A stretch of DNA of 64,000 bases, from assembly GCA_002010665.1 (NCBI GenBank), contig MTON01000022.1, forward strand, positions 59,966 to 123,965, written 5' to 3'. Both the position numbers and the translations under genes were made by a program. Positions 1 to 64,000 of the stretch are shown here, one piece after another. A model generated the notes under the pieces. It made no database searches and had not been told where the DNA came from. It saw only the letters and a list, made by a program, of their open reading frames with translations. The DNA is from Candidatus Aminicenantes bacterium JdFR-78. Its GTDB lineage: Bacteria; Acidobacteriota; Aminicenantia; JdFR-78. Position 1 is the stretch's first letter. The number at the start of each line of letters is the position of its first letter.

Positions 1-80
1 CAGCAGCCCATATTATAGAAATATATATACTTTTTCTCACCGTATCCATTTTTCACCTCCACTTCATACGATTTTACTTC

Positions 81-866
81 TTAAATACGCGATTTTGTAG
101 TTTTTTGGAAATGCTTTTTTATAATTTTAATAGTAGGAGTAATAATCAATAGCTTGATCATCTTTCTTAATATAGCATTTCGTTTGATTATTTCTGCAAT
201 AAAAGGTGATATTTTGTAATAGTTTCTAATTAAGCATCTACCAATCGCTTTTTTAGACAAATGAAAGTCTCGAAATTGTTTTAAGAGTAAGACTTCAGGA
301 GCATACGAAGAACCATATACAGCGGTGGCAATAAAACACATTCCTCCTTTTTTCTCCTTTAATTTCTCAAGTTTTTTAGCAGCATCCATCCCAATAGGGT
401 CGTCTACACCCAATAGGTTAACTGCCTGTTCAAAATTTTCAATTGCCTTCTCCTTCTCTCCCCATACTTGATACAGTCCTCCTAAATAGTATCTCACAAA
501 TCCTTGAATCTCTTTATTTGAAGTAAGTCTTAGCGCTTCTTCATAGCAAGCAATAGCCTCTTTTTTATGGTGAGCAATTCTAGTTATAGGGAATGTTTTG
601 AGTTCGAGATAAATAGCATAAATTCTTCCTTTTACAGCGTTGAGAAAAGCCAATAACTCAGGATCGGAACCAATCTTCTTCTCAATAATCTTACAGTCCC
701 TCAGCATGTCCTCCGCATCTGCTTGGATTCTTCCACCTTCCTCAGATGATATAATTCCTTTTGTAATATCATCGGGACGAAGTGCAAACCATTTTATTTC
801 ATCGAGTTGCTTAGTTATATCCTCTAACATACTTTTTGCTATTTTAATGTTTTGCTCTTCCTTCAT
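81..866 (-). CDS. TPR-repeat protein with C-terminal CFIATAVYGS...LKQFRDF motif and Lys/Ile-rich hydrophobic tail
   Basis: 261-aa ORF; TPR-like helical repeats (AIACYEEALRL, YYLGGLYQVWGEKEKAIENFEQAV); C-terminal block GGMCFIATAVYGSSYAPEVLLLKQFRDFHL followed by a basic/hydrophobic tail resembling a C-terminal sorting-type motif. Confidence 0.6.
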   Translation of the reverse strand: MKEEQNIKIAKSMLEDITKQLDEIKWFALRPDDITKGIISSEEGGRIQADAEDMLRDCKIIEKKIGSDPELLAFLNAVKGRIYAIYLELKTFPITRIAHHKKEAIACYEEALRLTSNKEIQGFVRYYLGGLYQVWGEKEKAIENFEQAVNLLGVDDPIGMDAAKKLEKLKEKKGGMCFIATAVYGSSYAPEVLLLKQFRDFHLSKKAIGRCLIRNYYKISPFIAEIIKRNAILRKMIKLLIITPTIKIIKKHFQKTTKSRI

Positions 867-1004
867 ATTTCATCCCACCTTTTAATTAAATTTTTATTAT
901 AAAACCCTTATATATCCAGTTCCTTTACAATTTTTTCATCTACCTATGTCATTACATTTTAAACATTTCACTTTATTGACAATTCATATTCTTAATTAAA
1001 GATT

Positions 1005-1694
1005 TTAGTAACTCCTTCTCCCAAAATGAACTGCAAAAATTGTACAAAGTGTATCTGCTAATTCTGTAAGAACCTGTTTCTCATTTCCAATTATCGTATG
1101 TTGTCCCAACCATATTTTTCTTCCATCTTTTCCTCTGTAGCAAGCTAATTTAATGCCCAATTTATTTTCTGTAACAAAATCCCAATATCCTCCTTTCCTC
1201 AGAAAATATTCCTTCCACACTTTCCTTTTATAAGAGCCAGCTGCTGTAATTTCGCCAAATAAAACAACATCCACTTTTAAAATTCTTTTTAACTTCATTA
1301 AAAAACTTTTGTTAGCCACTCCTGTATTAAGATAATCCCCCAAAAAAACATTGAAATCATCAGATAATCCAGCAGAATCAATTTTTGCTTTTACATCCTG
1401 AGGAGAGATTATTGAATATTCAGGATGCTTTTCTCTGAATTTTTCGAGTAATTTATTATAAAGTGTCCATGAAATGTTTTCATCGAATTGGACAGCATTA
1501 CTGAATGGTAATAAAGCAATAATCCTTATTTTTGTTGTAGAAAATGCAGGATCGACCCATGCTTTTTGAATGGGAATTTGTTCGGGTAAAACTTTGGGTT
1601 TTGTTTCTTCAGGCAACGGAGGTAAACATGATAATACAAAAAATGTAGTAAAAATAATAATATAGCCATAAATTAAATGTTTTTTAATTATCAT
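1005..1694 (-). CDS. predicted lipoprotein, unknown function
   Basis: 229-aa ORF; N-terminal signal peptide ending in lipobox-like FFVLSC; no catalytic motifs recognised. Confidence 0.5.
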   Translation of the reverse strand: MIIKKHLIYGYIIIFTTFFVLSCLPPLPEETKPKVLPEQIPIQKAWVDPAFSTTKIRIIALLPFSNAVQFDENISWTLYNKLLEKFREKHPEYSIISPQDVKAKIDSAGLSDDFNVFLGDYLNTGVANKSFLMKLKRILKVDVVLFGEITAAGSYKRKVWKEYFLRKGGYWDFVTENKLGIKLACYRGKDGRKIWLGQHTIIGNEKQVLTELADTLCTIFAVHFGRRSY

Positions 1695-1737
1695 TTTTTC
1701 CTCCCCTTAGTGACTGAATTAATTATCTTGATTCACT

Positions 1738-2676
1738 TTAAAATCTGTAAATTACAGAGCCTATAACAATAAACATACTATCTTCCACCATATGGTACAT
1801 TGCAACTACTTCTAAGTTTCTATATGCAATTCCTCCACCAATTCTTGGACCTATTCTAAGTTCAGACCCTGTCTCTTTCCACCACCATACCGTGATCTCT
1901 AATATATCAAGATAAAGTCCTAATCCTCCTTGAGCAAATACAGTAATTGGCTTAATATTAAAATTAAACCTACAGTCACCTGCTCCTATTATTCGTGTCC
2001 ACGAAATATCTGCGTATCCAGCTTCTCTAAAGAAGATATGAGCTTCTAAACTTCCTAAAAGTTCCACATCAAACATGGGCTGACGAACAATTGTGTATCC
2101 ATTGCCTACACTTAATCCCAGTCCGAGTCTGAAAAGTTCTGCCCAGTCGCCTGATGGAAAAGAAAGCCCTAAGCCAGCTCTAAAAGATAATTTTCTCATA
2201 GGCTCTTTTTTGGGAATATAAGTTTTTTGAGGTTCATATTTTTCTCCCATTTCTTTAATTTTTGTTGGCTTTTTAACAGGTTCTTGTATTGGAGGAGTTA
2301 CCTCAGACGGTTTTTCCTCTTTAATCTGTGGAACTTTTGGAATTTCTTCTACTACTTCCACTACGCTCTCATGGATATATCCAGAGACAACAAATCCATA
2401 TTCATCAGGGGGTAAATTAACTCTATACCATTCGCCGAATTTTCCTTCTGATTCTAAAATTGCACCAAGAGGAACTTTTGAAATAATCTGACTGTTTAAT
2501 GAAGGCTTTAATCTAACATTAGCTTTATCCACTATTACTCGAACTTTTAAATTCCCCGCCTGAATTATTCCCCAAAAAAATAATAAAAAAACAAGCAATA
2601 AAGTGACGGAAATTGTTATCTGATTTGAATTTTTCTGTTTCATTTTTCCTCCCTCAATTTCACACTTACCCTCCAT
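1738..2676 (-). CDS. SH3b-domain protein with C-terminal outer-membrane beta-barrel-like region
   Basis: 312-aa ORF; N-terminal hydrophobic signal/anchor, SH3b-like segment (GEWYRVNLPPDEYGFVVSGYIHESV), Pro/Lys/Glu-rich linker, amphipathic beta-strand C-region ending VIYRF (aromatic C-terminus typical of OMPs). Confidence 0.5.
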   Translation of the reverse strand: MEGKCEIEGGKMKQKNSNQITISVTLLLVFLLFFWGIIQAGNLKVRVIVDKANVRLKPSLNSQIISKVPLGAILESEGKFGEWYRVNLPPDEYGFVVSGYIHESVVEVVEEIPKVPQIKEEKPSEVTPPIQEPVKKPTKIKEMGEKYEPQKTYIPKKEPMRKLSFRAGLGLSFPSGDWAELFRLGLGLSVGNGYTIVRQPMFDVELLGSLEAHIFFREAGYADISWTRIIGAGDCRFNFNIKPITVFAQGGLGLYLDILEITVWWWKETGSELRIGPRIGGGIAYRNLEVVAMYHMVEDSMFIVIGSVIYRF

Positions 2677-2775
2677 ATTAATGGACTTAAAAAAACTAAA
2701 TTTTTTCCCACTCTGGAAAAATTTTTTTTAAAAATTTTTAATTAATCGGAGTATAAAAAAGAAACTACTTAAAAG

Positions 2776-2925
2776 TTACCTCTCATCTGTAATTATTCCT
2801 CCTTTTTTAGTATAAAATTCGGCCATTGTTGACTCATATTCTTCTTCACCGGGTCTAGGAACAATTTTTTTCAATTCTTTTGTGTAGCCAGTCTGGATGT
2901 TTTTTAAAATAAACCTATCACTCAT
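2776..2925 (-). CDS. small ORF (49 aa) translationally coupled to upstream lipoprotein gene
   Basis: Not in the ORF track (<60 aa). Its ATG overlaps the TGA of the 2922-3302 gene as ATGA. Translation: MSDRFILKNIQTGYTKELKKIVPRPGEEEYESTMAEFYTKKGGIITDER. Confidence 0.3.
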   Translation of the reverse strand: MSDRFILKNIQTGYTKELKKIVPRPGEEEYESTMAEFYTKKGGIITDER

Positions 2926-3302
2926 AGATTGAGGAATACCCGCACTTGATTATTCGGCATTTTAATCACCTTCCTCCATCTCCTTGGATCCACAACATAA
3001 ATCCAGTTAGGCTTGTATTTCCTCCGCATATTAGTAGGAAGTTGTCTGATTATTCCTTTGAATTTCAATTCATTTATTTTAATTAAACTTATATGCCAAG
3101 TAGCCCCACCTTTTACCTGAAGAGATCCATATCGAGGATCACTATCTCTTACGTTGTTTATCTCTGTCCTTGTGTATGTCAATTCGTAATCATATAATTC
3201 AATTGTATCTGGCTCCTCTGGTCCAGTAACTCTGTTTTTACAATTCACCAAACCCCAGGCTACAACTAAAATTACCAAAGAGCAAAAAATAATTTTTCTC
3301 AT
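2922..3302 (-). CDS. small secreted lipoprotein, unknown function
   Basis: 126-aa ORF; signal peptide with lipobox-like WGLVNC. Confidence 0.5.
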   Translation of the reverse strand: MRKIIFCSLVILVVAWGLVNCKNRVTGPEEPDTIELYDYELTYTRTEINNVRDSDPRYGSLQVKGGATWHISLIKINELKFKGIIRQLPTNMRRKYKPNWIYVVDPRRWRKVIKMPNNQVRVFLNL

Positions 3303-3575
3303 TTTTTCACTTAATTAAATCTATAGATCAATGTGAATAAATTTTCTATTTGAATAAAAATTTAGAATTTTAATATTGCTTTTCACTATAGTAGACTCAA
3401 AAATAGTAAATTTTTTTCCTCTTTCGGTAATAAGATATATTTAACAAAGAAATCCAAAAATAAATTTGGAACTTATTTTACAAAATTAAATTTTCTGAGA
3501 TAATTATGGGTTGAAATGAATTTAAAATTTATCTATATTGATATTAAGCAGAAATTAATCTTAATCGATTTCTAA

Positions 3576-4121
3576 ATGGATCTAAAAAAATTTATTAAAA
3601 CTAAACAATTCGTTGAAGAAATTTCAAATTCTATAAAAGTTATACTTTTGAAGACCTTTCCTGAAATAACTCGAGAGGAAAAGGAAGATATAGCCCAAGA
3701 AGTTAAATTAAAAATTTGGAAAATGATTTCGAGTGGGAAAAAAATTAAGAATTTAAAGTCTTATTTATGGAAGGTTGTTTATACAACTGCTCTAGACATT
3801 ATAAAAGAGAGGGAAAATAAAGTGTCTCTGGAAAAGCTAATTGTAAATAACAAGTCAAATCCACTATCTCAATTTGAGATTATCACCTCTAAGTCAACCC
3901 TCAATAAAAAGGAATTAAAACTGATTATGCAAAAGGCAATAAATTCTCTTCCACAAAATAGAAGAGTAGTAATAAAACTTCACTTGGCAGGAATGAGTTT
4001 TGAAGAAATGGCTGAATTTTTAAAATGGAGTGAGAATAAAGTAAGACATTTGTATTATAGAGGGTTGAAAGATTTAAAGGAAAAATTGAAAGAATATGGA
4101 ATAACTAATTATGAATTTTGA
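3576..4121 (+). CDS. ECF-type RNA polymerase sigma-70 factor
   Basis: 181 aa; sigma-70 region 4 HTH (RRVVIKLHLAGMSFEEMAEFLKWSENKVRHLYYRGLKDLKEKL); followed 22 nt later by an anti-sigma gene. Confidence 0.75.
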   Translation: MDLKKFIKTKQFVEEISNSIKVILLKTFPEITREEKEDIAQEVKLKIWKMISSGKKIKNLKSYLWKVVYTTALDIIKERENKVSLEKLIVNNKSNPLSQFEIITSKSTLNKKELKLIMQKAINSLPQNRRVVIKLHLAGMSFEEMAEFLKWSENKVRHLYYRGLKDLKEKLKEYGITNYEF

Positions 4122-4142
4122 GTTTTTAATTTTTAATTTCGA

Positions 4143-4853
4143 ATGAAGGAGTTGATAATGGGATTATTTAATAGAAATTTAGAAAATAAGTGTCTTGATA
4201 AGGATGTTTTTATCAAAACATTCTTAGATGAAATCAGTGTGGATGAGAAAGAAAAATTGATTGACCATGTCTTAACCTGTGAAAAATGCAGACATAAATT
4301 TAAAATTATGAAAGAGTTAATGAATGAACTTGCTAAAATACGAGGTGATTTAGAAAATATAGAACTTTCCCAAAATGAGATCAAACAATTTAGAAAATTA
4401 GCCAAGGAGAGGATAGGAGAAATTCAAAAAAGGGAGAGAAGAACTATTCTCAATTTTATGCCAATTAAAAATGCTTTAATTTTTACTGGTCTGATAATAA
4501 TGATTTTAGGTACATATCTTTTGGTTTCACGATTTCATCAAAAGGAAGTTTATAGGGAAGCAGGAACAAAGCAGTTAGAATTACTTGAGCCTATAGGAAG
4601 AATATCAAAATCTCCTGTGGCTTTTATATGGACCTATTTGGAAGAAGCAGAAGGAGGACATTACAAATTCAAGTTGATTGATGACGAACTAAATACAATA
4701 TGGGAAACAGGAACAAAAACTAATAGATTGACTCTCCCTGAAAATGTTAGGAAAAAATTAAAGAAAGGTAGAATTTACATCTGGAAAGTAGAAGCTTATA
4801 GTGATGATGGGCGAAAAATAGATTCAAAATCCAACTATTTTGAGATAAAGTAA
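4143..4853 (+). CDS. ZAS-type (HxxxCxxC) single-pass anti-sigma factor
   Basis: 236 aa; N-terminal HVLTCEKC zinc motif; one TM helix (LIFTGLIIMILGTYLLV); extracytoplasmic C-domain ending RIYIWKVEA...; gene position immediately after the ECF sigma. Confidence 0.65.
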   Translation: MKELIMGLFNRNLENKCLDKDVFIKTFLDEISVDEKEKLIDHVLTCEKCRHKFKIMKELMNELAKIRGDLENIELSQNEIKQFRKLAKERIGEIQKRERRTILNFMPIKNALIFTGLIIMILGTYLLVSRFHQKEVYREAGTKQLELLEPIGRISKSPVAFIWTYLEEAEGGHYKFKLIDDELNTIWETGTKTNRLTLPENVRKKLKKGRIYIWKVEAYSDDGRKIDSKSNYFEIK

Positions 4854-4865
4854 ATTAAAATAATG

Positions 4866-7454
4866 TTAAAAATGGAATAATTTTTCTAAAAAAGAGGGCT
4901 TTGATATTTTGATTGAAGAATTATAATCGCCGATTAGAATAAAGGGTGCCCAATAATAAGGGTGCTTATATCTTGAATTTAGCATTTTTAATTTAGTTTG
5001 TCTTAAAGCCTGTGTCTTTGTTTTACCTTGAGCTAAATATTGATAGAAATATTTCATAAATTTTACAGTTGATTTATCATTAACATTCCATAAGCTTGAT
5101 ATAACTGATTTTGCTCCTGCACAAAGGAAAGCACGAGACATTCCAATTATTCCTTCGCCCTTTTCTAATTTTCCTTTAGCTGTCTGACAAGCGGAAAGAA
5201 CAACCAAATCTGCATTTAATCTTAAATTATAAATTTCTCTGACCTGAAGAAGCCCATCTTCACCAAATTCTTTTTCTTTAGAAAATACTAAGGCTGACCT
5301 CCACCAGTTTTCATTATCCAGCAAACCATGTGTAGCAATATGGATTATTTTAAAATCATTTAATTTTAATTTTTTTATATTTGTTTCTGTAGCGTTTTCT
5401 TTTAAGAATAATTTTTGAAGGTCTTTCTTGAAAAATCGTGAAATTGATTTGATCTCTTTATAAGCAAAAGAAAGCGGAAAAAATTTAAATTTTTTAATGT
5501 AATACTGTTTGTAATATAAGCTTAAATCACCAGTAATAAGTTGAGTATTCTTTGAGAGTAAAGGTGAACCCATTGCTAATAACTCTTTTTCTCTCTTCTT
5601 ATCAAATTTTCTCTCTAAAAGGCGAGTTAAAGAAGAAGCTGAATAGGCGTAGGATATTTCATATTCTTCAATCAAAAATTTTGAGTTTTGATTTTTGAAT
5701 TTTGATGGAATAAAGGTTTCAAAAGGCAAGTAATATAAATTTTTATCTGGAATAATGATTATTTTTTGTATTTTATTTAAATAATTTTCAAAAGGCTCAA
5801 TAAGCAATTTATATAATTTTCTTCCGCCCTTTATTCCTTTGAATTCTTTTGTTTCTTTAACAATTAAAAAATTAATATAATTATTAATCATTTCAATAAG
5901 GGAAAAAGGTTCAATTAAACGTGCCATATATACATTCTTTTTGGTTAATAAAAGAGCAAATGAGTAATTTTCACCTATAAGGTATTCGAGAAGTGCTGTA
6001 TTATTGCCCAGTAATTTTTTTTGAATTTGTTCTAATTTAAAAGGTTTAGAAGGCAAAAGATCGCGGAATAATAAATTTTTTCTTTTTATTTTAATTATTA
6101 AACTTTTATATTTTTCTTCTTTTTGTCTGAGTTCTTTTAAAAGCCTCTTTCTTTGCTCAGAGGGAAGTTCTCTTTGCAGTTTATTTATAATTAGAGAAAT
6201 TTCCTGAGAAATTTTATCTCTGAGTTTTTGATATTTATAATTTAAATTTTTCTTAATTACTATCTCTGCTTCTTGTAAGCTATCAAGAAATGCTCTTGCT
6301 TTTGTCCTTTCTACTAAATAAAAAGCTTTTTTAATGTAATTTTTCTTAGAATTTTTCTTATAAAGTTTAAATAGCAAATTTATTGCTAATTCATAAATTT
6401 GCAATTTATCTTTTAAAAATCCAGATTTATATTCCGCTAAAGGCAATTTTTTTCGGATTTTTTCAATTATTTCTATCGCTCTATTACAAAAATCAAGAGC
6501 TTCTAAAAATTTTCCCATATTTTTATAGATTAATGCTAATCCATAATATGAATGTAAAATAATTTCCTTAGAATTTGTTTTTTTCCCAATAATAAGAGCT
6601 ATTTTATAAAATCCTTCTGCCTTTGAATAATTCTTTAATTTAAAATAGATGTCTCCTACAATATTAAAAGTTAATCCTTCAACTGCACTATTGCGTTTTG
6701 AATTATTTTGATTATTTATTTTTGATATCATCAAAGGGTCAATTTGATTGTCATATACCAAAGAGTCAAGTATAAAAACATCAGGACTTAAATTAATTTC
6801 ATTTGTCCTTGGAGGTAACTGTGGTGTAGAGCTTTTTATAATTATTTTTTTACAATTCCATATTTTTGTTTTTCTAACATTGAAGTAAAAATGATTTGAC
6901 CCAGAAAAAGCAGTTGAACAATTTGTTATTAAAGATTCCTCAATTTCCAATCCAAAGGCATCATTTGTACTAAAAGCGCTTGAACAATTGTCAATAATAA
7001 CATTATATAAATAACCCCGTCCGATATTTTTAAAAGCATCATTTATTGAGATTGCAGCTCTTTGCATATTTAAAATAGCTAAGTCATGAGCAATCCATTT
7101 AACATCCGGACTGAATCTTTGAAGTATTCCTATCCCAGCATTTTTTAAAATAAATCCTTGGATTTCTGCTTCAGCTTTGACTATGAATATAGCACTCCGT
7201 TGATCTCCAGAACCGTCTAACACTGCACCATACAAATTTTTAGATCTTAAAATAATTTTTTTATTAATTATTATATTTCTTTCAAAATAAAACCCGTCAT
7301 CTACTTCTATTATGTCTCCATGTTGGGAAACTTTTATAGCCCCTTTTATGGTCGGATAATTATGGGGTACATTTATGATGGTAGAGTAAAGGAATGAAAC
7401 CGAAATTATCATTATAACAATTATTATAATTATTGAGATTAATAAACCCTTCAC
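4866..7454 (-). CDS. membrane-anchored beta-helix / TPR / CHAT-domain (caspase-like) protein
   Basis: 862 aa (GTG start); N-terminal TM anchor; parallel beta-helix-like repeats (KGAIKVSQHGDIIEVDDGFYFERNIIINKKIILRS); central TPR-like repeats; C-terminal CHAT domain with His/Cys dyad context (HIATHGLLD ... LVVLSACQTAKG). Confidence 0.75.
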   Translation of the reverse strand: MKGLLISIIIIIVIMIISVSFLYSTIINVPHNYPTIKGAIKVSQHGDIIEVDDGFYFERNIIINKKIILRSKNLYGAVLDGSGDQRSAIFIVKAEAEIQGFILKNAGIGILQRFSPDVKWIAHDLAILNMQRAAISINDAFKNIGRGYLYNVIIDNCSSAFSTNDAFGLEIEESLITNCSTAFSGSNHFYFNVRKTKIWNCKKIIIKSSTPQLPPRTNEINLSPDVFILDSLVYDNQIDPLMISKINNQNNSKRNSAVEGLTFNIVGDIYFKLKNYSKAEGFYKIALIIGKKTNSKEIILHSYYGLALIYKNMGKFLEALDFCNRAIEIIEKIRKKLPLAEYKSGFLKDKLQIYELAINLLFKLYKKNSKKNYIKKAFYLVERTKARAFLDSLQEAEIVIKKNLNYKYQKLRDKISQEISLIINKLQRELPSEQRKRLLKELRQKEEKYKSLIIKIKRKNLLFRDLLPSKPFKLEQIQKKLLGNNTALLEYLIGENYSFALLLTKKNVYMARLIEPFSLIEMINNYINFLIVKETKEFKGIKGGRKLYKLLIEPFENYLNKIQKIIIIPDKNLYYLPFETFIPSKFKNQNSKFLIEEYEISYAYSASSLTRLLERKFDKKREKELLAMGSPLLSKNTQLITGDLSLYYKQYYIKKFKFFPLSFAYKEIKSISRFFKKDLQKLFLKENATETNIKKLKLNDFKIIHIATHGLLDNENWWRSALVFSKEKEFGEDGLLQVREIYNLRLNADLVVLSACQTAKGKLEKGEGIIGMSRAFLCAGAKSVISSLWNVNDKSTVKFMKYFYQYLAQGKTKTQALRQTKLKMLNSRYKHPYYWAPFILIGDYNSSIKISKPSFLEKLFHF

Positions 7455-7586
7455 CTTTCTCTTATTATTTATTTGATTTCTTTTACTGTGTCAAGCATTT
7501 TAGTTCTATTATTTAATTCGATATAAAAGTAAATTTTTCTTGACATTTAAGGTTAAATTGATTATTGGTAACAGGGAGGAGGAAAA

Positions 7587-8861
7587 ATGATGAGAAAAAT
7601 TGGGAAAAAAATTCTTTATTTATTAATTGGGTTATGTGCTTTAACTTCATTAAATTTTGGTTCAGGTTTTTTAATTTATGAATTTGGAACTGCAGCCACA
7701 GCTCAAGCGGGTGCTTTTGTTGCACGCGCCTATGATCCATCCGCTATTTTCTATAATCCTGCTGGTCTTGGCTGGCTCACAGGAACTCAGGTATCGTTTG
7801 GAACCACTTTAATCCTGCCCTCAAATTCTGTAACTCTTCCATACTATCCTGATCCAACCTGGCAAAGTGTTGATGGAGAAAAACAAGTTTTTTATCCTTC
7901 TCATGTTTATCTCACGCACCAATTAAACGACAAAATAGTATTTGGAATAGGCGTACATTCTCCCTATGGACTTGGAACAAAATGGCCAAAGGATTTTCCA
8001 TTGAGATTTATCGCCTATTATACAAATATGAAAAGCTTCTTCATTAATCCAACTATTGCATATAAGGTGAATGAGAAATTCTCAATTGGATTTGGTTTGA
8101 GTTACATTTATTCTGATATAACAATTAGAAGAAAAAGTATAGCAGACTTATCAATGTATGGAGGACCTTCTTCATTTGAGTTTGGAATTGAATTAAAAGG
8201 GAAAGAAACATCAGCCTTTGGTGTTAATTTTGGAATTCTCTATAAGGAAGAAAAATGGTCAGTGGGTCTTGCTTATAGAAGTAGAGCAACCCTTGGATTT
8301 GAAGGAAATATAAATTATGAACTTCCTTATCAATTACCACCTCCTCTAAATTTAGCATTCACTGAAATGGAAGGTTCTGCTGATATGCCTCTGCCGGACA
8401 TAATCACTGGTGGAGTAGCTTTCAAACCAACTGACGGATTAGAAGTTGAAGTTGATGTTCAATACACTATCTGGTCTGTTTACGATAAACTCGAGATTTA
8501 CGGAGATGGAGAAAAACTCGATGAAGTAGAAGAGAACTGGAAAGATTCAATCATTTTCAGAGTTGGTGCAGAATATATGCTCAATGAGAAGGTTGCTTTA
8601 AGATTCGGCTATCTGTATGACCAGACTCCCCAACCAGTTGAAACAATGGACCCCATGCTCCCTGATGCAGATCGTCATGGCTTTACAGCAGGAATCGGAT
8701 ATAAAATGAATAACTTGATAATAGATTTTGCCTACTATTATGAGCTCTTTAAAGATAGAGAGTGCCCGAATAGAAACATATACTTCCCATTCAATTGGGC
8801 CACAGGGACCTATTCTACTTCTGCACATTTGATTGGAATTACCTTTACTTATAAATTTTAA
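7587..8861 (+). CDS. outer-membrane transport protein, FadL/OmpP1/TodX family
   Basis: 424 aa; signal peptide; family N-terminal signature YEFGTAATAQAGAFVARAYDPSAIFYNPAGL; C-terminal ...TFTYKF. Confidence 0.75.
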   Translation: MMRKIGKKILYLLIGLCALTSLNFGSGFLIYEFGTAATAQAGAFVARAYDPSAIFYNPAGLGWLTGTQVSFGTTLILPSNSVTLPYYPDPTWQSVDGEKQVFYPSHVYLTHQLNDKIVFGIGVHSPYGLGTKWPKDFPLRFIAYYTNMKSFFINPTIAYKVNEKFSIGFGLSYIYSDITIRRKSIADLSMYGGPSSFEFGIELKGKETSAFGVNFGILYKEEKWSVGLAYRSRATLGFEGNINYELPYQLPPPLNLAFTEMEGSADMPLPDIITGGVAFKPTDGLEVEVDVQYTIWSVYDKLEIYGDGEKLDEVEENWKDSIIFRVGAEYMLNEKVALRFGYLYDQTPQPVETMDPMLPDADRHGFTAGIGYKMNNLIIDFAYYYELFKDRECPNRNIYFPFNWATGTYSTSAHLIGITFTYKF

Positions 8862-8906
8862 ACTAATCTTAAAAAATTTATTGATTTGAACTTAAAAACA
8901 TAAAAA

Positions 8907-9491
8907 TTGATATTTTTGTATGAGAAGTTTATTGATCCCCTTTTAAGTGATATAAGAAAGAAAATCTATGAGATAATAGATAAGTCATCCACAGTAATTG
9001 ATATTGGTTTTGGAACAGGTGCTCTTGCATTTGAATTAGCGGATAAATGCAAAAAAGTAGTAGGTATTGAAACTTCAGAAAAATTAGTAAAACACGCTTC
9101 TTCTCTAAAGGAAAAGAAAGGAATCAATAATGTAGAATTTTTTCTTTCAAATCAAACTAAAAGTAAATTACCAGTAAAAAAATTTGATTATAGTGTATCA
9201 TCCATGGTCCTTCATACAATTTGTGAAGAAGAAAGAATCCCTTTTTTAAATAGGATTAAATCTTTTGCCATAAAAATAATTCTTGTAGATTATGAAATCC
9301 CTCTTCCTAAAAATTCAACCAGTATTACAATAAAAACGATAGAATTTATTGCAGGAAGGAGACATTTTTTAAATTTTAAATCCTTTATTAAAAATGGGGG
9401 CTTATATCCTCTTATTGAAGAAACTGGCTTAAAAATTGAAGAAAAATATTTTTTTATGAATGGAGCTATAGTGCTATTAAAGATTGGCTAA
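8907..9491 (+). CDS. class I SAM-dependent methyltransferase
   Basis: 194 aa; motif I VIDIGFGTGALAFELA; acidic motif II VVGIETSE. Confidence 0.65.
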   Translation: MIFLYEKFIDPLLSDIRKKIYEIIDKSSTVIDIGFGTGALAFELADKCKKVVGIETSEKLVKHASSLKEKKGINNVEFFLSNQTKSKLPVKKFDYSVSSMVLHTICEEERIPFLNRIKSFAIKIILVDYEIPLPKNSTSITIKTIEFIAGRRHFLNFKSFIKNGGLYPLIEETGLKIEEKYFFMNGAIVLLKIG

Positions 9492-11236
9492 TCATTCCCT
9501 TTTAAATTTTCTATTAATTTCCTTACTTCTTTTTCCTTTTCCTTTCCATATTCAAGATATTTCTCCAAATATTTTATTGCTTTCTCCTTGTCCCCGAGTC
9601 CCATATAGAGTTTCCCCAATCTATAATAACAATAAGCTTCAGTTGGTGCTATTTTAAGTGCTTTATGATAATACTTAATTGCTTTTTCAATTTCTCCTGT
9701 TTGAGAATAAAGGTCTCCGAGTGAAATATAAGCCATCAAAGAAGGTCCCTTTTTCACAACAATAACATCTATCCTAAGACCTGACTTTGAACCTTTAACT
9801 GCTGTCTTTTCTCTTTCTTTTTTGTCATATTTTATAGCTTTTTTAAATTCCTCTTCTGCTTTCTTAAAATCCCGCATGTTAAAATATACACATCCTAAAT
9901 TGTAATGTCCAATTGCATCTTCTGGGTCAATTTCGATCACCTTTTTAAAAGCCAAAAGAGCTTGCTCAAGATCTCCTTTTCTGAAATAAATATTTCCAAG
10001 AAGATCATATGCTCTTAAAAAATCATTTCCCCTTTTCAGAGCCAATTCAAAATTCCATTCCTGACTTGAAAGCACGCCTTTAACAGCCATCAGAGCATAT
10101 TTTTCTGCTTCTGAATAATTCTTGATATTGAAATACATTAATGCAAGATTATAATTCATCTCGAGAGAATATGGATCTATTTCCACAGCCTTCTTGAGTT
10201 TTATAATTGCTTCCAATACCCTTCCTCTTCCCAACAGGTCAATTGCGACATTATTTATATTCTGGAGTACATATTTTTTATCATTTTTTAATTGATAATA
10301 ATATTCGATAACAGGATTATCTACGAAATTTTTAATAGGATTTAATTTCTCAGGACAATTTTCTGGTTTAGGATTCTCACAGCATTGAATATAAAATTTT
10401 ATTTTTTCATTTTCTGATGAAATGTCAAGAGCCTCTTTAAAATAAGCTTTTGCAATTTCAAAGTTTTTAAGATTATAATTTATAAAACCTAGATTCAAAA
10501 GAGCATCATAAAAATTTAATTTCATTTTTAGCGCTTCTTCCAAGAACTGGATGGAAGGATAAATCTCTTCATTTTTATAACTTCTTAGAGCCTCCATAAA
10601 AAGAAACTGAGGGTGAACCCCGTGAAATTGTACTGCCTCTTTTAAAGTCCTTTTATACTCTGACAAATTGTTCTGTGAAAGATAAATGTCAAGAAGCTGA
10701 GTATAACTGGAAACTGGATTATATCCAATACAAAGTGCTTTTTTAAAATATTTTTCTGCATCTTCAAAATTTTTTCTTTTTTTAAAACAAAATCCCAAAA
10801 TAAAGAATCTAAGACCTGAATTTAAACTTTTATTTTCTGACTTTATCTCAATATTATATTCTCTAAGACATTGAAATATCTTATCTTTTCTTTTTCCTTT
10901 GTATAGAATAAAAAATAAAAGGTCCATTGCATCTTCATTTTTTGGAAACATGAACAATTCCTCTTCAAGATAATCAATTGATTTCTCATACATAGATGGT
11001 AATTTAGTCTGTTCCCAGAGCTTAAAATAGCTATATGCAATATCCTTTCTTATATCTTGCTGATAAGGATTTTCCTTTAAACCTTTAAGATAGTAATCAA
11101 TTGCTGGTCTGTACTCTCGCATATCAAGAAAGAGATTAGCTTTCTCAAGCGCGGTACTTTCTCCTGTTTGAGAATAAACAACAAATATTAACAAAAAGGT
11201 AAGAAAAAATATATATAAAAATTTTTTAAAAATCAT
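9488..11236 (-). CDS. secreted TPR-repeat protein (distal gene of GT2-FtsX-RND operon)
   Basis: 582 aa; signal peptide; many 34-residue TPR units (AIDYYLKGLKENPYQ, AKAYFKEALDISSEN, ALLAFKKVIEIDPED, AIKYYHKALKIAPTE); its start overlaps the RND gene stop by 4 nt. Confidence 0.7.
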   Translation of the reverse strand: MIFKKFLYIFFLTFLLIFVVYSQTGESTALEKANLFLDMREYRPAIDYYLKGLKENPYQQDIRKDIAYSYFKLWEQTKLPSMYEKSIDYLEEELFMFPKNEDAMDLLFFILYKGKRKDKIFQCLREYNIEIKSENKSLNSGLRFFILGFCFKKRKNFEDAEKYFKKALCIGYNPVSSYTQLLDIYLSQNNLSEYKRTLKEAVQFHGVHPQFLFMEALRSYKNEEIYPSIQFLEEALKMKLNFYDALLNLGFINYNLKNFEIAKAYFKEALDISSENEKIKFYIQCCENPKPENCPEKLNPIKNFVDNPVIEYYYQLKNDKKYVLQNINNVAIDLLGRGRVLEAIIKLKKAVEIDPYSLEMNYNLALMYFNIKNYSEAEKYALMAVKGVLSSQEWNFELALKRGNDFLRAYDLLGNIYFRKGDLEQALLAFKKVIEIDPEDAIGHYNLGCVYFNMRDFKKAEEEFKKAIKYDKKEREKTAVKGSKSGLRIDVIVVKKGPSLMAYISLGDLYSQTGEIEKAIKYYHKALKIAPTEAYCYYRLGKLYMGLGDKEKAIKYLEKYLEYGKEKEKEVRKLIENLKGND

Positions 11237-14200
11237 TTCTTTCTTTTTTCCACCAACTCATAGAAAAGTGGAATTAAAATAAGGGTTAGGAATGTAGCCA
11301 GGAGCAAACCTCCAATTACTGATATAGCCAAGGGTTTTTGTAATTCTGAACCTGGCCCAAGTCCTATTGCCATTGGCAATAACCCAAAAGCAGTTGTAAC
11401 TGTAGTCATAAGAATTGGTCTTAATCTTACCCGACTTGCTTCTTTTACAGCTTCCCTTAAAGACAGTCCTTTCCTTCTCAACTGATTGGTATAGTCAATT
11501 TTTACAATAGCGTCATTAACAACAATGCCAGCGAGAACAACCATCCCAATAATTGAAATCACATTTATAGTTTGCCGTGTTAGAATAAGTGCCCATATAG
11601 AACCAGTGAGTCCCATTGGAAGTGTGAACATTATCAGAAAAGGATGAATTAAAGATTCAAATTGAGCAGCCATAATCATATAGACAAGAAACGCTGCCAG
11701 TATAAATGCGAAAATTAAACTTCTAAAAGACTTTTGGATTTCTTCTTGTTCACCCCCAAATGAGATACTATAATTTGGAGGTAATGAGATTTCATTTATC
11801 TTGTTTTTAATTTCAGGTATTACTTCACTTATTTTCTTTCCCAATAAATTTGCTGTTATTGATATTATTCTTTGCTGATTCTCCCTTCTAATCTCCTCAG
11901 GTCCACGAACTACTTCATAAGAGATTAAATCCCGAAGGGGAATTAAAGAATTATTAAAGACGAAATTTTTCCCGAGTATCTCATCAATCTCATCAATTGA
12001 ATTTTTCTCCATTCTAACAAGAATATCGTATTTTCTTTCAAATTCTTTAAATTTAGTAGCTATCTTTCCTCTTATGGAATTTACAATAAAATTTCCCACT
12101 TCTCCTGGCGATATTCCATATTTTTCTATTGAATTTCTCTTCAATTTTATAAGAAATTGAGGCTTCCCCTGTTTATAAGAAGTACTTATATCTGCTAATC
12201 CCTCAATATTTTCCAATTTCTCAACCAATTGATTCGCAATGGAATTCAGTTTATCCAAATCATCTCCTTTTATTATAAGGCTTAACTCTTTACCACCTAT
12301 CGCAAGCATTTCAGATAGGGTAGTTTGTTGCTGTACAATTGAAAAGTCAATTTCAGGAAACCTGCTAAGTTTTGTCCTCAATTCTTTTATTACCCTTTGA
12401 ACATCCGAATGGCTTAAAAGCCTACAAAGAATTTTTGCTGAATTTACAGAAACTCTTGGATCATAAGCCTGCATTCCAGTTACAATTCCTATTTGAGAAA
12501 AAATTGTTTCCACAGAGCTATCACTTTTCAACCACTTCTCAATAATTGAAACAATTTCTTCTGTCTGTTCCAGGGAAAAATCTACTGGCGTGGTCAAATT
12601 TATCTCAAATGTATTGGTTTTTGGTTTTGGTATTAATTCTCTCCCTATTTGAGTCCCAGCTAAGAAAGTTATGACAAGAAAAAGAAGAGAACCTGTGAGT
12701 ACTTTACCTTTATTATTGAGACTCCAATCAAGAAATCTATGATAAAAAACTGAAAATCCAGAGTAAATTTTATTAAACGTATTAAAGACGAATCTTATTA
12801 TTGGTCTAATGGGCACCATTAAATAGTGGAGAATTAATAGAATGAACTGAGTTAAATATGAAATTAAAAAGTCTATAACAAAATAAATCCCTTTAAATAT
12901 CCATCTCATAAGCCAAAGCAAACCATAATACGGGAATAGTAAAGGTTTCTTCGCTTTCCTGATTTCTTTTTTTTCAACTCTTTCTTCTTTTATTTCAAAT
13001 TTAAATTCTCTTGAAGCTAACATTGGAAGAAGCGTAAGAGAAACAAACAGGGAACACAACAGAGAAAATGTTACTGTAAGAGCTTGATCTTTAAATAATT
13101 GGCCAGCAACTCCATGCACATAAATTACTGGAAGAAATACAGAAATAGTAGTTAAAGTAGAAGCTGTAACAGCCATTCCAACTTCTTTTGTGCCAATATA
13201 TGCTGCCTCTATTAAATTTCCTTTTTCTTTCTGGTGCCTAAATATGCTTTCAGACACAACAATTGAACTATCCACAAGCATTCCAACACCCAGAGCAAGC
13301 CCTCCAAGGGACATAATATTCAGTGATATATTGCTGAAATATAGAATATTAAAGGTTGCAATAATAGAAATTGGAATCGAAATAGCAATGATTACTGGAG
13401 TTCTTAAATCTTGGAGGAAAAGAAATAAAACAAAAAATGCAAGTATTGCACCGATTATAATTGAATTTAAAACTGAATTTATTGAATTTTCAATGAATTC
13501 TGCCTGTTCCATTATAACTTCCAGATTTATTTGTGGATTTTCTTCTCTTATTTGTTTAAGAACTTCTCTTGTTTTCTTTGTTACTTTAACCGTATTTGTA
13601 CCTGATTCTTTATAGACGAGCAAACCTATACTCTCTTTCCCATTCAGCCTTGTTAACCCTAATCTTTCTTTTATTGAATCTTTGATAAAAGCTATATCTT
13701 TTAATCTTATTACTCCACCTGGCACTGTTTTAAGAGGAATGTTACCTATCTCGTCTATTGACTCAAACTCTCCAACAACTCTTATTGCATATTTAAATCT
13801 TCCTTTCCTAATTGTTCCTCCTTGTAAATTTCTATTAAAGGAGTCTATTTTTCGTGCAATTTCATCTATGGATAGCTGATAGAGAGAAAGAAGTTCTGGT
13901 TTAATTTCTACCTGAATTTCTCGCTCGACTCCTCCAGCAATTTCAACAGATGCAATTCCTTCAATTTGTTCAAGTCGGGGTTTTATAAGTTCCTCTGCAA
14001 ATTCTTTTAATTCTACAAGACTTCTTTCCCCAGATAAGGCTAATATCATAATTGGTTTGCTTTGAGGGTCAAGAAGAATAATTGTTGGTCTTCCAGCATC
14101 TTCTGGTAAAGAGTATCTTGCATTATCAAGTTTCTCTCTTGTATGGAGAATAGCAAAATCCATATCAGTTCCCCAGTCAAATTCAAGAGTCATAAAGGAA

Positions 14201-14463
14201 ACACCCTCTTTTGAAATGGATTCTACTTTTCTTAAACCAGGAATTGTACTCACCACTGCCTCAAGAGGAGAGGTAATTAATGTCTCAATTTCCTCTGGTG
14301 CTACACCTGGATACTCTGTAATTACTGATATTTTTGGATAACTTATATCTGGGAGTAAATCAACACTCAATTCTCGAAGGGAAACAAACCCGAGAAGAAC
14401 AATTGCTAAAAAGAACATAAAAGTCGTTACAGGACGATTAATTGTTAATTTTGTTATTTTCAT
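11233..14463 (-). CDS. RND superfamily transporter, AcrB/HAE1-like
   Basis: 1076 aa; 12-TM RND architecture with two large periplasmic loops; AcrB-like motifs (LGGLALGVGMLVDSSIVVSESIF; GIVVNDAIVKIDY); extended central loop. Confidence 0.85.
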   Translation of the reverse strand: MKITKLTINRPVTTFMFFLAIVLLGFVSLRELSVDLLPDISYPKISVITEYPGVAPEEIETLITSPLEAVVSTIPGLRKVESISKEGVSFMTLEFDWGTDMDFAILHTREKLDNARYSLPEDAGRPTIILLDPQSKPIMILALSGERSLVELKEFAEELIKPRLEQIEGIASVEIAGGVEREIQVEIKPELLSLYQLSIDEIARKIDSFNRNLQGGTIRKGRFKYAIRVVGEFESIDEIGNIPLKTVPGGVIRLKDIAFIKDSIKERLGLTRLNGKESIGLLVYKESGTNTVKVTKKTREVLKQIREENPQINLEVIMEQAEFIENSINSVLNSIIIGAILAFFVLFLFLQDLRTPVIIAISIPISIIATFNILYFSNISLNIMSLGGLALGVGMLVDSSIVVSESIFRHQKEKGNLIEAAYIGTKEVGMAVTASTLTTISVFLPVIYVHGVAGQLFKDQALTVTFSLLCSLFVSLTLLPMLASREFKFEIKEERVEKKEIRKAKKPLLFPYYGLLWLMRWIFKGIYFVIDFLISYLTQFILLILHYLMVPIRPIIRFVFNTFNKIYSGFSVFYHRFLDWSLNNKGKVLTGSLLFLVITFLAGTQIGRELIPKPKTNTFEINLTTPVDFSLEQTEEIVSIIEKWLKSDSSVETIFSQIGIVTGMQAYDPRVSVNSAKILCRLLSHSDVQRVIKELRTKLSRFPEIDFSIVQQQTTLSEMLAIGGKELSLIIKGDDLDKLNSIANQLVEKLENIEGLADISTSYKQGKPQFLIKLKRNSIEKYGISPGEVGNFIVNSIRGKIATKFKEFERKYDILVRMEKNSIDEIDEILGKNFVFNNSLIPLRDLISYEVVRGPEEIRRENQQRIISITANLLGKKISEVIPEIKNKINEISLPPNYSISFGGEQEEIQKSFRSLIFAFILAAFLVYMIMAAQFESLIHPFLIMFTLPMGLTGSIWALILTRQTINVISIIGMVVLAGIVVNDAIVKIDYTNQLRRKGLSLREAVKEASRVRLRPILMTTVTTAFGLLPMAIGLGPGSELQKPLAISVIGGLLLATFLTLILIPLFYELVEKRKK

Positions 14464-14464
14464 T

Positions 14465-15562
14465 TTATTGCCAAATAACTTTATATCTTTTTATTACAGG
14501 AAAACCCTCTTCATCCTCTTCGATCGTATATAATTTTTCCTTTTTCCACACCCTTGGTATTATTTTTAAAGGAATTTTTGCAATATATCTGCCCTTGGGA
14601 TCAAAAATATCATAGTAATAACCTTCTCCATCTTCTGTCTTTTCCCATGTTCTTACAAAAATTCGTCCTTCATCATCAACACTGAATATTTGAAAAGCAG
14701 AGTGATATTTTGAAAAAGCAAACTTAATTCCACGAGGAGCTCTTCTCATTACTTCTTTTTTCTCCTCTTCAGTGATTTCAACTGGTTCATATTCTTTTAC
14801 TATTTTTTTAACTAAATTTCCTGAAGGGTCGAAAATCTTTATCTCATAATCTTCTGGATAAGAATAATAAATATAGTCATTTTCTGTTAAGATCCATTGA
14901 TTAAAGGGCATGAAAGGATTAAATGCTTCAGGAGATGGAAAGGGACTTTGTGCAAATTTTTTTATAAGATTAAAATTTGAATCAAGTTTCTTCAATTCAT
15001 ACCTTGGGTTTTTAGGATCTGAAACTCCCTCAGTTACAATAAAATTACCTTTGGAATCGATTTTACATCTCAATGCCCATATTTTCCCAGGCGAAATTGA
15101 TTTTATAAATTCTCCATTTAAATTGAAAAACGATATTCTCCTATTCCCTATGTCAATGACAACCAGTTTATTCTGTGGGATTATCTGAATAGAGAATATA
15201 AAATAAAATTCTCCGGGTCCTTTGCCCTTTTTCCCTATGGTTTTAATATAGTTGCCATTTTTATCAAAAATCTTTATATGCCCCTCTCTTGCATCTGCAG
15301 CATAAATTCTTTCCATATCATCAATAGCAATATCTATTATTCGAGAAAAAATATATTCATCTTTATCCTTATCACCTATCGTCAGCTCCTCTTTAAGGGT
15401 CAATTTATTAGGTACTCCTTCTATATGAGCCGGCTCTTTGGGATTAAATATGACCTCCACCCCATCAATATTCTTTACAATTATTTTTTCTTGTTTTTTA
15501 CAGAAAAAACTAAAAAATAAAATTAGAGATAGTAAAAATAAAAAAAACTTTTTCATTACCAT
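14465..15562 (-). CDS. lipoprotein with NHL/6-bladed beta-propeller-like repeats
   Basis: 365 aa; signal plus lipobox (FFSFFC); repeated strand-turn units (GEFYFIFSIQII, RISFFNLNGEFIKSI, YEIKIFDPSGNLV, YYYDIFDPKGRYI); sits where an RND adaptor gene would normally be, but has no adaptor features. Confidence 0.55.
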   Translation of the reverse strand: MVMKKFFLFLLSLILFFSFFCKKQEKIIVKNIDGVEVIFNPKEPAHIEGVPNKLTLKEELTIGDKDKDEYIFSRIIDIAIDDMERIYAADAREGHIKIFDKNGNYIKTIGKKGKGPGEFYFIFSIQIIPQNKLVVIDIGNRRISFFNLNGEFIKSISPGKIWALRCKIDSKGNFIVTEGVSDPKNPRYELKKLDSNFNLIKKFAQSPFPSPEAFNPFMPFNQWILTENDYIYYSYPEDYEIKIFDPSGNLVKKIVKEYEPVEITEEEKKEVMRRAPRGIKFAFSKYHSAFQIFSVDDEGRIFVRTWEKTEDGEGYYYDIFDPKGRYIAKIPLKIIPRVWKKEKLYTIEEDEEGFPVIKRYKVIWQ

Positions 15563-15620
15563 ACCCCCTTTTTATTTTATTACATATAGCCCCCCTCTTT
15601 CAATATTTTATTTAAAAATA

Positions 15621-16865
15621 TTATTCGTATCTTAAAGCAACAATTGGATCTAATTTTGCTGCTTTCCTTGCAGGAAACACTCCAAAAAACAATCCCACAG
15701 AAATTGAAACAAAGAATCCGAGTGCAACTGACCATAATGTTATTGATGCTGGTAATGGAGTCAATGCTTTAACCAGTAGGGCAATCATAAAACCAAAAAA
15801 TATTCCTATAAGCCCTCCTGTACCAGTTAAGAATATTGCTTCAATTAAAAACTGGGTTAATATATCTGAATTCCGAGCTCCAATTGCTTTTCTTATTCCA
15901 ATTTCTCTTGTCCTTTCCTTTACAGATACAAGCATAATATTCATGACTCCAATTCCACCCACTAAAAGACCGATTGAGGAAATTACTATCATAACCAAGT
16001 AGGCTGCTCCAGTAATCTGATTATATAAATCAAGGATTGTATCCTGCGTGTAGATTTCAAAGTCGTTTTCTTCTCCAACAGGCACTTTTCTTCTTTTTCT
16101 CAAAACATTTGTTATTTCCTCAATGGCTTCAAACATCAATTCATGCTCCACTGGAATTGCAAGAATCTCAATATTCTCCTTTTTATAAGGAAAATGCTTC
16201 ATGAGGGTTGTTATTGGGATTGCAACAAAATTATCCCTACTTTGTCCAAATATCTCCCCTCTTTTACTCGCCACTCCAACAACCTTAAATTTCCTATTTC
16301 CTATCCTGATTTCTTTACCTATTGGGCTTGAATGGGGGAAAAGTATTTCTGCGGTTTCATAACCTAAAAGACAAACCTGTGCCTTATGAGTAACCTCAGC
16401 TCTAGTGAAGAACCTCCCCTCCTTAGGAAGATAAACTGAAACAACTTCAGGCCATCTTTCATTTATTCCTATAACTAAGGTGTCTTTGCTTTTAATATTT
16501 CTGTATTTAACAACTGGGTTTTGCCATATATTAACTATTAAATCAACTGCCACTGCTTTTACTGAAGGACATTCCTTTTCAATTGCAAGAGCATCTTCAT
16601 AGGTCAAATCCTTTCTCTTTCTTTCCTCTTCACTTCGTCTGCCAACTTGAATAGGCTTATATTTACTTACTATGATCAAGTCAGACCCAGCGGATTCAAG
16701 CTCCCGTAAAAAACTTTTATTTAAACCCTGTATTATGGAAACCATACCTATAACAGTTAAAACTCCGATAGTTATTCCGAGCACTGTAAGAAAGGAACGA
16801 AGCTTATGACTCCTCAAGGACTCAAAAGCCATATTTACGACTTCTCTGATAATACCCCATCTCAT
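15621..16865 (-). CDS. ABC-transporter permease, MacB/LolCE-like (FtsX domain)
   Basis: 414 aa; N-terminal TM (LRSFLTVLGITIGVLTVIGMVSI), large periplasmic domain, C-terminal 3-TM FtsX domain (ERTREIGIRKAIGARNSDILTQFLIEAIFLTGTGG ... ARKAAKLDPIVALRYE). Confidence 0.8.
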   Translation of the reverse strand: MRWGIIREVVNMAFESLRSHKLRSFLTVLGITIGVLTVIGMVSIIQGLNKSFLRELESAGSDLIIVSKYKPIQVGRRSEEERKRKDLTYEDALAIEKECPSVKAVAVDLIVNIWQNPVVKYRNIKSKDTLVIGINERWPEVVSVYLPKEGRFFTRAEVTHKAQVCLLGYETAEILFPHSSPIGKEIRIGNRKFKVVGVASKRGEIFGQSRDNFVAIPITTLMKHFPYKKENIEILAIPVEHELMFEAIEEITNVLRKRRKVPVGEENDFEIYTQDTILDLYNQITGAAYLVMIVISSIGLLVGGIGVMNIMLVSVKERTREIGIRKAIGARNSDILTQFLIEAIFLTGTGGLIGIFFGFMIALLVKALTPLPASITLWSVALGFFVSISVGLFFGVFPARKAAKLDPIVALRYE

Positions 16866-16954
16866 TTTATCCTACCTCTCTCAATTTTAAACTTCCCACA
16901 TTTCACCTTCACCCTTCACATTTTATATTTCACATTTCACTAATTACCAATTCA

Positions 16955-18187
16955 TCATTGTTCAGCTCTCAAAGCCACACTTGGGTCCAACTTTGCTGCC
17001 TTATTAGCTGGATAAAGACCGAAAAATAAACCTACTGATGTTGACACAAGAATTGCAATTATTATTGCTATTGGATCAAGAGTTGATGGTAAGGAAGTGG
17101 TAGCAGAAACTATTTTGGCAATAATAAATCCTATTAAAATACCTATAATTCCTCCTGTTCCTGAGATTATTGAAGATTCAATTAAAAATTGTAATAAAAT
17201 ATCCTTTCTTCTTGCACCAACAGACATTCTTATACCAATTTCCTTAGTCCTTTCTGTAACAGAAACTAGCATAATATTCATTATTACTATTCCACCAACT
17301 AAAAGAGCTATTGACGAAATGGCAATCATTGCGAAATAAATGCTTGAAGTTGCATTTTTATAAAATTGAATAAATGTCTCTGAAGTACGAAAGGAAAAGT
17401 CATCTGGCTCATTAAATTTTAGATGCCTTCGTGCACGAAGAACAGTTCTTACCTCCTCTTGCGCTTCTCTCATTTTCTCTAAGGATGTGGTATGAACATT
17501 TATTGAAATACTTCTTTTCCTTCCATAAATCTTCTGAAAGGTGGTAATTGGAATGCGCACAAAATTATCTTGACTGAATCCTAATATTTTTCCGCGCTCC
17601 TTCGCAACTCCAATAATTAAAAAATACTTATTTCCAATTTTTAATCTTTTTCCTATAGGATCTATATAATGAAATAACTCTTTTCTAATATCAGCTCCAA
17701 TAATACATACAAATCGGGAGCGGTCGACATCCTCCTTCAATATATGCCTTCCGCTTTCAAGTTCAATAACCGAGCCTATAAGGTGGTCTAAATGAGTAAC
17801 TCCCCTTATCTCAACATTCTTCAAAAACTGACTTTTAAATTTAACATTTCTAGTTGTACTGACCGATGCTCCTACTAATTCACAACTTTTACAATATTTT
17901 CTTATTGCTTCCACATCTTCGAGCGTTAAATTTTTCCTTTTCATCTGTTCAATGTAATCCTTGTAGGAACTAAACATTGAAAATTTAGTAATGCTGAAAT
18001 CACTTGCTCCATAAAATGACATTTTTTCATAGACATATTTATCAAGACCCTGGATCACTGAAACCACAGTTATTATTGTCATAACACCAATAATAACTCC
18101 TAAAAGGGTAAGGAAAGTCCTCAGCTTATTAGACCAGATAGAATCAAAAGCAACTGAAATCGCCTCTACTATGTTAATTCTTCCCAT
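16955..18187 (-). CDS. ABC-transporter permease, MacB/LolCE-like (FtsX domain), paralogue of 15621-16865
   Basis: 410 aa; same architecture (LRTFLTLLGVIIGVMTIITVVSVI ... ERTKEIGIRMSVGARRKDILLQFLIES ... ANKAAKLDPSVALRAEQ). Confidence 0.8.
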   Translation of the reverse strand: MGRINIVEAISVAFDSIWSNKLRTFLTLLGVIIGVMTIITVVSVIQGLDKYVYEKMSFYGASDFSITKFSMFSSYKDYIEQMKRKNLTLEDVEAIRKYCKSCELVGASVSTTRNVKFKSQFLKNVEIRGVTHLDHLIGSVIELESGRHILKEDVDRSRFVCIIGADIRKELFHYIDPIGKRLKIGNKYFLIIGVAKERGKILGFSQDNFVRIPITTFQKIYGRKRSISINVHTTSLEKMREAQEEVRTVLRARRHLKFNEPDDFSFRTSETFIQFYKNATSSIYFAMIAISSIALLVGGIVIMNIMLVSVTERTKEIGIRMSVGARRKDILLQFLIESSIISGTGGIIGILIGFIIAKIVSATTSLPSTLDPIAIIIAILVSTSVGLFFGLYPANKAAKLDPSVALRAEQ

Positions 18188-18240
18188 CTCAATAGATAAT
18201 ATTACGAAAGATAATTAAAAAAGTTTTATAGGGAAGATTA

Positions 18241-19734
18241 CTAATCGCTCGTTGCAACTTTTTTTGGAATTAATCTTAAAAATTTTCTATTCTGGTAAAA
18301 GGAGAAGAATGCCATATAAAGATATCCTATTTGAAAAAGTAATAGAAAGGGTAGAGTCAAATAAATTCCTTCCTTAATTGAAACAGCAACTGTAATTGTG
18401 AAATATATTCCAAGTAGAAGCTCGATATATGCTAAATAACTTCTTTTGCCGAAATATTTTTTCAGTTTCCAGTTTCTTTTTGTATCCTTAATCCCAAATT
18501 TTGGGGTTCTTTCAAAATCAGATTTTTTATCCAATAAAGCTTCAATCACAGCCTTTGCATTATTTACCGCAAGCCCTATACCAAGTGCCATAAGAAAGGG
18601 TAAATATTTAAGCCTTGAAGGCCAGTCCAAATAGATCTCCTTTTGTGAATAGATGTAGAAGGCGCCCACAGATCCGGTAGCTAACAGGATAAGGGGAAAA
18701 TCAATTAATACCATTTCATATAGGCCTAAATTTTTTCTTAATATTACAGTTGGAAAAATTGATATTGAAAGAGGTATCATAAGAAGATAAGCGAAATTAT
18801 CACACAAATGAAAGAAGGCTTCCATTTTAACAGAAAAAGGCAAGGATGCTTTGAAAATTTTTCCTAAAAGCTTTTTTGCTGTTTGTATTGAACCCTTTGC
18901 CCAGCGATGTTGTTGACATTTAAAGGCATTTATTTCAACTGGAAGTTCAGCAGGAACAACTATGTTTGGGAGGTAAATGAATTTCCATCCTTTCATCTGA
19001 GCTCTGTAACTTATATCCAGATCTTCAGTTAAAGTATCATGTTGCCATCCTCCTGCAGAATATATGGTATCTTTTCTCCATATTCCTGCTGTGCCATTAA
19101 AATTGAAAAATTTACCAGACCGATTTCTAGCAGTATGCTCAATAACAAAATGTCCATCAAGGAGAATTGACTGAACTTGAGTAAGAAGGGAGAAGTTTCT
19201 ATTTATATGTCCCCATCTTGCTTGAACCATTCCCACTTTTGGGTCTGTAAAATAATGAATTGTCTCAAGCAAAAAATCAGGATTTGGGATAAAATCTGCA
19301 TCAAAGACTGCAATGAATTCACCTGATGCTTTTTTCAATCCTTCCTCTAAAGCACCGGCTTTGAAACCCCTTCTATTGTCTCGATGATAATAATGAATAT
19401 TTATCCCTTTAGATCTATAAAATTTCACTCTCTCCTGAGCAATTTTCTGAGTAGCATCTGTTGAATCATCGAGAACCTGAATTTCAAGCAAATCTCTAGG
19501 GTATTTTAATTTACAAACTGAATCAATTAATCTTCTTACAACAAACATCTCATTATAAATTGGGAGCTGGACAGTTACTTTTGGAAGCTTTTTAAATTTT
19601 GATAAAGGTTTTGGAATTCTGTCTTTTGTTTTCAAATAAATATATAAAAGGATGTATCGATGAAGCCCAAAAATTGCAAGTATTGATAACACAAGGAAGT
19701 ATGTAGATAATGCAACTATTGCCCACCAGCTCAT
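18241..19734 (-). CDS. membrane-embedded processive family-2 glycosyltransferase (cellulose-synthase-like fold)
   Basis: 497 aa; N-terminal TM; GT2 motifs VTVQLPIYNE, DDSTD, VFDADF, QxxRW (CQQHRWAKGS); 4-5 C-terminal TM helices. Confidence 0.8.
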   Translation of the reverse strand: MSWWAIVALSTYFLVLSILAIFGLHRYILLYIYLKTKDRIPKPLSKFKKLPKVTVQLPIYNEMFVVRRLIDSVCKLKYPRDLLEIQVLDDSTDATQKIAQERVKFYRSKGINIHYYHRDNRRGFKAGALEEGLKKASGEFIAVFDADFIPNPDFLLETIHYFTDPKVGMVQARWGHINRNFSLLTQVQSILLDGHFVIEHTARNRSGKFFNFNGTAGIWRKDTIYSAGGWQHDTLTEDLDISYRAQMKGWKFIYLPNIVVPAELPVEINAFKCQQHRWAKGSIQTAKKLLGKIFKASLPFSVKMEAFFHLCDNFAYLLMIPLSISIFPTVILRKNLGLYEMVLIDFPLILLATGSVGAFYIYSQKEIYLDWPSRLKYLPFLMALGIGLAVNNAKAVIEALLDKKSDFERTPKFGIKDTKRNWKLKKYFGKRSYLAYIELLLGIYFTITVAVSIKEGIYLTLPFLLLFQIGYLYMAFFSFYQNRKFLRLIPKKVATSD

Positions 19735-19949
19735 TTTTTCCTACCTGTTTTGATTATAATATTTTAAAAATCTTTATTTGTCAACGAAAATCAAACTTTT
19801 TTGAAGAAGAAAAACAGTGAAATGTGGCAGGATATACGAATGATTGCATTTTTTTCAGATTATAAATGAATAGTATGGTTCCTGCCACATGAGAAATATA
19901 AATTAAAACTAAAGAATTTGCAAGATTTTTTCTTTTCATTTATTTTCTA

Positions 19950-19978
19950 TTGACAAATTAATTTTTTAATATTATAAT
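19950..19978 (+). promoter_or_regulatory. sigma-70 promoter with perfect TTGACA-N17-TATAAT upstream of the MarR-family gene
   Basis: TTGACA at 19950-19955, 17-nt spacer, TATAAT at 19973-19978, about 30 nt before the ATG at 20009. Confidence 0.55.
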
Positions 19979-20008
19979 TAGGATTCCTAACTAATTGGGG
20001 AAACAGGA

Positions 20009-20629
20009 ATGATGAGTAAAGAAAAGATTAAGAGAGATTTGGATGAAAAAATCGCCTTTAGCTTAGAGAGAATTTCACAGATTTTTAAAATTCTAATATG
20101 GGAGAAAGCAAAGAAAATTAATTTAAGTCCAATACAGATTCAATTTCTCCTCTATTTAAATAATCATGAATCTCTTCAATGTACAGTAACTAACTTGGCT
20201 CGGGAGTTTGCACTCACTCGAGCAACAGTCAGCGATGCTGTAAAATCTTTAATTAATAAGGGTTTGGTCTTAAAGAAAAGGTCAGCAAAGGATGGGCGCA
20301 TTTATACTCTAAAATTGAGCAAGAAAGGGGAAAAAGCTGTCAATGAATTAACAAACTGGTTGAATCCTGTTAAAGAACAACTTGGAAAATTTCCAGAAGA
20401 AGTAAAAGATAGAGTTTTATTTTTTTTGATGAAATTTATAGCTTCTTTCCAGAAAATCGGCGTTATAAACACCGCGAGAATGTGTATAGTATGCATTTAT
20501 TTTAAAGAGAATGCTTTTCCAGGAAGCGATAAGCCACATTACTGTCTTTTAACAAATCAACCCCTTGCTCTCTCTGATTTAAAAATTGATTGTGAAAACA
20601 ATAGACCAAAAATAATGGATAAAAAATAA
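20009..20629 (+). CDS. MarR-family transcriptional regulator with Cys-rich C-terminal extension
   Basis: 206 aa; winged-helix core (LSPIQIQFLLYLNNHE...LAREFALTRATVSDAVKSLINKGLVLKKRSAKDGRIYTLKLSKKG); C-terminal CIVCIY...HYCLL...DCEN cysteines. Confidence 0.7.
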   Translation: MMSKEKIKRDLDEKIAFSLERISQIFKILIWEKAKKINLSPIQIQFLLYLNNHESLQCTVTNLAREFALTRATVSDAVKSLINKGLVLKKRSAKDGRIYTLKLSKKGEKAVNELTNWLNPVKEQLGKFPEEVKDRVLFFLMKFIASFQKIGVINTARMCIVCIYFKENAFPGSDKPHYCLLTNQPLALSDLKIDCENNRPKIMDKK

Positions 20630-20635
20630 ATAATA

Positions 20636-21856
20636 ATGGAGGAAAAAATGAACAAGTTATTCACAAAGAAGGAAGCTTTAAAGGAGTTAATCAAAAGACT
20701 CCATAAAGGAGAAGACCCAAGAAAGATTAAACAGGAATTTAAAGAACTTTTAAAACAGACCGCACCTAATGAAATTGCAAAAGTTGAAGAAGAACTAATA
20801 AAGGAAGGGATGCCAAAAGAAGAAATTCACAAACTCTGTGATGTGCATTTAGCTCTTTTTCAAGAGTCTCTGGGCCAAGAAGAACATATTGCGCCAGAGG
20901 GACACCCTATACATATTCTTATGGAAGAACATAAAATGTTACTTAAATTTTCAGATGAATTGAAAAAAATAATTAATGAGATGAGAGCTTTTAAGGATTT
21001 AAACTCTGCTGGTGAAAAAAGAGAACACTTAATCCATATCATTGAACACTTAAAAAGTTCCGAGAGCCATTATGAAAGAGAGGAAAATGTTCTCTTCCCA
21101 TATCTTGAGAAACATGGAGTCACTCAACCTCCTGCAATTATGTGGATGGAACATAATAAAATAAGAGAAATCAAGAAAGGAATTTACAAGCTTGTTGATG
21201 AATACAAAAAGTTAGTATTCGAAGATTTTGTAAAGAGGTTAGAGGAAAGCGCAATGTCTCTTGCTGAAATATTTTCAAACCATTTTCTTAAAGAAAACAA
21301 AATTCTTTTCCCTACTGCTCTGAATGTAATAAAAGAGGATGAGTGGATAGAAATAAGAAAGGAATTTGATGAACTTGGTTATTGCTGTTTCACTCCTGAA
21401 GTGAAAACATGGGGTCCTGAAATAAAAGCCGGAGAAATTACATCAGAGGAGAAAGAAAATTTAATTAAGTTTGAAACAGGTTCCTTATCTCGTGAAGAAA
21501 TAGAGGGAATTTTTAATACCCTTCCAATTGACATTACCTTTGTGGATAAGGAAGATACAGTGCGATATTTCAGTCAATCTAAGGAAAGAATTTTCACAAG
21601 AACCAAAGCAGTAATAGGTCGAAAAGTTCAGCAATGTCATCCTCAAAAGAGTATTCATATAGTAAATCAGATACTTGAAGATTTCAAAAAAGGAAAAAGA
21701 GAAGTAGCAGAATTCTGGATAAATTTTCAGGGACGACTTATTTACATTCGCTATTTTCCTGTTCGAAATGAAAAAGGAGAATATCTTGGCTGTCTTGAAG
21801 TCACCCAGGATATCTCAGACATAAAAAAGATTGAAGGCGAAAAAAGATTACTTTAA
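20636..21856 (+). CDS. DUF438 / hemerythrin-like HHE cation-binding / PAS sensor protein
   Basis: 406 aa; N-terminal DUF438-like segment (EALKELIKRLHKGEDP...EIHKLCDVHLALF); hemerythrin-type His/Glu motifs (HILMEEHKML, HYEREENVLFPYLEKHG, MWMEHNKIREI); C-terminal PAS-like fold; begins 7 nt after the MarR gene. Confidence 0.75.
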   Translation: MEEKMNKLFTKKEALKELIKRLHKGEDPRKIKQEFKELLKQTAPNEIAKVEEELIKEGMPKEEIHKLCDVHLALFQESLGQEEHIAPEGHPIHILMEEHKMLLKFSDELKKIINEMRAFKDLNSAGEKREHLIHIIEHLKSSESHYEREENVLFPYLEKHGVTQPPAIMWMEHNKIREIKKGIYKLVDEYKKLVFEDFVKRLEESAMSLAEIFSNHFLKENKILFPTALNVIKEDEWIEIRKEFDELGYCCFTPEVKTWGPEIKAGEITSEEKENLIKFETGSLSREEIEGIFNTLPIDITFVDKEDTVRYFSQSKERIFTRTKAVIGRKVQQCHPQKSIHIVNQILEDFKKGKREVAEFWINFQGRLIYIRYFPVRNEKGEYLGCLEVTQDISDIKKIEGEKRLL

Positions 21857-22444
21857 AAAATTAAAATCAAAAGAACTACTTTTTTTAATCCAATAAATTC
21901 GCTTAATTATTATTGGAATAGCTAAAAATAAAGGTAAAAAACTTATCCATAGATTTTTTCCTGTAAGAAGCATAATTATAATATAAATACTTCCTCCAAA
22001 GAAAACAGCTAATTCCATTGCTATAAGAGAGTTTAGAATTAATCCTATAATTAGTGAAATAAGCAAATAAATGGGGTAAAACATAAATAGAATTCCAATA
22101 GAAGTAGCTAAACCAGTACCTCCTTTAAAACCTAAAAAAATTGACCAATTATGCCCACAAATACAAAGAATTGCTCCCAAAATAAAGAAAATATTATTTA
22201 CTTCATTTAATCCTAAATTTAATCCTATTGCACGAGCTAAAAGTACTATGGAGACTCCTTTAGCAAAATCCATTATTCCAACCAAAATTCCCCATTTCCA
22301 TCCAAGAATATCTCCTACATTTCCTGCTCCAGCATTTCCTGAGCCTAAAGTAAATATACTTTTTTTCATTTTCCAATAAACAATGAAAAAGGAAAATGAA
22401 ATAGAACCTATTAGATAAGATATAAATGGGAATAAATAAACCAT
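21848..22444 (-). CDS. plsY: glycerol-3-phosphate acyltransferase PlsY
   Basis: PlsY signature GSGNAGAGNVGDILGWKWG and YLIGSIS near the N-terminus. The track ORF extends to 22486 from a GTG; the family-consistent start is the internal ATG (MVYLFPFISYLIGSIS) at 22444. Confidence 0.8.
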   Translation of the reverse strand: MVYLFPFISYLIGSISFSFFIVYWKMKKSIFTLGSGNAGAGNVGDILGWKWGILVGIMDFAKGVSIVLLARAIGLNLGLNEVNNIFFILGAILCICGHNWSIFLGFKGGTGLATSIGILFMFYPIYLLISLIIGLILNSLIAMELAVFFGGSIYIIIMLLTGKNLWISFLPLFLAIPIIIKRIYWIKKSSSFDFNFLK

Positions 22445-22482
22445 TTTATTAAAAAAAGATTTCCGAGGCCGGGAGGACAAAT

Positions 22483-22629
22483 TCACTCTTTTTTAAAAGC
22501 TGACCAGAACCCCAAAATGCCAATAATTACCCCCACAATAATAAAGTGAATTGGGCTCATCCAAATCTTTGCAATTCCATTAATAATTAGCCACAATCCG
22601 AGAATACCAATTATTATGCCCTTCCACAT
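22483..22629 (-). CDS. small two-helix membrane protein (48 aa)
   Basis: Not in the ORF track. Strong SD AAAGAAAGGAGGTGAGAAAAT before the ATG at 22629. Translation: MWKGIIIGILGLWLIINGIAKIWMSPIHFIIVGVIIGILGFWSAFKKE. Stop TGA at 22483-22485. Confidence 0.5.
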   Translation of the reverse strand: MWKGIIIGILGLWLIINGIAKIWMSPIHFIIVGVIIGILGFWSAFKKE

Positions 22630-22706
22630 ATTTTCTCACCTCCTTTCTTTTAAAAATTAATTTAAGGATTTTCCTCTTTTTACTCCCGGCCTCCTTAGAA
22701 TTTAGA

Positions 22707-22721
22707 GCAAGAAATGTGCCA
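22707..22721 (-). promoter_or_regulatory. sigma-54 (-24/-12) promoter TGGCAC-atttc-TTGC
   Basis: Minus strand reads TGGCACATTTCTTGCT, with GG and GC 12 nt apart as in the consensus TGGCACG-N4-TTGC. The predicted start (about 22695) coincides with the inverted-repeat arm GGAGGCCGGGAG. Confidence 0.55.
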
Positions 22722-22826
22722 GAATAGAAGGATTTTTGCCTTTATTTGTATGTAATTGATTGTAAATAAATTATAAATAATTAGGGAGTTTTTATTTAAT
22801 AGAATCTGTTTTTATTAGTTGAAAAG

Positions 22827-22845
22827 TGCTAATAAAATATTAGCA
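22827..22845. promoter_or_regulatory. 8-3-8 palindrome TGCTAATA-aaa-TATTAGCA plus an extra TTATTAG half-site; candidate enhancer-binding-protein site
   Basis: Perfect dyad about 110 bp upstream of the 22707-22721 sigma-54 promoter. A related half-site TTATTAG at 22813-22819 forms a second dyad with CTAATAA at 22829-22835. Confidence 0.35.
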
Positions 22846-22853
22846 GTTTAAAA

Positions 22854-24260
22854 TCAATTTTTATAATCTTCAGGAAAAATTTTGTTTCTTTTAAGAAGAG
22901 CTTGAAACTGCCTTCTATTCATTCCTATCTCTCGAGCTGCTCTTGATATATTTCCTTTATGTTTACTTAATAAGCTTATAGCAAATTTCCTTTCTACTTC
23001 TGAAGCTGCTCTTTGGCGTGCTATTTTTTTTGCTTTATTAAGTTCCTCTTTTGAGAAAGGAAATTTTACTTGTTCCTCAACAGCACTTAAAATTTCAGAT
23101 GGAATATCTCTTATAGTCAAGTTTCCATCAGGAGAAAGAATGAGCATACGCTTAATACAATTTTCAAGTTCGCGAACATTTCCTGGCCAATGATAGAGAG
23201 AAAAAACACTCAATATCTCTGGAGATACATTTATATTTGCATATCTCGTTAAACTTTTATATTTCTCAATGAAATGATTAACGAGTAAGGGAATATCTTC
23301 TAATCTTTCCCTTAATGGAGGAATTTTGATATTTAAAACGTTCAGTCTATAATACAAATCCATTCTAAAATTCCCTTTTTCTACCTCTTCTTTTAAATTT
23401 CGATTAGATGTGCATATTAATCTTATATTTAAATTTATAGGATTTACTCCTCCAATTCTCGTTATTTCATACTGCTCAATTGCTCTGAGAATCTTGGATT
23501 GAAGATTAAGAGGCATTTCAGCTATCTCATCTAAAAGGAGGGTGCCATTTTCAGCAATTTCGAATTTTCCTTTTTTAGTATAAATTGCTCCTGTAAAGGC
23601 GCCTCGTTCATGACCAAATAGTTCGCTTTCAAGCAGTTCTTTAGGAATGGCAGCACAATTAATAGCAACAAAAGGTCCATTAGCTCGAGGACTGTTTTTA
23701 TGAATGCCTCTTGCAATTAATTCTTTCCCTGTTCCACTTTCTCCCTCAATTAATACTGGCTCATTAGTTTGAGAAATTTGAGCACAAAGTCGAATAATTC
23801 TTTCCATCTCAGGGTTAGCAGTAATAATTTGTTCAAAACCATAATGTTTATCGAGTTCTTTTTTAAGCCTTATATTTTCCTTAATTAAGTTATGATAAGT
23901 CAAGCCTCTTTCAATTATTAATTCAACCTCTTTTATTTTAATTGGTTTTAGTAAATAATCATAAGCCCCTTTTTTCATTGCTTCCACAGCTGATTCAATT
24001 GTTCCATAAGCTGTCATAATAATTATTGGTATATTAGGATTAATTGCTTTTATTTCTTCTAATAAACTTATACCATTTATTCCTGGCAATCTTAAGTCAG
24101 TTAAAACAAGATCTATTTCAAAAGACTTTATAATATTTAGAGCTTCTTTACCATTTGTGGATATTATTATTTCATATCTATCCTTCAAATTAATTTCCAA
24201 AAGTTTACAAAGTTTAATTTCATCATCCACAATAAGAATTTTTTGTTTATTAGTGTTCAT
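22854..24260 (-). CDS. sigma-54-dependent response regulator (NtrC family)
   Basis: 468 aa; receiver domain (ILIVDDE...DLVLTDLRLPG); AAA+ sigma-54 activator core (GESGTGKE, GAFTGA, RELEN); C-terminal Fis-type HTH. Confidence 0.9.
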   Translation of the reverse strand: MNTNKQKILIVDDEIKLCKLLEINLKDRYEIIISTNGKEALNIIKSFEIDLVLTDLRLPGINGISLLEEIKAINPNIPIIIMTAYGTIESAVEAMKKGAYDYLLKPIKIKEVELIIERGLTYHNLIKENIRLKKELDKHYGFEQIITANPEMERIIRLCAQISQTNEPVLIEGESGTGKELIARGIHKNSPRANGPFVAINCAAIPKELLESELFGHERGAFTGAIYTKKGKFEIAENGTLLLDEIAEMPLNLQSKILRAIEQYEITRIGGVNPINLNIRLICTSNRNLKEEVEKGNFRMDLYYRLNVLNIKIPPLRERLEDIPLLVNHFIEKYKSLTRYANINVSPEILSVFSLYHWPGNVRELENCIKRMLILSPDGNLTIRDIPSEILSAVEEQVKFPFSKEELNKAKKIARQRAASEVERKFAISLLSKHKGNISRAAREIGMNRRQFQALLKRNKIFPEDYKN

Positions 24261-26373
24261 GTTTTATTGGAAGATAAATTCTAAATACAGTTCCTTTTCC
24301 TTCAATACTATCAAATGATAGCATGCCACCCAAGTTTTGTGCAATCCTACTTGCCACTGATAAACCCAAACCAGTTCCTTTTTCTTTAGTAGTAAAAAAC
24401 GGATTAAAAATTTTCTCTTTTATCTCGGGTGAGATTCCACATCCAGTATCCCTTATTTCAATAACTATCTTATTTTTTTCTGAAACACGCGAAACAATTT
24501 TCATCTCACCACCATCAGGCATTGCCTCAATAGCATTTAACATCAAATTAATTAAAAGTTGTTCTAATTGATGTTGATCTGAATTTATAGAAGAAATTTT
24601 AGGGTCGCAATCTACTACAATTTTAATTTTTTGCTTAGAAGCTCTATCATGTATGAGAGCAACACATTTATCAATTATATTTTTAATGTTACATAAAGAA
24701 AAATGTGGTTTAGAAGGTCTTGCAAAACTTAGGAAATTATTAATGAATTTATTCAATCTATTAACTTCCTCAAGAATGAATTTTGAAATTTCTTTTCTTG
24801 TTTTACTATTTATATGATTTTTTTGAAGTGTCTCGGCTGAAGCTGAAATAATGCCAAGTGGATTTCTTATTTCATGAGCTATTCCTGCTGAAAGTTCTCC
24901 TAAGGCAATTAGTTTTTGAGAACGAGCCATTATCCTTTCTGCTTCTTTTAATTCTTCAGCCATGACCGCTCTTGAAAGAGCAGCAGAAACATGCTTTGAA
25001 AATAAAAATAAAAGATCTAATTCTTTTTGACTCCAACCCTTCTTAGACAATTTATTACCTAATAGAATTATACCTTCAACTTGGTCTTTATGTAACAAAG
25101 GAAGAATTAAGGAAATCTCTTCCTTGAATAACAATTGAACGATTTGCGATTTTTCGTAAAAAGATTTTAAAAATTCTATTTCAATTGGCAACCTATATTT
25201 TTTGATAAAATTCATTATTTGATCCGAGTTTGAAATTTTAAACTCGGAATAAAAATTAAAAGAACTCACAATTTCATATTTTTTATTTTTTTTATTCAAA
25301 AGAAAAATAGCTACCTTTTTTACATTCAATTGTTTTTTTAGAAAGCTTACAATTTCTGTGGTAATCTCATTTAAGTTTATATTATCAACTAGAAATTCAT
25401 AAAATTCTTCTATTTTTCTTTTCAAACTGTATCTTCCTCTGTAAAAAATCCTATCCACTCCGTACTCCGTGGCTTTCACGAGAGGTCTAGAAAGGATTAC
25501 AATTAATATAATCAAAAGACTTTCTACAATAATTGAACCTTCATGGGTTTTCTTTCCTATCATCTCACCTAAATTCTTTATTAATAAGACATAGATAGCC
25601 ATAACTATTCCAGATAAAATAAAATATGATATTCCCCCTCTAATTATGAAGTAAATATCAAGAAGATGTAATCTTAAAACCGCGATAGCGAAGAAAAGAC
25701 TTATTAATATGGAATATGTACTAAAAAGATAAAGTAATGGAAGACCTAATTTAAGAAAATGATTTGTCAAATCTATTCCAAGTCCAAAAAGTACCATTAA
25801 GGTAATACCTGTAATGAGATATTTTATCTGGGTTTTCTCGCGTGCTGTATTGATTCGTTTTAATGAAGATATAAGATTGCTTATTCCGATTAAAGAAAAT
25901 ATTAAGATAAATGATGACAATGCAATATAAGAAATATAGAAAGATAAAGGTTGATCAGCTACTACATGATGATAATAATAAATATTTCCGAATTCTTTAA
26001 TTTTTTCGAGCCTTATCTCCATAGAGGAGAAAACAAAAGTTAAAAAGAGTGTTGGTAACAAGTAGAAAAGTACAACTCTTTTTTTACTGTTAAAAAAGTT
26101 CGAAATTTTTCTTGGAAATATTGCAGAAAAATGCAGAAAAAAAACTGAGCTGAAGAAAAAGCCAGCTAATCCAATTTTTGCTCCTATATCAGCAAGATAG
26201 TGTGTTTTACTATTGATCATTATAAAATCTCCAATATCCCATACAGCAAATGAAAAAATATAAAGAAATAAAAGGATATTCTCTGTTTTTTTAAAATTGT
26301 GTGATAGAACAATAAAAGCAATACTTAAATTTATGGTGAAAGCTATAATTGAAGGTATAGAATAATAATTCAT
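24250..26373 (-). CDS. sensor histidine kinase with multi-TM N-terminal sensor region
   Basis: 707 aa; about 8 predicted TM helices in the first 290 aa; HisKA (LSAGIAHEIRNPLG) and HATPase_c (NLMLNAIEAM...IEIRDTGCGI...GTGLGLSV) motifs; stop overlaps the response-regulator start. Confidence 0.85.
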   Translation of the reverse strand: MNYYSIPSIIAFTINLSIAFIVLSHNFKKTENILLFLYIFSFAVWDIGDFIMINSKTHYLADIGAKIGLAGFFFSSVFFLHFSAIFPRKISNFFNSKKRVVLFYLLPTLFLTFVFSSMEIRLEKIKEFGNIYYYHHVVADQPLSFYISYIALSSFILIFSLIGISNLISSLKRINTAREKTQIKYLITGITLMVLFGLGIDLTNHFLKLGLPLLYLFSTYSILISLFFAIAVLRLHLLDIYFIIRGGISYFILSGIVMAIYVLLIKNLGEMIGKKTHEGSIIVESLLIILIVILSRPLVKATEYGVDRIFYRGRYSLKRKIEEFYEFLVDNINLNEITTEIVSFLKKQLNVKKVAIFLLNKKNKKYEIVSSFNFYSEFKISNSDQIMNFIKKYRLPIEIEFLKSFYEKSQIVQLLFKEEISLILPLLHKDQVEGIILLGNKLSKKGWSQKELDLLFLFSKHVSAALSRAVMAEELKEAERIMARSQKLIALGELSAGIAHEIRNPLGIISASAETLQKNHINSKTRKEISKFILEEVNRLNKFINNFLSFARPSKPHFSLCNIKNIIDKCVALIHDRASKQKIKIVVDCDPKISSINSDQHQLEQLLINLMLNAIEAMPDGGEMKIVSRVSEKNKIVIEIRDTGCGISPEIKEKIFNPFFTTKEKGTGLGLSVASRIAQNLGGMLSFDSIEGKGTVFRIYLPIKHEH

Positions 26374-26708
26374 TTTAATTATACGATTTTAAAGTGGTTT
26401 ATCCCTCCTACAGAAATTGATAATTTGAAATATAAACATTTTTATTGATCTTATAACCCTATTTTCTTTTATATCAGATTATCGAAATATTTTTTGCTAT
26501 AATGACGAATCACTTATACCTTTTTCTTTTACATTGAGAGGTATAACATAGCTAAAATATTAATGTCAAATATCAAAGATTTTTTGAAAGTTTTTTCCTA
26601 TATTGTTACCTTTTTACCCATTTTTATAAAATTTTTTCTAATTATTTAAATTTTCCATAATTTAATCTATTGACAGATAAATAAATTCTAAAAACTTTGT
26701 AAAAAAAA

Positions 26709-26724
26709 TGGCATAAATTTTGCA
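26709..26724 (+). promoter_or_regulatory. sigma-54 (-24/-12) promoter TGGCAT-aaatt-TTGCA
   Basis: GG at 26710-26711 and GC at 26722-26723 (12-nt offset); predicted start about 26735 at AGGAGG, 11 nt before the ATG of the DUF4382-like gene. Confidence 0.55.
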
Positions 26725-26745
26725 TATAAAGATTAGGAGGCAACA

Positions 26746-27267
26746 ATGAAAAAAATAGTATTTCTTACTTCAATATTAGTCATTTTAATCACCTTAACTA
26801 TTATTTATTGTTCCTTGTCTAAGTCCAGACAAATAGGGAATTTGCAGATTTATTTGAAAGATACACCAGTTGAGAATGCGGATAGTATTTATGTCACAAT
26901 AAACCAAGTAAGAGTTCAAAAGACTGGTGGAGGTTTTATCACAGTTTCACAAAGCATCCGAACCTATGATTTATTAAAATTGAGTCAAAAACAAGAACTT
27001 CTATTAGATACTAATTTAGAAGAAGGCATGTATACCCAAATTCGTCTTTCCATTAGCTCAGGTGAAATTATAATCCAAGGAAAATCCTACCAGATGATTG
27101 TTCCTAGTGAAGAGATAAAAATTCCGGTAGTTTTTGAGATCGAAGAGAAAGAAAAGACTAAAATAGTATTAGATTTTGAAGTTGAAAACTCGATTTTAGT
27201 TACAGGCACAGGAGAGAATAAAGTTTATATCCTTAGACCTGTGATAAGAGTAGAAAGCGTAAGTTAA
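26746..27267 (+). CDS. DUF4382-like lipoprotein
   Basis: 173 aa; signal plus Cys lipobox (IIYCS); family-like segments (LQIYLKDTPVENADSIYVTINQVRV, RTYDLLKL, VLDFEVENS). Confidence 0.55.
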   Translation: MKKIVFLTSILVILITLTIIYCSLSKSRQIGNLQIYLKDTPVENADSIYVTINQVRVQKTGGGFITVSQSIRTYDLLKLSQKQELLLDTNLEEGMYTQIRLSISSGEIIIQGKSYQMIVPSEEIKIPVVFEIEEKEKTKIVLDFEVENSILVTGTGENKVYILRPVIRVESVS

Positions 27268-27274
27268 AAAAATT

Positions 27275-27748
27275 CTAAAAACTTCTTTTATATTTTTTTA
27301 GCTCTGCTTCCATTTCTCTGCGACGGTCCCTCTCCCTGAGAGCTTCTCTTTTCTGATAAACCTTTTTCCCTTTTGCAAGAGCAAGCTCTACCTTTACAAG
27401 ACCTTTTTTATTAAAATACATTCTCACTGGAATCAATGTGAGGCCCTTTTCTTTTACCCTTCCCATAAGTTTTTTAATTTCCTGTTTATGGAGGAGCAAC
27501 TTCCTGGGTCTCTTTGGCTCGTGATTTAGATATGTAGCTGCGCTATAAGGTGCAATATGACAATTTATCAAAAAAACCTCTCCATCCTTTATTTCAGCAT
27601 AACTTTCTTTCAAGCTCACCTTCCCCTCTCTTATTGACTTTACCTCGCTTCCGAGTAAAGAGATTCCTGCCTCAAGGGTTTCAATAATTTCATAATTAAA
27701 AAAGGCTTTTTTATTTGTCGCTATGATTCTCTCAGCTTGTACCGTCAT
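27275..27748 (-). CDS. smpB: SsrA-binding protein SmpB
   Basis: 157 aa; conserved SmpB core (IATNKKAFFNYEI...GLTLIPVRMYFNKKGLVKVELALAKGKK) and basic C-terminal tail. Confidence 0.9.
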   Translation of the reverse strand: MTVQAERIIATNKKAFFNYEIIETLEAGISLLGSEVKSIREGKVSLKESYAEIKDGEVFLINCHIAPYSAATYLNHEPKRPRKLLLHKQEIKKLMGRVKEKGLTLIPVRMYFNKKGLVKVELALAKGKKVYQKREALRERDRRREMEAELKKYKRSF

Positions 27749-29000
27749 TTTGTTCCTTTAATTTGACCTTCACTAATTTAATCTGCGTGCCTTTCATTTT
27801 ATAAACGGATATCTTTATTCCATTATATAATATTTCTTCATTTTCCTTTGGAATTTTTCTTATTTGCGAAAGGATAAATCCCGCAATTGTTGTATAATCA
27901 CCTCTTTCTGGAATATTTATTTTTAATCTTCTATTTACTTCTTTCACAGGTGTATGGCCCTGAATGAGATAAACATTTTTATCTATTTCACGAACGAGTT
28001 CTTCCTCCCTAATATCATATTCGTCTCTTATTTCTCCAACAATTTCCTCAAGAATATCTTCAAGAGTTATAATCCCCTTCATACTTCCATATTCATCAAC
28101 TACAATAGCAAGATGCATATTGTTCTCCTGCATCTGACGGAGAATATTCTCAAGCCTTGCAGATTCTGGAACGAATAGGGGTTTTCTTAAAATCTCATGA
28201 ATATTGAATTTGTTTTTTCTCACAAGATAGGGAATGATATCTTTTGCATGGATAATACCTTTGACTTCATCCAATCTATCCTGATAAACAGGAAATCTTG
28301 AATACTCAGAGGACAAGATTGTCTTAACGATTTTTTTAAAAGATGATTTTATTTCTATTGCAACGACATTGGTACGAGGAATCATAACTTCTTTTGCAGA
28401 TAAATCCCTTATCTCTAAAATGCTTTTTAGCATCTTTTTTTGATGCAATGGCAAATCACTTCTCTCCATTCTGCTTGTAAGAATAATTCTTATTTCATCT
28501 TCGCTCAATGGAGGGGGAAAAGCCGCCTTCTCCTGCCCGAATATTTTCAAAATGAGATTTGAAATCATTGTTAGGCCTTTAACAAAAGGATACAATAAAA
28601 AAATAAAAATTTTTAATGGATATATATAGAAAAAAGAAAGCTTCTTCGGTTGTTGAGCAGCATATATTTTTGGTGTTATTTCAGAAAAAAGCAATATCAT
28701 AAAAGTTGTTGTAAGAGTGGCATATAGAACAGCTTCATCATTTTTTAATAGGGTCACAAACAGGAAGGTTGCTATAGAAGCTGCAGCAGCATTGACAAAT
28801 GTATTCCCTACCAAAATTGTCGCAAGCAATCTATCAGGTGGAGAGAGAAGACCTTGAATTGCTTTTGCTTTTTTATTCCCTTTTCTTATCAAGTAATCCA
28901 GATGATAACGATCAAGAGCAACAAATGCAGTTTCTGAAGAGGAAAAAAAAGCACTCAATATAAGACACACGAAAAATGCAATTATGGATAAAAGTAGCAT
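27732..29000 (-). CDS. HlyC/CorC (CNNM) family transporter: DUF21 TM domain + CBS pair + CorC_HlyC domain
   Basis: 422 aa; 4-TM N-terminal domain, tandem CBS region, C-terminal transporter-associated domain. Confidence 0.85.
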   Translation of the reverse strand: MLLLSIIAFFVCLILSAFFSSSETAFVALDRYHLDYLIRKGNKKAKAIQGLLSPPDRLLATILVGNTFVNAAAASIATFLFVTLLKNDEAVLYATLTTTFMILLFSEITPKIYAAQQPKKLSFFYIYPLKIFIFLLYPFVKGLTMISNLILKIFGQEKAAFPPPLSEDEIRIILTSRMERSDLPLHQKKMLKSILEIRDLSAKEVMIPRTNVVAIEIKSSFKKIVKTILSSEYSRFPVYQDRLDEVKGIIHAKDIIPYLVRKNKFNIHEILRKPLFVPESARLENILRQMQENNMHLAIVVDEYGSMKGIITLEDILEEIVGEIRDEYDIREEELVREIDKNVYLIQGHTPVKEVNRRLKINIPERGDYTTIAGFILSQIRKIPKENEEILYNGIKISVYKMKGTQIKLVKVKLKEQNDGTS

Positions 29001-29012
29001 CTTGTCTATTAA

Positions 29013-29582
29013 TTAAAATTCCGAAGGGGGCTTAAAGTCTTTAAAACATTCTTCTAAAATTTCGTCAATTTTCTTCTCAATTTCAGAACATGGAATGTTT
29101 TTCACTTCAGAAATTTCCCATGCTATAAGGCTTCTTGCTCTTTCCATCATTTTCTTCTCTCTAAATGAAAGAGGTTTTATCAGACTCAAGTAAAACAAGT
29201 TTTTCAAAACAGTAATTGTGTCATAAATTGAACCTGAGCGCATTTTTTCAAGATGTTCCTTATATCTTCCTTTCCAGTTCTTAATAAGTTCAGTATCTCC
29301 GTTTCTTAGAAAGTTAAAAACTTCTTCCACTTCATCCTCCATAATGGGTCTCCTTATACCCATCTCATCTGCATTTTCAGCAGGCACAAGAACAATTGTA
29401 TTGTTAGCTATTATTCTTACATGGTAAAAAATTGTCTTTTCCCCCAATATTGTTTTTTCCTCTATTTTTTCTATAACTGCTAATCCATGACTTGGATAAA
29501 TGATTTTTTCCCCGACCTTAAAGTCCAAAGTCATCTTTAATCTCATAATACAAGAAAAAATTTGATATGTCAATTTAATCAA
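29013..29582 (-). CDS. CarD/CdnL-family RNA-polymerase-interacting regulator
   Basis: 189 aa; N-terminal RNAP-interacting Tudor-like segment FKVGEKIIYPSHGLAVIEKIEEKTILGEKTIFYHVRI. Confidence 0.7.
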   Translation of the reverse strand: MIKLTYQIFSCIMRLKMTLDFKVGEKIIYPSHGLAVIEKIEEKTILGEKTIFYHVRIIANNTIVLVPAENADEMGIRRPIMEDEVEEVFNFLRNGDTELIKNWKGRYKEHLEKMRSGSIYDTITVLKNLFYLSLIKPLSFREKKMMERARSLIAWEISEVKNIPCSEIEKKIDEILEECFKDFKPPSEF

Positions 29583-29607
29583 GAAGAATAAAAAAGTTCT
29601 GATTTAA

Positions 29608-30141
29608 TTAGAAATAATATCTAATACCAATACCTACTGTGATGCCGAATTCTGTGGCTGGAATTAAATCCAGAAGAGGACCTAATTCAAAAAAAACATC
29701 CAATGGCACCTTTTCAAATATATAACTTACACCAATAGGAATTCGAATTCCCAACCTGCTTTTCTTATCCATTTTAATTCTACATCCTATTCCGTAATAA
29801 AATGGGAGCTTGCCTTTATTCTTTTTAAATAAATTGAAATTATGAAATAGATAATCAATATGTAAATGGAAGGAACCTTCTTTCATAAAAGACCATGCAA
29901 TTCCACCATCAATTGCAGTTGTGCTTCCTATCCATTTCTTAAAATTTATACCAGTGGGTTCACCAAAAATGATACCTGCACCAAAATCCAGTTCTTCTGC
30001 AGAAGCAGGATTTAGGATAATCAAGAAAATTAAAATAAGAAAGCAGAATCCCATAAAAAAGATTTTTCCAAAAAAATGTAAATACTCTCTTTTTTTAAAC
30101 ATTTTCGTTAGAATTATAAAGTAAAAACAATTGAAAAGCAA
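29608..30141 (-). CDS. small outer-membrane beta-barrel-like protein
   Basis: Internal Met followed by signal peptide (MGFCFLILIFLIILNPASA); alternating amphipathic strands; C-terminal GIRYYF; true start probably internal at about 30054. Confidence 0.45.
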   Translation of the reverse strand: MLFNCFYFIILTKMFKKREYLHFFGKIFFMGFCFLILIFLIILNPASAEELDFGAGIIFGEPTGINFKKWIGSTTAIDGGIAWSFMKEGSFHLHIDYLFHNFNLFKKNKGKLPFYYGIGCRIKMDKKSRLGIRIPIGVSYIFEKVPLDVFFELGPLLDLIPATEFGITVGIGIRYYF

Positions 30142-30155
30142 AATATATTATTGTT

Positions 30156-31409
30156 TTAAATATATTTTCTTGGATCTGTTATTTTACCATTTAGAGCAGA
30201 AGCAGCCACTGTAGCTGGGGAGGCTAAATAAATCTCTGCTTCCCTGCTCCCCATTCTTCCTTTAAAATTACGATTAGCAGTGCTCAGTGCTACCTCTCCT
30301 GGTGCTAAAACACCCTCATGAGCACCAAGACACGGACCACACCCAGGATTTAAGATCATACATCCTGCATCAATTAATGTTTCAATAATGCCTCTTTTTG
30401 TAGCCTCAAGCAGAACTTCTCTTGATGCAGGAAACACTAAGGCTCTCACTTCAGGATGAATTTTCTTCCCTTTTAATATTTTTGCTACAATTTCTAAGTC
30501 TTCAAGTCTTCCATTAGTGCAGGTTCCAATTAATGCCTGATTGAATTCCTTTCCTTCGAGTTCCTGAACTGATCGGACATTATCAACATTGTGGGGACAT
30601 GCTATCTGTGGATCTAAATTTGTAACATTAAATTCAACAATATTTTCATAGCAAGCATCGGGATCAGACTTGATTATTTCAAATGACTGTTTTGTTCTTT
30701 TCTCAAGCCAGGTTAAAGTCTTATCATCAGGCTCAAAGTAACCAATTTTTGCACCCATTTCAGCTGACATATTAGCAACCACCATTCTTGAAGAAACAGA
30801 AAATTCCTTTGCCACTTCCCCTGTAAATTCTACTGCCTTATAATTTGCTCCATCTGCTCCAAGAGTTCCAATAATGTGCAGAATAATATCCTTAGCATAA
30901 ACTCCCTTTGGAATTTTACCCTTTATAACAACTTTTATTGTCTCCGGTACTCTTAGCCAGATTTCATCAGTTGCCCAGATAACTGCTGCTTCGGAACGAC
31001 CAATACCTGCTGAAAAGGCTCCAAAAGCTCCATAAGTAGTTGTATGTGAATCACTTCCAAGTATAAGCTTACCCGGTAATGCGAATCCCTTTTCAGGCAA
31101 GACCTGATGACATATTCCATGATTTATATCATAAAAATTCGGGATTCCCTGCTCTTTAACAAATTCCCTTATTATTTTATGATTCAATGCATATTGTTCT
31201 GTGGATGGAGGCACTACATGGTCCAGAATGATTATAATTTTTTCCGGTGATTTTACTTTTTTTACCCCAAGTTTTTTAAACTCTCGAGAAATTGCAGCAG
31301 AATTATCATGCGACATTACAAGATCCGGACAAACTGTAACAATTTCTCCAGCTGAAACCTCTCTTCCTGCTTTTAAACTCAATATTATCTCCGCAAATGT
31401 CTTCCCCAT
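30156..31409 (-). CDS. aconitase-family dehydratase large subunit, LeuC/HACN (archaeal) type
   Basis: 417 aa; MGKTFAEIILS...; Fe-S and substrate motifs LGSDSHTTT, IGTCTNGR, NPGCGPCLGAHEG. Confidence 0.85.
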   Translation of the reverse strand: MGKTFAEIILSLKAGREVSAGEIVTVCPDLVMSHDNSAAISREFKKLGVKKVKSPEKIIIILDHVVPPSTEQYALNHKIIREFVKEQGIPNFYDINHGICHQVLPEKGFALPGKLILGSDSHTTTYGAFGAFSAGIGRSEAAVIWATDEIWLRVPETIKVVIKGKIPKGVYAKDIILHIIGTLGADGANYKAVEFTGEVAKEFSVSSRMVVANMSAEMGAKIGYFEPDDKTLTWLEKRTKQSFEIIKSDPDACYENIVEFNVTNLDPQIACPHNVDNVRSVQELEGKEFNQALIGTCTNGRLEDLEIVAKILKGKKIHPEVRALVFPASREVLLEATKRGIIETLIDAGCMILNPGCGPCLGAHEGVLAPGEVALSTANRNFKGRMGSREAEIYLASPATVAASALNGKITDPRKYI

Positions 31410-31538
31410 TTTAAGCCTCCATTACTCTCTTTATATAAGCTAAAAACTTACAACTAAAATTTAAAATTATTTTTTCATTAATACTCAAAATATAATTTGA
31501 TATCTTTGAAATTTTTTTACATTTTACCATTTACTAGT

Positions 31539-32069
31539 TCACTTAAATGGCTCGAAATTTACGAAATCAGCATGATGCACGATGATTGCTTCTACTGTTC
31601 TTTTTACTATTTCCCCCTCTTTAGAATGAGCTGCTATTATATGAACTATTTCCTCAGGAATACCAAATTTATAGGCGAGAGCAGCTCCAGATACTGGATG
31701 CCTTATTATCTTCCCCATTTTACTTTTAATAAATTTTTCTCCTTCCTTTTTAAATTCGTATAATTTTCCCACATCATGAAGGAGTGCACCTGCTATTAAA
31801 TAATCCTGATTTATATGAATTTTTTCTTTATACACATCTATCATTGCATCAGCAATCCTCAAACAAGTAAGAGTTACTGCTCTCGTATGGTTTATTATGT
31901 TTGCAGGAGGATCATCTATTAAAAGAGTAAATGGCATTTCTAGTAAATCTTCTATTTTCCAGTTATTTTCCCTTAAGGCATATTCCCATACCTTAAGAGT
32001 CTTTTCCAATAAATCTTTATCCTGAATCAAATTAAACTCTGGTATTAATTCCATTAATTCCTTTCTCAT
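31539..32069 (-). CDS. HD-domain phosphohydrolase
   Basis: 176 aa; metal-binding H...HD...D pattern (INHTRAV, LLHDVGK, HHADF). Confidence 0.7.
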   Translation of the reverse strand: MRKELMELIPEFNLIQDKDLLEKTLKVWEYALRENNWKIEDLLEMPFTLLIDDPPANIINHTRAVTLTCLRIADAMIDVYKEKIHINQDYLIAGALLHDVGKLYEFKKEGEKFIKSKMGKIIRHPVSGAALAYKFGIPEEIVHIIAAHSKEGEIVKRTVEAIIVHHADFVNFEPFK

Positions 32070-32079
32070 TTTTTACTCC

Positions 32080-32856
32080 TTATAATTTTCTCTCCTCAGG
32101 CCCATCATATTCGTGATCAGTTGGATGTATTTTTCTCATGGGCTTCATTCTCGTTTTTTCCTCATAGATATGAGCTATTAATCCTGGAACTCTTGCCATT
32201 ATGAAAAAGGAATTCCCCAGTTCCTTAGGTATTCCAAGCTCACACAAGAGGGCTGCTATTGCTCCATCAACATTAATTGGTAAAGTCTTTCCTAGCACTT
32301 TTTCAAGGCCTTTCTCAAAGGCTTTTGCAATACTAACATATTTGCCTGAAAACCCGAGTTCTTTAGCTAGAGAAAATAACTTTTGAGTCCTAGGATCCTT
32401 TGTATGAATTCGATGTCCGAATCCGGATATTCTCTCACCTTTTTCTTTCTTTTCTTTTATAATCTCCGATACAACCTCTTCCTCTGAAAGTCCTTTCTCT
32501 CCCATTCTCTTCAAGGCATCCTCAAAAACTCCCATTGCCTCTTCTATTGCCCCACCATGATATTTGGAAATAGCAAGAATTCCTGCAGAAACCGCACTAT
32601 TTAAATCTGCACCAGTTGACACAACTGTTCGAGCAGTGAGAACAGATGGTGGTGTTGCGCCATGGTCAATTGATGAAACTAATATAGCGTCAATTAACTT
32701 CCCAACCTTTTCTGAAGGAAGTTCTCCCTTTAAAGCGAGATAAATTGCCTGAGAAAATGTAATTCTTCCCATTAATTCATGAAGGGGATAGCCTCTCAGA
32801 AAAATTTTATTAGGTTCTATTTTAGTAATTGCTGTTTTCCAGTGAAGTTCGGACAT
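32080..32856 (-). CDS. ccl: citryl-CoA lyase-like protein (homologue of citrate-synthase / ATP-citrate-lyase C-terminal half)
   Basis: 258 aa; aligns to the C-terminal half of citrate synthase including the catalytic signature GFGHRIHTKDPR and FFIMARVPGLIAHIYEE; follows SucC-like and SucD-like genes in the same order as in fused ATP-citrate lyase. Confidence 0.7.
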   Translation of the reverse strand: MSELHWKTAITKIEPNKIFLRGYPLHELMGRITFSQAIYLALKGELPSEKVGKLIDAILVSSIDHGATPPSVLTARTVVSTGADLNSAVSAGILAISKYHGGAIEEAMGVFEDALKRMGEKGLSEEEVVSEIIKEKKEKGERISGFGHRIHTKDPRTQKLFSLAKELGFSGKYVSIAKAFEKGLEKVLGKTLPINVDGAIAALLCELGIPKELGNSFFIMARVPGLIAHIYEEKTRMKPMRKIHPTDHEYDGPEERKL

Positions 32857-32894
32857 TTTACCTCCTTACCGATTTTTATTTTTTATTATTTCTT

Positions 32895-33797
32895 TTATTT
32901 TAAATTCTGGGAGATTTCAAAGGCTTTTTCCGGTATATCCATAAATGAATCTACTACATGAACTCCTGCTTCTCTCAATCTTTTTACTTTACTTTCATAT
33001 GAGCCCCTTAAACCTTCAATTATTGCACCAGCATGGGAGAATCTGGTGCCTGATTTTGCAGCTTTTCCCCCTATAAAAGCTACTATTGGCTTTGTTACCT
33101 CTCCTTTTTCAATCAATTCAGCGACCCTTTCCTCTTGGGTTGTTCCTATTTCACCAAACATTGCAATTAATTTTGTCTGTTCATCTTCTTCGAAAAGTTT
33201 TATAACTTCTGGAAGAGATAATCCAATTACTGGATCACCTCCAACATGAATAATTGTGCTCTGACCCAATCCCTTTTGGGTCAAATAGTAAGATATTGCA
33301 GAAGTAATACCTCCACTTCTTGAACAAACGCCAACAAAACCCGGCCTAAACCACTGGCGGGCTGTCTCAGCTCTTCCTCCAATCATTCCTAAAATAGCCT
33401 TTCCAGGGGCCAGAAGACCGAGTGTATTTGGCCCAACAAACTTTGCATTTGTTTGACGTGCATATTCTACTATTTCAAGAACATCATAAATCGGGACTCT
33501 ATCAGGAATTAAAACGAGAAGTTTCACTCCTGCCTCTAAAGCCTCAAGAGCAGCATCCTTAACAAGAGGAGCAGGAACAAAAATTACGCTTGCATCAAAT
33601 GGTCCTTTCTCCTCCCATGCCTCCTCAACAGTATCAAAGACTGGCACTCCGAGAACCTCCTCCCCACCTCTTCCAGGTGTTACTCCTGCAACAATATTCG
33701 TTCCGTAATCCTTCATTAATTTTGTTCGTGTTCTTCCCTCTCTACCCGTAATTCCTTGAACCAAAACCCTTGTTTTTTCATTTACTAATATTCCCAT
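32895..33797 (-). CDS. ccsB: succinyl-CoA-synthetase alpha-like subunit (CoA-binding + CoA-ligase); candidate citryl-CoA synthetase small subunit
   Basis: 300 aa; SucD-like motifs VQGITGREG, VCSRSGGIT, GGDPVIG, phospho-His context TRFSHAGAII. Confidence 0.7.
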   Translation of the reverse strand: MGILVNEKTRVLVQGITGREGRTRTKLMKDYGTNIVAGVTPGRGGEEVLGVPVFDTVEEAWEEKGPFDASVIFVPAPLVKDAALEALEAGVKLLVLIPDRVPIYDVLEIVEYARQTNAKFVGPNTLGLLAPGKAILGMIGGRAETARQWFRPGFVGVCSRSGGITSAISYYLTQKGLGQSTIIHVGGDPVIGLSLPEVIKLFEEDEQTKLIAMFGEIGTTQEERVAELIEKGEVTKPIVAFIGGKAAKSGTRFSHAGAIIEGLRGSYESKVKRLREAGVHVVDSFMDIPEKAFEISQNLK

Positions 33798-33798
33798 T

Positions 33799-35358
33799 TT
33801 ACTCTCTTCCCTTTATAAGATTTTCCCTGTATTCCTTCAGTCCGAGAATCGGCAGATAGATATATATTGCTTTCTGTTCATGAAATTGACAGAATATTTC
33901 ACAGGCCAAACATTCAGTGCACCGACCTTTCCTCACCTCCTCTGCATCCATTGATAGAACTGGTTTTCCGTCATCTAATTTCAGAACACCATAAATACAT
34001 TCTTCAACACATCCTTTAGTTTTACACTTTCCGCATCTCTCATGCTCAATAAATACTTTCCCAGTCAATGTTTCAAATGAATATGCATTTTCAGGTTCTT
34101 TAAATTCTTCAATTGGATTAATCTTGTGAATGACTCTTTCTCCCTCCTCAACCAATTTTCTTAACCGTTCAGCACAAAAATCAGGAGAATCATCCCTTCC
34201 ATATCCTTCAACTTTCCCTGGAATATTTTTTAAATAAGTATTTAAGATCTCGATTGCTTTTTCCTCGTAATTTCCTCCGAGTCTGATTACTGCAGGAATT
34301 GAGAGCTTTTCCTCTATAAAAGCTTTAACAAACCCGCGTGCAGAGTGGAACTGTTCCTGAGAAGCAACCCCTGAACCAGATGCAAAATAACCAATTATAT
34401 TTGGTTGAGAGAGAATTATTTTTGCTGCTCGATAGACTTTGGAGGCTGGTGGATTTCCGCTAGTATCACAATAATTTGCTAATCTGAAACCTTTATTTAA
34501 AACAGCATCCATTGACATCATTGAACCTCCACCTCCTGCCCCATGAAAGCCTATATAATTACCTTCTGGGTCAGGGCTTTCAGTCATTTGAAAGAAATAA
34601 AACGTCCCTCTGTAATCCTTTTCTTCCACTTGATACGCAATTTTTTCAAGTTCAGTTGCAGGACGATCAAATTCTCTTGCTATTTCGATACCAAGTTCTG
34701 GATGACGGAATACTGCATAATCATCTACGACCAAATGACAATCTGCTGCAAATATCTCGCCATCTGAAGTTAAAACTAAAGGATTAACTTCAATAGAGCG
34801 TGCATCATATTCAACTGCTAATTCATAGAGCTTCACTAAAAAGCTCGAAAGTTTTAATAATAGTTTTCCCTTTATCCCTGTTTTTCTTATTAGATTTCTT
34901 GCCTCATATGTTTTAAATCCCTTTAATAAATTGATATAATGCTTGGAAATTCTGGAAGGATGTTCTCTGGCAATTTCTTCGATTCCACTTCCACCTACTG
35001 AGCTAAAAATTACCAAAGGGGATTTCCTAGAATCATCAATAACCAGACCAGCGAAGAACTCTCTTTCAATATCGAGCTTCTCCTCCACTAGAATCTTCTC
35101 AACTTTAAAATTTTTAACCTCCATCCCAAATAGTTCTTTGGACAATTCTCGAGCTTCTTCTGGCTTTTCAGCAAATTTAATTCCTCCTAAGGTTGCCCTA
35201 CCTGTTGTCCATACCTGAATTTTTAACACAACAGGTTTAGCTATCTCTTTTGCAATCTGATAAACTTCATCAGGACTTGATGCAACTCTTCCGTGAGGAA
35301 CTTTAATTCCCTTACTTCTCAGTAATTCCTTACTCTGGTATTCATATAGCCTTGCCAC
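33799..35358 (-). CDS. ccsA: succinyl-CoA-synthetase beta-like ATP-grasp subunit fused to C-terminal 2x Cys4 ferredoxin-like domain; candidate citryl-CoA synthetase large subunit
   Basis: 519 aa; N-terminal roughly 400 aa SucC-like (MARLYEYQSKELLRSKGIKVPHG...EVNPLVLTSDGEIFAADCHLVVDDYAVFRHPEL...GAGGGGSMMSMDAV); C-terminal roughly 100 aa with CGKCKTKGCVEEC and CTECLACEIFC cysteine clusters. Confidence 0.7.
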   Translation of the reverse strand: MARLYEYQSKELLRSKGIKVPHGRVASSPDEVYQIAKEIAKPVVLKIQVWTTGRATLGGIKFAEKPEEARELSKELFGMEVKNFKVEKILVEEKLDIEREFFAGLVIDDSRKSPLVIFSSVGGSGIEEIAREHPSRISKHYINLLKGFKTYEARNLIRKTGIKGKLLLKLSSFLVKLYELAVEYDARSIEVNPLVLTSDGEIFAADCHLVVDDYAVFRHPELGIEIAREFDRPATELEKIAYQVEEKDYRGTFYFFQMTESPDPEGNYIGFHGAGGGGSMMSMDAVLNKGFRLANYCDTSGNPPASKVYRAAKIILSQPNIIGYFASGSGVASQEQFHSARGFVKAFIEEKLSIPAVIRLGGNYEEKAIEILNTYLKNIPGKVEGYGRDDSPDFCAERLRKLVEEGERVIHKINPIEEFKEPENAYSFETLTGKVFIEHERCGKCKTKGCVEECIYGVLKLDDGKPVLSMDAEEVRKGRCTECLACEIFCQFHEQKAIYIYLPILGLKEYRENLIKGRE

Positions 35359-35501
35359 TTTTCCCTCCCCTAAAATATTAGGAAATAATTATTATAATTG
35401 TCAATAAAAAAAACCCAATAAAATTTTTAAAAAATCCGACATATATATATAGAGGGGAAAAATGGGAAGGTATGTGAGAAGGTAAAAGGCGGGGGTGAGT
35501 A

Positions 35502-35552
35502 GGGCAGGCCCTCTTCCTACCTTTATTCCCTCTCCAGATCCAGGGCCTGCCC
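35502..35552 (-). terminator. GC-rich 11-bp inverted repeat (GGGCAGGCCCT / AGGGCCTGCCC); candidate terminator or structured RNA element
   Basis: Only strongly GC-rich palindromic element in this AT-rich interval; 12 nt downstream of the last gene of the ECF operon and upstream of the ccsA-like gene; 30-nt spacer between arms. Confidence 0.35.
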
Positions 35553-35563
35553 GATTTTTAAAA

Positions 35564-35944
35564 CTATTCAACCCAAATTTTCACTGTTTCATTTTCTTCA
35601 TTTATTTCAATCAAACAGAGAGGACCTAATTTTTTTAATTCATAAAAAAACTTCTTTAATTCTATCTTACAATTATCCTCCATTCGAAACTTAGCTTCAG
35701 GACAGGAATTCACAATCAATTCCATGAGTGAAATTGGAATAGTGATTCTAACCTTCGGCTTCTGAGTTCTGGTATCAACTACTAAAATTTTGAACCATTT
35801 TACTTCTTCTCTCTTTATTTTCTCCTTTCCAATAGCCTTTTTAATAATCTTGTAATCTTCCTTTGAAGGGGAATTTAAAACCGAGGACAAACTAACACTA
35901 TAAACAAGACCAAGAATTAAAATAAAAAGAGATAATTTTTTCAT
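35564..35944 (-). CDS. secreted protein carrying the shared ~65-aa IW(I/V/L)E C-terminal domain
   Basis: 126 aa; signal peptide; C-terminus KVRITIPISLMELIVNS...LGPLCLIEINEENETVKIWVE aligns to the C-termini of the 35941-36795 and 38166-38588 products. Confidence 0.5.
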   Translation of the reverse strand: MKKLSLFILILGLVYSVSLSSVLNSPSKEDYKIIKKAIGKEKIKREEVKWFKILVVDTRTQKPKVRITIPISLMELIVNSCPEAKFRMEDNCKIELKKFFYELKKLGPLCLIEINEENETVKIWVE

Positions 35945-36795
35945 GGTAAATCCTCCTTTTTTATTTTCTCAATCCAGATTTTAATAATTTCTTTTTCGTC
36001 CTCTATTTCAATTGAAAGTCCAGAAGATAAATCTTTAAGAATTTTATCTATATCATAGCCCTTTTCTCTAATAATTTCCTTCTGTTTGTCAGAAAGAGCT
36101 TTAAATGCTAAATCAGCCAAGGAGAAAGGAATATTTATCGATACTACTGGCTTACTCTTCCCTTTTTCATAAACTCTAATTTTTAATATTTCTTTCTTAT
36201 ATTCTTCTTTCTCCTGAATTTCTTTTAGTAAATACGGGTCTATTCGTAGAAGAGCTATTTTTGCCCTGTCTTTCAATTCCTCATTCCTCTCTTTTGAGAT
36301 AATTTCCTTAAGAATTGGAACACCTTTTTTTGCTATTTTTTTATCCTTGAAATAACTGAACTTAAAGGCAGTATAATATCGAACTAATTTATTTGGACTT
36401 TTTAAATAACCTTCTAATTTTTTAAAATATCCCGTGTAACCTTCATGATACAAATCAAACATTATATCAATTATTGATATCTCAGCTTCTTCTTTTAAAT
36501 TTTTATTTTTATTTACTTTTATAAATTCTTCATATGTGCTTAGAGCCTCTTTCCTCTTCCCGAGTTCCTCAAGACATTTCCCTTTATAAAAGAGAGCAAT
36601 TGAATAATACCTGCTGTTTCTGTAATTCCTTAATAATTCATTTAATTTTTTAAGAGCTTTTTCCCACTCTTCATCGAACATCAAAATCTTGGCTTGATTT
36701 AGCAATTCCTTATCTTTTGATTGGGATAAGGAAGAGAAGCCGAGTATAAAGTTAACCATAAAGAGAATTAATGTGAAAATTATTATTTTCCTCAT
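35941..36795 (-). CDS. secreted TPR protein with the shared IW(I/V/L)E C-terminal domain
   Basis: 284 aa; signal peptide; TPR-like helices; C-terminus VVSINIPFSLADLAFKALS...GLSIEIEDEKEIIKIWIE. Confidence 0.55.
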   Translation of the reverse strand: MRKIIIFTLILFMVNFILGFSSLSQSKDKELLNQAKILMFDEEWEKALKKLNELLRNYRNSRYYSIALFYKGKCLEELGKRKEALSTYEEFIKVNKNKNLKEEAEISIIDIMFDLYHEGYTGYFKKLEGYLKSPNKLVRYYTAFKFSYFKDKKIAKKGVPILKEIISKERNEELKDRAKIALLRIDPYLLKEIQEKEEYKKEILKIRVYEKGKSKPVVSINIPFSLADLAFKALSDKQKEIIREKGYDIDKILKDLSSGLSIEIEDEKEIIKIWIEKIKKEDLP

Positions 36796-36806
36796 TTTCC
36801 CCTCAT

Positions 36807-37580
36807 TTAACTTAATTCTTTTTCAATTAGTCTGATTCTAAATAGTAATTGTTCTTTTTCTATAATTTGTTGAATTTTCTTAATATTTTCAAAATCAGGT
36901 TGTTCTTTCAACTGAATAACATCATAAAATAGAAATTCTATTTGATTGCAAATTCTCCTCGCCTTCATTAAACTCAAACTATCCAGTTTTTCATCGAAAT
37001 ATTTTTTTTGAATCAAAAGGTCTTTTGCCCTTTTTGAGGTAAGATCAATTGTCCATGGATCAACTTCCTCTGGTGAGGTGAATTTCATTAAATCCGTAAG
37101 CAATAACTGACTTTGTTTTAAATATTCAACTGTTTCTTTCCTTGCGACAGAATATTCCATATTTTCAAAAGAGGATGACGAAACAAAAAATTCATTCTTT
37201 GCAAAATGTTTTTTCGACCAGGGTTGAAATAGAATTAATATTGTTATTCCTATTATGATAATTAAGGATATAACTGCAGTTAAAATCGGATTTAATTTCA
37301 TGATTTTAAGGTGATACACCCTTTTCTCACGGATAATCTCTCTCTCAATTCTTCTCATAATCATTGAAGGAATATTTTCCCAGTTAATTGTATTTATTGT
37401 TTCATTAATTTCCCTTTTATTATCTTCCAGATTTTCAAATAAAATTTTTAAATTTTTAAATTCTTTGAAACAGTCCTCACATTCTTTCAAGTGATTTTTT
37501 ACAAAATTAATTTTCTTATACGACAATTCTTCAAGATAAAATGAAATCAATAATTTTCTAATTTTTCTGCATTTTCTCAT
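36807..37580 (-). CDS. ZAS-type anti-sigma factor, single-pass membrane
   Basis: 257 aa; HLKECEDC (HxxxCxxC) near N-terminus; TM helix (ILTAVISLIIIIGITILILF); overlaps the ECF sigma gene by 23 nt. Confidence 0.65.
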   Translation of the reverse strand: MRKCRKIRKLLISFYLEELSYKKINFVKNHLKECEDCFKEFKNLKILFENLEDNKREINETINTINWENIPSMIMRRIEREIIREKRVYHLKIMKLNPILTAVISLIIIIGITILILFQPWSKKHFAKNEFFVSSSSFENMEYSVARKETVEYLKQSQLLLTDLMKFTSPEEVDPWTIDLTSKRAKDLLIQKKYFDEKLDSLSLMKARRICNQIEFLFYDVIQLKEQPDFENIKKIQQIIEKEQLLFRIRLIEKELS

Positions 37581-38157
37581 TTTTATTTCCCCTTATAAAT
37601 CTATTAACTATGCTCTGTAAACTTTTAATAGCTCTATGATTCAGGGATTTTGCTGTGCCAATAGAGATTTTCATAATTTTGGAAATTTCATTGTATTTAA
37701 GTCCTTCATAATACTTCATAATAAAAACCATCTTTTGTTTGTAAGGTAAGTACTGAATGGATTTTTTAAGAATTTCTTTAAAATCAGAAGCAGAACTCTG
37801 TCTTTCATCCAGTGTATGAACCGTATGATTTTCCTTTAATTTATTTATCAACTTATTAGTTCTATGTAATTTCCGATAATGATCGATACACAAATTAGAT
37901 GCTATCTTATAAATCCAGTTTTGAAAGTTTCTTCCTTCTGTAAAATATTTTATTTTCTGATAAACTCTTAAAAATGTTTCCTGAACTATCTCCATAGCCT
38001 CTTCCTCATCCTGAAAATAACAATAGGCGAGTCTAAATATCTTTTTCTGATAAAGTTTGATGAGAAAATTAAATGCTTCTTTATCCCCGCATTTAATTCT
38101 TCTGATAATTTCTTTCTCTGGTTCATTTTTCTTTTTTATTTCCTTTCCTGACTGCAT
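37558..38157 (-). CDS. ECF-type RNA polymerase sigma-70 factor
   Basis: 199 aa; region 2 (IFRLAYCYFQDEEEAMEIVQETFLRVYQKIKYF...WIYKIASNLCIDHYRK) and region 4 (KMVFIMKYYEGLKYNEISKIMKISIGTAKSLNHRAIKSLQ). Confidence 0.8.
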   Translation of the reverse strand: MQSGKEIKKKNEPEKEIIRRIKCGDKEAFNFLIKLYQKKIFRLAYCYFQDEEEAMEIVQETFLRVYQKIKYFTEGRNFQNWIYKIASNLCIDHYRKLHRTNKLINKLKENHTVHTLDERQSSASDFKEILKKSIQYLPYKQKMVFIMKYYEGLKYNEISKIMKISIGTAKSLNHRAIKSLQSIVNRFIRGNKNEKMQKN

Positions 38158-38165
38158 TAATTGAC

Positions 38166-38588
38166 TTACTCAAGCCAGATTAAAATGCTAGTATTTTCTT
38201 CGAGATCTTCAACTTCTAACAATAAACCTGGGCCAAGCTCTGATAAATTGGTGAACTTACTCCAGTCAATATCGAAATAAGAAGAAGTAGAATTTTCAAT
38301 CTCATATTTTGCATGTTTCAAACCCATTTTCAGGATAAGCTCTACAAGCCACATTGGTGCTGAAATTCTTATTAGATCCCTGGACTCTCCATCATAGACT
38401 AATAAGTTCAGTTTATGAGCTATATGCTTTCTCTCAGGATACTTTTCATGTATTTTCTGAATTTCATTTTTCGCCTTTTCAATTACTCTTGAAGGATATT
38501 TAACATTTTCCTGAATTTGAAGAACAAAACATCCATTTAAAATAAAAAGACTTAAAATAACAATCAGTATAAAAATTTTTTTAGTCAT
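38166..38588 (-). CDS. lipoprotein with the shared IW(I/V/L)E C-terminal domain (first gene of ECF operon)
   Basis: 140 aa; lipobox LNGC; C-terminus LIRISAPMWLVELILK...LGPGLLLEVEDLEENTSILIWLE. Confidence 0.55.
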   Translation of the reverse strand: MTKKIFILIVILSLFILNGCFVLQIQENVKYPSRVIEKAKNEIQKIHEKYPERKHIAHKLNLLVYDGESRDLIRISAPMWLVELILKMGLKHAKYEIENSTSSYFDIDWSKFTNLSELGPGLLLEVEDLEENTSILIWLE

Positions 38589-38624
38589 TCTTTCTCTCCA
38601 ATATTCATATTTTCTTCACTATTA

Positions 38625-38652
38625 TTTACGAAATGAAAAACGAAAAGGTTCA
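38625..38652 (-). promoter_or_regulatory. ECF-sigma-type promoter TGAACC-N16-CGTAAA
   Basis: Minus strand GTGAACC-ttttcgtttttcattt-CGTAAAT, about 35 nt upstream of the operon start; resembles ECF -35 (G)GAAC / -10 CGT(A) promoters, consistent with autoregulation. Confidence 0.4.
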
Positions 38653-38765
38653 CCTGAAACTAAAAGCTAAGAATTAAAAACGAAAAATTAATAGATTCTA
38701 AACCGGGAAAATAGTTTTTAATTTTAAATTGTAATTTTTAATTTTTCGCTTTTAGCTTTTAATTT

Positions 38766-40955
38766 TTAGAATCTCCACCAATAGGAAAATTTCACGAAAA
38801 AGTATCTGCTTGAACGGTGATAAACCCCCATTTCATCACCAACTTGTGTGTCATCAATCCCAATATAGAAAACCGTTCCTGGTCGATATTCATAACTGAA
38901 TAGGAAACTATTATATATTTTCCTGTCATAGCTATTGTAATCTGTAATTAACCTAATTGAAAGGGTCTTACTTATCTGATAATTTATTCTTTGTGTAAAA
39001 AGATTAACCTTATATACCCTTTCTCCCCCTTTCCGTTTATAAAATCGTGTGCTATCAAACTTATAAAAAATTCTTAAATTCGTTAAAGGTCTTAATTCTG
39101 CCTGTATTTCATTACCGACTTTATAGCCAAGATATGGAGGATTTCCCCAATAATATATGCCATCTCCCATAGAGAATTCCACTCTTCCATTAAGCCATTT
39201 AAACGGTTCAATAGAAAAATTGAATCTGAATTCTTTCTTATGAAAATCAATTCCCCTATATTTTTCAAATGCTTTTGAAAACACAAACCACAGGTGAGAT
39301 TGTCTCCATCCATTGAGAAACCCAAAAAAGCTTATTACCTCATCTGTAAGAGTATTTTTGAAATCATAAATTCTTCTATATGAAATTGAAGGAGTTATTG
39401 AGATTAAATATTCCTTTTCAGGCAAAAAAGTATATCCAAATCTTGTGTTGAAACTTTTGATATCCTTTCTTCTAATAAATCCACTTGATGCTTCAAATTC
39501 AGGATGAATGGATGTCCATTCAATATTAAACCTTATGTGTCTAGAAGATTGATTCAAACTTATATTGAAAGCAGGAGCTAATGCTGTTTTAGTCTCTCCT
39601 ACTTTGCTCTGAGACCCTAAAAATTGAAACGAAAGCCTGTAATATTTATGAAATTTAAAATGTCCATCAATCCCAAATACACGATTATAATTTTTATTCA
39701 GATAACCTGATGGGCCCATTTCTTTATCTGTTAGAGAAAAACCTATATAAGACTCTGAAAATATATCCTGCCGTAGTCTCAATATATTGATTAATGCCTT
39801 CTCAGAACCGCCTGTTCTATCCTTTTCCATATAAGGAATATCAATTCTAGTTGGATTCTCATCATAAGAGCTCATAAATCCAATTGTTGTTTTTCCTAGT
39901 TTCCCTGTCAATTTAATACCCCACAGAGGATCAATAATCTTTCTAGTATAAACAATATTTATGGGAGTGGAAAAATAATCACTTCCTTCTAAAAAGAAAG
40001 GTCTTTTCTCAGGATAATAAATAGCATATCTCTGATTCACCTCATTTTGTGGTATGTCAGATTCTACCTGGCTAAAATCAGGATTTATAGTTAAATCAGC
40101 GGTCAAATTCGAGGTAATACCGTATTTCAAATTTGTCCCAAATTCAGGGTTAATTTTGCCTCCATCTGATTGTAAAGCAGTAATGACAGGCATTAATTCA
40201 AAATTTCTCCCTTTTTCTATTTCCCCATCAATTATTATTATTCCTGATTGTATCAAAAAACCATTTACATCTCTTGAACGAGGATACCAATATATTTCCT
40301 CATTCTTCCTTCTTATTGTTCTGTTAATCTGTAAGCCCCATTTCTGAACTGGCGAATTCGGGAATCTCAAACTCTTGAAAGGGACAGCAATTTCAATTAC
40401 ATATCCATCTTTATTGATTTTTCCATCAGACAGAAAATAAGTGTCCCAGTTAAAATCTATTTTTTCCCAGCCTCCTCGTCTTCTTCCTCTTCCGCTTTCC
40501 GTAAATATCCCGTCACTCTGTATTCCCTTGGGATTTATTCTAAATACAAATGCCCTTTTTTTATCATTAAAAGTGTCCAGGTAAATCGTGATAAAATCAT
40601 CACCTCTGGCTTTATCCCTTTTTGTAAGAGAAGCTCTAATCTTATTAGGTTCAGAATCATAACAGTAAAAAGCAAAATAAAGAAATTTGCTATCATACCC
40701 AATATAAGCAACAGTTTTCTCACTCGGTTCTGCACCTTCCTTTGGCTCATATTGAGTGAAATTCTCGAGTTTGACAGCCTCCTCCCATATTGGATTCTCC
40801 AGCACTCCATCTATTTTTGGTTTATGAGAAAGTCTGGGAATTTTAATTGTGTAAATATCTTTTGAATTTAGTTGAGAAAAACACAATTGTGGAATCAAAA
40901 AAATTAAAAAAACAAAAATCAAAGAGAACTTCTTGAGTCTCAACACCTCTACCAT
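38766..40955 (-). CDS. DUF5916-like large secreted/outer-membrane protein with N-terminal CBM9-like domain
   Basis: 729 aa; signal peptide; N-terminal carbohydrate-binding-family-9-like segment (DGVLENPIWEEAVKLENFTQYEPKEGAEPSEKTVAYIGYDSKFLYFAFYC); long beta-rich C-region ending FSYWWRF. Confidence 0.6.
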   Translation of the reverse strand: MVEVLRLKKFSLIFVFLIFLIPQLCFSQLNSKDIYTIKIPRLSHKPKIDGVLENPIWEEAVKLENFTQYEPKEGAEPSEKTVAYIGYDSKFLYFAFYCYDSEPNKIRASLTKRDKARGDDFITIYLDTFNDKKRAFVFRINPKGIQSDGIFTESGRGRRRGGWEKIDFNWDTYFLSDGKINKDGYVIEIAVPFKSLRFPNSPVQKWGLQINRTIRRKNEEIYWYPRSRDVNGFLIQSGIIIIDGEIEKGRNFELMPVITALQSDGGKINPEFGTNLKYGITSNLTADLTINPDFSQVESDIPQNEVNQRYAIYYPEKRPFFLEGSDYFSTPINIVYTRKIIDPLWGIKLTGKLGKTTIGFMSSYDENPTRIDIPYMEKDRTGGSEKALINILRLRQDIFSESYIGFSLTDKEMGPSGYLNKNYNRVFGIDGHFKFHKYYRLSFQFLGSQSKVGETKTALAPAFNISLNQSSRHIRFNIEWTSIHPEFEASSGFIRRKDIKSFNTRFGYTFLPEKEYLISITPSISYRRIYDFKNTLTDEVISFFGFLNGWRQSHLWFVFSKAFEKYRGIDFHKKEFRFNFSIEPFKWLNGRVEFSMGDGIYYWGNPPYLGYKVGNEIQAELRPLTNLRIFYKFDSTRFYKRKGGERVYKVNLFTQRINYQISKTLSIRLITDYNSYDRKIYNSFLFSYEYRPGTVFYIGIDDTQVGDEMGVYHRSSRYFFVKFSYWWRF

Positions 40956-41098
40956 TTGGTTATATATTTAAAAACTGAGTCTTTCCCAATTCCGTTGCAT
41001 TCCTCAAAGAAAAAATCCTTAGAATAAAATTATAAAATACACTACTACCTTTAACAAATGTTTTTTTCATTTTCAATTAGTAGCGAGGAAGGCGTTCA

Positions 41099-41115
41099 GT
41101 CAAATTATCGCAGAC
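41099..41115. repeat. 3' arm of perfect 17-bp inverted repeat GTCAAATTATCGCAGAC flanking the RRM gene
   Basis: Exact reverse complement of 41447-41463; lies 14 nt past the stop codon of the minus-strand RRM gene. Confidence 0.8.
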
Positions 41116-41129
41116 CTTCTATTAACTAT

Positions 41130-41390
41130 TCAGAATCTTTTGAATTTTCTCTTATCTTTTCTCTGGGGTCTTGCCTTATCTACTATAATTTTTCTTCCGT
41201 CGAGTTCGTATCCATTTAAACCACTTATCGCTTCTTGTGCTGATTCACTAGTTTTCATTTCAACAAAACCAAATCCTCTTCCTTCAATAATCTTAACTGA
41301 GCTTACTTCGCCAAACTTTTCGAATACTTCTCTTAATTGTTCTTCCCTTGTCCGGTAATTTAAGTTACCCACATAAAGCTTGTTTGTCAT
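41130..41390 (-). CDS. RRM-type RNA-binding protein
   Basis: 86 aa; RNP2 LYVGNL and RNP1 RGFGFVEM motifs; basic C-tail; strong SD AAGGAGGA. Confidence 0.85.
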   Translation of the reverse strand: MTNKLYVGNLNYRTREEQLREVFEKFGEVSSVKIIEGRGFGFVEMKTSESAQEAISGLNGYELDGRKIIVDKARPQRKDKRKFKRF

Positions 41391-41446
41391 TACGGAATCC
41401 TCCTTATCAAATTATCGAACGCCTTACCCCTCGAATCCCTCGGAGA

Positions 41447-41463
41447 GTCTGCGATAATTTGAC
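41447..41463. repeat. 5' arm of the 17-bp inverted repeat (GTCTGCGATAATTTGAC on plus strand) at the predicted transcription start of the RRM gene
   Basis: Preceded on the minus strand by TTGCAA-N17-AATAAT (41498-41470), placing the start at the first base of the arm; a second copy of the core (CAAATTATCG plus GAACGCC, 41408-41424) lies between arm and SD. Confidence 0.75.
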
Positions 41464-41624
41464 AACCCTATTATTCCATAAAAGATACTTTTTTGCAAAT
41501 AAAATATTTTTCAGACTATGAATTACGAAGTTATTGGCTGAGTTATAATTTTTAATTTGATAAATTCTATAAAAATGTTATATTAAATCTCGTCTATTTT
41601 TAGATAGATTGGGAGAAAGTCAAA

Positions 41625-42071
41625 ATGGAAAACTTTAAAAATGCGAAAATTGTATGCTCCATAATACTTTTTACAGAATTCTTTTATGGGATAATTATTA
41701 TTATCCTTAATAAATTTTCAATCATTCAGTTAAAGCCTTCTCAGATTTTAATCAAATCCTTATATTTTATATCTGCTTTAATTATTATCTCTCTTTTTAT
41801 TTTGAAAAAGTTTATATTTTATTCAAAATCAATGTTAAAACTCTCAAATGATGAATTACGGAGGAAAATGTCGGGCATATTTATACTTCTATGCGCTATT
41901 TCAGAGATTATTTCAATTCTCGGATTGATTCTATATTTTATAACCGGTGTTTTTCAAGCCTCCATTCTGCTTGTAGGAGTTTCGATCCTCTCCACTCTTC
42001 TTGTGTTTCCCTTTGATGCAATAGTTTCAAATTACATTGAAGAAATAAGAAGAAGACGAGAATTTGATTAA
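41625..42071 (+). CDS. small integral membrane protein (about 4 TM), unknown function
   Basis: 148 aa; hydrophobic segments; no known motifs. Confidence 0.4.
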   Translation: MENFKNAKIVCSIILFTEFFYGIIIIILNKFSIIQLKPSQILIKSLYFISALIIISLFILKKFIFYSKSMLKLSNDELRRKMSGIFILLCAISEIISILGLILYFITGVFQASILLVGVSILSTLLVFPFDAIVSNYIEEIRRRREFD

Positions 42072-42081
42072 TAGAAGAAGA

Positions 42082-42603
42082 TTATTTTTTTGCGTACTTA
42101 AATAAATTCCCTGCTTTATAAATTTCGTATTGAACTTTGCTCACTGGATTTGCCTGAAACTTCATTTTCTTTGTAAGATTCTCAATCTCTCCTGTCAGAA
42201 GATCTACTTCTACTTTATCTCCATTTTCAAAACAACTCAGTTTTTCATCAAGCTCTGGGAATGTCAAAATAGCGAGACCTGAATTAATTGCATTTCTTTT
42301 GTAAATAGCTCCGAAGGACTGTGCAATTATTAATGAAATCCCCAATGAAATAAAACAATCTACTGCCTGCTGGCGGGAGGACCCTGCACCAAAGTTCTTA
42401 CCTGCTAAAATAATGTCTCCTTTTTTAGCTTTTTTAGAAAAATCCTCCCATCCTTTTAAATTTCCAAGTGCATATTTTCCCATTTCATTTATATCAGTTA
42501 TGTGCAAGTAAGCATTATGATAAATCTGATCTGTATCTATATCATTTATTAATTTTCCCTTTTCATCTATTAAAATCCAGATTCTTCCTTTTATCTTTTC
42601 CAT
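42082..42603 (-). CDS. aconitase-family small subunit, divergent LeuD-like
   Basis: 173 aa; swivel-domain motifs DTDQIYH and AGKNFGAGSSRQQAV; directly downstream of the divergent LeuC-like gene. Confidence 0.75.
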   Translation of the reverse strand: MEKIKGRIWILIDEKGKLINDIDTDQIYHNAYLHITDINEMGKYALGNLKGWEDFSKKAKKGDIILAGKNFGAGSSRQQAVDCFISLGISLIIAQSFGAIYKRNAINSGLAILTFPELDEKLSCFENGDKVEVDLLTGEIENLTKKMKFQANPVSKVQYEIYKAGNLFKYAKK

Positions 42604-42611
42604 TTTTATTC

Positions 42612-43859
42612 CTAAATTTTATTCGGATTTATTATCTCTCCTGCAATACATGATGAGGCTACAACTGCTGGACTCGCCAAATAAGTCATTCCCTTCCCCT
42701 GTTTTCCAGCAAAATTTCTGTTTCCAGTGCTTATCTGAACCTCTCCTCTTCCTGTAAGACCAGCATGCCCTTCTGCACATCCTCCACAGCCCGGATTTAA
42801 AATTATCGCACCTGCTTTAAATAAAATTTCAATTATCCCCTTTTCCAACAATTTTTTGTAAACTCTTTTTGTTGCAGGAACAATGACTAGCCTGACCCCT
42901 TGCCTTATTTTCTTTCCTTGGAGGATTTTTGATGCTAATTCTATATCCTCTACTCGTCCATTCGTGCACGAACCAATAAATCCAGAATCAATTTTTATAT
43001 TTCTTAAATCAGAGACGTCTTTAACATTAGACGGAGAAAAAGGAACAGCCACGTGAGGAGTCAAGCCCTCTATATCAATTTCAATTATTTCACTATAATT
43101 AGCGTCCTGATCAGCCTTTACTGGTTCAATATCTTTTCCAATAAAATCCTTTAACTCTGAAAGTCTTTTCTGATTAAAGGAAGTAAATCCAATTATGCCT
43201 CCCATCTCTGTTACCATGCTGCAAAGGGTGATTCTTTCAGCAATGGATAAGTTTTCTATGGCTTCTCCATAAAATTCAATTGCCTTACCAAGAGCTTTTT
43301 CAGTGCCAAGATTTTTTAATATGAATAATGTTAAGTCTTTCGCAGTTGCAGGATAGTTAAATTTACCATTAATAATCACTTTTAATGTTTCTGGAACTTC
43401 AAACCATGTCTTTCCAGTTCTAAAGGCGAAGGTAATATCAACATCGCCCATTCCCTGTCCAAAACAACCAACTGCACCTAAAATATTTAAATGGCTGTCT
43501 GTCCCAACAACTGTGGTATTTGGAAGAGCTAAACCCTCCTCCATTAGAACATGGGAACCAATGCCCATATCAACATCAAAGATTTTAATACCGTGTTTCT
43601 TAGCAAATTCTCTGCAAATTTGTTGGTTGTCAGCATATTTAAGTGTTTTTGCAGGTGCAACCAAGTCAAAGGTGAAAAAAGTTTTTTCAGGATCTGCAAC
43701 CCGTTGATCACCATACTCTCTTTCGTAATTCTTTACCACATTTGCTCCACCAAAATCCCGGGCTGAACGAATATCAAGATCCATCCAGACAATTTTTCCA
43801 GGACTTACTTCTTCATTCGTGTGTAATTGAATTATTTTTTCGATTATTGTCTTTCCCAT
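42612..43859 (-). CDS. aconitase-family large subunit, divergent LeuC-like
   Basis: 415 aa; VGTDSHLNI, IGSCTNGRVEDI, NPGCGGCAEGHAG; N-terminal region differs from the canonical LeuC at 30156-31409. Confidence 0.8.
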   Translation of the reverse strand: MGKTIIEKIIQLHTNEEVSPGKIVWMDLDIRSARDFGGANVVKNYEREYGDQRVADPEKTFFTFDLVAPAKTLKYADNQQICREFAKKHGIKIFDVDMGIGSHVLMEEGLALPNTTVVGTDSHLNILGAVGCFGQGMGDVDITFAFRTGKTWFEVPETLKVIINGKFNYPATAKDLTLFILKNLGTEKALGKAIEFYGEAIENLSIAERITLCSMVTEMGGIIGFTSFNQKRLSELKDFIGKDIEPVKADQDANYSEIIEIDIEGLTPHVAVPFSPSNVKDVSDLRNIKIDSGFIGSCTNGRVEDIELASKILQGKKIRQGVRLVIVPATKRVYKKLLEKGIIEILFKAGAIILNPGCGGCAEGHAGLTGRGEVQISTGNRNFAGKQGKGMTYLASPAVVASSCIAGEIINPNKI

Positions 43860-43865
43860 TTTTTC

Positions 43866-44993
43866 TTAAAGTTTATCAGCAACTGCTTTTGCAACATCTA
43901 GAGTTGAAGCATTACCTCCCATATCATAGGTGCGAACTTTTCCCTCCTTAATTACTTCAGCAATTGCATTCTCCAGTCTCTGAGCTTTTTCATTTTCGCC
44001 GAGCCAGTCGAGCATCATCTTTGTTGCCAAAAGCATTGCAATTGGATTCACCTTATATTGACCAGCATATTTTGGTGCAGAGCCATGGGTTGGTTCAAAA
44101 ACAGCATAATTATCACCTATATTACCTGCACATGCAAAACCCAGACCACCCACTAACTGTGCTGCTAAATCAGAAATAATATCACCAAAAAGATTCTCAG
44201 CTACAAGCACATCATAGTCCTCTGGATTTTTTACAAGCCACATTGCCATGGCATCTACATTTGCCTCCCATAATTCCACATCTGGATATTCCTTTGCAAT
44301 TTCTCTTGCAACTTTTAGCATCAAACCTCCTGTTTCTCTTAAAACATTTGGCTTTTCAACAACTGTTACTGACTTTCTTTTGTATTTTCTTGCATATTCA
44401 AAAGCTTGTCTTACAATTCTCTCACAACCTTTTTTTGTCATAATCCTTGTTGAAATTGCTATTTCATCAGCTGGAACATCCTTAAATTTTTCCATCTTTG
44501 GATGAATTAGTAGAGCCTCTCTCACCTTATCAGGAAGAGGATGAAACTCAACACCAGCATACATTCCTTCTGTATTTTCTCTGAATATCACCAAATCTAT
44601 TCCATCTCTGTAATTAAGGGGATTTCCTGAATAGGCTTTACAAGGTCTTAAATTTGTATAAAGATCAAATTCCTGACGAAGTCTCACGATTGGGCTGAAA
44701 TAGGTATAGCCTTTTCCACGCAATGAAGGATCAAGCTCCTTCTCAGCATCTTCCTTTGGCTTCGAAGTTATAGCTCCAAATAAGCAGACATCGGTTTCTC
44801 TCAATAACTCAAGAGTTCTATCCGGGAGAGGATTTCCCTCTGTACACCAGTATTTCCATCCGATCTCTCCTTCAAAGTATTCAGCGTCAAGTTCGATTTT
44901 TTCAAGAACAATTTTCGCCGCATCCATAACATCATTTCCTATTCCATCTCCCGGTAAAAGGGCTATTTTATATTTAGCCATTAATCCCTCCAA
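43866..44993 (-). CDS. isocitrate / isopropylmalate dehydrogenase family (beta-decarboxylating dehydrogenase)
   Basis: 375 aa; KIALLPGDGIGNDV; LRQEFDLYTNLRP; NLFGDIISDLAAQLVGGLG; substrate-loop region resembles IDH/homoisocitrate DH as much as LeuB. Confidence 0.85.
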   Translation of the reverse strand: MEGLMAKYKIALLPGDGIGNDVMDAAKIVLEKIELDAEYFEGEIGWKYWCTEGNPLPDRTLELLRETDVCLFGAITSKPKEDAEKELDPSLRGKGYTYFSPIVRLRQEFDLYTNLRPCKAYSGNPLNYRDGIDLVIFRENTEGMYAGVEFHPLPDKVREALLIHPKMEKFKDVPADEIAISTRIMTKKGCERIVRQAFEYARKYKRKSVTVVEKPNVLRETGGLMLKVAREIAKEYPDVELWEANVDAMAMWLVKNPEDYDVLVAENLFGDIISDLAAQLVGGLGFACAGNIGDNYAVFEPTHGSAPKYAGQYKVNPIAMLLATKMMLDWLGENEKAQRLENAIAEVIKEGKVRTYDMGGNASTLDVAKAVADKL

Positions 44994-45030
44994 TTTATGA
45001 AATTTGAAATTTGAATAATGTGTTTAATTT

Positions 45031-45525
45031 CTATTTTCCAGCTTCTAATTTCTTCTTAGTATAGGCTATCAGTCCTCCTTCTTTTAGAATCTGAACAACT
45101 GATTCCGGAAGTGGAGGAAAATTAAATGTTCTCTTTTCTGTGATTATTTTCCCTTCATTAAAATCTATTTCGATTTCCTCTCCATTTTGTATAGCATCAA
45201 CTGCCTGTGCACATTGAATAACTGGTAAACCCTGGTTTATCGCATTTCTAAAAAATATTCGTGCAAATGATTTAGCAATAATTGCTCCGACTCCTGCGTA
45301 TTTCAAACAAGTTGCTGCCTGTTCACGTGAACTCCCGCAACCAAAATTTTTTCCAGCTACTATAATATCTCCCTTCTTCACATTTTTAGAAAAATCAGGG
45401 TCAAGGTCTTCGAGAGCATGCTTTGCCATTTCTTCTGGATCTGTTATGGAATAAGTGTATTTACCAGGGAAAATTACATCCGTGTTGATATTATCACCAT
45501 ATTTCCAGACCTTACCCCTAATCAT
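45031..45525 (-). CDS. 3-isopropylmalate-dehydratase-type small subunit (canonical archaeal-type LeuD)
   Basis: 164 aa; [17 protein letters not shown]; [14 protein letters not shown]. Confidence 0.8.
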
Positions 45526-45632
45526 GGCAAATTGATTTTACCAATTTCTCGTTTATGAATCAATATTCAAAAATTGTAGAAAAAACCGCATCTATATGAT
45601 AACAGTTACTAGATTTTTAAAGAAAAATTTAT

Positions 45633-46673
45633 TTATTCTTTCTTCTTGTAAGCTGGATTAACCTGAAATTCCTCGTCTCCAATTTTGGCAGTAGAAAATT
45701 CAATCAATTCAGTATAATAACTGAATGCAGGAGTATTTTCCTTCTCGCTCTTTGATTTCTTTTTAACGGCTTTTTTAAGAAATCCTCCAAACTTTTTCTT
45801 TATATTTGGAGTTTCCGTGGTTTCACTTTCTCCCTCTGGTTTTTGGCGTGTTATATAATACTTCCCATCAATTATGACTGGATAACCTTCTATTTTTTTC
45901 ATTTCCTTAACAAATTGAGAAGACTCCTGTTGTTTAGGTTTACCATTTTCTTTATTCATATTACTGAATAAAGCAATCCAGGTGGTACCAAGGATTTCCT
46001 GCTGAAGATTGTCAACATCAATTCCTATTGCTTTCATATATTCTCTTGAGAAATTGATTTCATCTTCTCGAGCTTGTCTTATCTCATCAGTAATTGGAGT
46101 TGTCCATACTTCAGTATAAAGCCTATCAGTGCCCTTTTCTCCTGTGCGAATGTTTTCCCATTTGGTAAACCAGTTTATAGTATATTTTTTACATGGAAAT
46201 TTATTTATTTCTTTTGTTTCTCCAGTACCATTTACTTTAAACTCGCTTCGAATAATTTTTATATTACTTTCTTCTTTCTTCTCTTGTTCTTCCTGGTAGG
46301 ATGTCTCACCAGTTTTTTCAACCTCTTCTCTTTCTTCAAATAATTTTTCAATGGGAACTACTCGATATTCCTTTTTCTTGTGATCCAATTTGTAAATAAC
46401 CATTGATTGCAAATTAATAATTTCCCCTTTTTCTCCAGATTTTAGAAATAATTTTCCTGTTAATCCTCCAATTAAACCTTTACCTTTAAATTCAGTGCTT
46501 GAATCTACCCGTTTCATCTTTCCATTTATGATCTCGCTTTTAACCACTGTATATTTTCCAAATTTTTTAAAATTGATTTCTGACCTTGTTTTCTTTACCA
46601 TTCCGGAAAAAACTAAAGTCACAGCAATCATAATAGTGAAGATGACCAAGAAACTTTTGACTATCTTTTTCAT
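45633..46673 (-). CDS. membrane-anchored/secreted Lys/Glu-rich protein, unknown function
   Basis: Track ORF extends to 46778. An internal ATG at 46673 is preceded by a perfect AGGAGG SD and starts a signal-anchor (MKKIVKSFLVIFTIMIAVTLVFSG); no recognisable domains. Confidence 0.45.
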   Translation of the reverse strand: MKKIVKSFLVIFTIMIAVTLVFSGMVKKTRSEINFKKFGKYTVVKSEIINGKMKRVDSSTEFKGKGLIGGLTGKLFLKSGEKGEIINLQSMVIYKLDHKKKEYRVVPIEKLFEEREEVEKTGETSYQEEQEKKEESNIKIIRSEFKVNGTGETKEINKFPCKKYTINWFTKWENIRTGEKGTDRLYTEVWTTPITDEIRQAREDEINFSREYMKAIGIDVDNLQQEILGTTWIALFSNMNKENGKPKQQESSQFVKEMKKIEGYPVIIDGKYYITRQKPEGESETTETPNIKKKFGGFLKKAVKKKSKSEKENTPAFSYYTELIEFSTAKIGDEEFQVNPAYKKKE

Positions 46674-46830
46674 AAAAATAAACCTCCTCTTTATATTCTC
46701 TACTATTTTTATAGTTTTTGTAGAGTAGGAATTCAAAGTATAACCCTTTATTCTATTAATGTCAAACATAAATTCCATATAATTTGAATTTTCTAAGACT
46801 ATTTTAATCCTAAAGAGCGGAATTTATTGA

Positions 46831-47757
46831 TTATAATTCAATAAATTTTGACAGGCTAACTCTAAATTCATATTTTATTCTACCAGGTGGACCAAATCTG
46901 TTCTTAGCAATTACTAAATCTATTCTTTCAGATTCCTGAACAAGAATTAACTCTCCTGAATTTTCATCGAATTCAAATTCGGGAATAATAAATCTTTTTT
47001 CCTTTTCTTTCGCCTTTCTTTCCTCTTCAGTCTCCAAGATGAAAATTGAATCAACACTGTATTCAATTTCAGGACACCCCAGAATACTTTCAAAAATGTT
47101 GTTACCACCTATTACCTTATGGCTTATAAGAAGAACTGTTGCATTCAAATCTTCTTGAATTCTTCTAAAATGGGTAACAAGATAGTTGATTTTTTCACTT
47201 TGACTAGAAAAATTTTTTTCATTTAGAGGAAAAACCTGCAAATAGTCAATTATAATAAAAATTCTTTCTGTTCCAGTTTTATCCTTCAATTTTTTACCAA
47301 TTCCCTCTATTGCTTTTAAATCAAAGAAAACTGTCTCCCGGTCAGCTATTATTATGTATTTACCAAACTCTTTGAGTTCTTCTATTGCCTGCTTATATTT
47401 CTTTTCATCTATTAATCTTATATCCATTAATTTTAAGTCATGATTTGAAATTCCACTCAATCGAGAAAGAAGTTTCAAATATAATTCCCTCCTATTCATT
47501 TCCAAGGAACAATATAATAAAGAAATTTTATTAAGCTTAACTGCTTCATATCCAATCTGAAGTGCAAAACTAGTTTTTCCCTTTCCAGGCAAACCACTTA
47601 ACACAACAAGACCATCTATTCCTTTTGTTGCTCTATCAAATTTAGGAAAACCTGTTTTCAGACCAATTAATTCCTTTTGCTTTCCCTTTTCAAGAAAGGA
47701 TATATAACTATCAAATTCCTCGGATAGAGTTTTTAAATCCATGTCCTGTTTTTTCAT
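46831..47757 (-). CDS. DnaB C-terminal-domain-only RecA-fold ATPase (no N-terminal helicase domain)
   Basis: 308 aa; Walker A GLPGKGKTSFALQ; DnaB-like motifs LYCSLEM, IIIDYLQV, IAKNRFGPPG; begins directly with the RecA core. Confidence 0.7.
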   Translation of the reverse strand: MKKQDMDLKTLSEEFDSYISFLEKGKQKELIGLKTGFPKFDRATKGIDGLVVLSGLPGKGKTSFALQIGYEAVKLNKISLLYCSLEMNRRELYLKLLSRLSGISNHDLKLMDIRLIDEKKYKQAIEELKEFGKYIIIADRETVFFDLKAIEGIGKKLKDKTGTERIFIIIDYLQVFPLNEKNFSSQSEKINYLVTHFRRIQEDLNATVLLISHKVIGGNNIFESILGCPEIEYSVDSIFILETEEERKAKEKEKRFIIPEFEFDENSGELILVQESERIDLVIAKNRFGPPGRIKYEFRVSLSKFIEL

Positions 47758-47827
47758 AACAAACTCCTTGTTTTATTTTTAATGACTCCCTTACTATAAA
47801 ATTTTTTCTCTTTTGTATCAATAAAAA

Positions 47828-48823
47828 TTAATAAAGCAAACATCTGATTTTTCGTTTGTCAGGCAACTCTACCAGCTCAGGCTTATTAAATTTGCAATCC
47901 TTTTTTCTTTTTGGACATTTTGAATAAAAAGAGCAGCACTTTTCTCCATTTTCCAGATTATCCAAAGTTTCAATAAAAGATTTTGTTTTCTTCATCCTTG
48001 AAGATTCTATAAGTAGAATTGTATAAGGATGCAGAGGACTGTTATAAATTTCTTCGGTCTTCCCGTATTCTACGAATTGACCCGCATACATTACAGCAAC
48101 TTCGTCGCTCAGATGTTTAACAACTGCTAAGTCATGGGATATAAATAGATAAGTTAGATTAAATTTTTGTTGAAGTTCTAATAATAAATTTAAAATCTGC
48201 GCCTGGATGGATACATCAAGAGACGATACAGGCTCATCTGCTACTATAAATTCTGGAGAAGTTGCAAGTGCTCTACAGATAGCTATTCTTTGTCTCTGAC
48301 CCCCACTAAACTCATGAGGATATTTTCTTTTCAGGGAGGGGTCTATCCCAACAAGATTTAACAGTTCATCCACACTCTCCTTTCTTTTTTTCTTGTTTCC
48401 CATCCTGTGAATTTTCAGAGGCTCTTCAACAATCTCTTCAATTTTAAAACGCGGATTCAATGAACTATAAGGATCCTGGAAGATTATTTGCATTTTTTTT
48501 CTTAAATTTCGTAATCTTGTCGAGGATATGTTTACCAAATCCTCTCCTTCAAAATATATCTTCCCTTCCGTAGGTTTGATCAATCTCAATATTAGCCTGC
48601 CCAACGTTGTTTTCCCTGAACCAGATTCACCTACCAGACCAAGAGTCTTTCCCTTTTCAATTTTAAAATCAACGCCATTCACAGCCTTTAGAACTCCTTT
48701 CTGAAGGATTAAGCCAGTCTTGAGATAGAAATATTTTTTTAAATTTTCAACAGTAATAAAACCCTGATTTTTTTTGTCCATAACTCTCTCAGAAATAATA
48801 AAAGAAAGAAATTTATTCGTCAA
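47828..48823 (-). CDS. ABC transporter ATP-binding protein, oligopeptide/dipeptide OppF/DppF type with Cys-rich C-terminal extension
   Basis: Walker A GESGSGKTT; FQDPYSSLNPR; signature FSGGQRQR; Walker B FIVADEP; C-terminal CCSFYSKCPKRKKDC cluster; likely start at internal Met (MDKKNQ, 48781). Confidence 0.8.
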   Translation of the reverse strand: MTNKFLSFIISERVMDKKNQGFITVENLKKYFYLKTGLILQKGVLKAVNGVDFKIEKGKTLGLVGESGSGKTTLGRLILRLIKPTEGKIYFEGEDLVNISSTRLRNLRKKMQIIFQDPYSSLNPRFKIEEIVEEPLKIHRMGNKKKRKESVDELLNLVGIDPSLKRKYPHEFSGGQRQRIAICRALATSPEFIVADEPVSSLDVSIQAQILNLLLELQQKFNLTYLFISHDLAVVKHLSDEVAVMYAGQFVEYGKTEEIYNSPLHPYTILLIESSRMKKTKSFIETLDNLENGEKCCSFYSKCPKRKKDCKFNKPELVELPDKRKIRCLLY

Positions 48824-48865
48824 TTTTAATTATATAAGTTGATTTCCTTAAAGGAGAACAAATTA

Positions 48866-49732
48866 TTATACAAAATATCTATAAAATTCTATTTCAGAGG
48901 CAAAAAAGATTAATCTTACCCACAATCTTCCAAAAATATAAATTTGCTGAAAAATAAAAATCAGGAATATGAAAAACATAGTATTTTTAGGCATTATATG
49001 TGCAGTTTCAAGATAAATAATAGTAATTATCAGGAACAATAAACATATCAGCAAATATAGTGCCCAAACCTTAAAAAATCTTCTCCTAAGGAAATTCAAA
49101 GTGAATAAAGTCTCTCTTAATACTTTTTTACTATTTGAAATAACGAGTCTGATTTTAGCATAATCAAAAAACATATTAATTATTGTGAAAAGTAAGAGGA
49201 AAATTATAATTTTTAAATTGCTTACAATGATTAAGGGCCATTCAGTGACTGCTCTTTTTGTAAAAATTTCCAAAATAGAACCAATAATTTTGTAAATCAA
49301 GCCTACGAAAATTATATATACAATTATTGAAATCAAAAATAATTTAAAAAATCTCCAGAAAAATTGCCCACAATCCGAGAAAAAGTTTTTCAAATTTACT
49401 TTTTCGAAATTGACGCTTAGTCTTCCAATAATTCCACCATTGAGGAAAATATAAAGTAACAGATAAATAAGAGCAGGAAAAATCACCCATCCAATTAGAG
49501 CCAGTGAGATATGTCGGAATTTATATATAAAATCACCGAGCCAGAATAAATCAAATCCCTGTGCCATTCTTTCTCCCATTAGAGATTTAGAAATATCCAT
49601 ATTAATCAGAAAGTAGATTGGAACAACTAGCATAAATGAATAAAGAAAATTAATAACCCATAAATAAATGATTATTTTGTAATTGTTATTTGCTGTTAAA
49701 ATTCCATTTATAAATACTTTGAAAATTCTCAT
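48866..49732 (-). CDS. polytopic membrane protein, unknown function
   Basis: 288 aa; about 7 hydrophobic helices; no Opp-permease EAA motif, so it is not the cognate permease of the adjacent ATPase. Confidence 0.45.
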   Translation of the reverse strand: MRIFKVFINGILTANNNYKIIIYLWVINFLYSFMLVVPIYFLINMDISKSLMGERMAQGFDLFWLGDFIYKFRHISLALIGWVIFPALIYLLLYIFLNGGIIGRLSVNFEKVNLKNFFSDCGQFFWRFFKLFLISIIVYIIFVGLIYKIIGSILEIFTKRAVTEWPLIIVSNLKIIIFLLLFTIINMFFDYAKIRLVISNSKKVLRETLFTLNFLRRRFFKVWALYLLICLLFLIITIIYLETAHIMPKNTMFFIFLIFIFQQIYIFGRLWVRLIFFASEIEFYRYFV

Positions 49733-49743
49733 TATTTACCCCC

Positions 49744-51828
49744 TTAACTGAAAATACTCACGTACTGGAGAAAATTCTGAATCCAGAATAAAACTTTATT
49801 TGACCACCTCAAAGCCCCTTTTCTACTTGGTTTGAGTTTTAGGCTATTATTAGTTATATTCGAATCAATCAGAAAAATGTTTTCTGGATCAATTACTGCA
49901 TACTTTGCTTTTGTTTTTTTAATAAATCTGAATTCATTCCATCGGGATTTTCCATCCCAATATTTTATTTCTTCTGTACCATCTTCAAAAACTACTTTTA
50001 CCTTTAATTTCACATCCCCGCCAAGTTTCGCCTCTCCAAATCGCTTTACTTTAACTATTGTAAGATATCTTGGTTCCTTTATCTTTTTATCAATCTCTTT
50101 TGCCATTTTGCTCGTAATTTCCTCTTTTTTGCCATTTTTGTCAAAAACACCACGAGCTGTCTTAATTTTCTTTGAAATTAAAGAGGAAACTCCATAATCA
50201 AACTCATTTGCTTTAAAGAATAATTCATTAAAAAACCATCTCATATCCCTTCCTGATACTTCATTTACAACACTAATAAAATCCTGTGTATTTGGATGTT
50301 TAAACCTGTATTTCATATGGAAGGTTCTAAGAACTTTAAGCATTATATCTTCACCAAGTAATCTTTCAAGTGTGTGAAGACATGTAGAGGCTCGCTGATA
50401 TACATTCAGACCATAGCTTGCGCTATTATAGAATTTCCAGGATTTTTTAACTATTGGATCAAACTTTACAATCTGAATCCCCAATATTCTGTCAAGCTGG
50501 AAATCATAGTATTTTACACTATCAATATAACGGGTATAAGGTATTCCTCCAATTCTAATAAAAAAGGATGAAGGTCCATAAGCCTTTGCCAATATTTTCC
50601 CTGTTGAATAGGTATTAATCCCTTCATCAAGCCATGCTTCCTCAAATTCATTGTTTGCACACATTCCATACCAGTATCCATGTCCAAATTCATGAACAAT
50701 CACTCCTTCAGGACTAAGAACTTTCTTACTTTGAAAAATTCTTGTGCCAGCTGTAAACAATGTAGGATATTCCATTCCCCCGCATCTGCTCCTGAAAGGA
50801 GGATCAACCATTGTTATAGTCTCATATGGATATGGACCATACCATAACCCATGATATTTTATTGCTATTCTGAGTGCCTTAAAATGTCTTTCTATCTGAT
50901 TTTTATGCTCCGGATTTATCAAAAGTATCATTTTTACATCCTTTAATTTAATATCTTCAAGTGGTAGATTCAAAATTTTTGCTACTTCTCTATATTCTTC
51001 TTTACTTACTTCCTTATCTGCAATAAAAAGTCTTTCGATTTTAATGTAATCTGGGTCAGCAGTCCATGCAAAATCGTGGATATGATTTTGCCAATATATA
51101 TATGTAACTGTTCCTTTTTCCTTATTTTCTTTTAAAGATATCAATTTTCCCGATGCTCCAACCACAAATTCCTGGGGAACAGTAATATGCACCTTAAATT
51201 CTGCAAAATCCGCGTAAAATTCGCTTGTTAAATGGTATTGATGACAGTTCCAGCCTTTCCCTTCTTCATACACTCCTGGTTTTGGAAACCATTGGGCAAT
51301 AAAATATGCATTGTGATAGTAACCTGCTCTTAAAACTGTCCGAGGAATTTTAGCTTCAAAGATAATTTCAAAGTTTATCCATTCTCCTGGTTTCAGGGGC
51401 TTTGGAAGAATAACCTTTATAACTGTCTGATCGTCTATTCTTTTTGGCTCATCAGGAGAAACGAATTGAATAGTTGGCGTGAGATCTGCCCCGTCAACTA
51501 TTCTTATATTTCTAACATCAATCCATCCCCATTCTCCATCTTTAACTTTTATTCTATAAAATTGCTCTTCTCTCGACTCCTCCAATACCGCGCTTTTTTC
51601 ATTCTTAAAAGCATTCCAATACAAATGAAACCAGAAATCAGAAATCTCATCTTCTGTATCATTCAACCAGCTAATAATTTCCCTTCCATAAAGCATTCTA
51701 TTTTGATGGTCAAGTTCCACCCATATTTCATATTTCACTTTATCTATTAATTTCTTATCCTGGGAGTACAGGATTAATGGATGCATTAGAAAGATGGAAA
51801 TTAAAATATGAATTATTTTTATTCTCAT
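49744..51828 (-). CDS. M1-family zinc metallopeptidase (aminopeptidase N-like), secreted
   Basis: 694 aa; signal peptide; GGMEYP exopeptidase motif; HEFGHGYW...E (WLDEG) zinc site. Confidence 0.8.
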   Translation of the reverse strand: MRIKIIHILISIFLMHPLILYSQDKKLIDKVKYEIWVELDHQNRMLYGREIISWLNDTEDEISDFWFHLYWNAFKNEKSAVLEESREEQFYRIKVKDGEWGWIDVRNIRIVDGADLTPTIQFVSPDEPKRIDDQTVIKVILPKPLKPGEWINFEIIFEAKIPRTVLRAGYYHNAYFIAQWFPKPGVYEEGKGWNCHQYHLTSEFYADFAEFKVHITVPQEFVVGASGKLISLKENKEKGTVTYIYWQNHIHDFAWTADPDYIKIERLFIADKEVSKEEYREVAKILNLPLEDIKLKDVKMILLINPEHKNQIERHFKALRIAIKYHGLWYGPYPYETITMVDPPFRSRCGGMEYPTLFTAGTRIFQSKKVLSPEGVIVHEFGHGYWYGMCANNEFEEAWLDEGINTYSTGKILAKAYGPSSFFIRIGGIPYTRYIDSVKYYDFQLDRILGIQIVKFDPIVKKSWKFYNSASYGLNVYQRASTCLHTLERLLGEDIMLKVLRTFHMKYRFKHPNTQDFISVVNEVSGRDMRWFFNELFFKANEFDYGVSSLISKKIKTARGVFDKNGKKEEITSKMAKEIDKKIKEPRYLTIVKVKRFGEAKLGGDVKLKVKVVFEDGTEEIKYWDGKSRWNEFRFIKKTKAKYAVIDPENIFLIDSNITNNSLKLKPSRKGALRWSNKVLFWIQNFLQYVSIFS

Positions 51829-52003
51829 TTAAACCCCCTTCAGATAAAAAACATTTTTTTTCTTCTATTTACATTTACTTTTAAGGCTTTTATCATGAAA
51901 TAAAATCATTGTCAATCAGAATACTGCAATCAAAATTGGACATGTGACCATAAATTGAAACATCTGATAATTTTAAAACCTGCAAAAATAATAAATGAAA
52001 AGT

Positions 52004-52019
52004 TGGCATGATTTTTGCT
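52004..52019 (+). promoter_or_regulatory. sigma-54 (-24/-12) promoter TGGCAT-gattt-TTGCT
   Basis: GG at 52005-52006 and GC at 52017-52018 (12-nt offset); predicted start about 52030 at AAGGAGG, 16 nt before the ATG at 52046. Confidence 0.5.
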
Positions 52020-52045
52020 ACACTATGAAAAGGAGGTGAAAAGAA

Positions 52046-52798
52046 ATGAAAAAGTTCATAATTATGATGGTTGTTTTAACTCTATTATGTCCCTTATTTG
52101 TTTTTTCCCATTCAATAAAAGTGAAATTTGGAATGTTTTTCCCAAACGCGAGCAGTGATTTGTGGGAAGTGGAATTTGAAAATATGACTTTTTCAAAAGA
52201 AGATTTCACTGATGGTGTTATAGGCTTTGAATACGAATACGAGATAAATCCATTTTTGAGTTTTCTCCTTGGTGTAACTCCTTATACCAAAAATAAGGTT
52301 GGCGATTATAAAGACTGGGAAGGAGAATATATTCCTGGCTATGGAGATTTTGCCTATCCAAAGGGAGTGATTAGTGGATATCCCATTTCTCATATGTTTG
52401 GAGTGAGTATTACTCCTTTACAATTTTCTTTTAAATTCAATCCATTGGGTAGAAGATCTCCTATAAAGCCTTATTTTGGTGGAGGAATAGGAATATATTT
52501 TTGGAGATGCAAACTTGAGGGACAGACTCCTCTCTTTGACGAAGAACACGAATGGTATGATACTGATTATAATGTTTATATTTATGAGATATGGGAGTCG
52601 TATATTCGAGACGAGAATAATGTTAGTTTTGGGTGGCATGTTATGGCTGGTATAATGTTTCCCCTTGGACATAGAACATCAGTATTCGGTGAATTTAAAT
52701 ATAATAAAGCCCAAGGTGAATTAGATGAATTTATAGGTTTTGAACCTCTTGATTTAAGTGGTTATCAAATCAGCCTTGGTTTTGCTTATAGATTTTAA
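52046..52798 (+). CDS. outer-membrane beta-barrel protein
   Basis: 250 aa; signal peptide (LTLLCPLFVFS); amphipathic beta-strands; C-terminal GFAYRF. Confidence 0.6.
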   Translation: MKKFIIMMVVLTLLCPLFVFSHSIKVKFGMFFPNASSDLWEVEFENMTFSKEDFTDGVIGFEYEYEINPFLSFLLGVTPYTKNKVGDYKDWEGEYIPGYGDFAYPKGVISGYPISHMFGVSITPLQFSFKFNPLGRRSPIKPYFGGGIGIYFWRCKLEGQTPLFDEEHEWYDTDYNVYIYEIWESYIRDENNVSFGWHVMAGIMFPLGHRTSVFGEFKYNKAQGELDEFIGFEPLDLSGYQISLGFAYRF

Positions 52799-52799
52799 T

Positions 52800-54335
52800 T
52801 CATCTAAAATTAACCTTTTCCTGATTGGCAATATCCATTACAGAAAGAAATACAAGTTGAGCAAGGTCTTCAAGGATTTCAGGAGTGATTGTTTCTGGAG
52901 AATCTTTAGTAATGTGGTAATAGGAGCGTGCTCCAAAAACACTGAAGGACAGAGTCGGAATTCCTTTCCACATGAATCGAGCAGCATCGAGGCGGGGTCT
53001 AGTAATGTTAGCAAAATACGGGGCTTTTATAATTCTATGAATATATTTTTCATTATTCTTTTTAAAGAAGCTCCAAAGAGAAGGAAAATTCTTTCCTGCA
53101 AGAGCTCTTATTTTATCTCCACATCCTACTCCATCCAAATTAATAAAACATAAGGTTTTTTCTAGAGGAAAAACAGGATGTTCTAAATAAAATTTTGAGC
53201 CAAATACTCCTTGTTCCTCTGCTCCAAAACATATAAATACTATGGTTCTCTTTGGTTTTATAGCACATTTAGCTATTGCCTCTGCTACTCCAAGAACAAC
53301 CGCGACACCTGACGCATTATCATTAGCTCCTGGCATTATTTCAGGACATCGGCCACAATGATCAAGATGAGCTCCTATTATAATAAATTCATTTTTTAAT
53401 TCAGGGTCTGTACCTTCTATATAACCAATAACATTGTATCCTATTCCATCAGGATGATGCTCTGTTATATTTTTTATTGTGAAAATTTTTCCAGTCGAAA
53501 AGGACTGGGGTCTTCTTGTCTCCCTAATTTTCTTAATAATTCCTTCATGAGTCCTTCCTGTTCCAGCAAATAAATCTTTTATGACTTCTTTACCAATATG
53601 AGTGTATATAAATCCCTTTATAAATGCATTATTTGGATTTGCAATAGGACCATAATTATAAAGCATTCCCACAGCGCCATGCTCATATGCATTTTTTAAT
53701 TTATATTGATGAAAGGAATATGGTCTCCATTTTTTAAATTCCTCTGGCTCCTTGTCAGGTGAAATTGGAACTTCTCTTTCCATTAAAACAATTTTGCCTT
53801 TCACATCCACATTCTTGTAATCATCGTAATTCAGCTCAGGTGCAGTGATCCCATAGCCTACATATACAACCTCAGCAGTTACTTCCCCTGAATCTGAAGT
53901 GGAACCAGGAATAAAATCTTTTTCATACTGATAAAACTTCTTAATTACTGAGTTTTTATATGGTATGTGAAGATAAGCCTGACAACCTTTAAAAACTAAA
54001 GTATATGGATTAGGAAATGACTGTAAATAACTACCATTATCACCCCCTGGTTTTAATCCCCACTCCCTGAAGCATTTAGCAACCCATTCCGCAACTTTCT
54101 TATATTCTTCTGTTCCACTGAGACGGCCTCCATATTTTGGTGAGGTTAATTCAACCACATATTGAAAAAGAGTATGGCTGGAAATTGAGTGAGAAGTTTG
54201 AACTAAAATTTTTTCCTGAGATAGAGTATCCTTTTGAGCAATAGTATATGAAGATATTATTAAAAAAAGTCCCATTAAAAGATAGATTTTAAAATTTCTT
54301 TTCATTTCTTCCTCCTCCCATCTGATTTTATTCAT
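52800..54335 (-). CDS. M28-family zinc peptidase (aminopeptidase) with signal peptide
   Basis: 511 aa; M28 metal-ligand context IIGAHLDHCG, NDNASGVAVVLGVAEA, GAEEQG. Confidence 0.8.
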   Translation of the reverse strand: MNKIRWEEEEMKRNFKIYLLMGLFLIISSYTIAQKDTLSQEKILVQTSHSISSHTLFQYVVELTSPKYGGRLSGTEEYKKVAEWVAKCFREWGLKPGGDNGSYLQSFPNPYTLVFKGCQAYLHIPYKNSVIKKFYQYEKDFIPGSTSDSGEVTAEVVYVGYGITAPELNYDDYKNVDVKGKIVLMEREVPISPDKEPEEFKKWRPYSFHQYKLKNAYEHGAVGMLYNYGPIANPNNAFIKGFIYTHIGKEVIKDLFAGTGRTHEGIIKKIRETRRPQSFSTGKIFTIKNITEHHPDGIGYNVIGYIEGTDPELKNEFIIIGAHLDHCGRCPEIMPGANDNASGVAVVLGVAEAIAKCAIKPKRTIVFICFGAEEQGVFGSKFYLEHPVFPLEKTLCFINLDGVGCGDKIRALAGKNFPSLWSFFKKNNEKYIHRIIKAPYFANITRPRLDAARFMWKGIPTLSFSVFGARSYYHITKDSPETITPEILEDLAQLVFLSVMDIANQEKVNFR

Positions 54336-54405
54336 ATAGTTCTAAAATGTCAAAGCGGTAATGTTTTTTGACTCCAATTTTTTAGTCTGTTATTTTAATT
54401 AACAA

Positions 54406-55158
54406 ATGAATTTTTACATCGGAACAAGCGGTTATAATTATAAACACTGGATGGACGGAGTCTTTTACCCTCCTGGAATTAAGAAAGACGAACTTTTATC
54501 ATATTATCAAAAATATTTTAATTCTGTTGAATTAAATGTAACCTTCTACAGACTTCCCTCTCAAAAAGTTTTTGAATCATGGTACAGAAAGTCAAACAAG
54601 GACTTTGGCTTTGTTTTAAAAGGCTCAAGATTTATTACACATGTAAAAAGACTCAAAGAAATCGAAGAACCCCTTAAACTCTTCTCTCAAAGATGTAGCT
54701 CTCTAAAAGAGAAACTGCTCTGCATTCTATGGCAATTACCACCTTCCTTTAGAAAAGATTTAACGAGACTTTCTAATTTCATTAATTATATAAAAATGAA
54801 TGAAATTTTTAAATCTATAGATCACAGCATCGAGTTCAGACATAAAAGCTGGTTTGAAAAAGATGTGCTTAAAATTTTAAAAGAGAATAATATAAATCTA
54901 TGCATAGCTCATTCATTAAGATGGCCAATGTGTGAAGCAATAACCTCTGATTTTTTATATTTAAGATTTCATGGAGGAGAAATCCTATATGGAACAGAAT
55001 ATTCAGTGGATGAGTTAAAAGAATGGGCAGAAAAAATAAAGAATTGGATAGAAAATTATGAAATGAAAAAAGTCTATATCTTTTTCAATAATGATGCTTA
55101 TGGATTTGCAATAAAAAATGCCTTGCAAATTAAGGAATTATTAGGATTAAATCAATAG
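54406..55158 (+). CDS. DUF72 family protein
   Basis: 250 aa; characteristic IGTSGYNYKHW, FYRLP, LWQLPPSF, LRFHG segments. Confidence 0.75.
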   Translation: MNFYIGTSGYNYKHWMDGVFYPPGIKKDELLSYYQKYFNSVELNVTFYRLPSQKVFESWYRKSNKDFGFVLKGSRFITHVKRLKEIEEPLKLFSQRCSSLKEKLLCILWQLPPSFRKDLTRLSNFINYIKMNEIFKSIDHSIEFRHKSWFEKDVLKILKENNINLCIAHSLRWPMCEAITSDFLYLRFHGGEILYGTEYSVDELKEWAEKIKNWIENYEMKKVYIFFNNDAYGFAIKNALQIKELLGLNQ

Positions 55159-55455
55159 CTTGCTCATTGATGATTTTCACAGAATCTGTGGAAAACCCTG
55201 TGGAAATCTTGATGAAAATTCTCGTAAGTTTTAATAAAATTTGAATTTATGGAATTTTGAACACAAATCTGTGCAATTTAAGTGATTGATAATAAACAAA
55301 TTAAAAAATTATTTTTTCTTAAATTTTTTAAATTATAATCTTAATTAATTGATATATCAAAAATTATTCTGGAAAAAATGTTTATTTATATGAGAAATTT
55401 TTCTATTGACTTCAATTTTTTATTTTAATATTATAACTCCAAAAAGGAGGAAATA

Positions 55456-55968
55456 ATGAGAAGGCTTTTCAGTATCCTGATTATCTTTGTTTTGGTCTTA
55501 TATGCATTCAGCATTCCTCAATATGAAGAAATTTTAAAGCTGAAAGAGAAAATAATTGATTTGCAAAATAAAGGCAAGCTAGGGATTAAGGATCTGACTT
55601 TATGTTCCAAGATTATTTCTTTCGGCGCTTATGTTCCATTACAGGAGCCGAAAATAAAAAGAGGCGGGATCTTACTGGTTTATTATGAACCAGTAAATGT
55701 CTTCACAAATCGCAAAAAAGGAACTTATGAAATTTGGTATACTCAAGATATGATTCTTCTTAATTCCAAGAGGAAAGTTCTATTTAAAAAAGAAGATGCT
55801 CTGAACTTTCATTATACTTTCACCTCTCCCGTAATGGATTTATACGCAACAAATAGTTTGGAATTAGGAAATCTTCCTCCAGGCAAATACATTTATAAAA
55901 TTGTATTAAAAGATAGACTAAAGGATGAAGTAGTTGTCAAAGAAATTCCATTTGAAATAATAGACTGA
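55456..55968 (+). CDS. secreted protein, unknown function
   Basis: 170 aa; signal peptide; strong SD AAGGAGG; stop overlaps the next ATG (TGATG). Confidence 0.5.
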   Translation: MRRLFSILIIFVLVLYAFSIPQYEEILKLKEKIIDLQNKGKLGIKDLTLCSKIISFGAYVPLQEPKIKRGGILLVYYEPVNVFTNRKKGTYEIWYTQDMILLNSKRKVLFKKEDALNFHYTFTSPVMDLYATNSLELGNLPPGKYIYKIVLKDRLKDEVVVKEIPFEIID

Positions 55969-56180
55969 TGTCTCCTATTGAAATAAAATTACCTGAAAAT
56001 TGTGAGAATTTTGCCAAAACAAACAAATGCCATAGATGGTTAAAGGAGAGTTTTAGAAAAAATAAATTATCAAAGGAAGAATTATACCTCCTTTCCTCAG
56101 AGGAACAGAGAAAAGCAATCCAGATCTGCGCAAAATGTCCCTTTTATAAAAAAGTGGAAAGGGATATGTTCGAATTTTAA
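55968..56180 (+). CDS. small 4-Cys zinc-ribbon-like protein
   Basis: 70 aa; CENFAKTNKC ... CAKC; translationally coupled to the upstream gene and followed 2 nt later by the ADH gene. Confidence 0.4.
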   Translation: MSPIEIKLPENCENFAKTNKCHRWLKESFRKNKLSKEELYLLSSEEQRKAIQICAKCPFYKKVERDMFEF

Positions 56181-56181
56181 A

Positions 56182-57183
56182 ATGAAAGCAGCCATTTTAT
56201 ATAATCAGCAACCAATTGAAAATAATCCTTTAAAAATTGAAGAAATTGAAATTCCTCAAATAAATGAAAATGAAATTTTAATTAAAGTTAATGCATGTGG
56301 AATTTGTCATACAGATTTGCATATTATAGAAGGAGAACTTCCTCCTGTTAAAATGCCAGTAATTCCAGGTCATCAAATTGTGGGGATTGTTGAGAAAATA
56401 GGTGGCAAAGTTACTAAATTCAAAGTGGGAGATAAAGTGGGTGTGCCTTGGCTTCACTCTACATGCGGTAAATGCGAGTTTTGCAAACGGGGGAAAGAAA
56501 ATTTATGCAATAATGCAAAGTTTACCGGATATCATGTGAATGGAGGATTTGCTGAATATAGTAAAGTCTCGGAAGATTTCGCCTATCGCTTACCAGAAAA
56601 TTTATCTAACTTAAATATCGCACCTTTGCTGTGTGGAGGTGTTATTGGTTATAGAGCATTGAAGCTTTCAGAAATAAAGCCTGGCGAAAGATTAGGACTT
56701 TATGGCTTTGGAGCTTCTGCGCATATTGTGATTCAGATAGCCCTCTACTGGAATTGTGAGGTTTATGTTTTTACTCGCAGTGAAGCTCATAGGACTCTTG
56801 CTTCTAAACTGGGTGCAGTATGGACTGGAAGAGCTGAAGATAATCCTCCAAAAAAAATGCACACCTCAATTATCTTTGCACCTGCAGGTTATCTTGTCAG
56901 AGAAGCTTTGAGAGTTCTGGAAAAAGGAGGAACAATTGCACTGGCTGGAATATACATGACTCCAATACCAGAAATTGATTACTCTCTAATCTATCATGAA
57001 AGAAAAATAACAAGTGTCGCAAACAGCACAAGAGAAGATGTTATAGAACTTTTGAAGCTGGCAAAGGAAATTCCCCTTAAAACAGAAATTCAAATTTTTT
57101 CTTTGGAAGAAGTAAATAAAGCTCTTCAACTTTTAAAAAGAAGTGAAATAAAAGGAGGGGCAGGAGTTTTAAAAATTCATTAG
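56182..57183 (+). CDS. zinc-dependent alcohol dehydrogenase (MDR family)
   Basis: 333 aa; catalytic zinc GICHTDLH; structural zinc CGKCEFCKRGKENLC; Rossmann GFGASAHIV. Confidence 0.85.
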   Translation: MKAAILYNQQPIENNPLKIEEIEIPQINENEILIKVNACGICHTDLHIIEGELPPVKMPVIPGHQIVGIVEKIGGKVTKFKVGDKVGVPWLHSTCGKCEFCKRGKENLCNNAKFTGYHVNGGFAEYSKVSEDFAYRLPENLSNLNIAPLLCGGVIGYRALKLSEIKPGERLGLYGFGASAHIVIQIALYWNCEVYVFTRSEAHRTLASKLGAVWTGRAEDNPPKKMHTSIIFAPAGYLVREALRVLEKGGTIALAGIYMTPIPEIDYSLIYHERKITSVANSTREDVIELLKLAKEIPLKTEIQIFSLEEVNKALQLLKRSEIKGGAGVLKIH

Positions 57184-57190
57184 GGAGAAA

Positions 57191-57553
57191 ATGAAAACAA
57201 ATAAAAAAAACGAAATATGCGAACCCCATACTCTTAATAGAGAAAAAATTGAAGAAGTAAAAAAATTAATGATTTCTGATGAAAAAGTAAAAGCTTTAGC
57301 AGAGACCTTCAAGACACTTTCTGACCCAACAAGAACAAAAATTATTTATGCTCTTTTTCTGAGTGAATTATGCGTCTGCGATTTAGCTAATGTTATTAAT
57401 TTATCCGTTTCAGCAGTTTCCCATCATCTCAGAGTCTTGAGAAATCTGAAATTGGTGAAATTTCGAAAAGAAGGTCGTGTAGTTTATTATTCGCTTGATG
57501 ATGAACATATCTCAAATCTATTTCACGAAGGACTCGAACATATTCTGGAATAA
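57191..57553 (+). CDS. ArsR/SmtB-family metalloregulator
   Basis: 120 aa; alpha3 metal site ELCVCDLA; wHTH; classic ArsR length. Confidence 0.8.
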   Translation: MKTNKKNEICEPHTLNREKIEEVKKLMISDEKVKALAETFKTLSDPTRTKIIYALFLSELCVCDLANVINLSVSAVSHHLRVLRNLKLVKFRKEGRVVYYSLDDEHISNLFHEGLEHILE

Positions 57554-57556
57554 AGA

Positions 57557-58651
57557 TTAGGAATTTTTTATTAATTTGTAAAATCCTAATGTAAAGAGGG
57601 GAATTATGTATATAAAGAAGAATCCCCAACTAATACCTCCATAACCTTTAGCAATCAATTTAATAAGTCCAAAAGTGGAAATACCCAGCCCTCCTGATAA
57701 AAGTATTAAAGCAATGAGTGGCCTGAGCCATTGAGGTAAAATTTTGCCTTTTGAGAGGAGGGAGGACTGAATTCTTTCATTAACAGCATGAATGAATCCT
57801 GTGCCTGTTTCAATTAAGGTCCCAAAGAGAACGATTTGGAAAACTATTAAAAGAAAAGGAGAGCCTATTTTTTGAAGAACATATACTGCAGGAATTTCAA
57901 CTGGCAAAATTTCAGGATAGAAGCCAACCACACTTATGAAAAATAGAAGACCTGGAAATATTCCTATCAATCCACCCAGAAAACCTGCTATAATTGCCTC
58001 TTTTCTCTTTTCTATGTGATTCAAGCAAAAAAGAACTGCTGGAATAATTCCCATATTGTAAAGAGCATATTTGAACCCACCTAAAGCCCATTTCGAATTA
58101 ATAATTGCCTGGGAAAAATTCCTCTGAATTACTGGCCCGAATTTTATAAGAGCAGTAATTAAAAAAACTCCATAAACTGTATATAGAACTATTGACCAAC
58201 CTGAGAGAAATTTCTCAATTAAACTGCTACCTTTAAATGTTAAAAAGCCAATTGCACCTAACATTATTGAAACTCCAGCCATATAAGGCAAGCCAAAGTT
58301 ATCTCTTAATAAAACTCCGGCTGCAGAACCTATTACAGCTAAAACAATAAATAGAAGAATAAAATAAATAATTTCAAATAAAAACCAAAAGGATCCAAGC
58401 AATTTTAAAAAGAAAGTTCGATAATCATAGGCTTTAAAAAACCGAGAAAACTCGAAAGTGAGAGCTAATATGAGCGACCACATAACAGTTGTAATTAAAA
58501 GCATTCCAAGAAGTCCTCCAAGGGGACCGTAATTTAAAAAGAACTCAACCAATTCTCTACCTGTGCCATAACCTCCTGCAATAACCACTGACTGAAAGAC
58601 AAATCCGGGCAATAAATATTTTTTAAAAAAGGTAGAATTAAAAAAATGCAT
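57557..58651 (-). CDS. polytopic membrane protein (about 11 TM), possible YkvI-like transporter
   Basis: 364 aa; conserved-looking GGYGTGRELVEFF near the N-terminus; start codon shares a base with the upstream aminotransferase stop. Confidence 0.45.
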   Translation of the reverse strand: MHFFNSTFFKKYLLPGFVFQSVVIAGGYGTGRELVEFFLNYGPLGGLLGMLLITTVMWSLILALTFEFSRFFKAYDYRTFFLKLLGSFWFLFEIIYFILLFIVLAVIGSAAGVLLRDNFGLPYMAGVSIMLGAIGFLTFKGSSLIEKFLSGWSIVLYTVYGVFLITALIKFGPVIQRNFSQAIINSKWALGGFKYALYNMGIIPAVLFCLNHIEKRKEAIIAGFLGGLIGIFPGLLFFISVVGFYPEILPVEIPAVYVLQKIGSPFLLIVFQIVLFGTLIETGTGFIHAVNERIQSSLLSKGKILPQWLRPLIALILLSGGLGISTFGLIKLIAKGYGGISWGFFFIYIIPLFTLGFYKLIKNS

Positions 58652-60039
58652 TATTTTATATTACTCCATTTTTTTGCTATTTTCTCCACTGCATCTAAGG
58701 AAGACTGGATCTCTTCTTCTGTATGAGCAAATGAAATTGCTCCGAAACCATGGAAAATATTAATACCTTCATTTAACATAGCTAATTTGAAAATTTTCTC
58801 TCTTAACTCCACATCGCAGATTTCAGGATTCCAGACCTGCTCAGGAGCGGTAATCTTCTCAATTTCCTCATTTAAAAAATGAACACCAACGCATGAGCTG
58901 TGTTTAACTATTGAATTTCCATACCCGGTGCATTTAACATTTATTCCATAATTTTTGAATATCCCCTCGATTTCTACTCTTACTTTTTCTCCAAGTTTTC
59001 CAATTTTTGGATAAATCTTGTTCTCATTTTCGATTAGATATTTTAAATATGTAAAACCAGCAAGCATTGAAGCAGGGTGTGCAGAAAAAGTCCCTCCTGA
59101 AAATTTGACCTTTTCCTCTGGTTTCCCACCTGGACTGCATAATTCGAGAATATCCTCTCTCCCAGCTACAGCACTAACTGGCATGCCTCCTCCTACAGCT
59201 TTTCCTAAAACACACAGATCTGGTTTGATTCCATATAGAGTGTAAACCGCTCCTGCGTGAAAACGGAAGCCTGAAACAACTTCGTCAAATATGAGAAGGG
59301 ACCCATATTCTTTGGTTAATTTTCTTGCTTTCTTAAGATATTCTTTATTTGCAAAAATAAACCCCCCGGCTCCAATGAAAGGTTCAATAATAAAACAAGC
59401 AATTTGCTCGCCATATTTTTTAAATTTTTCTTCAAGGTCTTCCACGTCATTAAATCGGGTTATTATTATTTGAGATTCCATATGGGAAGGAAGACCAGCA
59501 GATTCAATTTTATTTAATGTTCTCTCATAAGTTGTGATTCCCTTTAAAACATATGGCTGAGCCCCATGCCATCCTCCAAAAACTTTAAGTACGAGCTCTC
59601 TTTTTGTATAAGCCTTTGCTAACATAATTGCATACATGGTGGATAAAGTTCCACTTGTAGTAAATCGAATTTTTTCTAATTTAATTCGTTTAAGAATTAA
59701 TTTTGCAAGTTCCTTTTGATAAATACTTGGAAAACCCGTCTGCAAACCCTGACCTTTATTAAAAAAATCTATAAGTGTTTTTATTACTATGTCTGGATTA
59801 TGACCAAGAATATTTGCAAAATGTCCCTGCCAGAAGTCAATATAAACATTTCCATCAATATCAATTACCTTTGAACCCTTACATTCAGCATCGTAAAAGG
59901 GAAAAGGCTCAAAAAGTCTGAGGTTATGACTTCCTCCCCTGATTAAGTATTTGGAGGCTTCTTTAAAAAGTGTCTCTGAATTTTTATGATTTTTCCTGTA
60001 ATTTTTTATTAATTCATCCATTATCGCTTTTTTATCCAT
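58651..60039 (-). CDS. class III PLP-dependent aminotransferase, glutamate-1-semialdehyde aminomutase-like
   Basis: 462 aa; LIFDEVVSGFRF; PLP-Lys context LCVLGKAVGGGMPVSA. Confidence 0.8.
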   Translation of the reverse strand: MDKKAIMDELIKNYRKNHKNSETLFKEASKYLIRGGSHNLRLFEPFPFYDAECKGSKVIDIDGNVYIDFWQGHFANILGHNPDIVIKTLIDFFNKGQGLQTGFPSIYQKELAKLILKRIKLEKIRFTTSGTLSTMYAIMLAKAYTKRELVLKVFGGWHGAQPYVLKGITTYERTLNKIESAGLPSHMESQIIITRFNDVEDLEEKFKKYGEQIACFIIEPFIGAGGFIFANKEYLKKARKLTKEYGSLLIFDEVVSGFRFHAGAVYTLYGIKPDLCVLGKAVGGGMPVSAVAGREDILELCSPGGKPEEKVKFSGGTFSAHPASMLAGFTYLKYLIENENKIYPKIGKLGEKVRVEIEGIFKNYGINVKCTGYGNSIVKHSSCVGVHFLNEEIEKITAPEQVWNPEICDVELREKIFKLAMLNEGINIFHGFGAISFAHTEEEIQSSLDAVEKIAKKWSNIK

Positions 60040-60193
60040 TATTACGCCTCCTCAAAAAAAATTACATCACCTAATGCATATTTCGTCTAAACTTATAACA
60101 AATTGAAAAATTAGTGTCAAAAATACTAAGCTTGAAAAGAATCATGATTTTGGATATATAATAATAACTGAAACTCTTTAGAAGGTGAGATAA

Positions 60194-61246
60194 ATGAAAC
60201 TCGTGAGTGAGATTTTTAAATTTATCATTGAAAATGTTTATCTAAAATTCCTGCTCACTTTATTGATATCTCTTGTTGTTGCCTATTTAACTAAAATTAC
60301 ATTTAAAAAAATCTTATTACCTATTACAAAAAAGACTAAAACAGTAATTGATGATTTAATTGTAAAAAGTTCTGCATCAATAATTTTCTGGGTTATTCTT
60401 ATTCTTGGGGTTAAAATTGGAATTGAATATTTTAAATTTGGAACAGGAATTTATAATAGCATTGTAAGTACTCTGCTTGTTCTGGCTATAAGCATATTAA
60501 TTTTTAAAATTATCAATAATCTCTCCCAGCAATGGCTAAGAGAATGGGCATTTAAAACTAAATCAACTGCAGACGATAGATTAATTCCTTTGATTGAAAA
60601 AATTTTAAAAGCCCTTGTTATCATATTAGCTATTATTTTTATATTTGATGCGTGGAATATAAACATAGGGCCTATTCTTGCAACTGCAGGAATAGCAGGC
60701 GTGGCACTTGCTCTTGCTGTAAAGGAGTCTTTAGCAAATATTATTGGAGGTGTCCAACTCGTTTTGGATAAAACTTTTAAAGTCGGGGATAAAGTTCAAT
60801 TGGAGTCAGGGGAAGTAGGGGTAATTCTTGATATAGGTTTGAGAACAACTAAATTAAAAACCTATGATAATGAAGTTATATACATACCAAATTCATACTT
60901 AGCTAATTCCAAAATAAAAAATTACAGTCAGCCAGATCTGTCTCAGAGAGTGAATGTTGAATTTGGTGTTGAATATGGTTCAGATCCAGAAAAAGTGAAG
61001 AAAGTTGTAGTTGACGCTATAAAAAAGATTAATACAGTTCTTGAAGATCCTCCACCTGAAGTTATATTCACCAATTTATCCGATTTCTCACTCGATTTTA
61101 TCGCACGCGCTTGGGTGAAAAACTACAATGATGCTTTCTCTACTTCTTTAAAAATGCGGGAAGCAATTTATGATGCTCTGAATAAGGCGAATATTGGAAT
61201 TCCCTTTCCTACCAGAACAATATACGTGAAACAAAGCAAAGAGTGA
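60194..61246 (+). CDS. mechanosensitive channel, MscS family
   Basis: 350 aa; 3 N-terminal TM helices; MscS beta-domain VGDKVQLESGEVGVILDIGLRTTKLKTYDNEVIYIPNS. Confidence 0.85.
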   Translation: MKLVSEIFKFIIENVYLKFLLTLLISLVVAYLTKITFKKILLPITKKTKTVIDDLIVKSSASIIFWVILILGVKIGIEYFKFGTGIYNSIVSTLLVLAISILIFKIINNLSQQWLREWAFKTKSTADDRLIPLIEKILKALVIILAIIFIFDAWNINIGPILATAGIAGVALALAVKESLANIIGGVQLVLDKTFKVGDKVQLESGEVGVILDIGLRTTKLKTYDNEVIYIPNSYLANSKIKNYSQPDLSQRVNVEFGVEYGSDPEKVKKVVVDAIKKINTVLEDPPPEVIFTNLSDFSLDFIARAWVKNYNDAFSTSLKMREAIYDALNKANIGIPFPTRTIYVKQSKE

Positions 61247-61251
61247 AATTA

Positions 61252-62445
61252 TCAGGCTGTCAAGAGGGTGAGATTTCTCCTCCCTGTTTCAAAATTCAAT
61301 TTGAGTTGCTCAGGAATAGAATAAGACTTTCCATTTATCAAAATAAAAGGCAAAGCTCTTTTCACAATTACTCCAACGTTTTTTAAGTCCTCAATAGAAT
61401 GAAATCTGAATTTCTTTCTTTCAACTATAATTTTCTTAGCAGTCTTTGGCCCAATCCCAGGAACTTTAATCAATTCTTCATAGTCAGCTTTATTAATTTC
61501 AATGGGAAATCGCTCTGGTGAATTAATTGCCCAATTCATTTTCGGATCTACCTCGAGCGACAAATTACCATTTTTATCAAAAACAAATTGTTTAAGAGAA
61601 AATCCATAATATCGAATCAAAAAATCAGCCTGATAAAGTCTGTGTTCACGAAGAAGATTGGTTGGAGGATGCCCCTCCAAAGGAGTTTTTGGGACTGGCT
61701 GAAAAGCAGAAAAATAAACCCTCCATAAATTAAAATTTCGATATAACCAATCCGTAGTATTCAAGATTTCATAATCCGTATCTCCACTTGCACCCACCAC
61801 AAATTGAGTTGTTTGAGTCTTCCTTTCAGGATTTTTCTTTATTAAAGCGTGTATCCATTTTATCTTTTGAATTAAATCATTCTCAAAATCTTTCTCAGGT
61901 GCTATCCTTTTCAGTTTCTTTTTATTAGGTGCTTCAAGATTAATAGAAACCCTGTTTGCCAGTTCAACAGCTTTCTCAACATACTCATACTTTACTCCTG
62001 GGAGAATTTTTAAATGTATATAGCCATGATAACGGTATTTTTTCCTAATTATTTCAACAGTTTTCAACATTTCTTCCATGGTTCTGTTTGGGTCATTTCC
62101 CATTCCAGAACTTAAAAACAATCCATGCACCATTCTTCTATTTGCTAAATTAATAAAGAATTTGCTCAATTCTTCAGGCAAAAAATTAGTTAAGACTCTA
62201 TTATCTAATACAGGATTGATACAATAGAAGCAGTTCTTCTCACAATAATTTTTTAAAAGGACTTTAAGTATAAGAATTTTTGAACCATTTGGTAAAGCTA
62301 CAGGATAAATCCATTTATAATACGGATTTCTCGGATCTCTAATTCTGCCTTTACCAAAACATGAAGAGAGACAGATATCGTATTTTGCAGCATCTCCCAG
62401 TATTTTTACTTTCTCAAGGATATCAATACCCTTTTTAATGAGCAT
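61252..62445 (-). CDS. radical-SAM protein with C-terminal helix-hairpin-helix (putative DNA modification/repair radical SAM family)
   Basis: 397 aa; CEKNCFYC (CxxxCxxC) cluster motif; C-terminal HhH KVPGIGPKTAKKI. Confidence 0.6.
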   Translation of the reverse strand: MLIKKGIDILEKVKILGDAAKYDICLSSCFGKGRIRDPRNPYYKWIYPVALPNGSKILILKVLLKNYCEKNCFYCINPVLDNRVLTNFLPEELSKFFINLANRRMVHGLFLSSGMGNDPNRTMEEMLKTVEIIRKKYRYHGYIHLKILPGVKYEYVEKAVELANRVSINLEAPNKKKLKRIAPEKDFENDLIQKIKWIHALIKKNPERKTQTTQFVVGASGDTDYEILNTTDWLYRNFNLWRVYFSAFQPVPKTPLEGHPPTNLLREHRLYQADFLIRYYGFSLKQFVFDKNGNLSLEVDPKMNWAINSPERFPIEINKADYEELIKVPGIGPKTAKKIIVERKKFRFHSIEDLKNVGVIVKRALPFILINGKSYSIPEQLKLNFETGRRNLTLLTA

Positions 62446-62447
62446 GA

Positions 62448-63920
62448 TTAGAACAACTTTAGATTAAGTTGATTCTCGTGTGCTATTTTCCTTTCCTTTT
62501 CTATCCTCTCAAGCATCTCTGGAGTCACATCTCCAGTTGGATATTTTCCGTCAAAACAGGCGCCACAGAAATGAGTGAGCTCAGGATTTCCCATTTGAAC
62601 AGCTTTTTTTAGGGATTCAAGCGTTTGATAAATTACTTTATCTGCACCAATTTTACGAGCAATTTCTTCAAAGGTGGCATTACGGGCTACAAATTCAGTT
62701 TTAGTTTGCATATCTATACCATATACACAGGGATATTTTAAAGGAGGAGAATAGGCTGCAAAGTAAACTTTTTTTGCCCCGCACTGGCGAGCAAGTTCGA
62801 TTATTTTCCTCGATGTATTTCCCCTTACTATGCTGTCATCAACAATTAGTACATTTTTTCCCTTAAATTCAGAAGCAATAGGATTAAGTTTTTGCCTTAC
62901 TGAACTCTTTCTTGCCTCATCCACTGGCATAATAAAAGTTCTTCCAATATATCTATTCTTTACCAGCGCCTCCCTGTATTTTAAATTCAGTTCTCGAGCA
63001 AGCTCAATAGCTGCATCTCGAGCTGAATCAGGAACAGGCACTACGACATCAATATCAATATTTGCTTTTTTCACTTCTTTTGCAAGAAATCTTCCCAGTA
63101 TCACCCTTGTCTTGTAAACATTTACTTTATCTATGAAGGAATCTGGGCGGGCAAAATAAACCCACTCGAAAAGACACGGAGTATGCGTGGCATTGGTTAA
63201 TTTTTTTGAATGAACCTTTTTCTGATGGTCAACATAAATCACTTCACCTGGTTTAACATCTCTTATTTCATCAAAATTAAGGATATTCAAACTTACTGAT
63301 TCAGAGGCAAAAGCATAGGAAACACTTAACCCCTCCTTCCTTATTCCGAAAACAAGGGGCTTAATTCCATGAGGATCCCTGAATCCAAAAAGACCCTGAT
63401 TGGCTAAATAGCCGATTACAGAATAACTTCCCTTTACCTTTTTAAAAACACCCTCAACTGCTCGAAAAATGTGCTCTGGTTTAAGAGTTGTTGTTTCCTG
63501 CTCTGCAAGCTCTTCAGCAAAAACATTTAATATAGCTTCAGCATCATTATCAGAGTTTAAAAGTCTATGATATTTTCTGAAAAGTTCCTCTTTTAACTCT
63601 TTATAATTTATAACATTTCCATTGTGAGCCATTATTATTCCAAAGGGTGAATTCACCATAAAAGGCTGAGCATCTTCTCCTCCACCACTTCCTACTGTTG
63701 GATAACGAACGTGTCCAATTCCTATATTTCCTCTAAGACGAAGGATATTCTCATAACTAAAAATATCCCTTACCAGACCATTGCCCTTTTTAATATGAAA
63801 TTTTCCATCAAAGGTTATAATACCTGCAGAATCCTGTCCTCTGTGCTGAATTGACAAAAGTCCATTATATATTTCCTGAACAACATCAGAATTTCCGAAG
63901 ATTCCAATTACACCACACAT
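62448..63920 (-). CDS. purF: amidophosphoribosyltransferase PurF
   Basis: 490 aa; N-terminal nucleophile MCGVIGIFG; PRPP-binding LIVDDSIVRGNT; C-terminal Fe-S cysteines. Confidence 0.9.
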   Translation of the reverse strand: MCGVIGIFGNSDVVQEIYNGLLSIQHRGQDSAGIITFDGKFHIKKGNGLVRDIFSYENILRLRGNIGIGHVRYPTVGSGGGEDAQPFMVNSPFGIIMAHNGNVINYKELKEELFRKYHRLLNSDNDAEAILNVFAEELAEQETTTLKPEHIFRAVEGVFKKVKGSYSVIGYLANQGLFGFRDPHGIKPLVFGIRKEGLSVSYAFASESVSLNILNFDEIRDVKPGEVIYVDHQKKVHSKKLTNATHTPCLFEWVYFARPDSFIDKVNVYKTRVILGRFLAKEVKKANIDIDVVVPVPDSARDAAIELARELNLKYREALVKNRYIGRTFIMPVDEARKSSVRQKLNPIASEFKGKNVLIVDDSIVRGNTSRKIIELARQCGAKKVYFAAYSPPLKYPCVYGIDMQTKTEFVARNATFEEIARKIGADKVIYQTLESLKKAVQMGNPELTHFCGACFDGKYPTGDVTPEMLERIEKERKIAHENQLNLKLF

Positions 63921-64000
63921 TTTATTTGTTCACACTTTTATTAAAATACATTTTCAGGATTAGGTCAACTTAATATACTTGAATACCCTTTCCTAATGTT

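What the first reader, a model, noticed from the sequence alone, without database searches (positions are those of the whole stretch)
30156..35358. Split ATP-citrate-lyase-type citrate cleavage cluster (citryl-CoA synthetase SucC/SucD homologues + citryl-CoA lyase) next to a LeuC-type aconitase-family subunit
Seen in sequence: consecutive minus-strand genes encode a SucC-like ATP-grasp subunit (33799-35358), a SucD-like CoA-binding/phospho-His subunit (32895-33797) and a 258-aa protein (32080-32856). The last aligns to the C-terminal half of citrate synthase, including the catalytic GFGHR(I/V)...DPR signature. This is the domain order of ATP-citrate lyase (AclB, then AclA N-half, then AclA C-half) broken into three genes. 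That is the citryl-CoA synthetase (CcsAB) plus citryl-CoA lyase (Ccl) arrangement described for Hydrogenobacter and Leptospirillum, the presumed ancestral two-step citrate cleavage of the reductive TCA cycle. An HD-domain hydrolase and a canonical LeuC/HACN-type large subunit (30156-31409) follow in the same transcriptional direction. This hints that a LeuCD-type enzyme may act as the aconitase/isomerase here. Inference: this AT-rich uncultivated bacterium may run an rTCA-type or reverse citrate-cleavage route.
Basis: partly seen in the sequence, partly recalled or inferred. Interest (0 to 1): 0.7.

Follow-up and report, generated by a model that had tools for sequence, protein, structure and literature searches.

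The report
Split ATP-citrate-lyase-like operon with ferredoxin module
An uncultivated Aminicenantes bacterium carries a conserved operon that most likely splits or makes citrate through citryl-CoA with ATP, using an uncharacterised branch of the succinyl-CoA-synthetase family that carries an iron-sulfur-type domain; the enzyme type has been predicted before but never tested.

Summary
Five co-directional minus-strand genes encode a SucC-like beta subunit, a SucD-like alpha subunit, a 258-aa citryl-CoA-lyase (CCL) homologue, an HD-domain protein and a LeuC-type subunit.

The citrate-cleavage reading is largely supported:
- CCL is 46% identical to the characterised Hydrogenobacter enzyme.
- The order beta-alpha-CCL-HD-LeuC holds in about 60-76 species-level genomes of Aminicenantes and Calditrichia.
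- In Planctomycetota, orthologues of alpha and CCL are fused into one protein, as in ATP-citrate lyase.

Three points need correction:
- The synthetase is not a Hydrogenobacter-type CcsAB. Its beta subunit falls in a third clade, outside both canonical succinyl-CoA synthetases and the CcsA/AclB group, and has its own acid-binding loop.
- It carries a conserved 8-cysteine ferredoxin-like tail. In archaeal and Chloroflexi relatives this tail is a separate small gene.
- An rTCA lifestyle is not shown. No other rTCA genes lie in the window, and the same module occurs in heterotrophic lineages.

The missing LeuD partner, an isocitrate-dehydrogenase-family gene and a second LeuCD pair lie at 42-45.5 kb. 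They are contiguous with the cluster in most relatives.

Thiel et al. 2017 and a 2022 preprint already predicted this enzyme type. I rate it a new variant of a known kind, biochemically untested.

The parts
33799..35358 (-). Beta subunit of an ADP-forming acyl-CoA synthetase: ATP-grasp domain, acid-binding domain and a C-terminal ferredoxin-like tail. It belongs to a third clade, here called D-type.
   Evidence: Pfam and NCBIfam. More than 100 homologue clusters of about 515-530 aa, those with an organism name being Aminicenantes. Motif table and NJ tree. AF2 model with pLDDT 88.4.
33844..34086 (-). Ferredoxin-like 2x[4Fe-4S]-type domain of the beta subunit (about aa 425-505). The cysteines are C442, C445, C450, C454, C480, C483, C486 and C490.
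   Evidence: All 8 Cys are present in 64 of 65 family members. The tail is homologous to a separate 90-97-aa ORF lying between beta and alpha in archaeal and Anaerolineales loci. Pfam Fer4_9 scores only 20.9 bits, below the cutoff of 27. Model pLDDT is 89-95. No solved SCS, CCS or ACL chain aligns beyond about 450 columns.
32895..33797 (-). Alpha subunit (CoA-binding, phospho-histidine motif SHAGA)
   Evidence: It is 57% identical to the N-terminal half of the Planctomycete alpha-CCL fusion proteins. It has a 6-aa insertion relative to all solved SCS alpha chains.
32080..32856 (-). Citryl-CoA lyase (short citrate-synthase-fold protein)
   Evidence: NCBIfam NF004869 scores 277.1, above the cutoff of 212. 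PDB 6hxp E=2.7e-62. It is 46% identical to H. thermophilus CCL, with H65, H100, H148, R156, D197 and R222 invariant.
31539..32069 (-). HD-domain protein, a conserved accessory of unknown role
   Evidence: It lies immediately downstream of CCL in 76 of 76 informative loci. Orthologues with 40% identity follow the alpha-CCL fusion in Planctomycetota (HMM E=2e-65). No relative was found in PDB by sequence.
30156..31409 (-). LeuC-type (aconitase-family) large subunit 1
   Evidence: NCBIfam NF001614 scores 584.8, above the cutoff of 385; no equivalog cutoff is reached. It lies within 1.6 kb of CCL in 60 of 63 loci.
45031..45525 (-). LeuD-type small subunit 1, the presumed partner of 30156-31409, displaced in this genome
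   Evidence: It is contiguous with LeuC417 in L001 and most other loci.
43866..44993 (-). Isocitrate/homoisocitrate-dehydrogenase-family enzyme
   Evidence: no equivalog cutoff is met. The best PDB matches are NAD-IDH 6lky and Thermus homoisocitrate dehydrogenase, ahead of isopropylmalate dehydrogenases. It is 66% identical to the Gemmataceae operon member.
42082..43859 (-). Second LeuC/LeuD-type pair (42612-43859 and 42082-42603)
   Evidence: It is conserved at the end of the operon. In Calditrichia and Planctomycetota an MmgE/PrpD-family protein lies downstream of Iso_dh, and the Calditrichia loci hold no LeuCD hit.
35375..35404 (-). Promoter-like site upstream of the beta-subunit start
   Evidence: TTGACA-18-TAATAT, 10 of 12 matches. 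This is a consensus match only.

Best explanation
The locus encodes a split ATP-citrate-lyase-like system.

Proposed mechanism (inferred from the characterised CCS/CCL and ACL enzymes):
1. The alpha/beta synthetase uses ATP to phosphorylate a histidine on alpha.
2. It activates citrate, via citryl-phosphate, to citryl-CoA.
3. The short citrate-synthase-fold lyase interconverts citryl-CoA with acetyl-CoA plus oxaloacetate.

Both steps are near equilibrium, so the module is reversible.

It is co-organised with an aconitase-family hydro-lyase pair and an isocitrate-dehydrogenase-family enzyme. Together they would form a compact citrate / isocitrate / 2-oxoglutarate branch.

The synthetase belongs to an uncharacterised third clade of the SCS/CCS/ACL superfamily. 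This clade always comes with a ferredoxin-like module, fused here and a separate small subunit elsewhere. In the CCL-linked lineages it also comes with an HD-domain protein.

What is shown: gene content, conservation, fusion, clade placement and motif differences.

What is inferred: the substrate (citrate), the mechanism, the role of the Fe-S-type module (I favour a structural or redox-sensing role, because Planctomycete orthologues keep the tail but have lost most of the cysteines), and the physiological direction. On direction I lean towards cleavage of citrate made from amino-acid-derived 2-oxoglutarate, not towards a full autotrophic rTCA cycle.
For: 1. CCL identity: NCBIfam citryl-CoA lyase cutoffs are passed. 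The protein is 46% identical to the biochemically and structurally characterised H. thermophilus CCL, and the residues I equate, from my own knowledge of citrate synthase, with its catalytic and oxaloacetate-binding positions are invariant.

2. Linkage across 80 species-representative loci: alpha directly upstream of CCL in 67 of 71; beta in 51 of 53; HD downstream in 76 of 76; LeuC in 60 of 63; Iso_dh in 41 of 50.

3. Rosetta-stone fusion: more than 120 protein clusters of about 570 aa in Phycisphaerales and Gemmataceae fuse an alpha (57% identical) to a CCL (51% identical). They are preceded by a beta of the same clade and followed by the HD orthologue.

4. The beta and alpha subunits score below curated SCS cutoffs. 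Beta lacks the SCS signature (NGAGL, GGGA, NIFGGITRC). It shares GGGGS and (S/G)GNPPA with CcsA and ACL-beta.

5. Partner swapping: relatives of the same clade pair with a CitE-like lyase in Bathyarchaeia, Anaerolineales and other loci, and with an HMG-CoA-lyase-like protein in L094. The clade is therefore consistently a synthetase for a lyase-cleavable hydroxyacyl-CoA.

6. A Gemmataceae locus has the same operon logic: beta, alpha-CCL, HD, fused aconitase-family protein, Iso_dh, PrpD.

7. Reversibility: published standard-state free energies at 1 mM are -5.9 kJ/mol (CCS) and -2.1 kJ/mol (CCL) (PMC13147460).
Against: - Only 2-3 of the 8 CcsA citrate-contact positions listed for 6HXQ (bioRxiv 10.1101/2022.10.25.513756) are matched. 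The ANNT/ANFT loop and the Arg are replaced by (V/I)ASQ and Leu.
- Over the whole protein, the beta subunit is more similar to Thermus SCS (244 bits) than to CcsA (122 bits).
- A sister subclade in Aminicenantes (motif ANFTDTS) has beta-alpha without an adjacent CCL. In L002/L003 and L084 a class II aldolase follows; in L085 peptidase genes follow.
- The fused aconitase-family orthologue in Gemmataceae passes the NCBIfam homoaconitase equivalog (739.9 > 529.9). The dehydrogenase's best NCBIfam match is homoisocitrate dehydrogenase, below cutoff.
- There are no biochemical data for any member of the clade.
Confidence: 0.65

Rival explanations
1. The system uses the same two-step chemistry on a different hydroxy-acid, most plausibly homocitrate (2-oxoglutarate + acetyl-CoA <-> homocitryl-CoA <-> homocitrate). 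The LeuCD-type enzymes would then act as homocitrate dehydratase and homoaconitase, and the dehydrogenase as homoisocitrate dehydrogenase. This would link 2-oxoglutarate and 2-oxoadipate.
For: - The Gemmataceae fused orthologue of LeuC417/LeuD164 scores 739.9 on TIGR00139 homoaconitase (cutoff 529.9).
- The dehydrogenase's best NCBIfam model is AksF2 homoisocitrate dehydrogenase.
- Two distinct dehydratases (two LeuCD pairs, or LeuCD plus PrpD-like) recall pathways in which dehydration and rehydration are split.
- The acid-binding loop differs from that of CcsA and ACL.
Against: - The CCL residues I equate with citrate synthase's oxaloacetate-binding residues (H148, R156, R222; own knowledge) are invariant in the alignment with the citryl-CoA-specific Hydrogenobacter CCL.
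- To my knowledge, no citrate-synthase-fold enzyme using 2-oxoglutarate has been described.
- The dehydrogenase's closest solved relatives are isocitrate dehydrogenases, narrowly ahead of Thermus homoisocitrate dehydrogenase.
- No other lysine/aminoadipate-pathway genes were seen among the window ORFs I scanned or among the genes called in the L169 and L170 loci.
Confidence: 0.15
2. The alpha/beta pair is simply the organism's succinyl-CoA synthetase. It lies in a TCA-cycle gene cluster next to an unusual short citrate synthase, with no direct coupling between them.
For: - Whole-protein similarity is highest to Thermus and archaeal SCS subunits.
- Sources annotate the genes as SCS.
- SCS genes can sit next to citrate synthase. 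Locus L149 has an SCS-like beta/alpha pair (28% and 44% identical to the window proteins) followed by a citrate-synthase-like ORF of about 426 aa.
- The ANFTDTS subclade lacks an adjacent CCL.
Against: - Both subunits score below the curated SCS cutoffs.
- The SCS acid-site signature (N, GG, GITR) is absent from the beta subunit.
- The clade separates from canonical SCS with bootstrap 86-88.
- Alpha-CCL fusion proteins exist.
- The partner lyase is swapped for a CitE-like or an HMGL-like protein in related loci.
- The 258-aa protein lacks the N-terminal half of citrate synthase.
Confidence: 0.08
3. The cluster is the citrate-cleaving step of a complete autotrophic reductive TCA cycle in this bacterium.
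For: - CCS/CCL and ACL are regarded as the key enzymes of the rTCA cycle (PMC9802188, PMC13147460).
- A Planctomycete bin with this enzyme type was predicted to be autotrophic (PMC5459899).
Against: [quoted passage not shown]
- Aminicenantes are reconstructed as fermentative heterotrophs (PMC5459899, PMC4897734).
- The same module occurs in Gemmataceae and Phycisphaerae, next to amino-acid-catabolic genes in the Phycisphaerae locus.
- The whole genome could not be inspected.
Confidence: 0.1

Closest known systems
Citryl-CoA synthetase (CcsAB) plus citryl-CoA lyase (Ccl) of Hydrogenobacter thermophilus (PDB 6HXQ, 6HXP; Aoshima et al. 2004)
   Same: - Three separate genes give the domain order ATP-grasp beta, CoA-binding phospho-His alpha, short citrate-synthase-fold lyase.
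- The lyase is 46% identical.
- The beta subunit shares the GGGGS and GNPPA motifs.
   Different: - The beta subunit lies outside the CcsA/AclB clade.
- The citrate-contact loop ANNT...R is replaced by VASQ...L.
- There is an extra ferredoxin-like domain.
- There is a conserved HD partner.
- The genes are clustered with LeuCD-type and Iso_dh genes.
Putative Planctomycete CCS/CCL and its ccsB-ccl fused form, described bioinformatically by Thiel et al. 2017 (PMC5459899) as intermediate between Aquificae CCS-CCL and type II ACL
   Same: This is very likely the same enzyme family. Planctomycete alpha-CCL fusions are 57% and 51% identical to the window's alpha and CCL. Their beta subunit is 43-45% identical and carries the same D-type motifs.
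   Different: - The window version is split.
- It is from Aminicenantes.
- It keeps all eight cysteines of the ferredoxin-like tail, whereas the two Planctomycete betas examined have lost most of them.
- That paper's section on the reductive TCA cycle (section 17) mentions neither the tail, the HD protein nor the operon partners.
ATP-citrate lyase AclAB (Chlorobium limicola 6HXJ) and the postulated type II ACL (Magnetococcus Mmc1_3638/3639)
   Same: The overall reaction logic and domain complement are the same.
   Different: - The window system is not fused.
- The beta subunit is in a different clade.
- Its relation to type II ACL could not be tested, because no type II sequence was available to the tools.
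Succinyl-CoA synthetase (Thermus aquaticus 3UFX; Aeropyrum pernix 2YV2)
   Same: It is the best whole-protein and fold match. The alpha subunit is very SCS-like.
   Different: - Both subunits score below the curated family cutoffs.
- The acid-site signature is absent.
- The beta subunit has a ferredoxin-like tail.
- The genes are operonic with, and in relatives fused to, a lyase.

Membership tests
Two-step citrate cleavage system CCS/CCL | SucC-like large subunit plus SucD-like small subunit with a phospho-histidine motif | tested here: met
   Pfam ATP-grasp_2, and CoA_binding plus Ligase_CoA. SHAGA is present in the alpha subunit (sequence; alignment).
Two-step citrate cleavage system CCS/CCL | Short citrate-synthase-fold lyase with the catalytic His/His/Asp | tested here: met
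   NF004869 277.1 > 212 and NF004866 257.2 > 245. 6hxp E=2.7e-62. H100, H148 and D197 are invariant. The NF004864 equivalog cutoff is not reached (237.8 < 261).
Two-step citrate cleavage system CCS/CCL | Large subunit belongs to the CcsA/AclB clade | tested here: not met
   NJ tree of 118 sequences with 100 bootstraps. The CcsA/ACL clade has bootstrap 84, canonical SCS 86, and the window's D-type group splits from both at 88. This is NJ only, and the deep order is unresolved.
Two-step citrate cleavage system CCS/CCL | CcsA citrate-contact residues (F270, G296, G297, A327, N328, N329, T330, R363) | tested here: not met
   The window has A,S,G,V,A,S,Q,L in the MAFFT alignment, and 2 of 8 matches in the HMMER alignment.
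Two-step citrate cleavage system CCS/CCL | Citrate-, ATP- and CoA-dependent citryl-CoA formation and cleavage | not testable with these tools
   This needs an enzyme assay.
ATP-citrate lyase (AclAB) | Alpha subunit fused to the lyase domain | tested here: not met
   In the window the genes are separate, 38 nt apart. The fusion is present in Planctomycete orthologues.
Succinyl-CoA synthetase | Curated family score cutoffs for both subunits | tested here: not met
   TIGR01016 258.4 < 375.55; NF001913 256.4 < 370; TIGR01019 311.7 < 353.2; NF004230 307.2 < 336.
Succinyl-CoA synthetase | Beta-subunit signature motifs NGAGL, GGGA and NIFGGI(T/V)R | tested here: not met
   The window has GAGGGGS, TSGNPPA and SGSGVASQEQ instead.
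Citrate synthase | Full-length enzyme including the N-terminal half of the citrate-synthase profile | tested here: not met
   The protein is 258 aa. The Pfam match covers only profile positions 162-355 of 357.
Aconitase/IPM isomerase/homoaconitase large subunit | Family-level and function-level (equivalog) cutoffs | tested here: inconclusive
   Subfamily cutoffs are met (NF001614 584.8 > 385). No equivalog cutoff is met: HacA 512 < 550, LEU2 487 < 611, aconitate hydratase 345 < 612.
2x[4Fe-4S] ferredoxin domain | Two four-Cys motifs and a ferredoxin fold | tested here: inconclusive
   Eight Cys are conserved in 64 of 65 sequences. Pfam Fer4_9 scores 20.9, below the cutoff of 27. The model is confident. 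Cluster binding is untested.

The most novel reading that the evidence does not exclude
The D-type synthetases are a third, uncharacterised branch of the SCS/CCS/ACL superfamily.

Two features define the branch:
- an obligatory ferredoxin-like module, either fused or a separate small subunit;
- an (A/S)SQ acid-binding loop.

The branch pairs modularly with three unrelated acyl-CoA C-C lyase folds: citrate-synthase-fold CCL, CitE-fold and HMG-CoA-lyase-fold. That would make it a general 'ATP-dependent hydroxy-acid lyase' toolkit.

In anaerobes the Fe-S module would make citrate cleavage or formation respond to redox state. The HD protein would be a dedicated accessory factor.
Probability: 0.35. 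Interest if true: 0.75.

Novelty: new variant of a known kind. Interest (0 to 1): 0.58.

Why it matters
ATP-dependent citrate cleavage is the signature step used to call rTCA carbon fixation from genomes, and it is central to ideas on how the Krebs cycle originated.

This work shows three things:
- A large, widespread clade of SCS-annotated genes in Aminicenantes, Calditrichia, Planctomycetota, Bathyarchaeia and Chloroflexi is probably not SCS. It is more likely a lyase-coupled hydroxyacyl-CoA synthetase.
- The clade carries an Fe-S-type module unknown in solved SCS, CCS or ACL structures.
- The clade occurs in heterotrophs, in operons with aconitase- and IDH-family genes.

If confirmed, this would change TCA-cycle reconstructions for abundant sediment lineages. 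It would also caution against reading CCS/CCL-type genes as proof of autotrophy, and it would add an intermediate form to the CCS/CCL-to-ACL fusion story.

Tried and rejected
- tRNA and Rfam scans of the window found nothing.
- A sequence search of PDB with the HD protein found nothing. The HD protein next to a CitE-type cluster in Anaerolineales shares only generic HD similarity with it.
- I considered that the beta subunit's closeness to Thermus SCS meant it is an SCS. I rejected this as decisive because a bona fide CcsA-type representative (P0180) also has Thermus SCS as its second-best hit.
- I considered that the alpha-CCL fusion in L156 was an assembly artefact. I rejected this after finding more than 120 independent clusters with the same architecture.
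- The metagenome scan used one permissive pattern and returned mostly canonical SCS. Only about 20 loci were informative.
- The specificity of the LeuD loop (GKYTYS, against YLVY in isopropylmalate isomerase and YLRT in homoaconitase) and of the dehydrogenase could not be resolved.
- Three things could not be done. I could not test whether the same genomes also hold a canonical SucCD, a citrate synthase or other rTCA enzymes. I could not compare with the type II ACL of Magnetococcus. I could not inspect how the ferredoxin-like tail packs in the model, because no coordinates were accessible.
- The tree is NJ with a simple distance correction, not maximum likelihood.

Full report
**Observation**

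The five minus-strand ORFs are present exactly as described. Domain scans confirm the following:
- an ATP-grasp SucC-like protein;
- a CoA-binding SucD-like protein;
- a 258-aa protein that matches only the C-terminal half of the citrate-synthase profile;
- an HD-domain protein;
- a LeuC-type aconitase-family subunit.

Gaps between the genes are 1, 38, 10 and 129 nt. A sigma-70-like site precedes the first gene.

The organism is an Aminicenantes bacterium. A 100% identical beta subunit occurs in JGI metagenomes. More than 100 clusters at 67-87% identity have the same length; every cluster that carries an organism name is named Candidatus Aminicenantes/Aminicenantia.

**What the three core proteins are**

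The 258-aa protein is a citryl-CoA lyase homologue.
- It passes three NCBIfam citryl-CoA-lyase subfamily cutoffs.
- Its best solved relative by far is Hydrogenobacter thermophilus CCL (6hxp, E=2.7e-62). Citrate synthases score E=1e-23 or weaker.
- It is 46% identical to that enzyme. H65, H100, H148, R156, D197 and R222 are invariant in the alignment. By my own knowledge of citrate synthase, these are the catalytic and oxaloacetate-binding positions.

The SucC- and SucD-like proteins fall below the curated succinyl-CoA-synthetase cutoffs. Over their whole length they nevertheless resemble Thermus and archaeal SCS more than Hydrogenobacter CcsAB.

A search restricted to the beta subunit's C-terminal, acid-binding domain changes the picture. 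CcsA becomes the top solved hit, tied with Thermus SucC. The alignment shows motifs shared with CcsA (GGGGS, GNPPA.K.Y..KIILS.P); the ACL-type representatives carry them as well.

**A third clade**

I collected representatives at 50% identity, tabulated motifs and built a bootstrapped NJ tree of 118 sequences. The sequences resolve into three groups:
- canonical SCS beta subunits (bootstrap 86), including Thermus and Francisella;
- a CcsA/ACL-beta clade (bootstrap 84), including 6hxq_B;
- a third group, here called D-type, split from both at bootstrap 88, to which the window protein belongs.

At the eight citrate-contact positions reported for CcsA (bioRxiv 10.1101/2022.10.25.513756), the groups read as follows:

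| Group | Residues at the eight positions |
|---|---|
| CcsA | FGGANNTR |
| ACL-like | (A/S)SGANFTR |
| SCS | NGG-GITL |
| D-type | (A/I/V)SG(V/I)ASQ(L/I) |

The synthetase is therefore neither a bona fide SCS nor a Hydrogenobacter-type CCS.

**The ferredoxin-like module**

The beta subunit ends in a roughly 95-aa tail with two four-Cys motifs.
- All eight Cys are present in 64 of 65 family members drawn from the fetched loci.
- AlphaFold models the tail confidently (pLDDT 89-95; whole protein 88.4).
- No solved SCS, CCS or ACL chain extends into it.

In D-type relatives without the tail, a 90-97-aa ORF lies between the beta and alpha genes. These relatives include sequences named Bathyarchaeia, Geothermarchaeales, Nitrososphaerales and Anaerolineales. 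The small ORF aligns with the window's tail, including the Cys motifs. ORFs of the same kind lie between beta and alpha in L097, L099, L102 and the A3-subfamily loci.

In the two Planctomycete orthologues examined the tail is kept but most cysteines are lost. This argues for a structural or regulatory role, not an obligatory redox role. That reading is an inference.

**Evidence that the synthetase works with the lyase**

1. Synteny. I anchored 80 species-representative loci on CCL. The neighbours are as follows:

   | Neighbour of CCL | Loci with it / informative loci |
   |---|---|
   | alpha directly upstream | 67 / 71 |
   | beta upstream | 51 / 53 |
   | HD directly downstream | 76 / 76 |
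   | LeuC-type within 1.6 kb | 60 / 63 |
   | Iso_dh downstream | 41 / 50 |

2. Fusion. A contig (L156) encodes one ORF that is 57% identical to the window's alpha and 51% identical to its CCL. More than 120 clusters of about 570 aa share this architecture. Those with an organism name come from Phycisphaerales, Phycisphaeraceae and Gemmataceae. In the two loci examined, L169 and L170, the fusion gene is preceded by a D-type beta and followed by an orthologue of the HD protein (40% identity, HMM E=2e-65).

3. Partner swapping. Other D-type subfamilies are followed by a different lyase:
   - a CitE-like lyase, whose best NCBIfam match is citrate lyase beta subunit at 214-280 bits, below its cutoff;
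   - an HMG-CoA-lyase-like protein in L094.

   The clade is thus consistently a synthetase for a lyase-cleavable hydroxyacyl-CoA.

**The wider operon**

In most relatives the order is beta, alpha, CCL, HD, LeuC, LeuD, Iso_dh, LeuC, LeuD. In this window the last four genes lie at 45525-42082, upstream of an ECF-sigma cluster. This is a rearrangement specific to this lineage.

- Calditrichia loci have CCL, HD and Iso_dh. In L080 a full-length PrpD-like gene follows; L077 has two shorter ORFs with similar sequence; L072 ends soon after Iso_dh.
- A Gemmataceae locus has a fused 659-aa aconitase-family protein, most similar to LeuC417 plus LeuD164. It also has an Iso_dh 66% identical to the window's, and a PrpD-like protein.

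This supports a citrate / isocitrate / 2-oxoglutarate branch.

There is a real alternative. The Gemmataceae protein passes the NCBIfam homoaconitase equivalog. The dehydrogenase's best NCBIfam model is a homoisocitrate dehydrogenase, below cutoff. Its closest solved relatives are NAD-isocitrate dehydrogenases, narrowly ahead of Thermus homoisocitrate dehydrogenase. None of the window's LeuCD-type or Iso_dh proteins reaches an equivalog cutoff.

**Physiology**

Aminicenantes are reconstructed in the literature as fermentative heterotrophs (PMC5459899, PMC4897734). The same module occurs in Planctomycetota, beside amino-acid-catabolic genes in the Phycisphaerae locus.

Published free energies (CCS -5.9 kJ/mol, CCL -2.1 kJ/mol; PMC13147460) make the module reversible. 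By my own estimate, low cellular oxaloacetate favours the cleavage direction.

I therefore favour a branch running from 2-oxoglutarate to acetyl-CoA plus oxaloacetate in a fermenter. The reverse, ATP-conserving citrate synthesis for glutamate, is a serious alternative. A complete autotrophic rTCA cycle is not supported.

**Prior art and novelty**

Thiel et al. 2017 (PMC5459899, section 17) described Planctomycete genes annotated as SCS subunits and citrate synthase as putative CCS/CCL. They noted relatives with a ccsB-ccl fusion and placed them between Aquificae CCS-CCL and type II ACL.

A 2022 preprint reports CCS homologues in Acidobacteria and Caldithrix.

In the parts of these papers that I read and in my literature searches, I found no description of the following:
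- the ferredoxin-like module;
- the conserved HD partner;
- the distinct acid-binding loop;
- the lyase-swapping pattern;
- the LeuCD/Iso_dh operon in Aminicenantes.

No member of the clade has been characterised biochemically. I rate it a new variant of a known (predicted) kind.

**Unexplained**

- A sister subclade in Aminicenantes (motif ANFTDTS) has beta-alpha without an adjacent CCL, usually followed by a class II aldolase. Whether these are paralogues within the same genomes could not be tested.
- The function of the HD protein is unknown.

Noticed in passing
window 42082-45525 (minus strand): LeuD (164 aa), Iso_dh (375 aa), LeuC (415 aa) and LeuD (173 aa) form a block. In most Aminicenantes this block directly follows the LeuC at 30156-31409. 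Here it sits upstream of the cluster, so the LeuC and its presumed LeuD partner are 13.6 kb apart.
   Followed up: yes
window 35564-38588 (minus strand): An ECF sigma factor, a zf-HC2-type anti-sigma factor, a TPR protein and small secreted proteins lie just upstream of the beta-subunit gene. The same trio lies upstream in many related loci (L001 and about 30 others). This may indicate a regulatory link.
   Followed up: partly
L086, L087, L088, L097, L099, L102: Loci with a tail-less D-type beta subunit, whose named relatives are Bathyarchaeia, Nitrososphaerales and Anaerolineales: beta, a 90-100-aa Cys-rich ferredoxin-like ORF, alpha, then a CitE-like lyase. The Anaerolineales locus also has an HD protein and a PrpD-like protein.
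   Followed up: partly
L094 4189-7757: In a high-GC metagenome contig, a third D-type subfamily has beta, a ferredoxin-like ORF and alpha, followed by an HMG-CoA-lyase-like (DRE-TIM) protein. This suggests a different hydroxyacyl-CoA substrate.
   Followed up: partly
L002/L003, L084, L085: An Aminicenantes subclade of the tail-bearing beta subunit (motif ANFTDTS) is not next to CCL. In L002/L003 and L084, but not in L085, a class II aldolase gene directly follows or overlaps the alpha gene. In L002/L003 an NfnAB-like pair follows.
   Followed up: partly
L169 7445-9001; L170 7434-8930: Planctomycete beta subunits keep the C-terminal tail but have lost the first Cys motif entirely and half of the second. 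A degenerate, probably cluster-free version of the module.
   Followed up: partly
L170 11492-13471: A Gemmataceae fused aconitase-family protein in the same operon position scores 739.9 bits on the NCBIfam 'homoaconitase' equivalog (cutoff 529.9). As far as I recall, that model was built on fungal homoaconitases.
   Followed up: partly
L156 near 10680-10734: The contig end translates to LLYTSPSPRD / LSLIHISEPTRL-type sequence. This looks like sequencing-adaptor read-through at the end of a public metagenome contig.
   Followed up: no
window 4866-7454 and 9488-11236: An 862-aa CHAT-domain protein with TPR repeats and a 582-aa TPR protein flank an outer-membrane FadL/TodX-type gene and lie upstream of an AcrB-type gene.
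   Followed up: no
window 20636-21856: One 406-aa protein combines DUF438, a hemerythrin domain and a PAS_10 domain. A sigma-54 response regulator (22854-24260) and a multi-pass sensor histidine kinase (24250-26373) lie downstream.
   Followed up: no

Follow-up and report, generated by a model that had tools for sequence, protein, structure and literature searches.

Evidence that an inverted repeat around an RRM-protein gene in an uncultured Aminicenantia lineage is a sense-RNA structure, with a probable role in mRNA lifetime

The window analysed here, a 64-kb stretch of contig MTON01000022.1 of Candidatus Aminicenantes bacterium JdFR-78, contains a perfect 17-bp inverted repeat that brackets rbp, a minus-strand gene for an 86-aa RRM protein. 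The repeat acts in RNA, not in DNA. It is probably a structure of the sense RNA, in which a hairpin at the 5' end of the mRNA refolds into a helix joining the two ends of the transcript, and which likely serves to control mRNA lifetime. This end-to-end feature is specific to the rbp clade and is not a general property of bacterial RRM genes.

The sequence GTCAAATTATCGCAGAC at 41099-41115 (plus strand) is the exact reverse complement of 41447-41463, as first claimed. With up to three mismatches allowed, the 17-mer has only these two sites in the window, compared with a mean of 0.10 matches in shuffled sequence, and none of 100 shuffles reached two. By length the repeat outranks every other inverted repeat of the window with arms no more than 600 nt apart. 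A third copy of its core, at 41407-41425 (plus strand), is also real, and the 11-nt core has exactly three sites in the window, all of them at the rbp locus. The second 5' UTR copy of the original prediction therefore exists, although its local stem with the 5' arm has 11-12 bp and not 10 bp. A further inverted pair, of 9 bp, consists of AAGGCGTTC (41089-41097) and GAACGCCTT (41417-41425), and this 9-mer is likewise confined to its two sites within the window.

Regarding the gene itself, the open reading frame at 41130-41390 on the minus strand encodes a single-RRM protein with a score of 80.2 bits against Pfam RRM_1 (gathering cut-off 20.7, E=1e-22), in agreement with the identity first given to it. 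A consensus scan recovered the sigma-70-type promoter proposed earlier (41470-41498, minus strand), with a -35 element TTGCAA (41498-41493), a 17-nt spacer and a TG-extended -10 element AATAAT (41475-41470); base +7 after the -10 is G41463, with which the 5' arm begins. The same scan gave promoter-like matches on the opposite strand. Both arms lie in the UTRs of a single predicted transcript, as had been supposed, and all the elements described below are read on the minus strand. The 5'-terminal segment, arm A (41443-41463), has the core GUCAAAUUAUCGCAGAC at 41463-41447 and pairing that reaches 41443. Its 3' part overlaps an inner hairpin, P2 (41426-41448, ACUCU.CGA...UCG.GGGGU), found in both the minimum free energy and the centroid structures of the 5' UTR; equivalent hairpins with differing sequences are predicted in other variants. 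Next come B (AAGGCGUUC, 41417-41425), which lies within the internal loop, in the 3' strand of the 5' hairpin, and is complementary to B' in the 3' UTR, and a' (CGAUAAUUUGAU, 41406-41417), which pairs locally with positions 1-12 of arm A in helix P1 and ends right before the Shine-Dalgarno sequence (SD). The latter, read from the sequence as AAGGAGG at 41399-41405, lies 8 nt upstream of the AUG and occupies nt 59-65 of the predicted mRNA, arm A being nt 1-21. The 3' UTR carries arm A' (41099-41119), with the core GUCUGCGAUAAUUUGAC at 41115-41099 and the extension GAAG at 41119-41116, which starts 10-14 nt past the stop codon. One U (41098) separates it from the bipartite element B'-C' (41084-41097), composed of GAACGCCUU (41097-41089) and CCUCG (41088-41084) and with B and the 3' strand of P2 as its complements.

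Arm A therefore has two partners for positions 1-12 (a' and A') and one for positions 13-21 (A'), and the mutual exclusivity at the centre of the original prediction holds, the 5' arm having two competing partners. The mechanism that we propose is as follows. Transcription is predicted from the conserved promoter to start at G41463, and the first 12 nt, in arm A, would pair co-transcriptionally with a' (41406-41417) to form a 5'-terminal hairpin ending right at the SD. Once the polymerase has passed the stop codon, A' (41099-41119) would be free to pair with 17-22 nt of the 5' end; because it covers more of arm A than a' does, the added positions 13-21, at 41443-41451, could provide a toehold for strand displacement. 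At equilibrium a' would be replaced by A' and the mRNA closed end to end, with B' (41089-41097) pairing to B (41417-25) either in a pseudoknot beside A:A' or as an alternative docking mode.

Control of mRNA lifetime through such an end clamp is, by analogy with known systems, the most likely functional output. A base-paired 5' end is a known protection against 5'-end-dependent decay, and here the 5' end would be paired from +1 in both the local and the closed states. The scan found no intrinsic terminator downstream of rbp, so that a helix of 20-22 bp after the stop codon would also provide the transcript with a structured 3' border that resists 3' exonucleases. A weak AU-rich hairpin lies around 41040-41085; it was rejected as a terminator, being not conserved and overlapping the next promoter. 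A perfect duplex of 20-22 bp could also serve as a substrate for RNase III, in which case the mRNA would be destabilised and not protected.

Comparison with relatives provides the main evidence for this reading. The set comprises nine distinct variants of the orthologous locus, with 80-93% protein identity and all from one narrow clade, one of the metagenome-assembled genomes being assigned to Aminicenantia; for this reason the number of covarying events is small and their ancestry is partly shared. Exactly this locus is carried by the genomes GCA_024178865.1, GCA_024179025.1 and GCA_024178925.1. A, a' and A' are kept in all nine, as is AGGAGG. The promoter, read in eight of them, retains TTGCAA (TTGAAA in L131), TGnAATAAT and their spacing, and arm A begins exactly 7 nt past the -10 in each of the eight even though the 6-nt discriminator in between varies. 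A helix of 20-22 bp, running from the predicted first transcribed base to a site 5-19 nt past the stop codon, is found in every variant, and the A:A' duplex has energies of -26.5 to -33.5 kcal/mol in the eight computed. Since a paired indel caused the MAFFT alignment to lose the structural register of the 3' arm, the pair table was built from the duplex predictions of each variant. This table, which includes L146, has changes on both sides of the helix at column 13 (C:G, U:G, U:A), column 15 (G:C, G:U, A:U), column 16 (A:U, G:U, G:C) and, likewise, column 21, and four variants have an extra base pair, 15a, through a joint insertion in the two arms. The one-sided changes in A:A' are all G:U or U:G on the mRNA strand (11 of 11, with no A·C), giving a sign-test value of about 0.0005 if G:U and A·C are equally likely. 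The alignment of relatives that had been suggested as a check thus came out in favour of the structure, with all three elements conserved and the long-range one covarying. Coupled covariations also reportedly supported the hok-family pathway in the 1997 work of Gultyaev, Franch and Gerdes.

The compensatory changes are confined to columns 13-21, which have one partner, and there are none in columns 1-12, which have two; as read from these sequences, this pattern fits selection on both pairings of arm A. The local hairpin A:a' has no compensatory change of its own among the variants, and its differences are G:U wobbles, the exceptions being a single C·A (L131) and a G·G at the end of the helix (L131, L002 and L132). 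B:B' is conserved in eight of nine variants, with B and B' lost together in the ninth (L129), and the duplexes between the middle of the 5' UTR and the B'-C' element of the 3' UTR reach -17 to -22.5 kcal/mol in seven.

A perfect inverted repeat around a whole small gene, with the promoter outside, could also be a DNA-level element, such as an inverton, a looping operator or what is left of a mobile cassette with inverted repeats. We consider this very improbable, because the one-sided substitutions, all G:U in the sense strand, are C·A mismatches in the DNA or antisense strand, and because the arms covary and hold no fixed recognition sequence. In five of eight variants the sense duplex exceeds the antisense one in stability by 4.5-8.7 kcal/mol, and in the other three the two are about equal. 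Moreover, the non-collinear B:B' pairing and the third copy a' have no rationale at the DNA level, and the 17-mer repeat has no further copies in the window. Across the approximately 40 contigs recovered, the gene is always oriented in the same way with respect to the DUF5916 gene downstream of it, the segment 41116-41446 never being inverted.

Chance, or a recent functionless duplication conserved through short divergence time, would be in keeping with the narrow clade and its 80-93% protein identity. It would also agree with the folding energies, which alone are no better than those of shuffled sequences (z=-1.46 for the 5' hairpin and -0.64 for the full transcript). Such an origin is nevertheless highly unlikely. 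The stretch from the stop codon to A', the sequence downstream of B' and the promoter discriminator have diverged freely while the arms were kept, and the substitutions in the arms are compensated or wobble-compatible. In addition, the variants' own 3' arms pair better than permuted ones, only 19 of 20,000 permutations having done as well.

The sense-RNA reading was also followed by equilibrium folding of eight of the nine variants (all except L146) at 10, 25, 37 and 55 °C. Without the 3' UTR, the probability of A:a' pairing at 37 °C is 0.79-0.96 in seven of the eight; L131 is the exception, its local hairpin not being predicted (P=0). With the 3' UTR present, arm A pairs with it at P=0.83-1.0 in the eight variants over the whole range of 10-55 °C, and closure is favoured over the separately folded UTRs by 10-26 kcal/mol in nine of nine. 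Regarding B:B', the original prediction had the 3' UTR closing on both 5' elements. The 9-bp pairing was indeed found, but A:A' and B:B' cross each other in a pseudoknot topology, so that the two together cannot be drawn as a simple nested closure. As the linker between A' and B' is 1 nt, their simultaneous formation would need an unusual geometry. The docking mode, with an intact hairpin plus B:B', is itself a pseudoknot, for which nested cofolding substitutes other pairs.

The thermo-responsive switch proposed at the outset gains no support from these results, since the end-to-end helix is predicted in the full-length RNA throughout 10-55 °C and the choice of partner at equilibrium is the same at all four temperatures in the eight variants. 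In the folding model the switch tracks the completeness of the transcript and not temperature. In the same equilibrium model, SD accessibility shifts with temperature only gradually and inconsistently, unlike an RNA thermometer of the cspA-leader, ROSE or fourU type. A related explanation is an autoregulatory or cold switch, with the RRM protein on the AU-rich GAUAAUUUGA present in a' and A', or temperature, shifting the balance between local and distal pairing. Its basis is an analogy with CspA and with the Bacteroides RRM-1 proteins, whose feedback control in the cold involves their 5' UTRs (PMC13370968), and the restriction of the 11-nt core to three sites at the rbp locus is also in its favour. 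Still, equilibrium folding keeps the same partner from 10 to 55 °C, and RNA-RNA pairing alone explains the covariation in columns 13-21; we regard this switch as doubtful, although a kinetic, protein-assisted effect may exist as a variant of it.

Translation control, the other output envisaged in the original prediction, did not emerge from the folding either, as the predicted accessibility of the SD has no consistent shift between the two states and the direction differs among variants. This bears on the comparison with the toxin mRNAs hok and aapA1, in which a stable 5'/3' pairing replaces the local structure once transcription is complete (PMC9841398, PMC5416894). Like hok of plasmid R1 (tac/fbi/ucb/dcb and a metastable 5' hairpin) and aapA1 of H. 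pylori, rbp has a 5'-terminal element that pairs with a 3'-terminal one (A:A', 20-22 bp, covarying, predicted P=0.83-1.0) and that has a nearby alternative partner for nascent or 3'-trimmed RNA (A:a', 11-12 bp, conserved). In contrast, hok and aapA1 are type I toxin mRNAs for small toxic peptides with a cis-antisense RNA partner; rbp codes for an RRM_1 protein of 86 aa, and no antisense partner was noticed for it. In hok and aapA1 the SD is sequestered in the closed form, which has to be processed at the 3' end for activation, whereas masking of the rbp SD is neither predicted nor conserved; in addition, rbp has a 3' element of two parts whose pairings with the 5' UTR cross.

Under a hok/aapA1-type scheme of timed translation, the closed full-length rbp mRNA would be poorly translated, because the released a' pairs with 41353-41363 and loops in the SD and AUG, until 3' trimming removes A', the 5' hairpin re-forms and translation is restored. 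The correspondence is element for element, with A as tac, A' as fbi and a' as ucb (PMC9841398, PMC5416894). The site concerned, A2 (UUAAAUUACCG, 41353-41363, codons L-N-Y-R, +28 to +38), resembles arm A, and in L047, L131, L002 and L132 folding of the full-length RNA pairs it with the released a' (P=0.34-0.98). In W, L001 and L045 an A·C mismatch interrupts this pairing and folding does not predict it; A2 is a weak candidate for a fourth element. Timed control is further disfavoured by the SD, a perfect AAGGAGG whose accessibility differs in no consistent way when truncated RNA is compared with full-length RNA, and by the product, an ordinary RRM protein and no toxin in need of silencing. The 3' UTR anti-SD is strong in only two of eight variants. 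On balance we think it improbable that rbp is timed in this way.

Pairing of the two UTRs is also known from icaR of S. aureus, whose own 3' UTR pairs with its 5' UTR to form a duplex that is an RNase III substrate (PMC3868564). The rbp 3' UTR likewise pairs with its own 5' UTR over a length sufficient for RNase III. However, icaR covers its SD through a UCCCCUG anti-SD and blocks initiation, whereas in rbp the pairing involves the first 17-22 nt, which lie some 40 nt ahead of the SD. An icaR-like anti-SD in the 3' UTR was rejected as a conserved feature of rbp: the SD:3'UTR duplex reaches -15.3 kcal/mol in L001 and L045, and in the other variants it has a weak -6.8 to -9.5 kcal/mol.

Helices of 20-22 bp belong to the length class on which RNase III acts, and the processing stems that flank rRNAs are, alongside icaR, an RNase III analogue. 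The closed form could accordingly be an RNase III site that marks the completed mRNA for cleavage, either maturing both ends or limiting expression. The helix is 20-22 bp long and nearly perfect in all variants, and the icaR 5'-3' UTR duplex is indeed cut by this enzyme (PMC3868564). As bulges and wobbles are tolerated at various positions of A:A', no specific cleavage determinant is evident, and we hold such a site to be unlikely, although it is compatible with the clamp that we prefer and not exclusive of it.

For an end clamp, simple 5'-terminal stem-loops of the E. coli ompA leader type, which slow 5'-end-dependent decay, offer one precedent. The rbp helix similarly begins with the first nucleotide of the transcript or at most one nucleotide away from it; the ompA type is a local hairpin, whereas in rbp the 5' end would be handed from a local to a distal partner in the 3' UTR. 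The closest functional logic to a stability clamp is that of hbs of B. subtilis, which encodes a small, abundant nucleic-acid-binding protein. Its 5' and 3' UTRs share a fully complementary stretch of 14 nt (-19 kcal/mol) and their interaction modulates ribonuclease access while the SD is unmasked (PMC5737220). Contiguous complementarity between the UTRs together with compensatory change was found in rbp as well, at columns 13, 15, 16 and 21 and in the paired insertion. The differences are that hbs has its 5' element inside the leader, on the downstream side of hp2, whereas arm A is at the 5' terminus; that the hbs 3' element lies just upstream of the terminator; and that a competing local partner is not described for hbs. 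The hbs nucleases have been identified as RNase Y and RNase J1, and the rbp helix is longer (17-22 bp). Closure of a translated RNA by complementary 5' and 3' sequences, with RNA alone, is also a feature of flavivirus cyclisation and luteovirus 3'-5' kissing, cited for comparison by the icaR authors (PMC3868564); these are eukaryotic viral genomes that close for replication or cap-independent translation, and there is no evolutionary relationship.

The distribution of the feature was examined among other RRM genes. RNAduplex on the 110-nt flanks of all loci allowed huge interior loops and did not discriminate, and a near-contiguous helix score was used in its place. The test of generality covered 95 non-redundant loci with dinucleotide shuffles; outside the orthologous clade four of 87 loci had p<0.05, which is the level expected by chance, and a general RRM-gene property was rejected. 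Three loci of a neighbouring clade (L133, L135 and L138, with 63-69% identity and a different context) have a comparable 5'-terminal hairpin beside the SD, and no 3' partner was found for it (p=0.38-0.86), which suggests that the distal arm is a clade-specific addition. L006 and L007, considered as a possible independent second case, are represented in the databases by only two arm variants. Rfam covariance models gave nothing relevant at E<=10 in 40500-42100 and no match at gathering score in the whole window.

The position of the 3' arm, 14 nt past the TGA stop codon (41130-41132) as originally placed, is of interest with respect to the ribosome. The helix core starts at this distance in the window, and the extended pairing begins 5-19 nt past the stop across variants; 14 nt is approximately the downstream edge of a terminating ribosome. 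One may imagine a closed loop, itself free of protein, that persists during translation and is opened or locked by the RRM protein of the same gene binding the AU-rich a'/A' strand. We rate this as rather improbable; if true, it would be an end-to-end RNA circuit in which the completeness and stability of a bacterial mRNA are linked with ribosome recycling and autoregulation.

To our knowledge, end-to-end pairing of bacterial mRNAs has been documented for only a handful of cases (the hok family, aapA, icaR and hbs), nearly all of them from experiments in model organisms. The rbp mRNA would be a rare, evolution-supported bacterial mRNA predicted to close on itself, found from sequence in an uncultured sediment lineage. 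Its design has three elements, with a 5' end that has a short local and a longer distal partner, and with natural compensatory mutations. Unlike the toxin mRNAs and icaR, its ribosome-binding site is unmasked, which points to mRNA lifetime or to the transition from nascent to complete transcript and not to translational silencing, in a family of RNA-binding proteins whose bacterial regulation is only now under study. If confirmed, rbp would provide a compact natural model for co-transcriptional refolding from a hairpin to a long-range helix by strand displacement, and grounds for systematic searches for 5'/3' UTR covariation in metagenomes.

The rbp gene lies on the minus strand (41390-41130) and encodes an 86-aa protein with a single RRM domain (Pfam RRM_1, E=1e-22). 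The 17-mer GTCAAATTATCGCAGAC (41099-41115) is exactly reverse-complementary to 41447-41463; no further copy occurs in the 64 kb window at up to 3 mismatches (shuffle mean, 0.1 matches), and among inverted repeats with arms at most 600 nt apart this pair is the longest of the entire window. The next-longest nearby inverted repeat, at 25295-25425, has 16-nt arms that are 94% complementary and 99 nt apart (TTCAAAAGAAAAATAG / CTATTTTTCTTTTCAA). The G+C content of the window is 30-34% throughout, with a persistently negative GC skew. Along the minus strand, a promoter predicted by promoter scan (TTGCAA-N17-TGnAATAAT, 41498-41470) is followed by a discriminator of six variable bases and by arm A, the 5'-terminal arm of the predicted mRNA (first base G41463). 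After arm A come an inner hairpin (P2) and element B (AAGGCGUUC, 41425-41417), and next comes a' (CGAUAAUUUGAU, 41417-41406), the local partner of arm A. A perfect, unmasked Shine-Dalgarno (SD) sequence, AAGGAGG, stands directly 3' of a', with the AUG 8 nt further on. In the 3' UTR, a 10-nt spacer after the UGA leads to A', the distal partner of arm A, which carries a short extension (41119-41099 in all); a single U separates it from B', the partner of B (GAACGCCUU, 41097-41089), followed by CCUCG. All checked details of this locus in the original prediction were correct, apart from the local stem of the 5' arm, which has 11-12 bp rather than 10 bp, and the nested closure: the long-range pairings A:A' and B:B' cross each other in a pseudoknot topology.

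Folding energies in the window's own sequence were no better than chance against shuffles, both for the 5' UTR hairpin (z=-1.46) and for the whole transcript (z=-0.64), so the evidence depends on comparison with other genomes. Rfam gave nothing at the locus, and no family reached the gathering score on either strand of the 64 kb window. Orthologous loci were obtained by a reference-genome scan, a metagenome scan, a protein search and look-ups of contigs encoding the closest proteins. These yielded ~40 contigs with nine distinct UTR variants (W, the window's own, and L001, L045, L146, L047, L131, L129, L002 and L132), which form one narrow clade with 80-93% protein identity. L002, Candidatus Aminicenantia, is the sole MAG with an informative name, and other contigs are from hydrothermal and Guaymas-type sediment metagenomes; the exact UTR sequences of the window occur in 16 contigs, including GCA_024178865.1. 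The orientation of rbp relative to the downstream DUF5916 gene is constant in all recovered contigs. Some loci (L125:2261-2689, L126:2160-2588 and L127:839-1267) have an additional 142-aa ORF between the two genes, without Pfam match and absent from the window. The loci also differ upstream of rbp, where most relatives have a same-strand B12-binding radical SAM gene; in the window, a divergent 148-aa ORF (41625-42071) without Pfam match stands there. Between the rbp 3' UTR element and the DUF5916 gene, which starts at 40955, there is a minus-strand promoter-like site (TTGTTA-N17-TATAAT, 41029-41057, a good fit at 10/12 matches); the block GTGTATTTTATAAT is kept in W, L001, L045 and L047. DUF5916 probably has a promoter of its own, and rbp is therefore likely monocistronic.

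All eight variants with the promoter region read retain the -35, the TG-extended -10 and their spacing, and in each of them arm A starts exactly 7 nt past the -10, the 6-nt discriminator varying freely. This conserved distance is consistent with a transcription start on the arm's first base. Neither the stop-to-A' spacer nor the sequence after B' is conserved among the variants, so that the arms stand out as islands of conservation between variable flanks. For eight variants the A:A' duplex was computed, and it has 20-22 bp and -26.5 to -33.5 kcal/mol. Comparing orthologues for covariation, as the original prediction had proposed, revealed compensatory changes in A:A' across the nine variants. 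With L146 included, the pairs are C:G, U:G and U:A at both column 13 and column 21, G:C, G:U and A:U at column 15, and A:U, G:U and G:C at column 16; four variants have an additional G:C pair (column 15a) in both arms. Without selection on RNA pairing, a transition gives A·C as often as G:U; on the mRNA strand, all 11 one-sided substitutions give G:U or U:G, and none gives A·C. The own 3' arm pairs better with the 5' arm than the arms of other variants do (only 19 of 20,000 permutations were as good, a test somewhat inflated by shared ancestry). In five of eight variants the sense duplex is 4.5-8.7 kcal/mol stabler than the antisense, and in the other three the two are equal. Together, the pair table, the permutations and the strand stabilities assign the predicted A:A' structure to the sense RNA. 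Repeats that act in DNA (an inverton, operator or cassette end, for example) would be expected to have a fixed sequence and no one-strand G:U preference; the covarying arms and the sense-strand G:U preference therefore argue against them.

The local partner a' is present in all variants, with mainly wobble-compatible differences, apart from one C·A mismatch (L131) and a terminal G·G (L131, L002, L132). Columns 1-12 of arm A, which can pair with both a' and A', have no compensatory changes; all of these are in columns 13-21, whose only partner is A'. Such a distribution would be expected under selection on both pairings, because three coordinated substitutions would be needed in columns 1-12. 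B and B' are kept in eight variants; L129 has unrelated sequence at both sites, and its A:A' helix is correspondingly longer. The comparison among variants shows a conserved, covarying helix that joins the 5' UTR to the 3' UTR of the predicted sense RNA, in competition with a local 5' hairpin.

Predicted folding describes both partners. In the absence of the 3' UTR, the local hairpin prevails at 37 °C in seven of eight variants, with P(A:a') of 0.79-0.96, the exception being L131; when the 3' UTR is present, the distal helix has P=0.83-1.0 at 10, 25, 37 and 55 °C. Closure, the end-to-end A:A' pairing of the mRNA, beats separately folded UTRs by 10-26 kcal/mol in all nine variants. The RNA would carry the local hairpin during transcription and take on the closed form once mature, and positions 13-21 of arm A, free of a', could serve as a toehold for A' to displace a'. 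The thermo-responsive switch proposed earlier was not borne out in equilibrium folding, where partner choice is identical at the four temperatures and gives no sign of an RNA thermometer. In its folding pathway the locus corresponds to hok, with A as tac, A' as fbi and a' as ucb or the metastable partner. A hok/aapA1-like translation delay is possible (PMC9841398, PMC5416894). However, we tested for SD sequestration and did not find it: predicted SD accessibility has no consistent difference between the local-hairpin and closed states. Since hok is defined by SD sequestration, a toxin with antisense RNA and processing-triggered activation, and the rbp locus has no such toxin system either, we do not file it as a member of the hok family. 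A strong 3' UTR anti-SD exists in L001 and L045 only; there (3300-3320 in L001), CCUUUCUCAUC just past B' forms 11 bp (-15.3 kcal/mol) with the a' end plus SD (UGAUGAGGAGG), an icaR-like arrangement that other variants lack. In four variants, released a' is predicted to pair with codons L-N-Y-R at +28 to +38, which correspond to 41363-41353 of the window. Such pairing would loop in the SD and AUG, a proposal that we rate as weak because it is not predicted for the window's own sequence.

When 95 non-redundant bacterial RRM loci were tested for the helix against dinucleotide shuffles, it was found in this clade only; outside the clade, four of 87 loci had p<0.05, which is chance level. The next clade (63-69% identity), whose genomic surroundings differ, carries a 5'-terminal hairpin of similar kind that abuts the SD, with no 3' UTR partner. 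This suggests that the 5' hairpin predates the long-range arm, so that the distal arm looks recent, on an older 5' hairpin. The distal arm may derive from copying of the a' region, because 41100-41118 and 41407-41425 are 19-nt direct repeats, 84% identical. In that next, Aminicenantes-type clade (L133, L135 and L138, 1420-1500 each), rbp has a peptidase S49 gene on one side and an ECF sigma/anti-sigma pair on the other; the promoter is similar (TTGATT-N17-TATGAAAGAAT) and the 3' strand of the 5'-terminal hairpin abuts the SD. In Aminicenantes locus L009 (2900-3450), two rbp genes stand in tandem: the promoter and leader start TATAATTTTTTTTTCATTGATGGGGG recurs downstream of the first, and the 3' UTR of this first gene contains repeats of CCUGUUCCCCUGUUCCCCUGUUCCC as well as UAUUCUCC, a short stretch complementary to the same gene's 5' leader GGAGAGUA. 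An unrelated RRM gene clade from WOR-3 or unclassified MAGs (L006:140-600, L007:2890-3350, L139:700-1160; ~55% identity to the window protein) has a 5' UTR segment, UUUCCCCGAUAUGAU, complementary to 3' UTR positions +7 to +22; a clear intrinsic terminator (GGGGAACAG-UUUA-CUGUUCCCC-UUUCC) has its 5' strand overlapping these positions. CCCCGAU/AUCGGGG versus CCCCUGA/UUAGGGG are compensated changes between the only two arm variants in the databases (shuffle p = 0.013 and 0.027, uncorrected). This putative arrangement mirrors the design in the window, except that its competing local partner lies at the 3' end.

By analogy with known systems, the output of the rbp element is most likely mRNA lifetime. 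The 5' end would be base-paired from +1 in the local and closed states alike, and the long helix just past the stop would form a structured 3' boundary, because no intrinsic terminator hairpin was detectable by scan downstream of rbp. The nearest system in logic to this predicted lifetime control is hbs, where a 14-nt 5'/3' pairing restricts RNase Y access (PMC5737220). As in hbs, the long-range pairing of rbp avoids the SD and has support from compensatory changes; unlike hbs, it uses the very 5' end, faces competition from a local partner and has a 3' element that is bipartite and crossing. Cleavage of the duplex by RNase III is possible on the model of icaR (PMC3868564). The rbp mRNA has such 5'-3' UTR pairing without icaR's SD masking. 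It is also possible that the RRM protein itself, or cold, modulates the pairing through kinetics (PMC13370968). Pairing between 5' and 3' UTRs is already known in hok, icaR and hbs, and the combination of elements in rbp differs from each. Few such cases are known, and this one, with natural covariation support and from an uncultured lineage, should be of interest to specialists.
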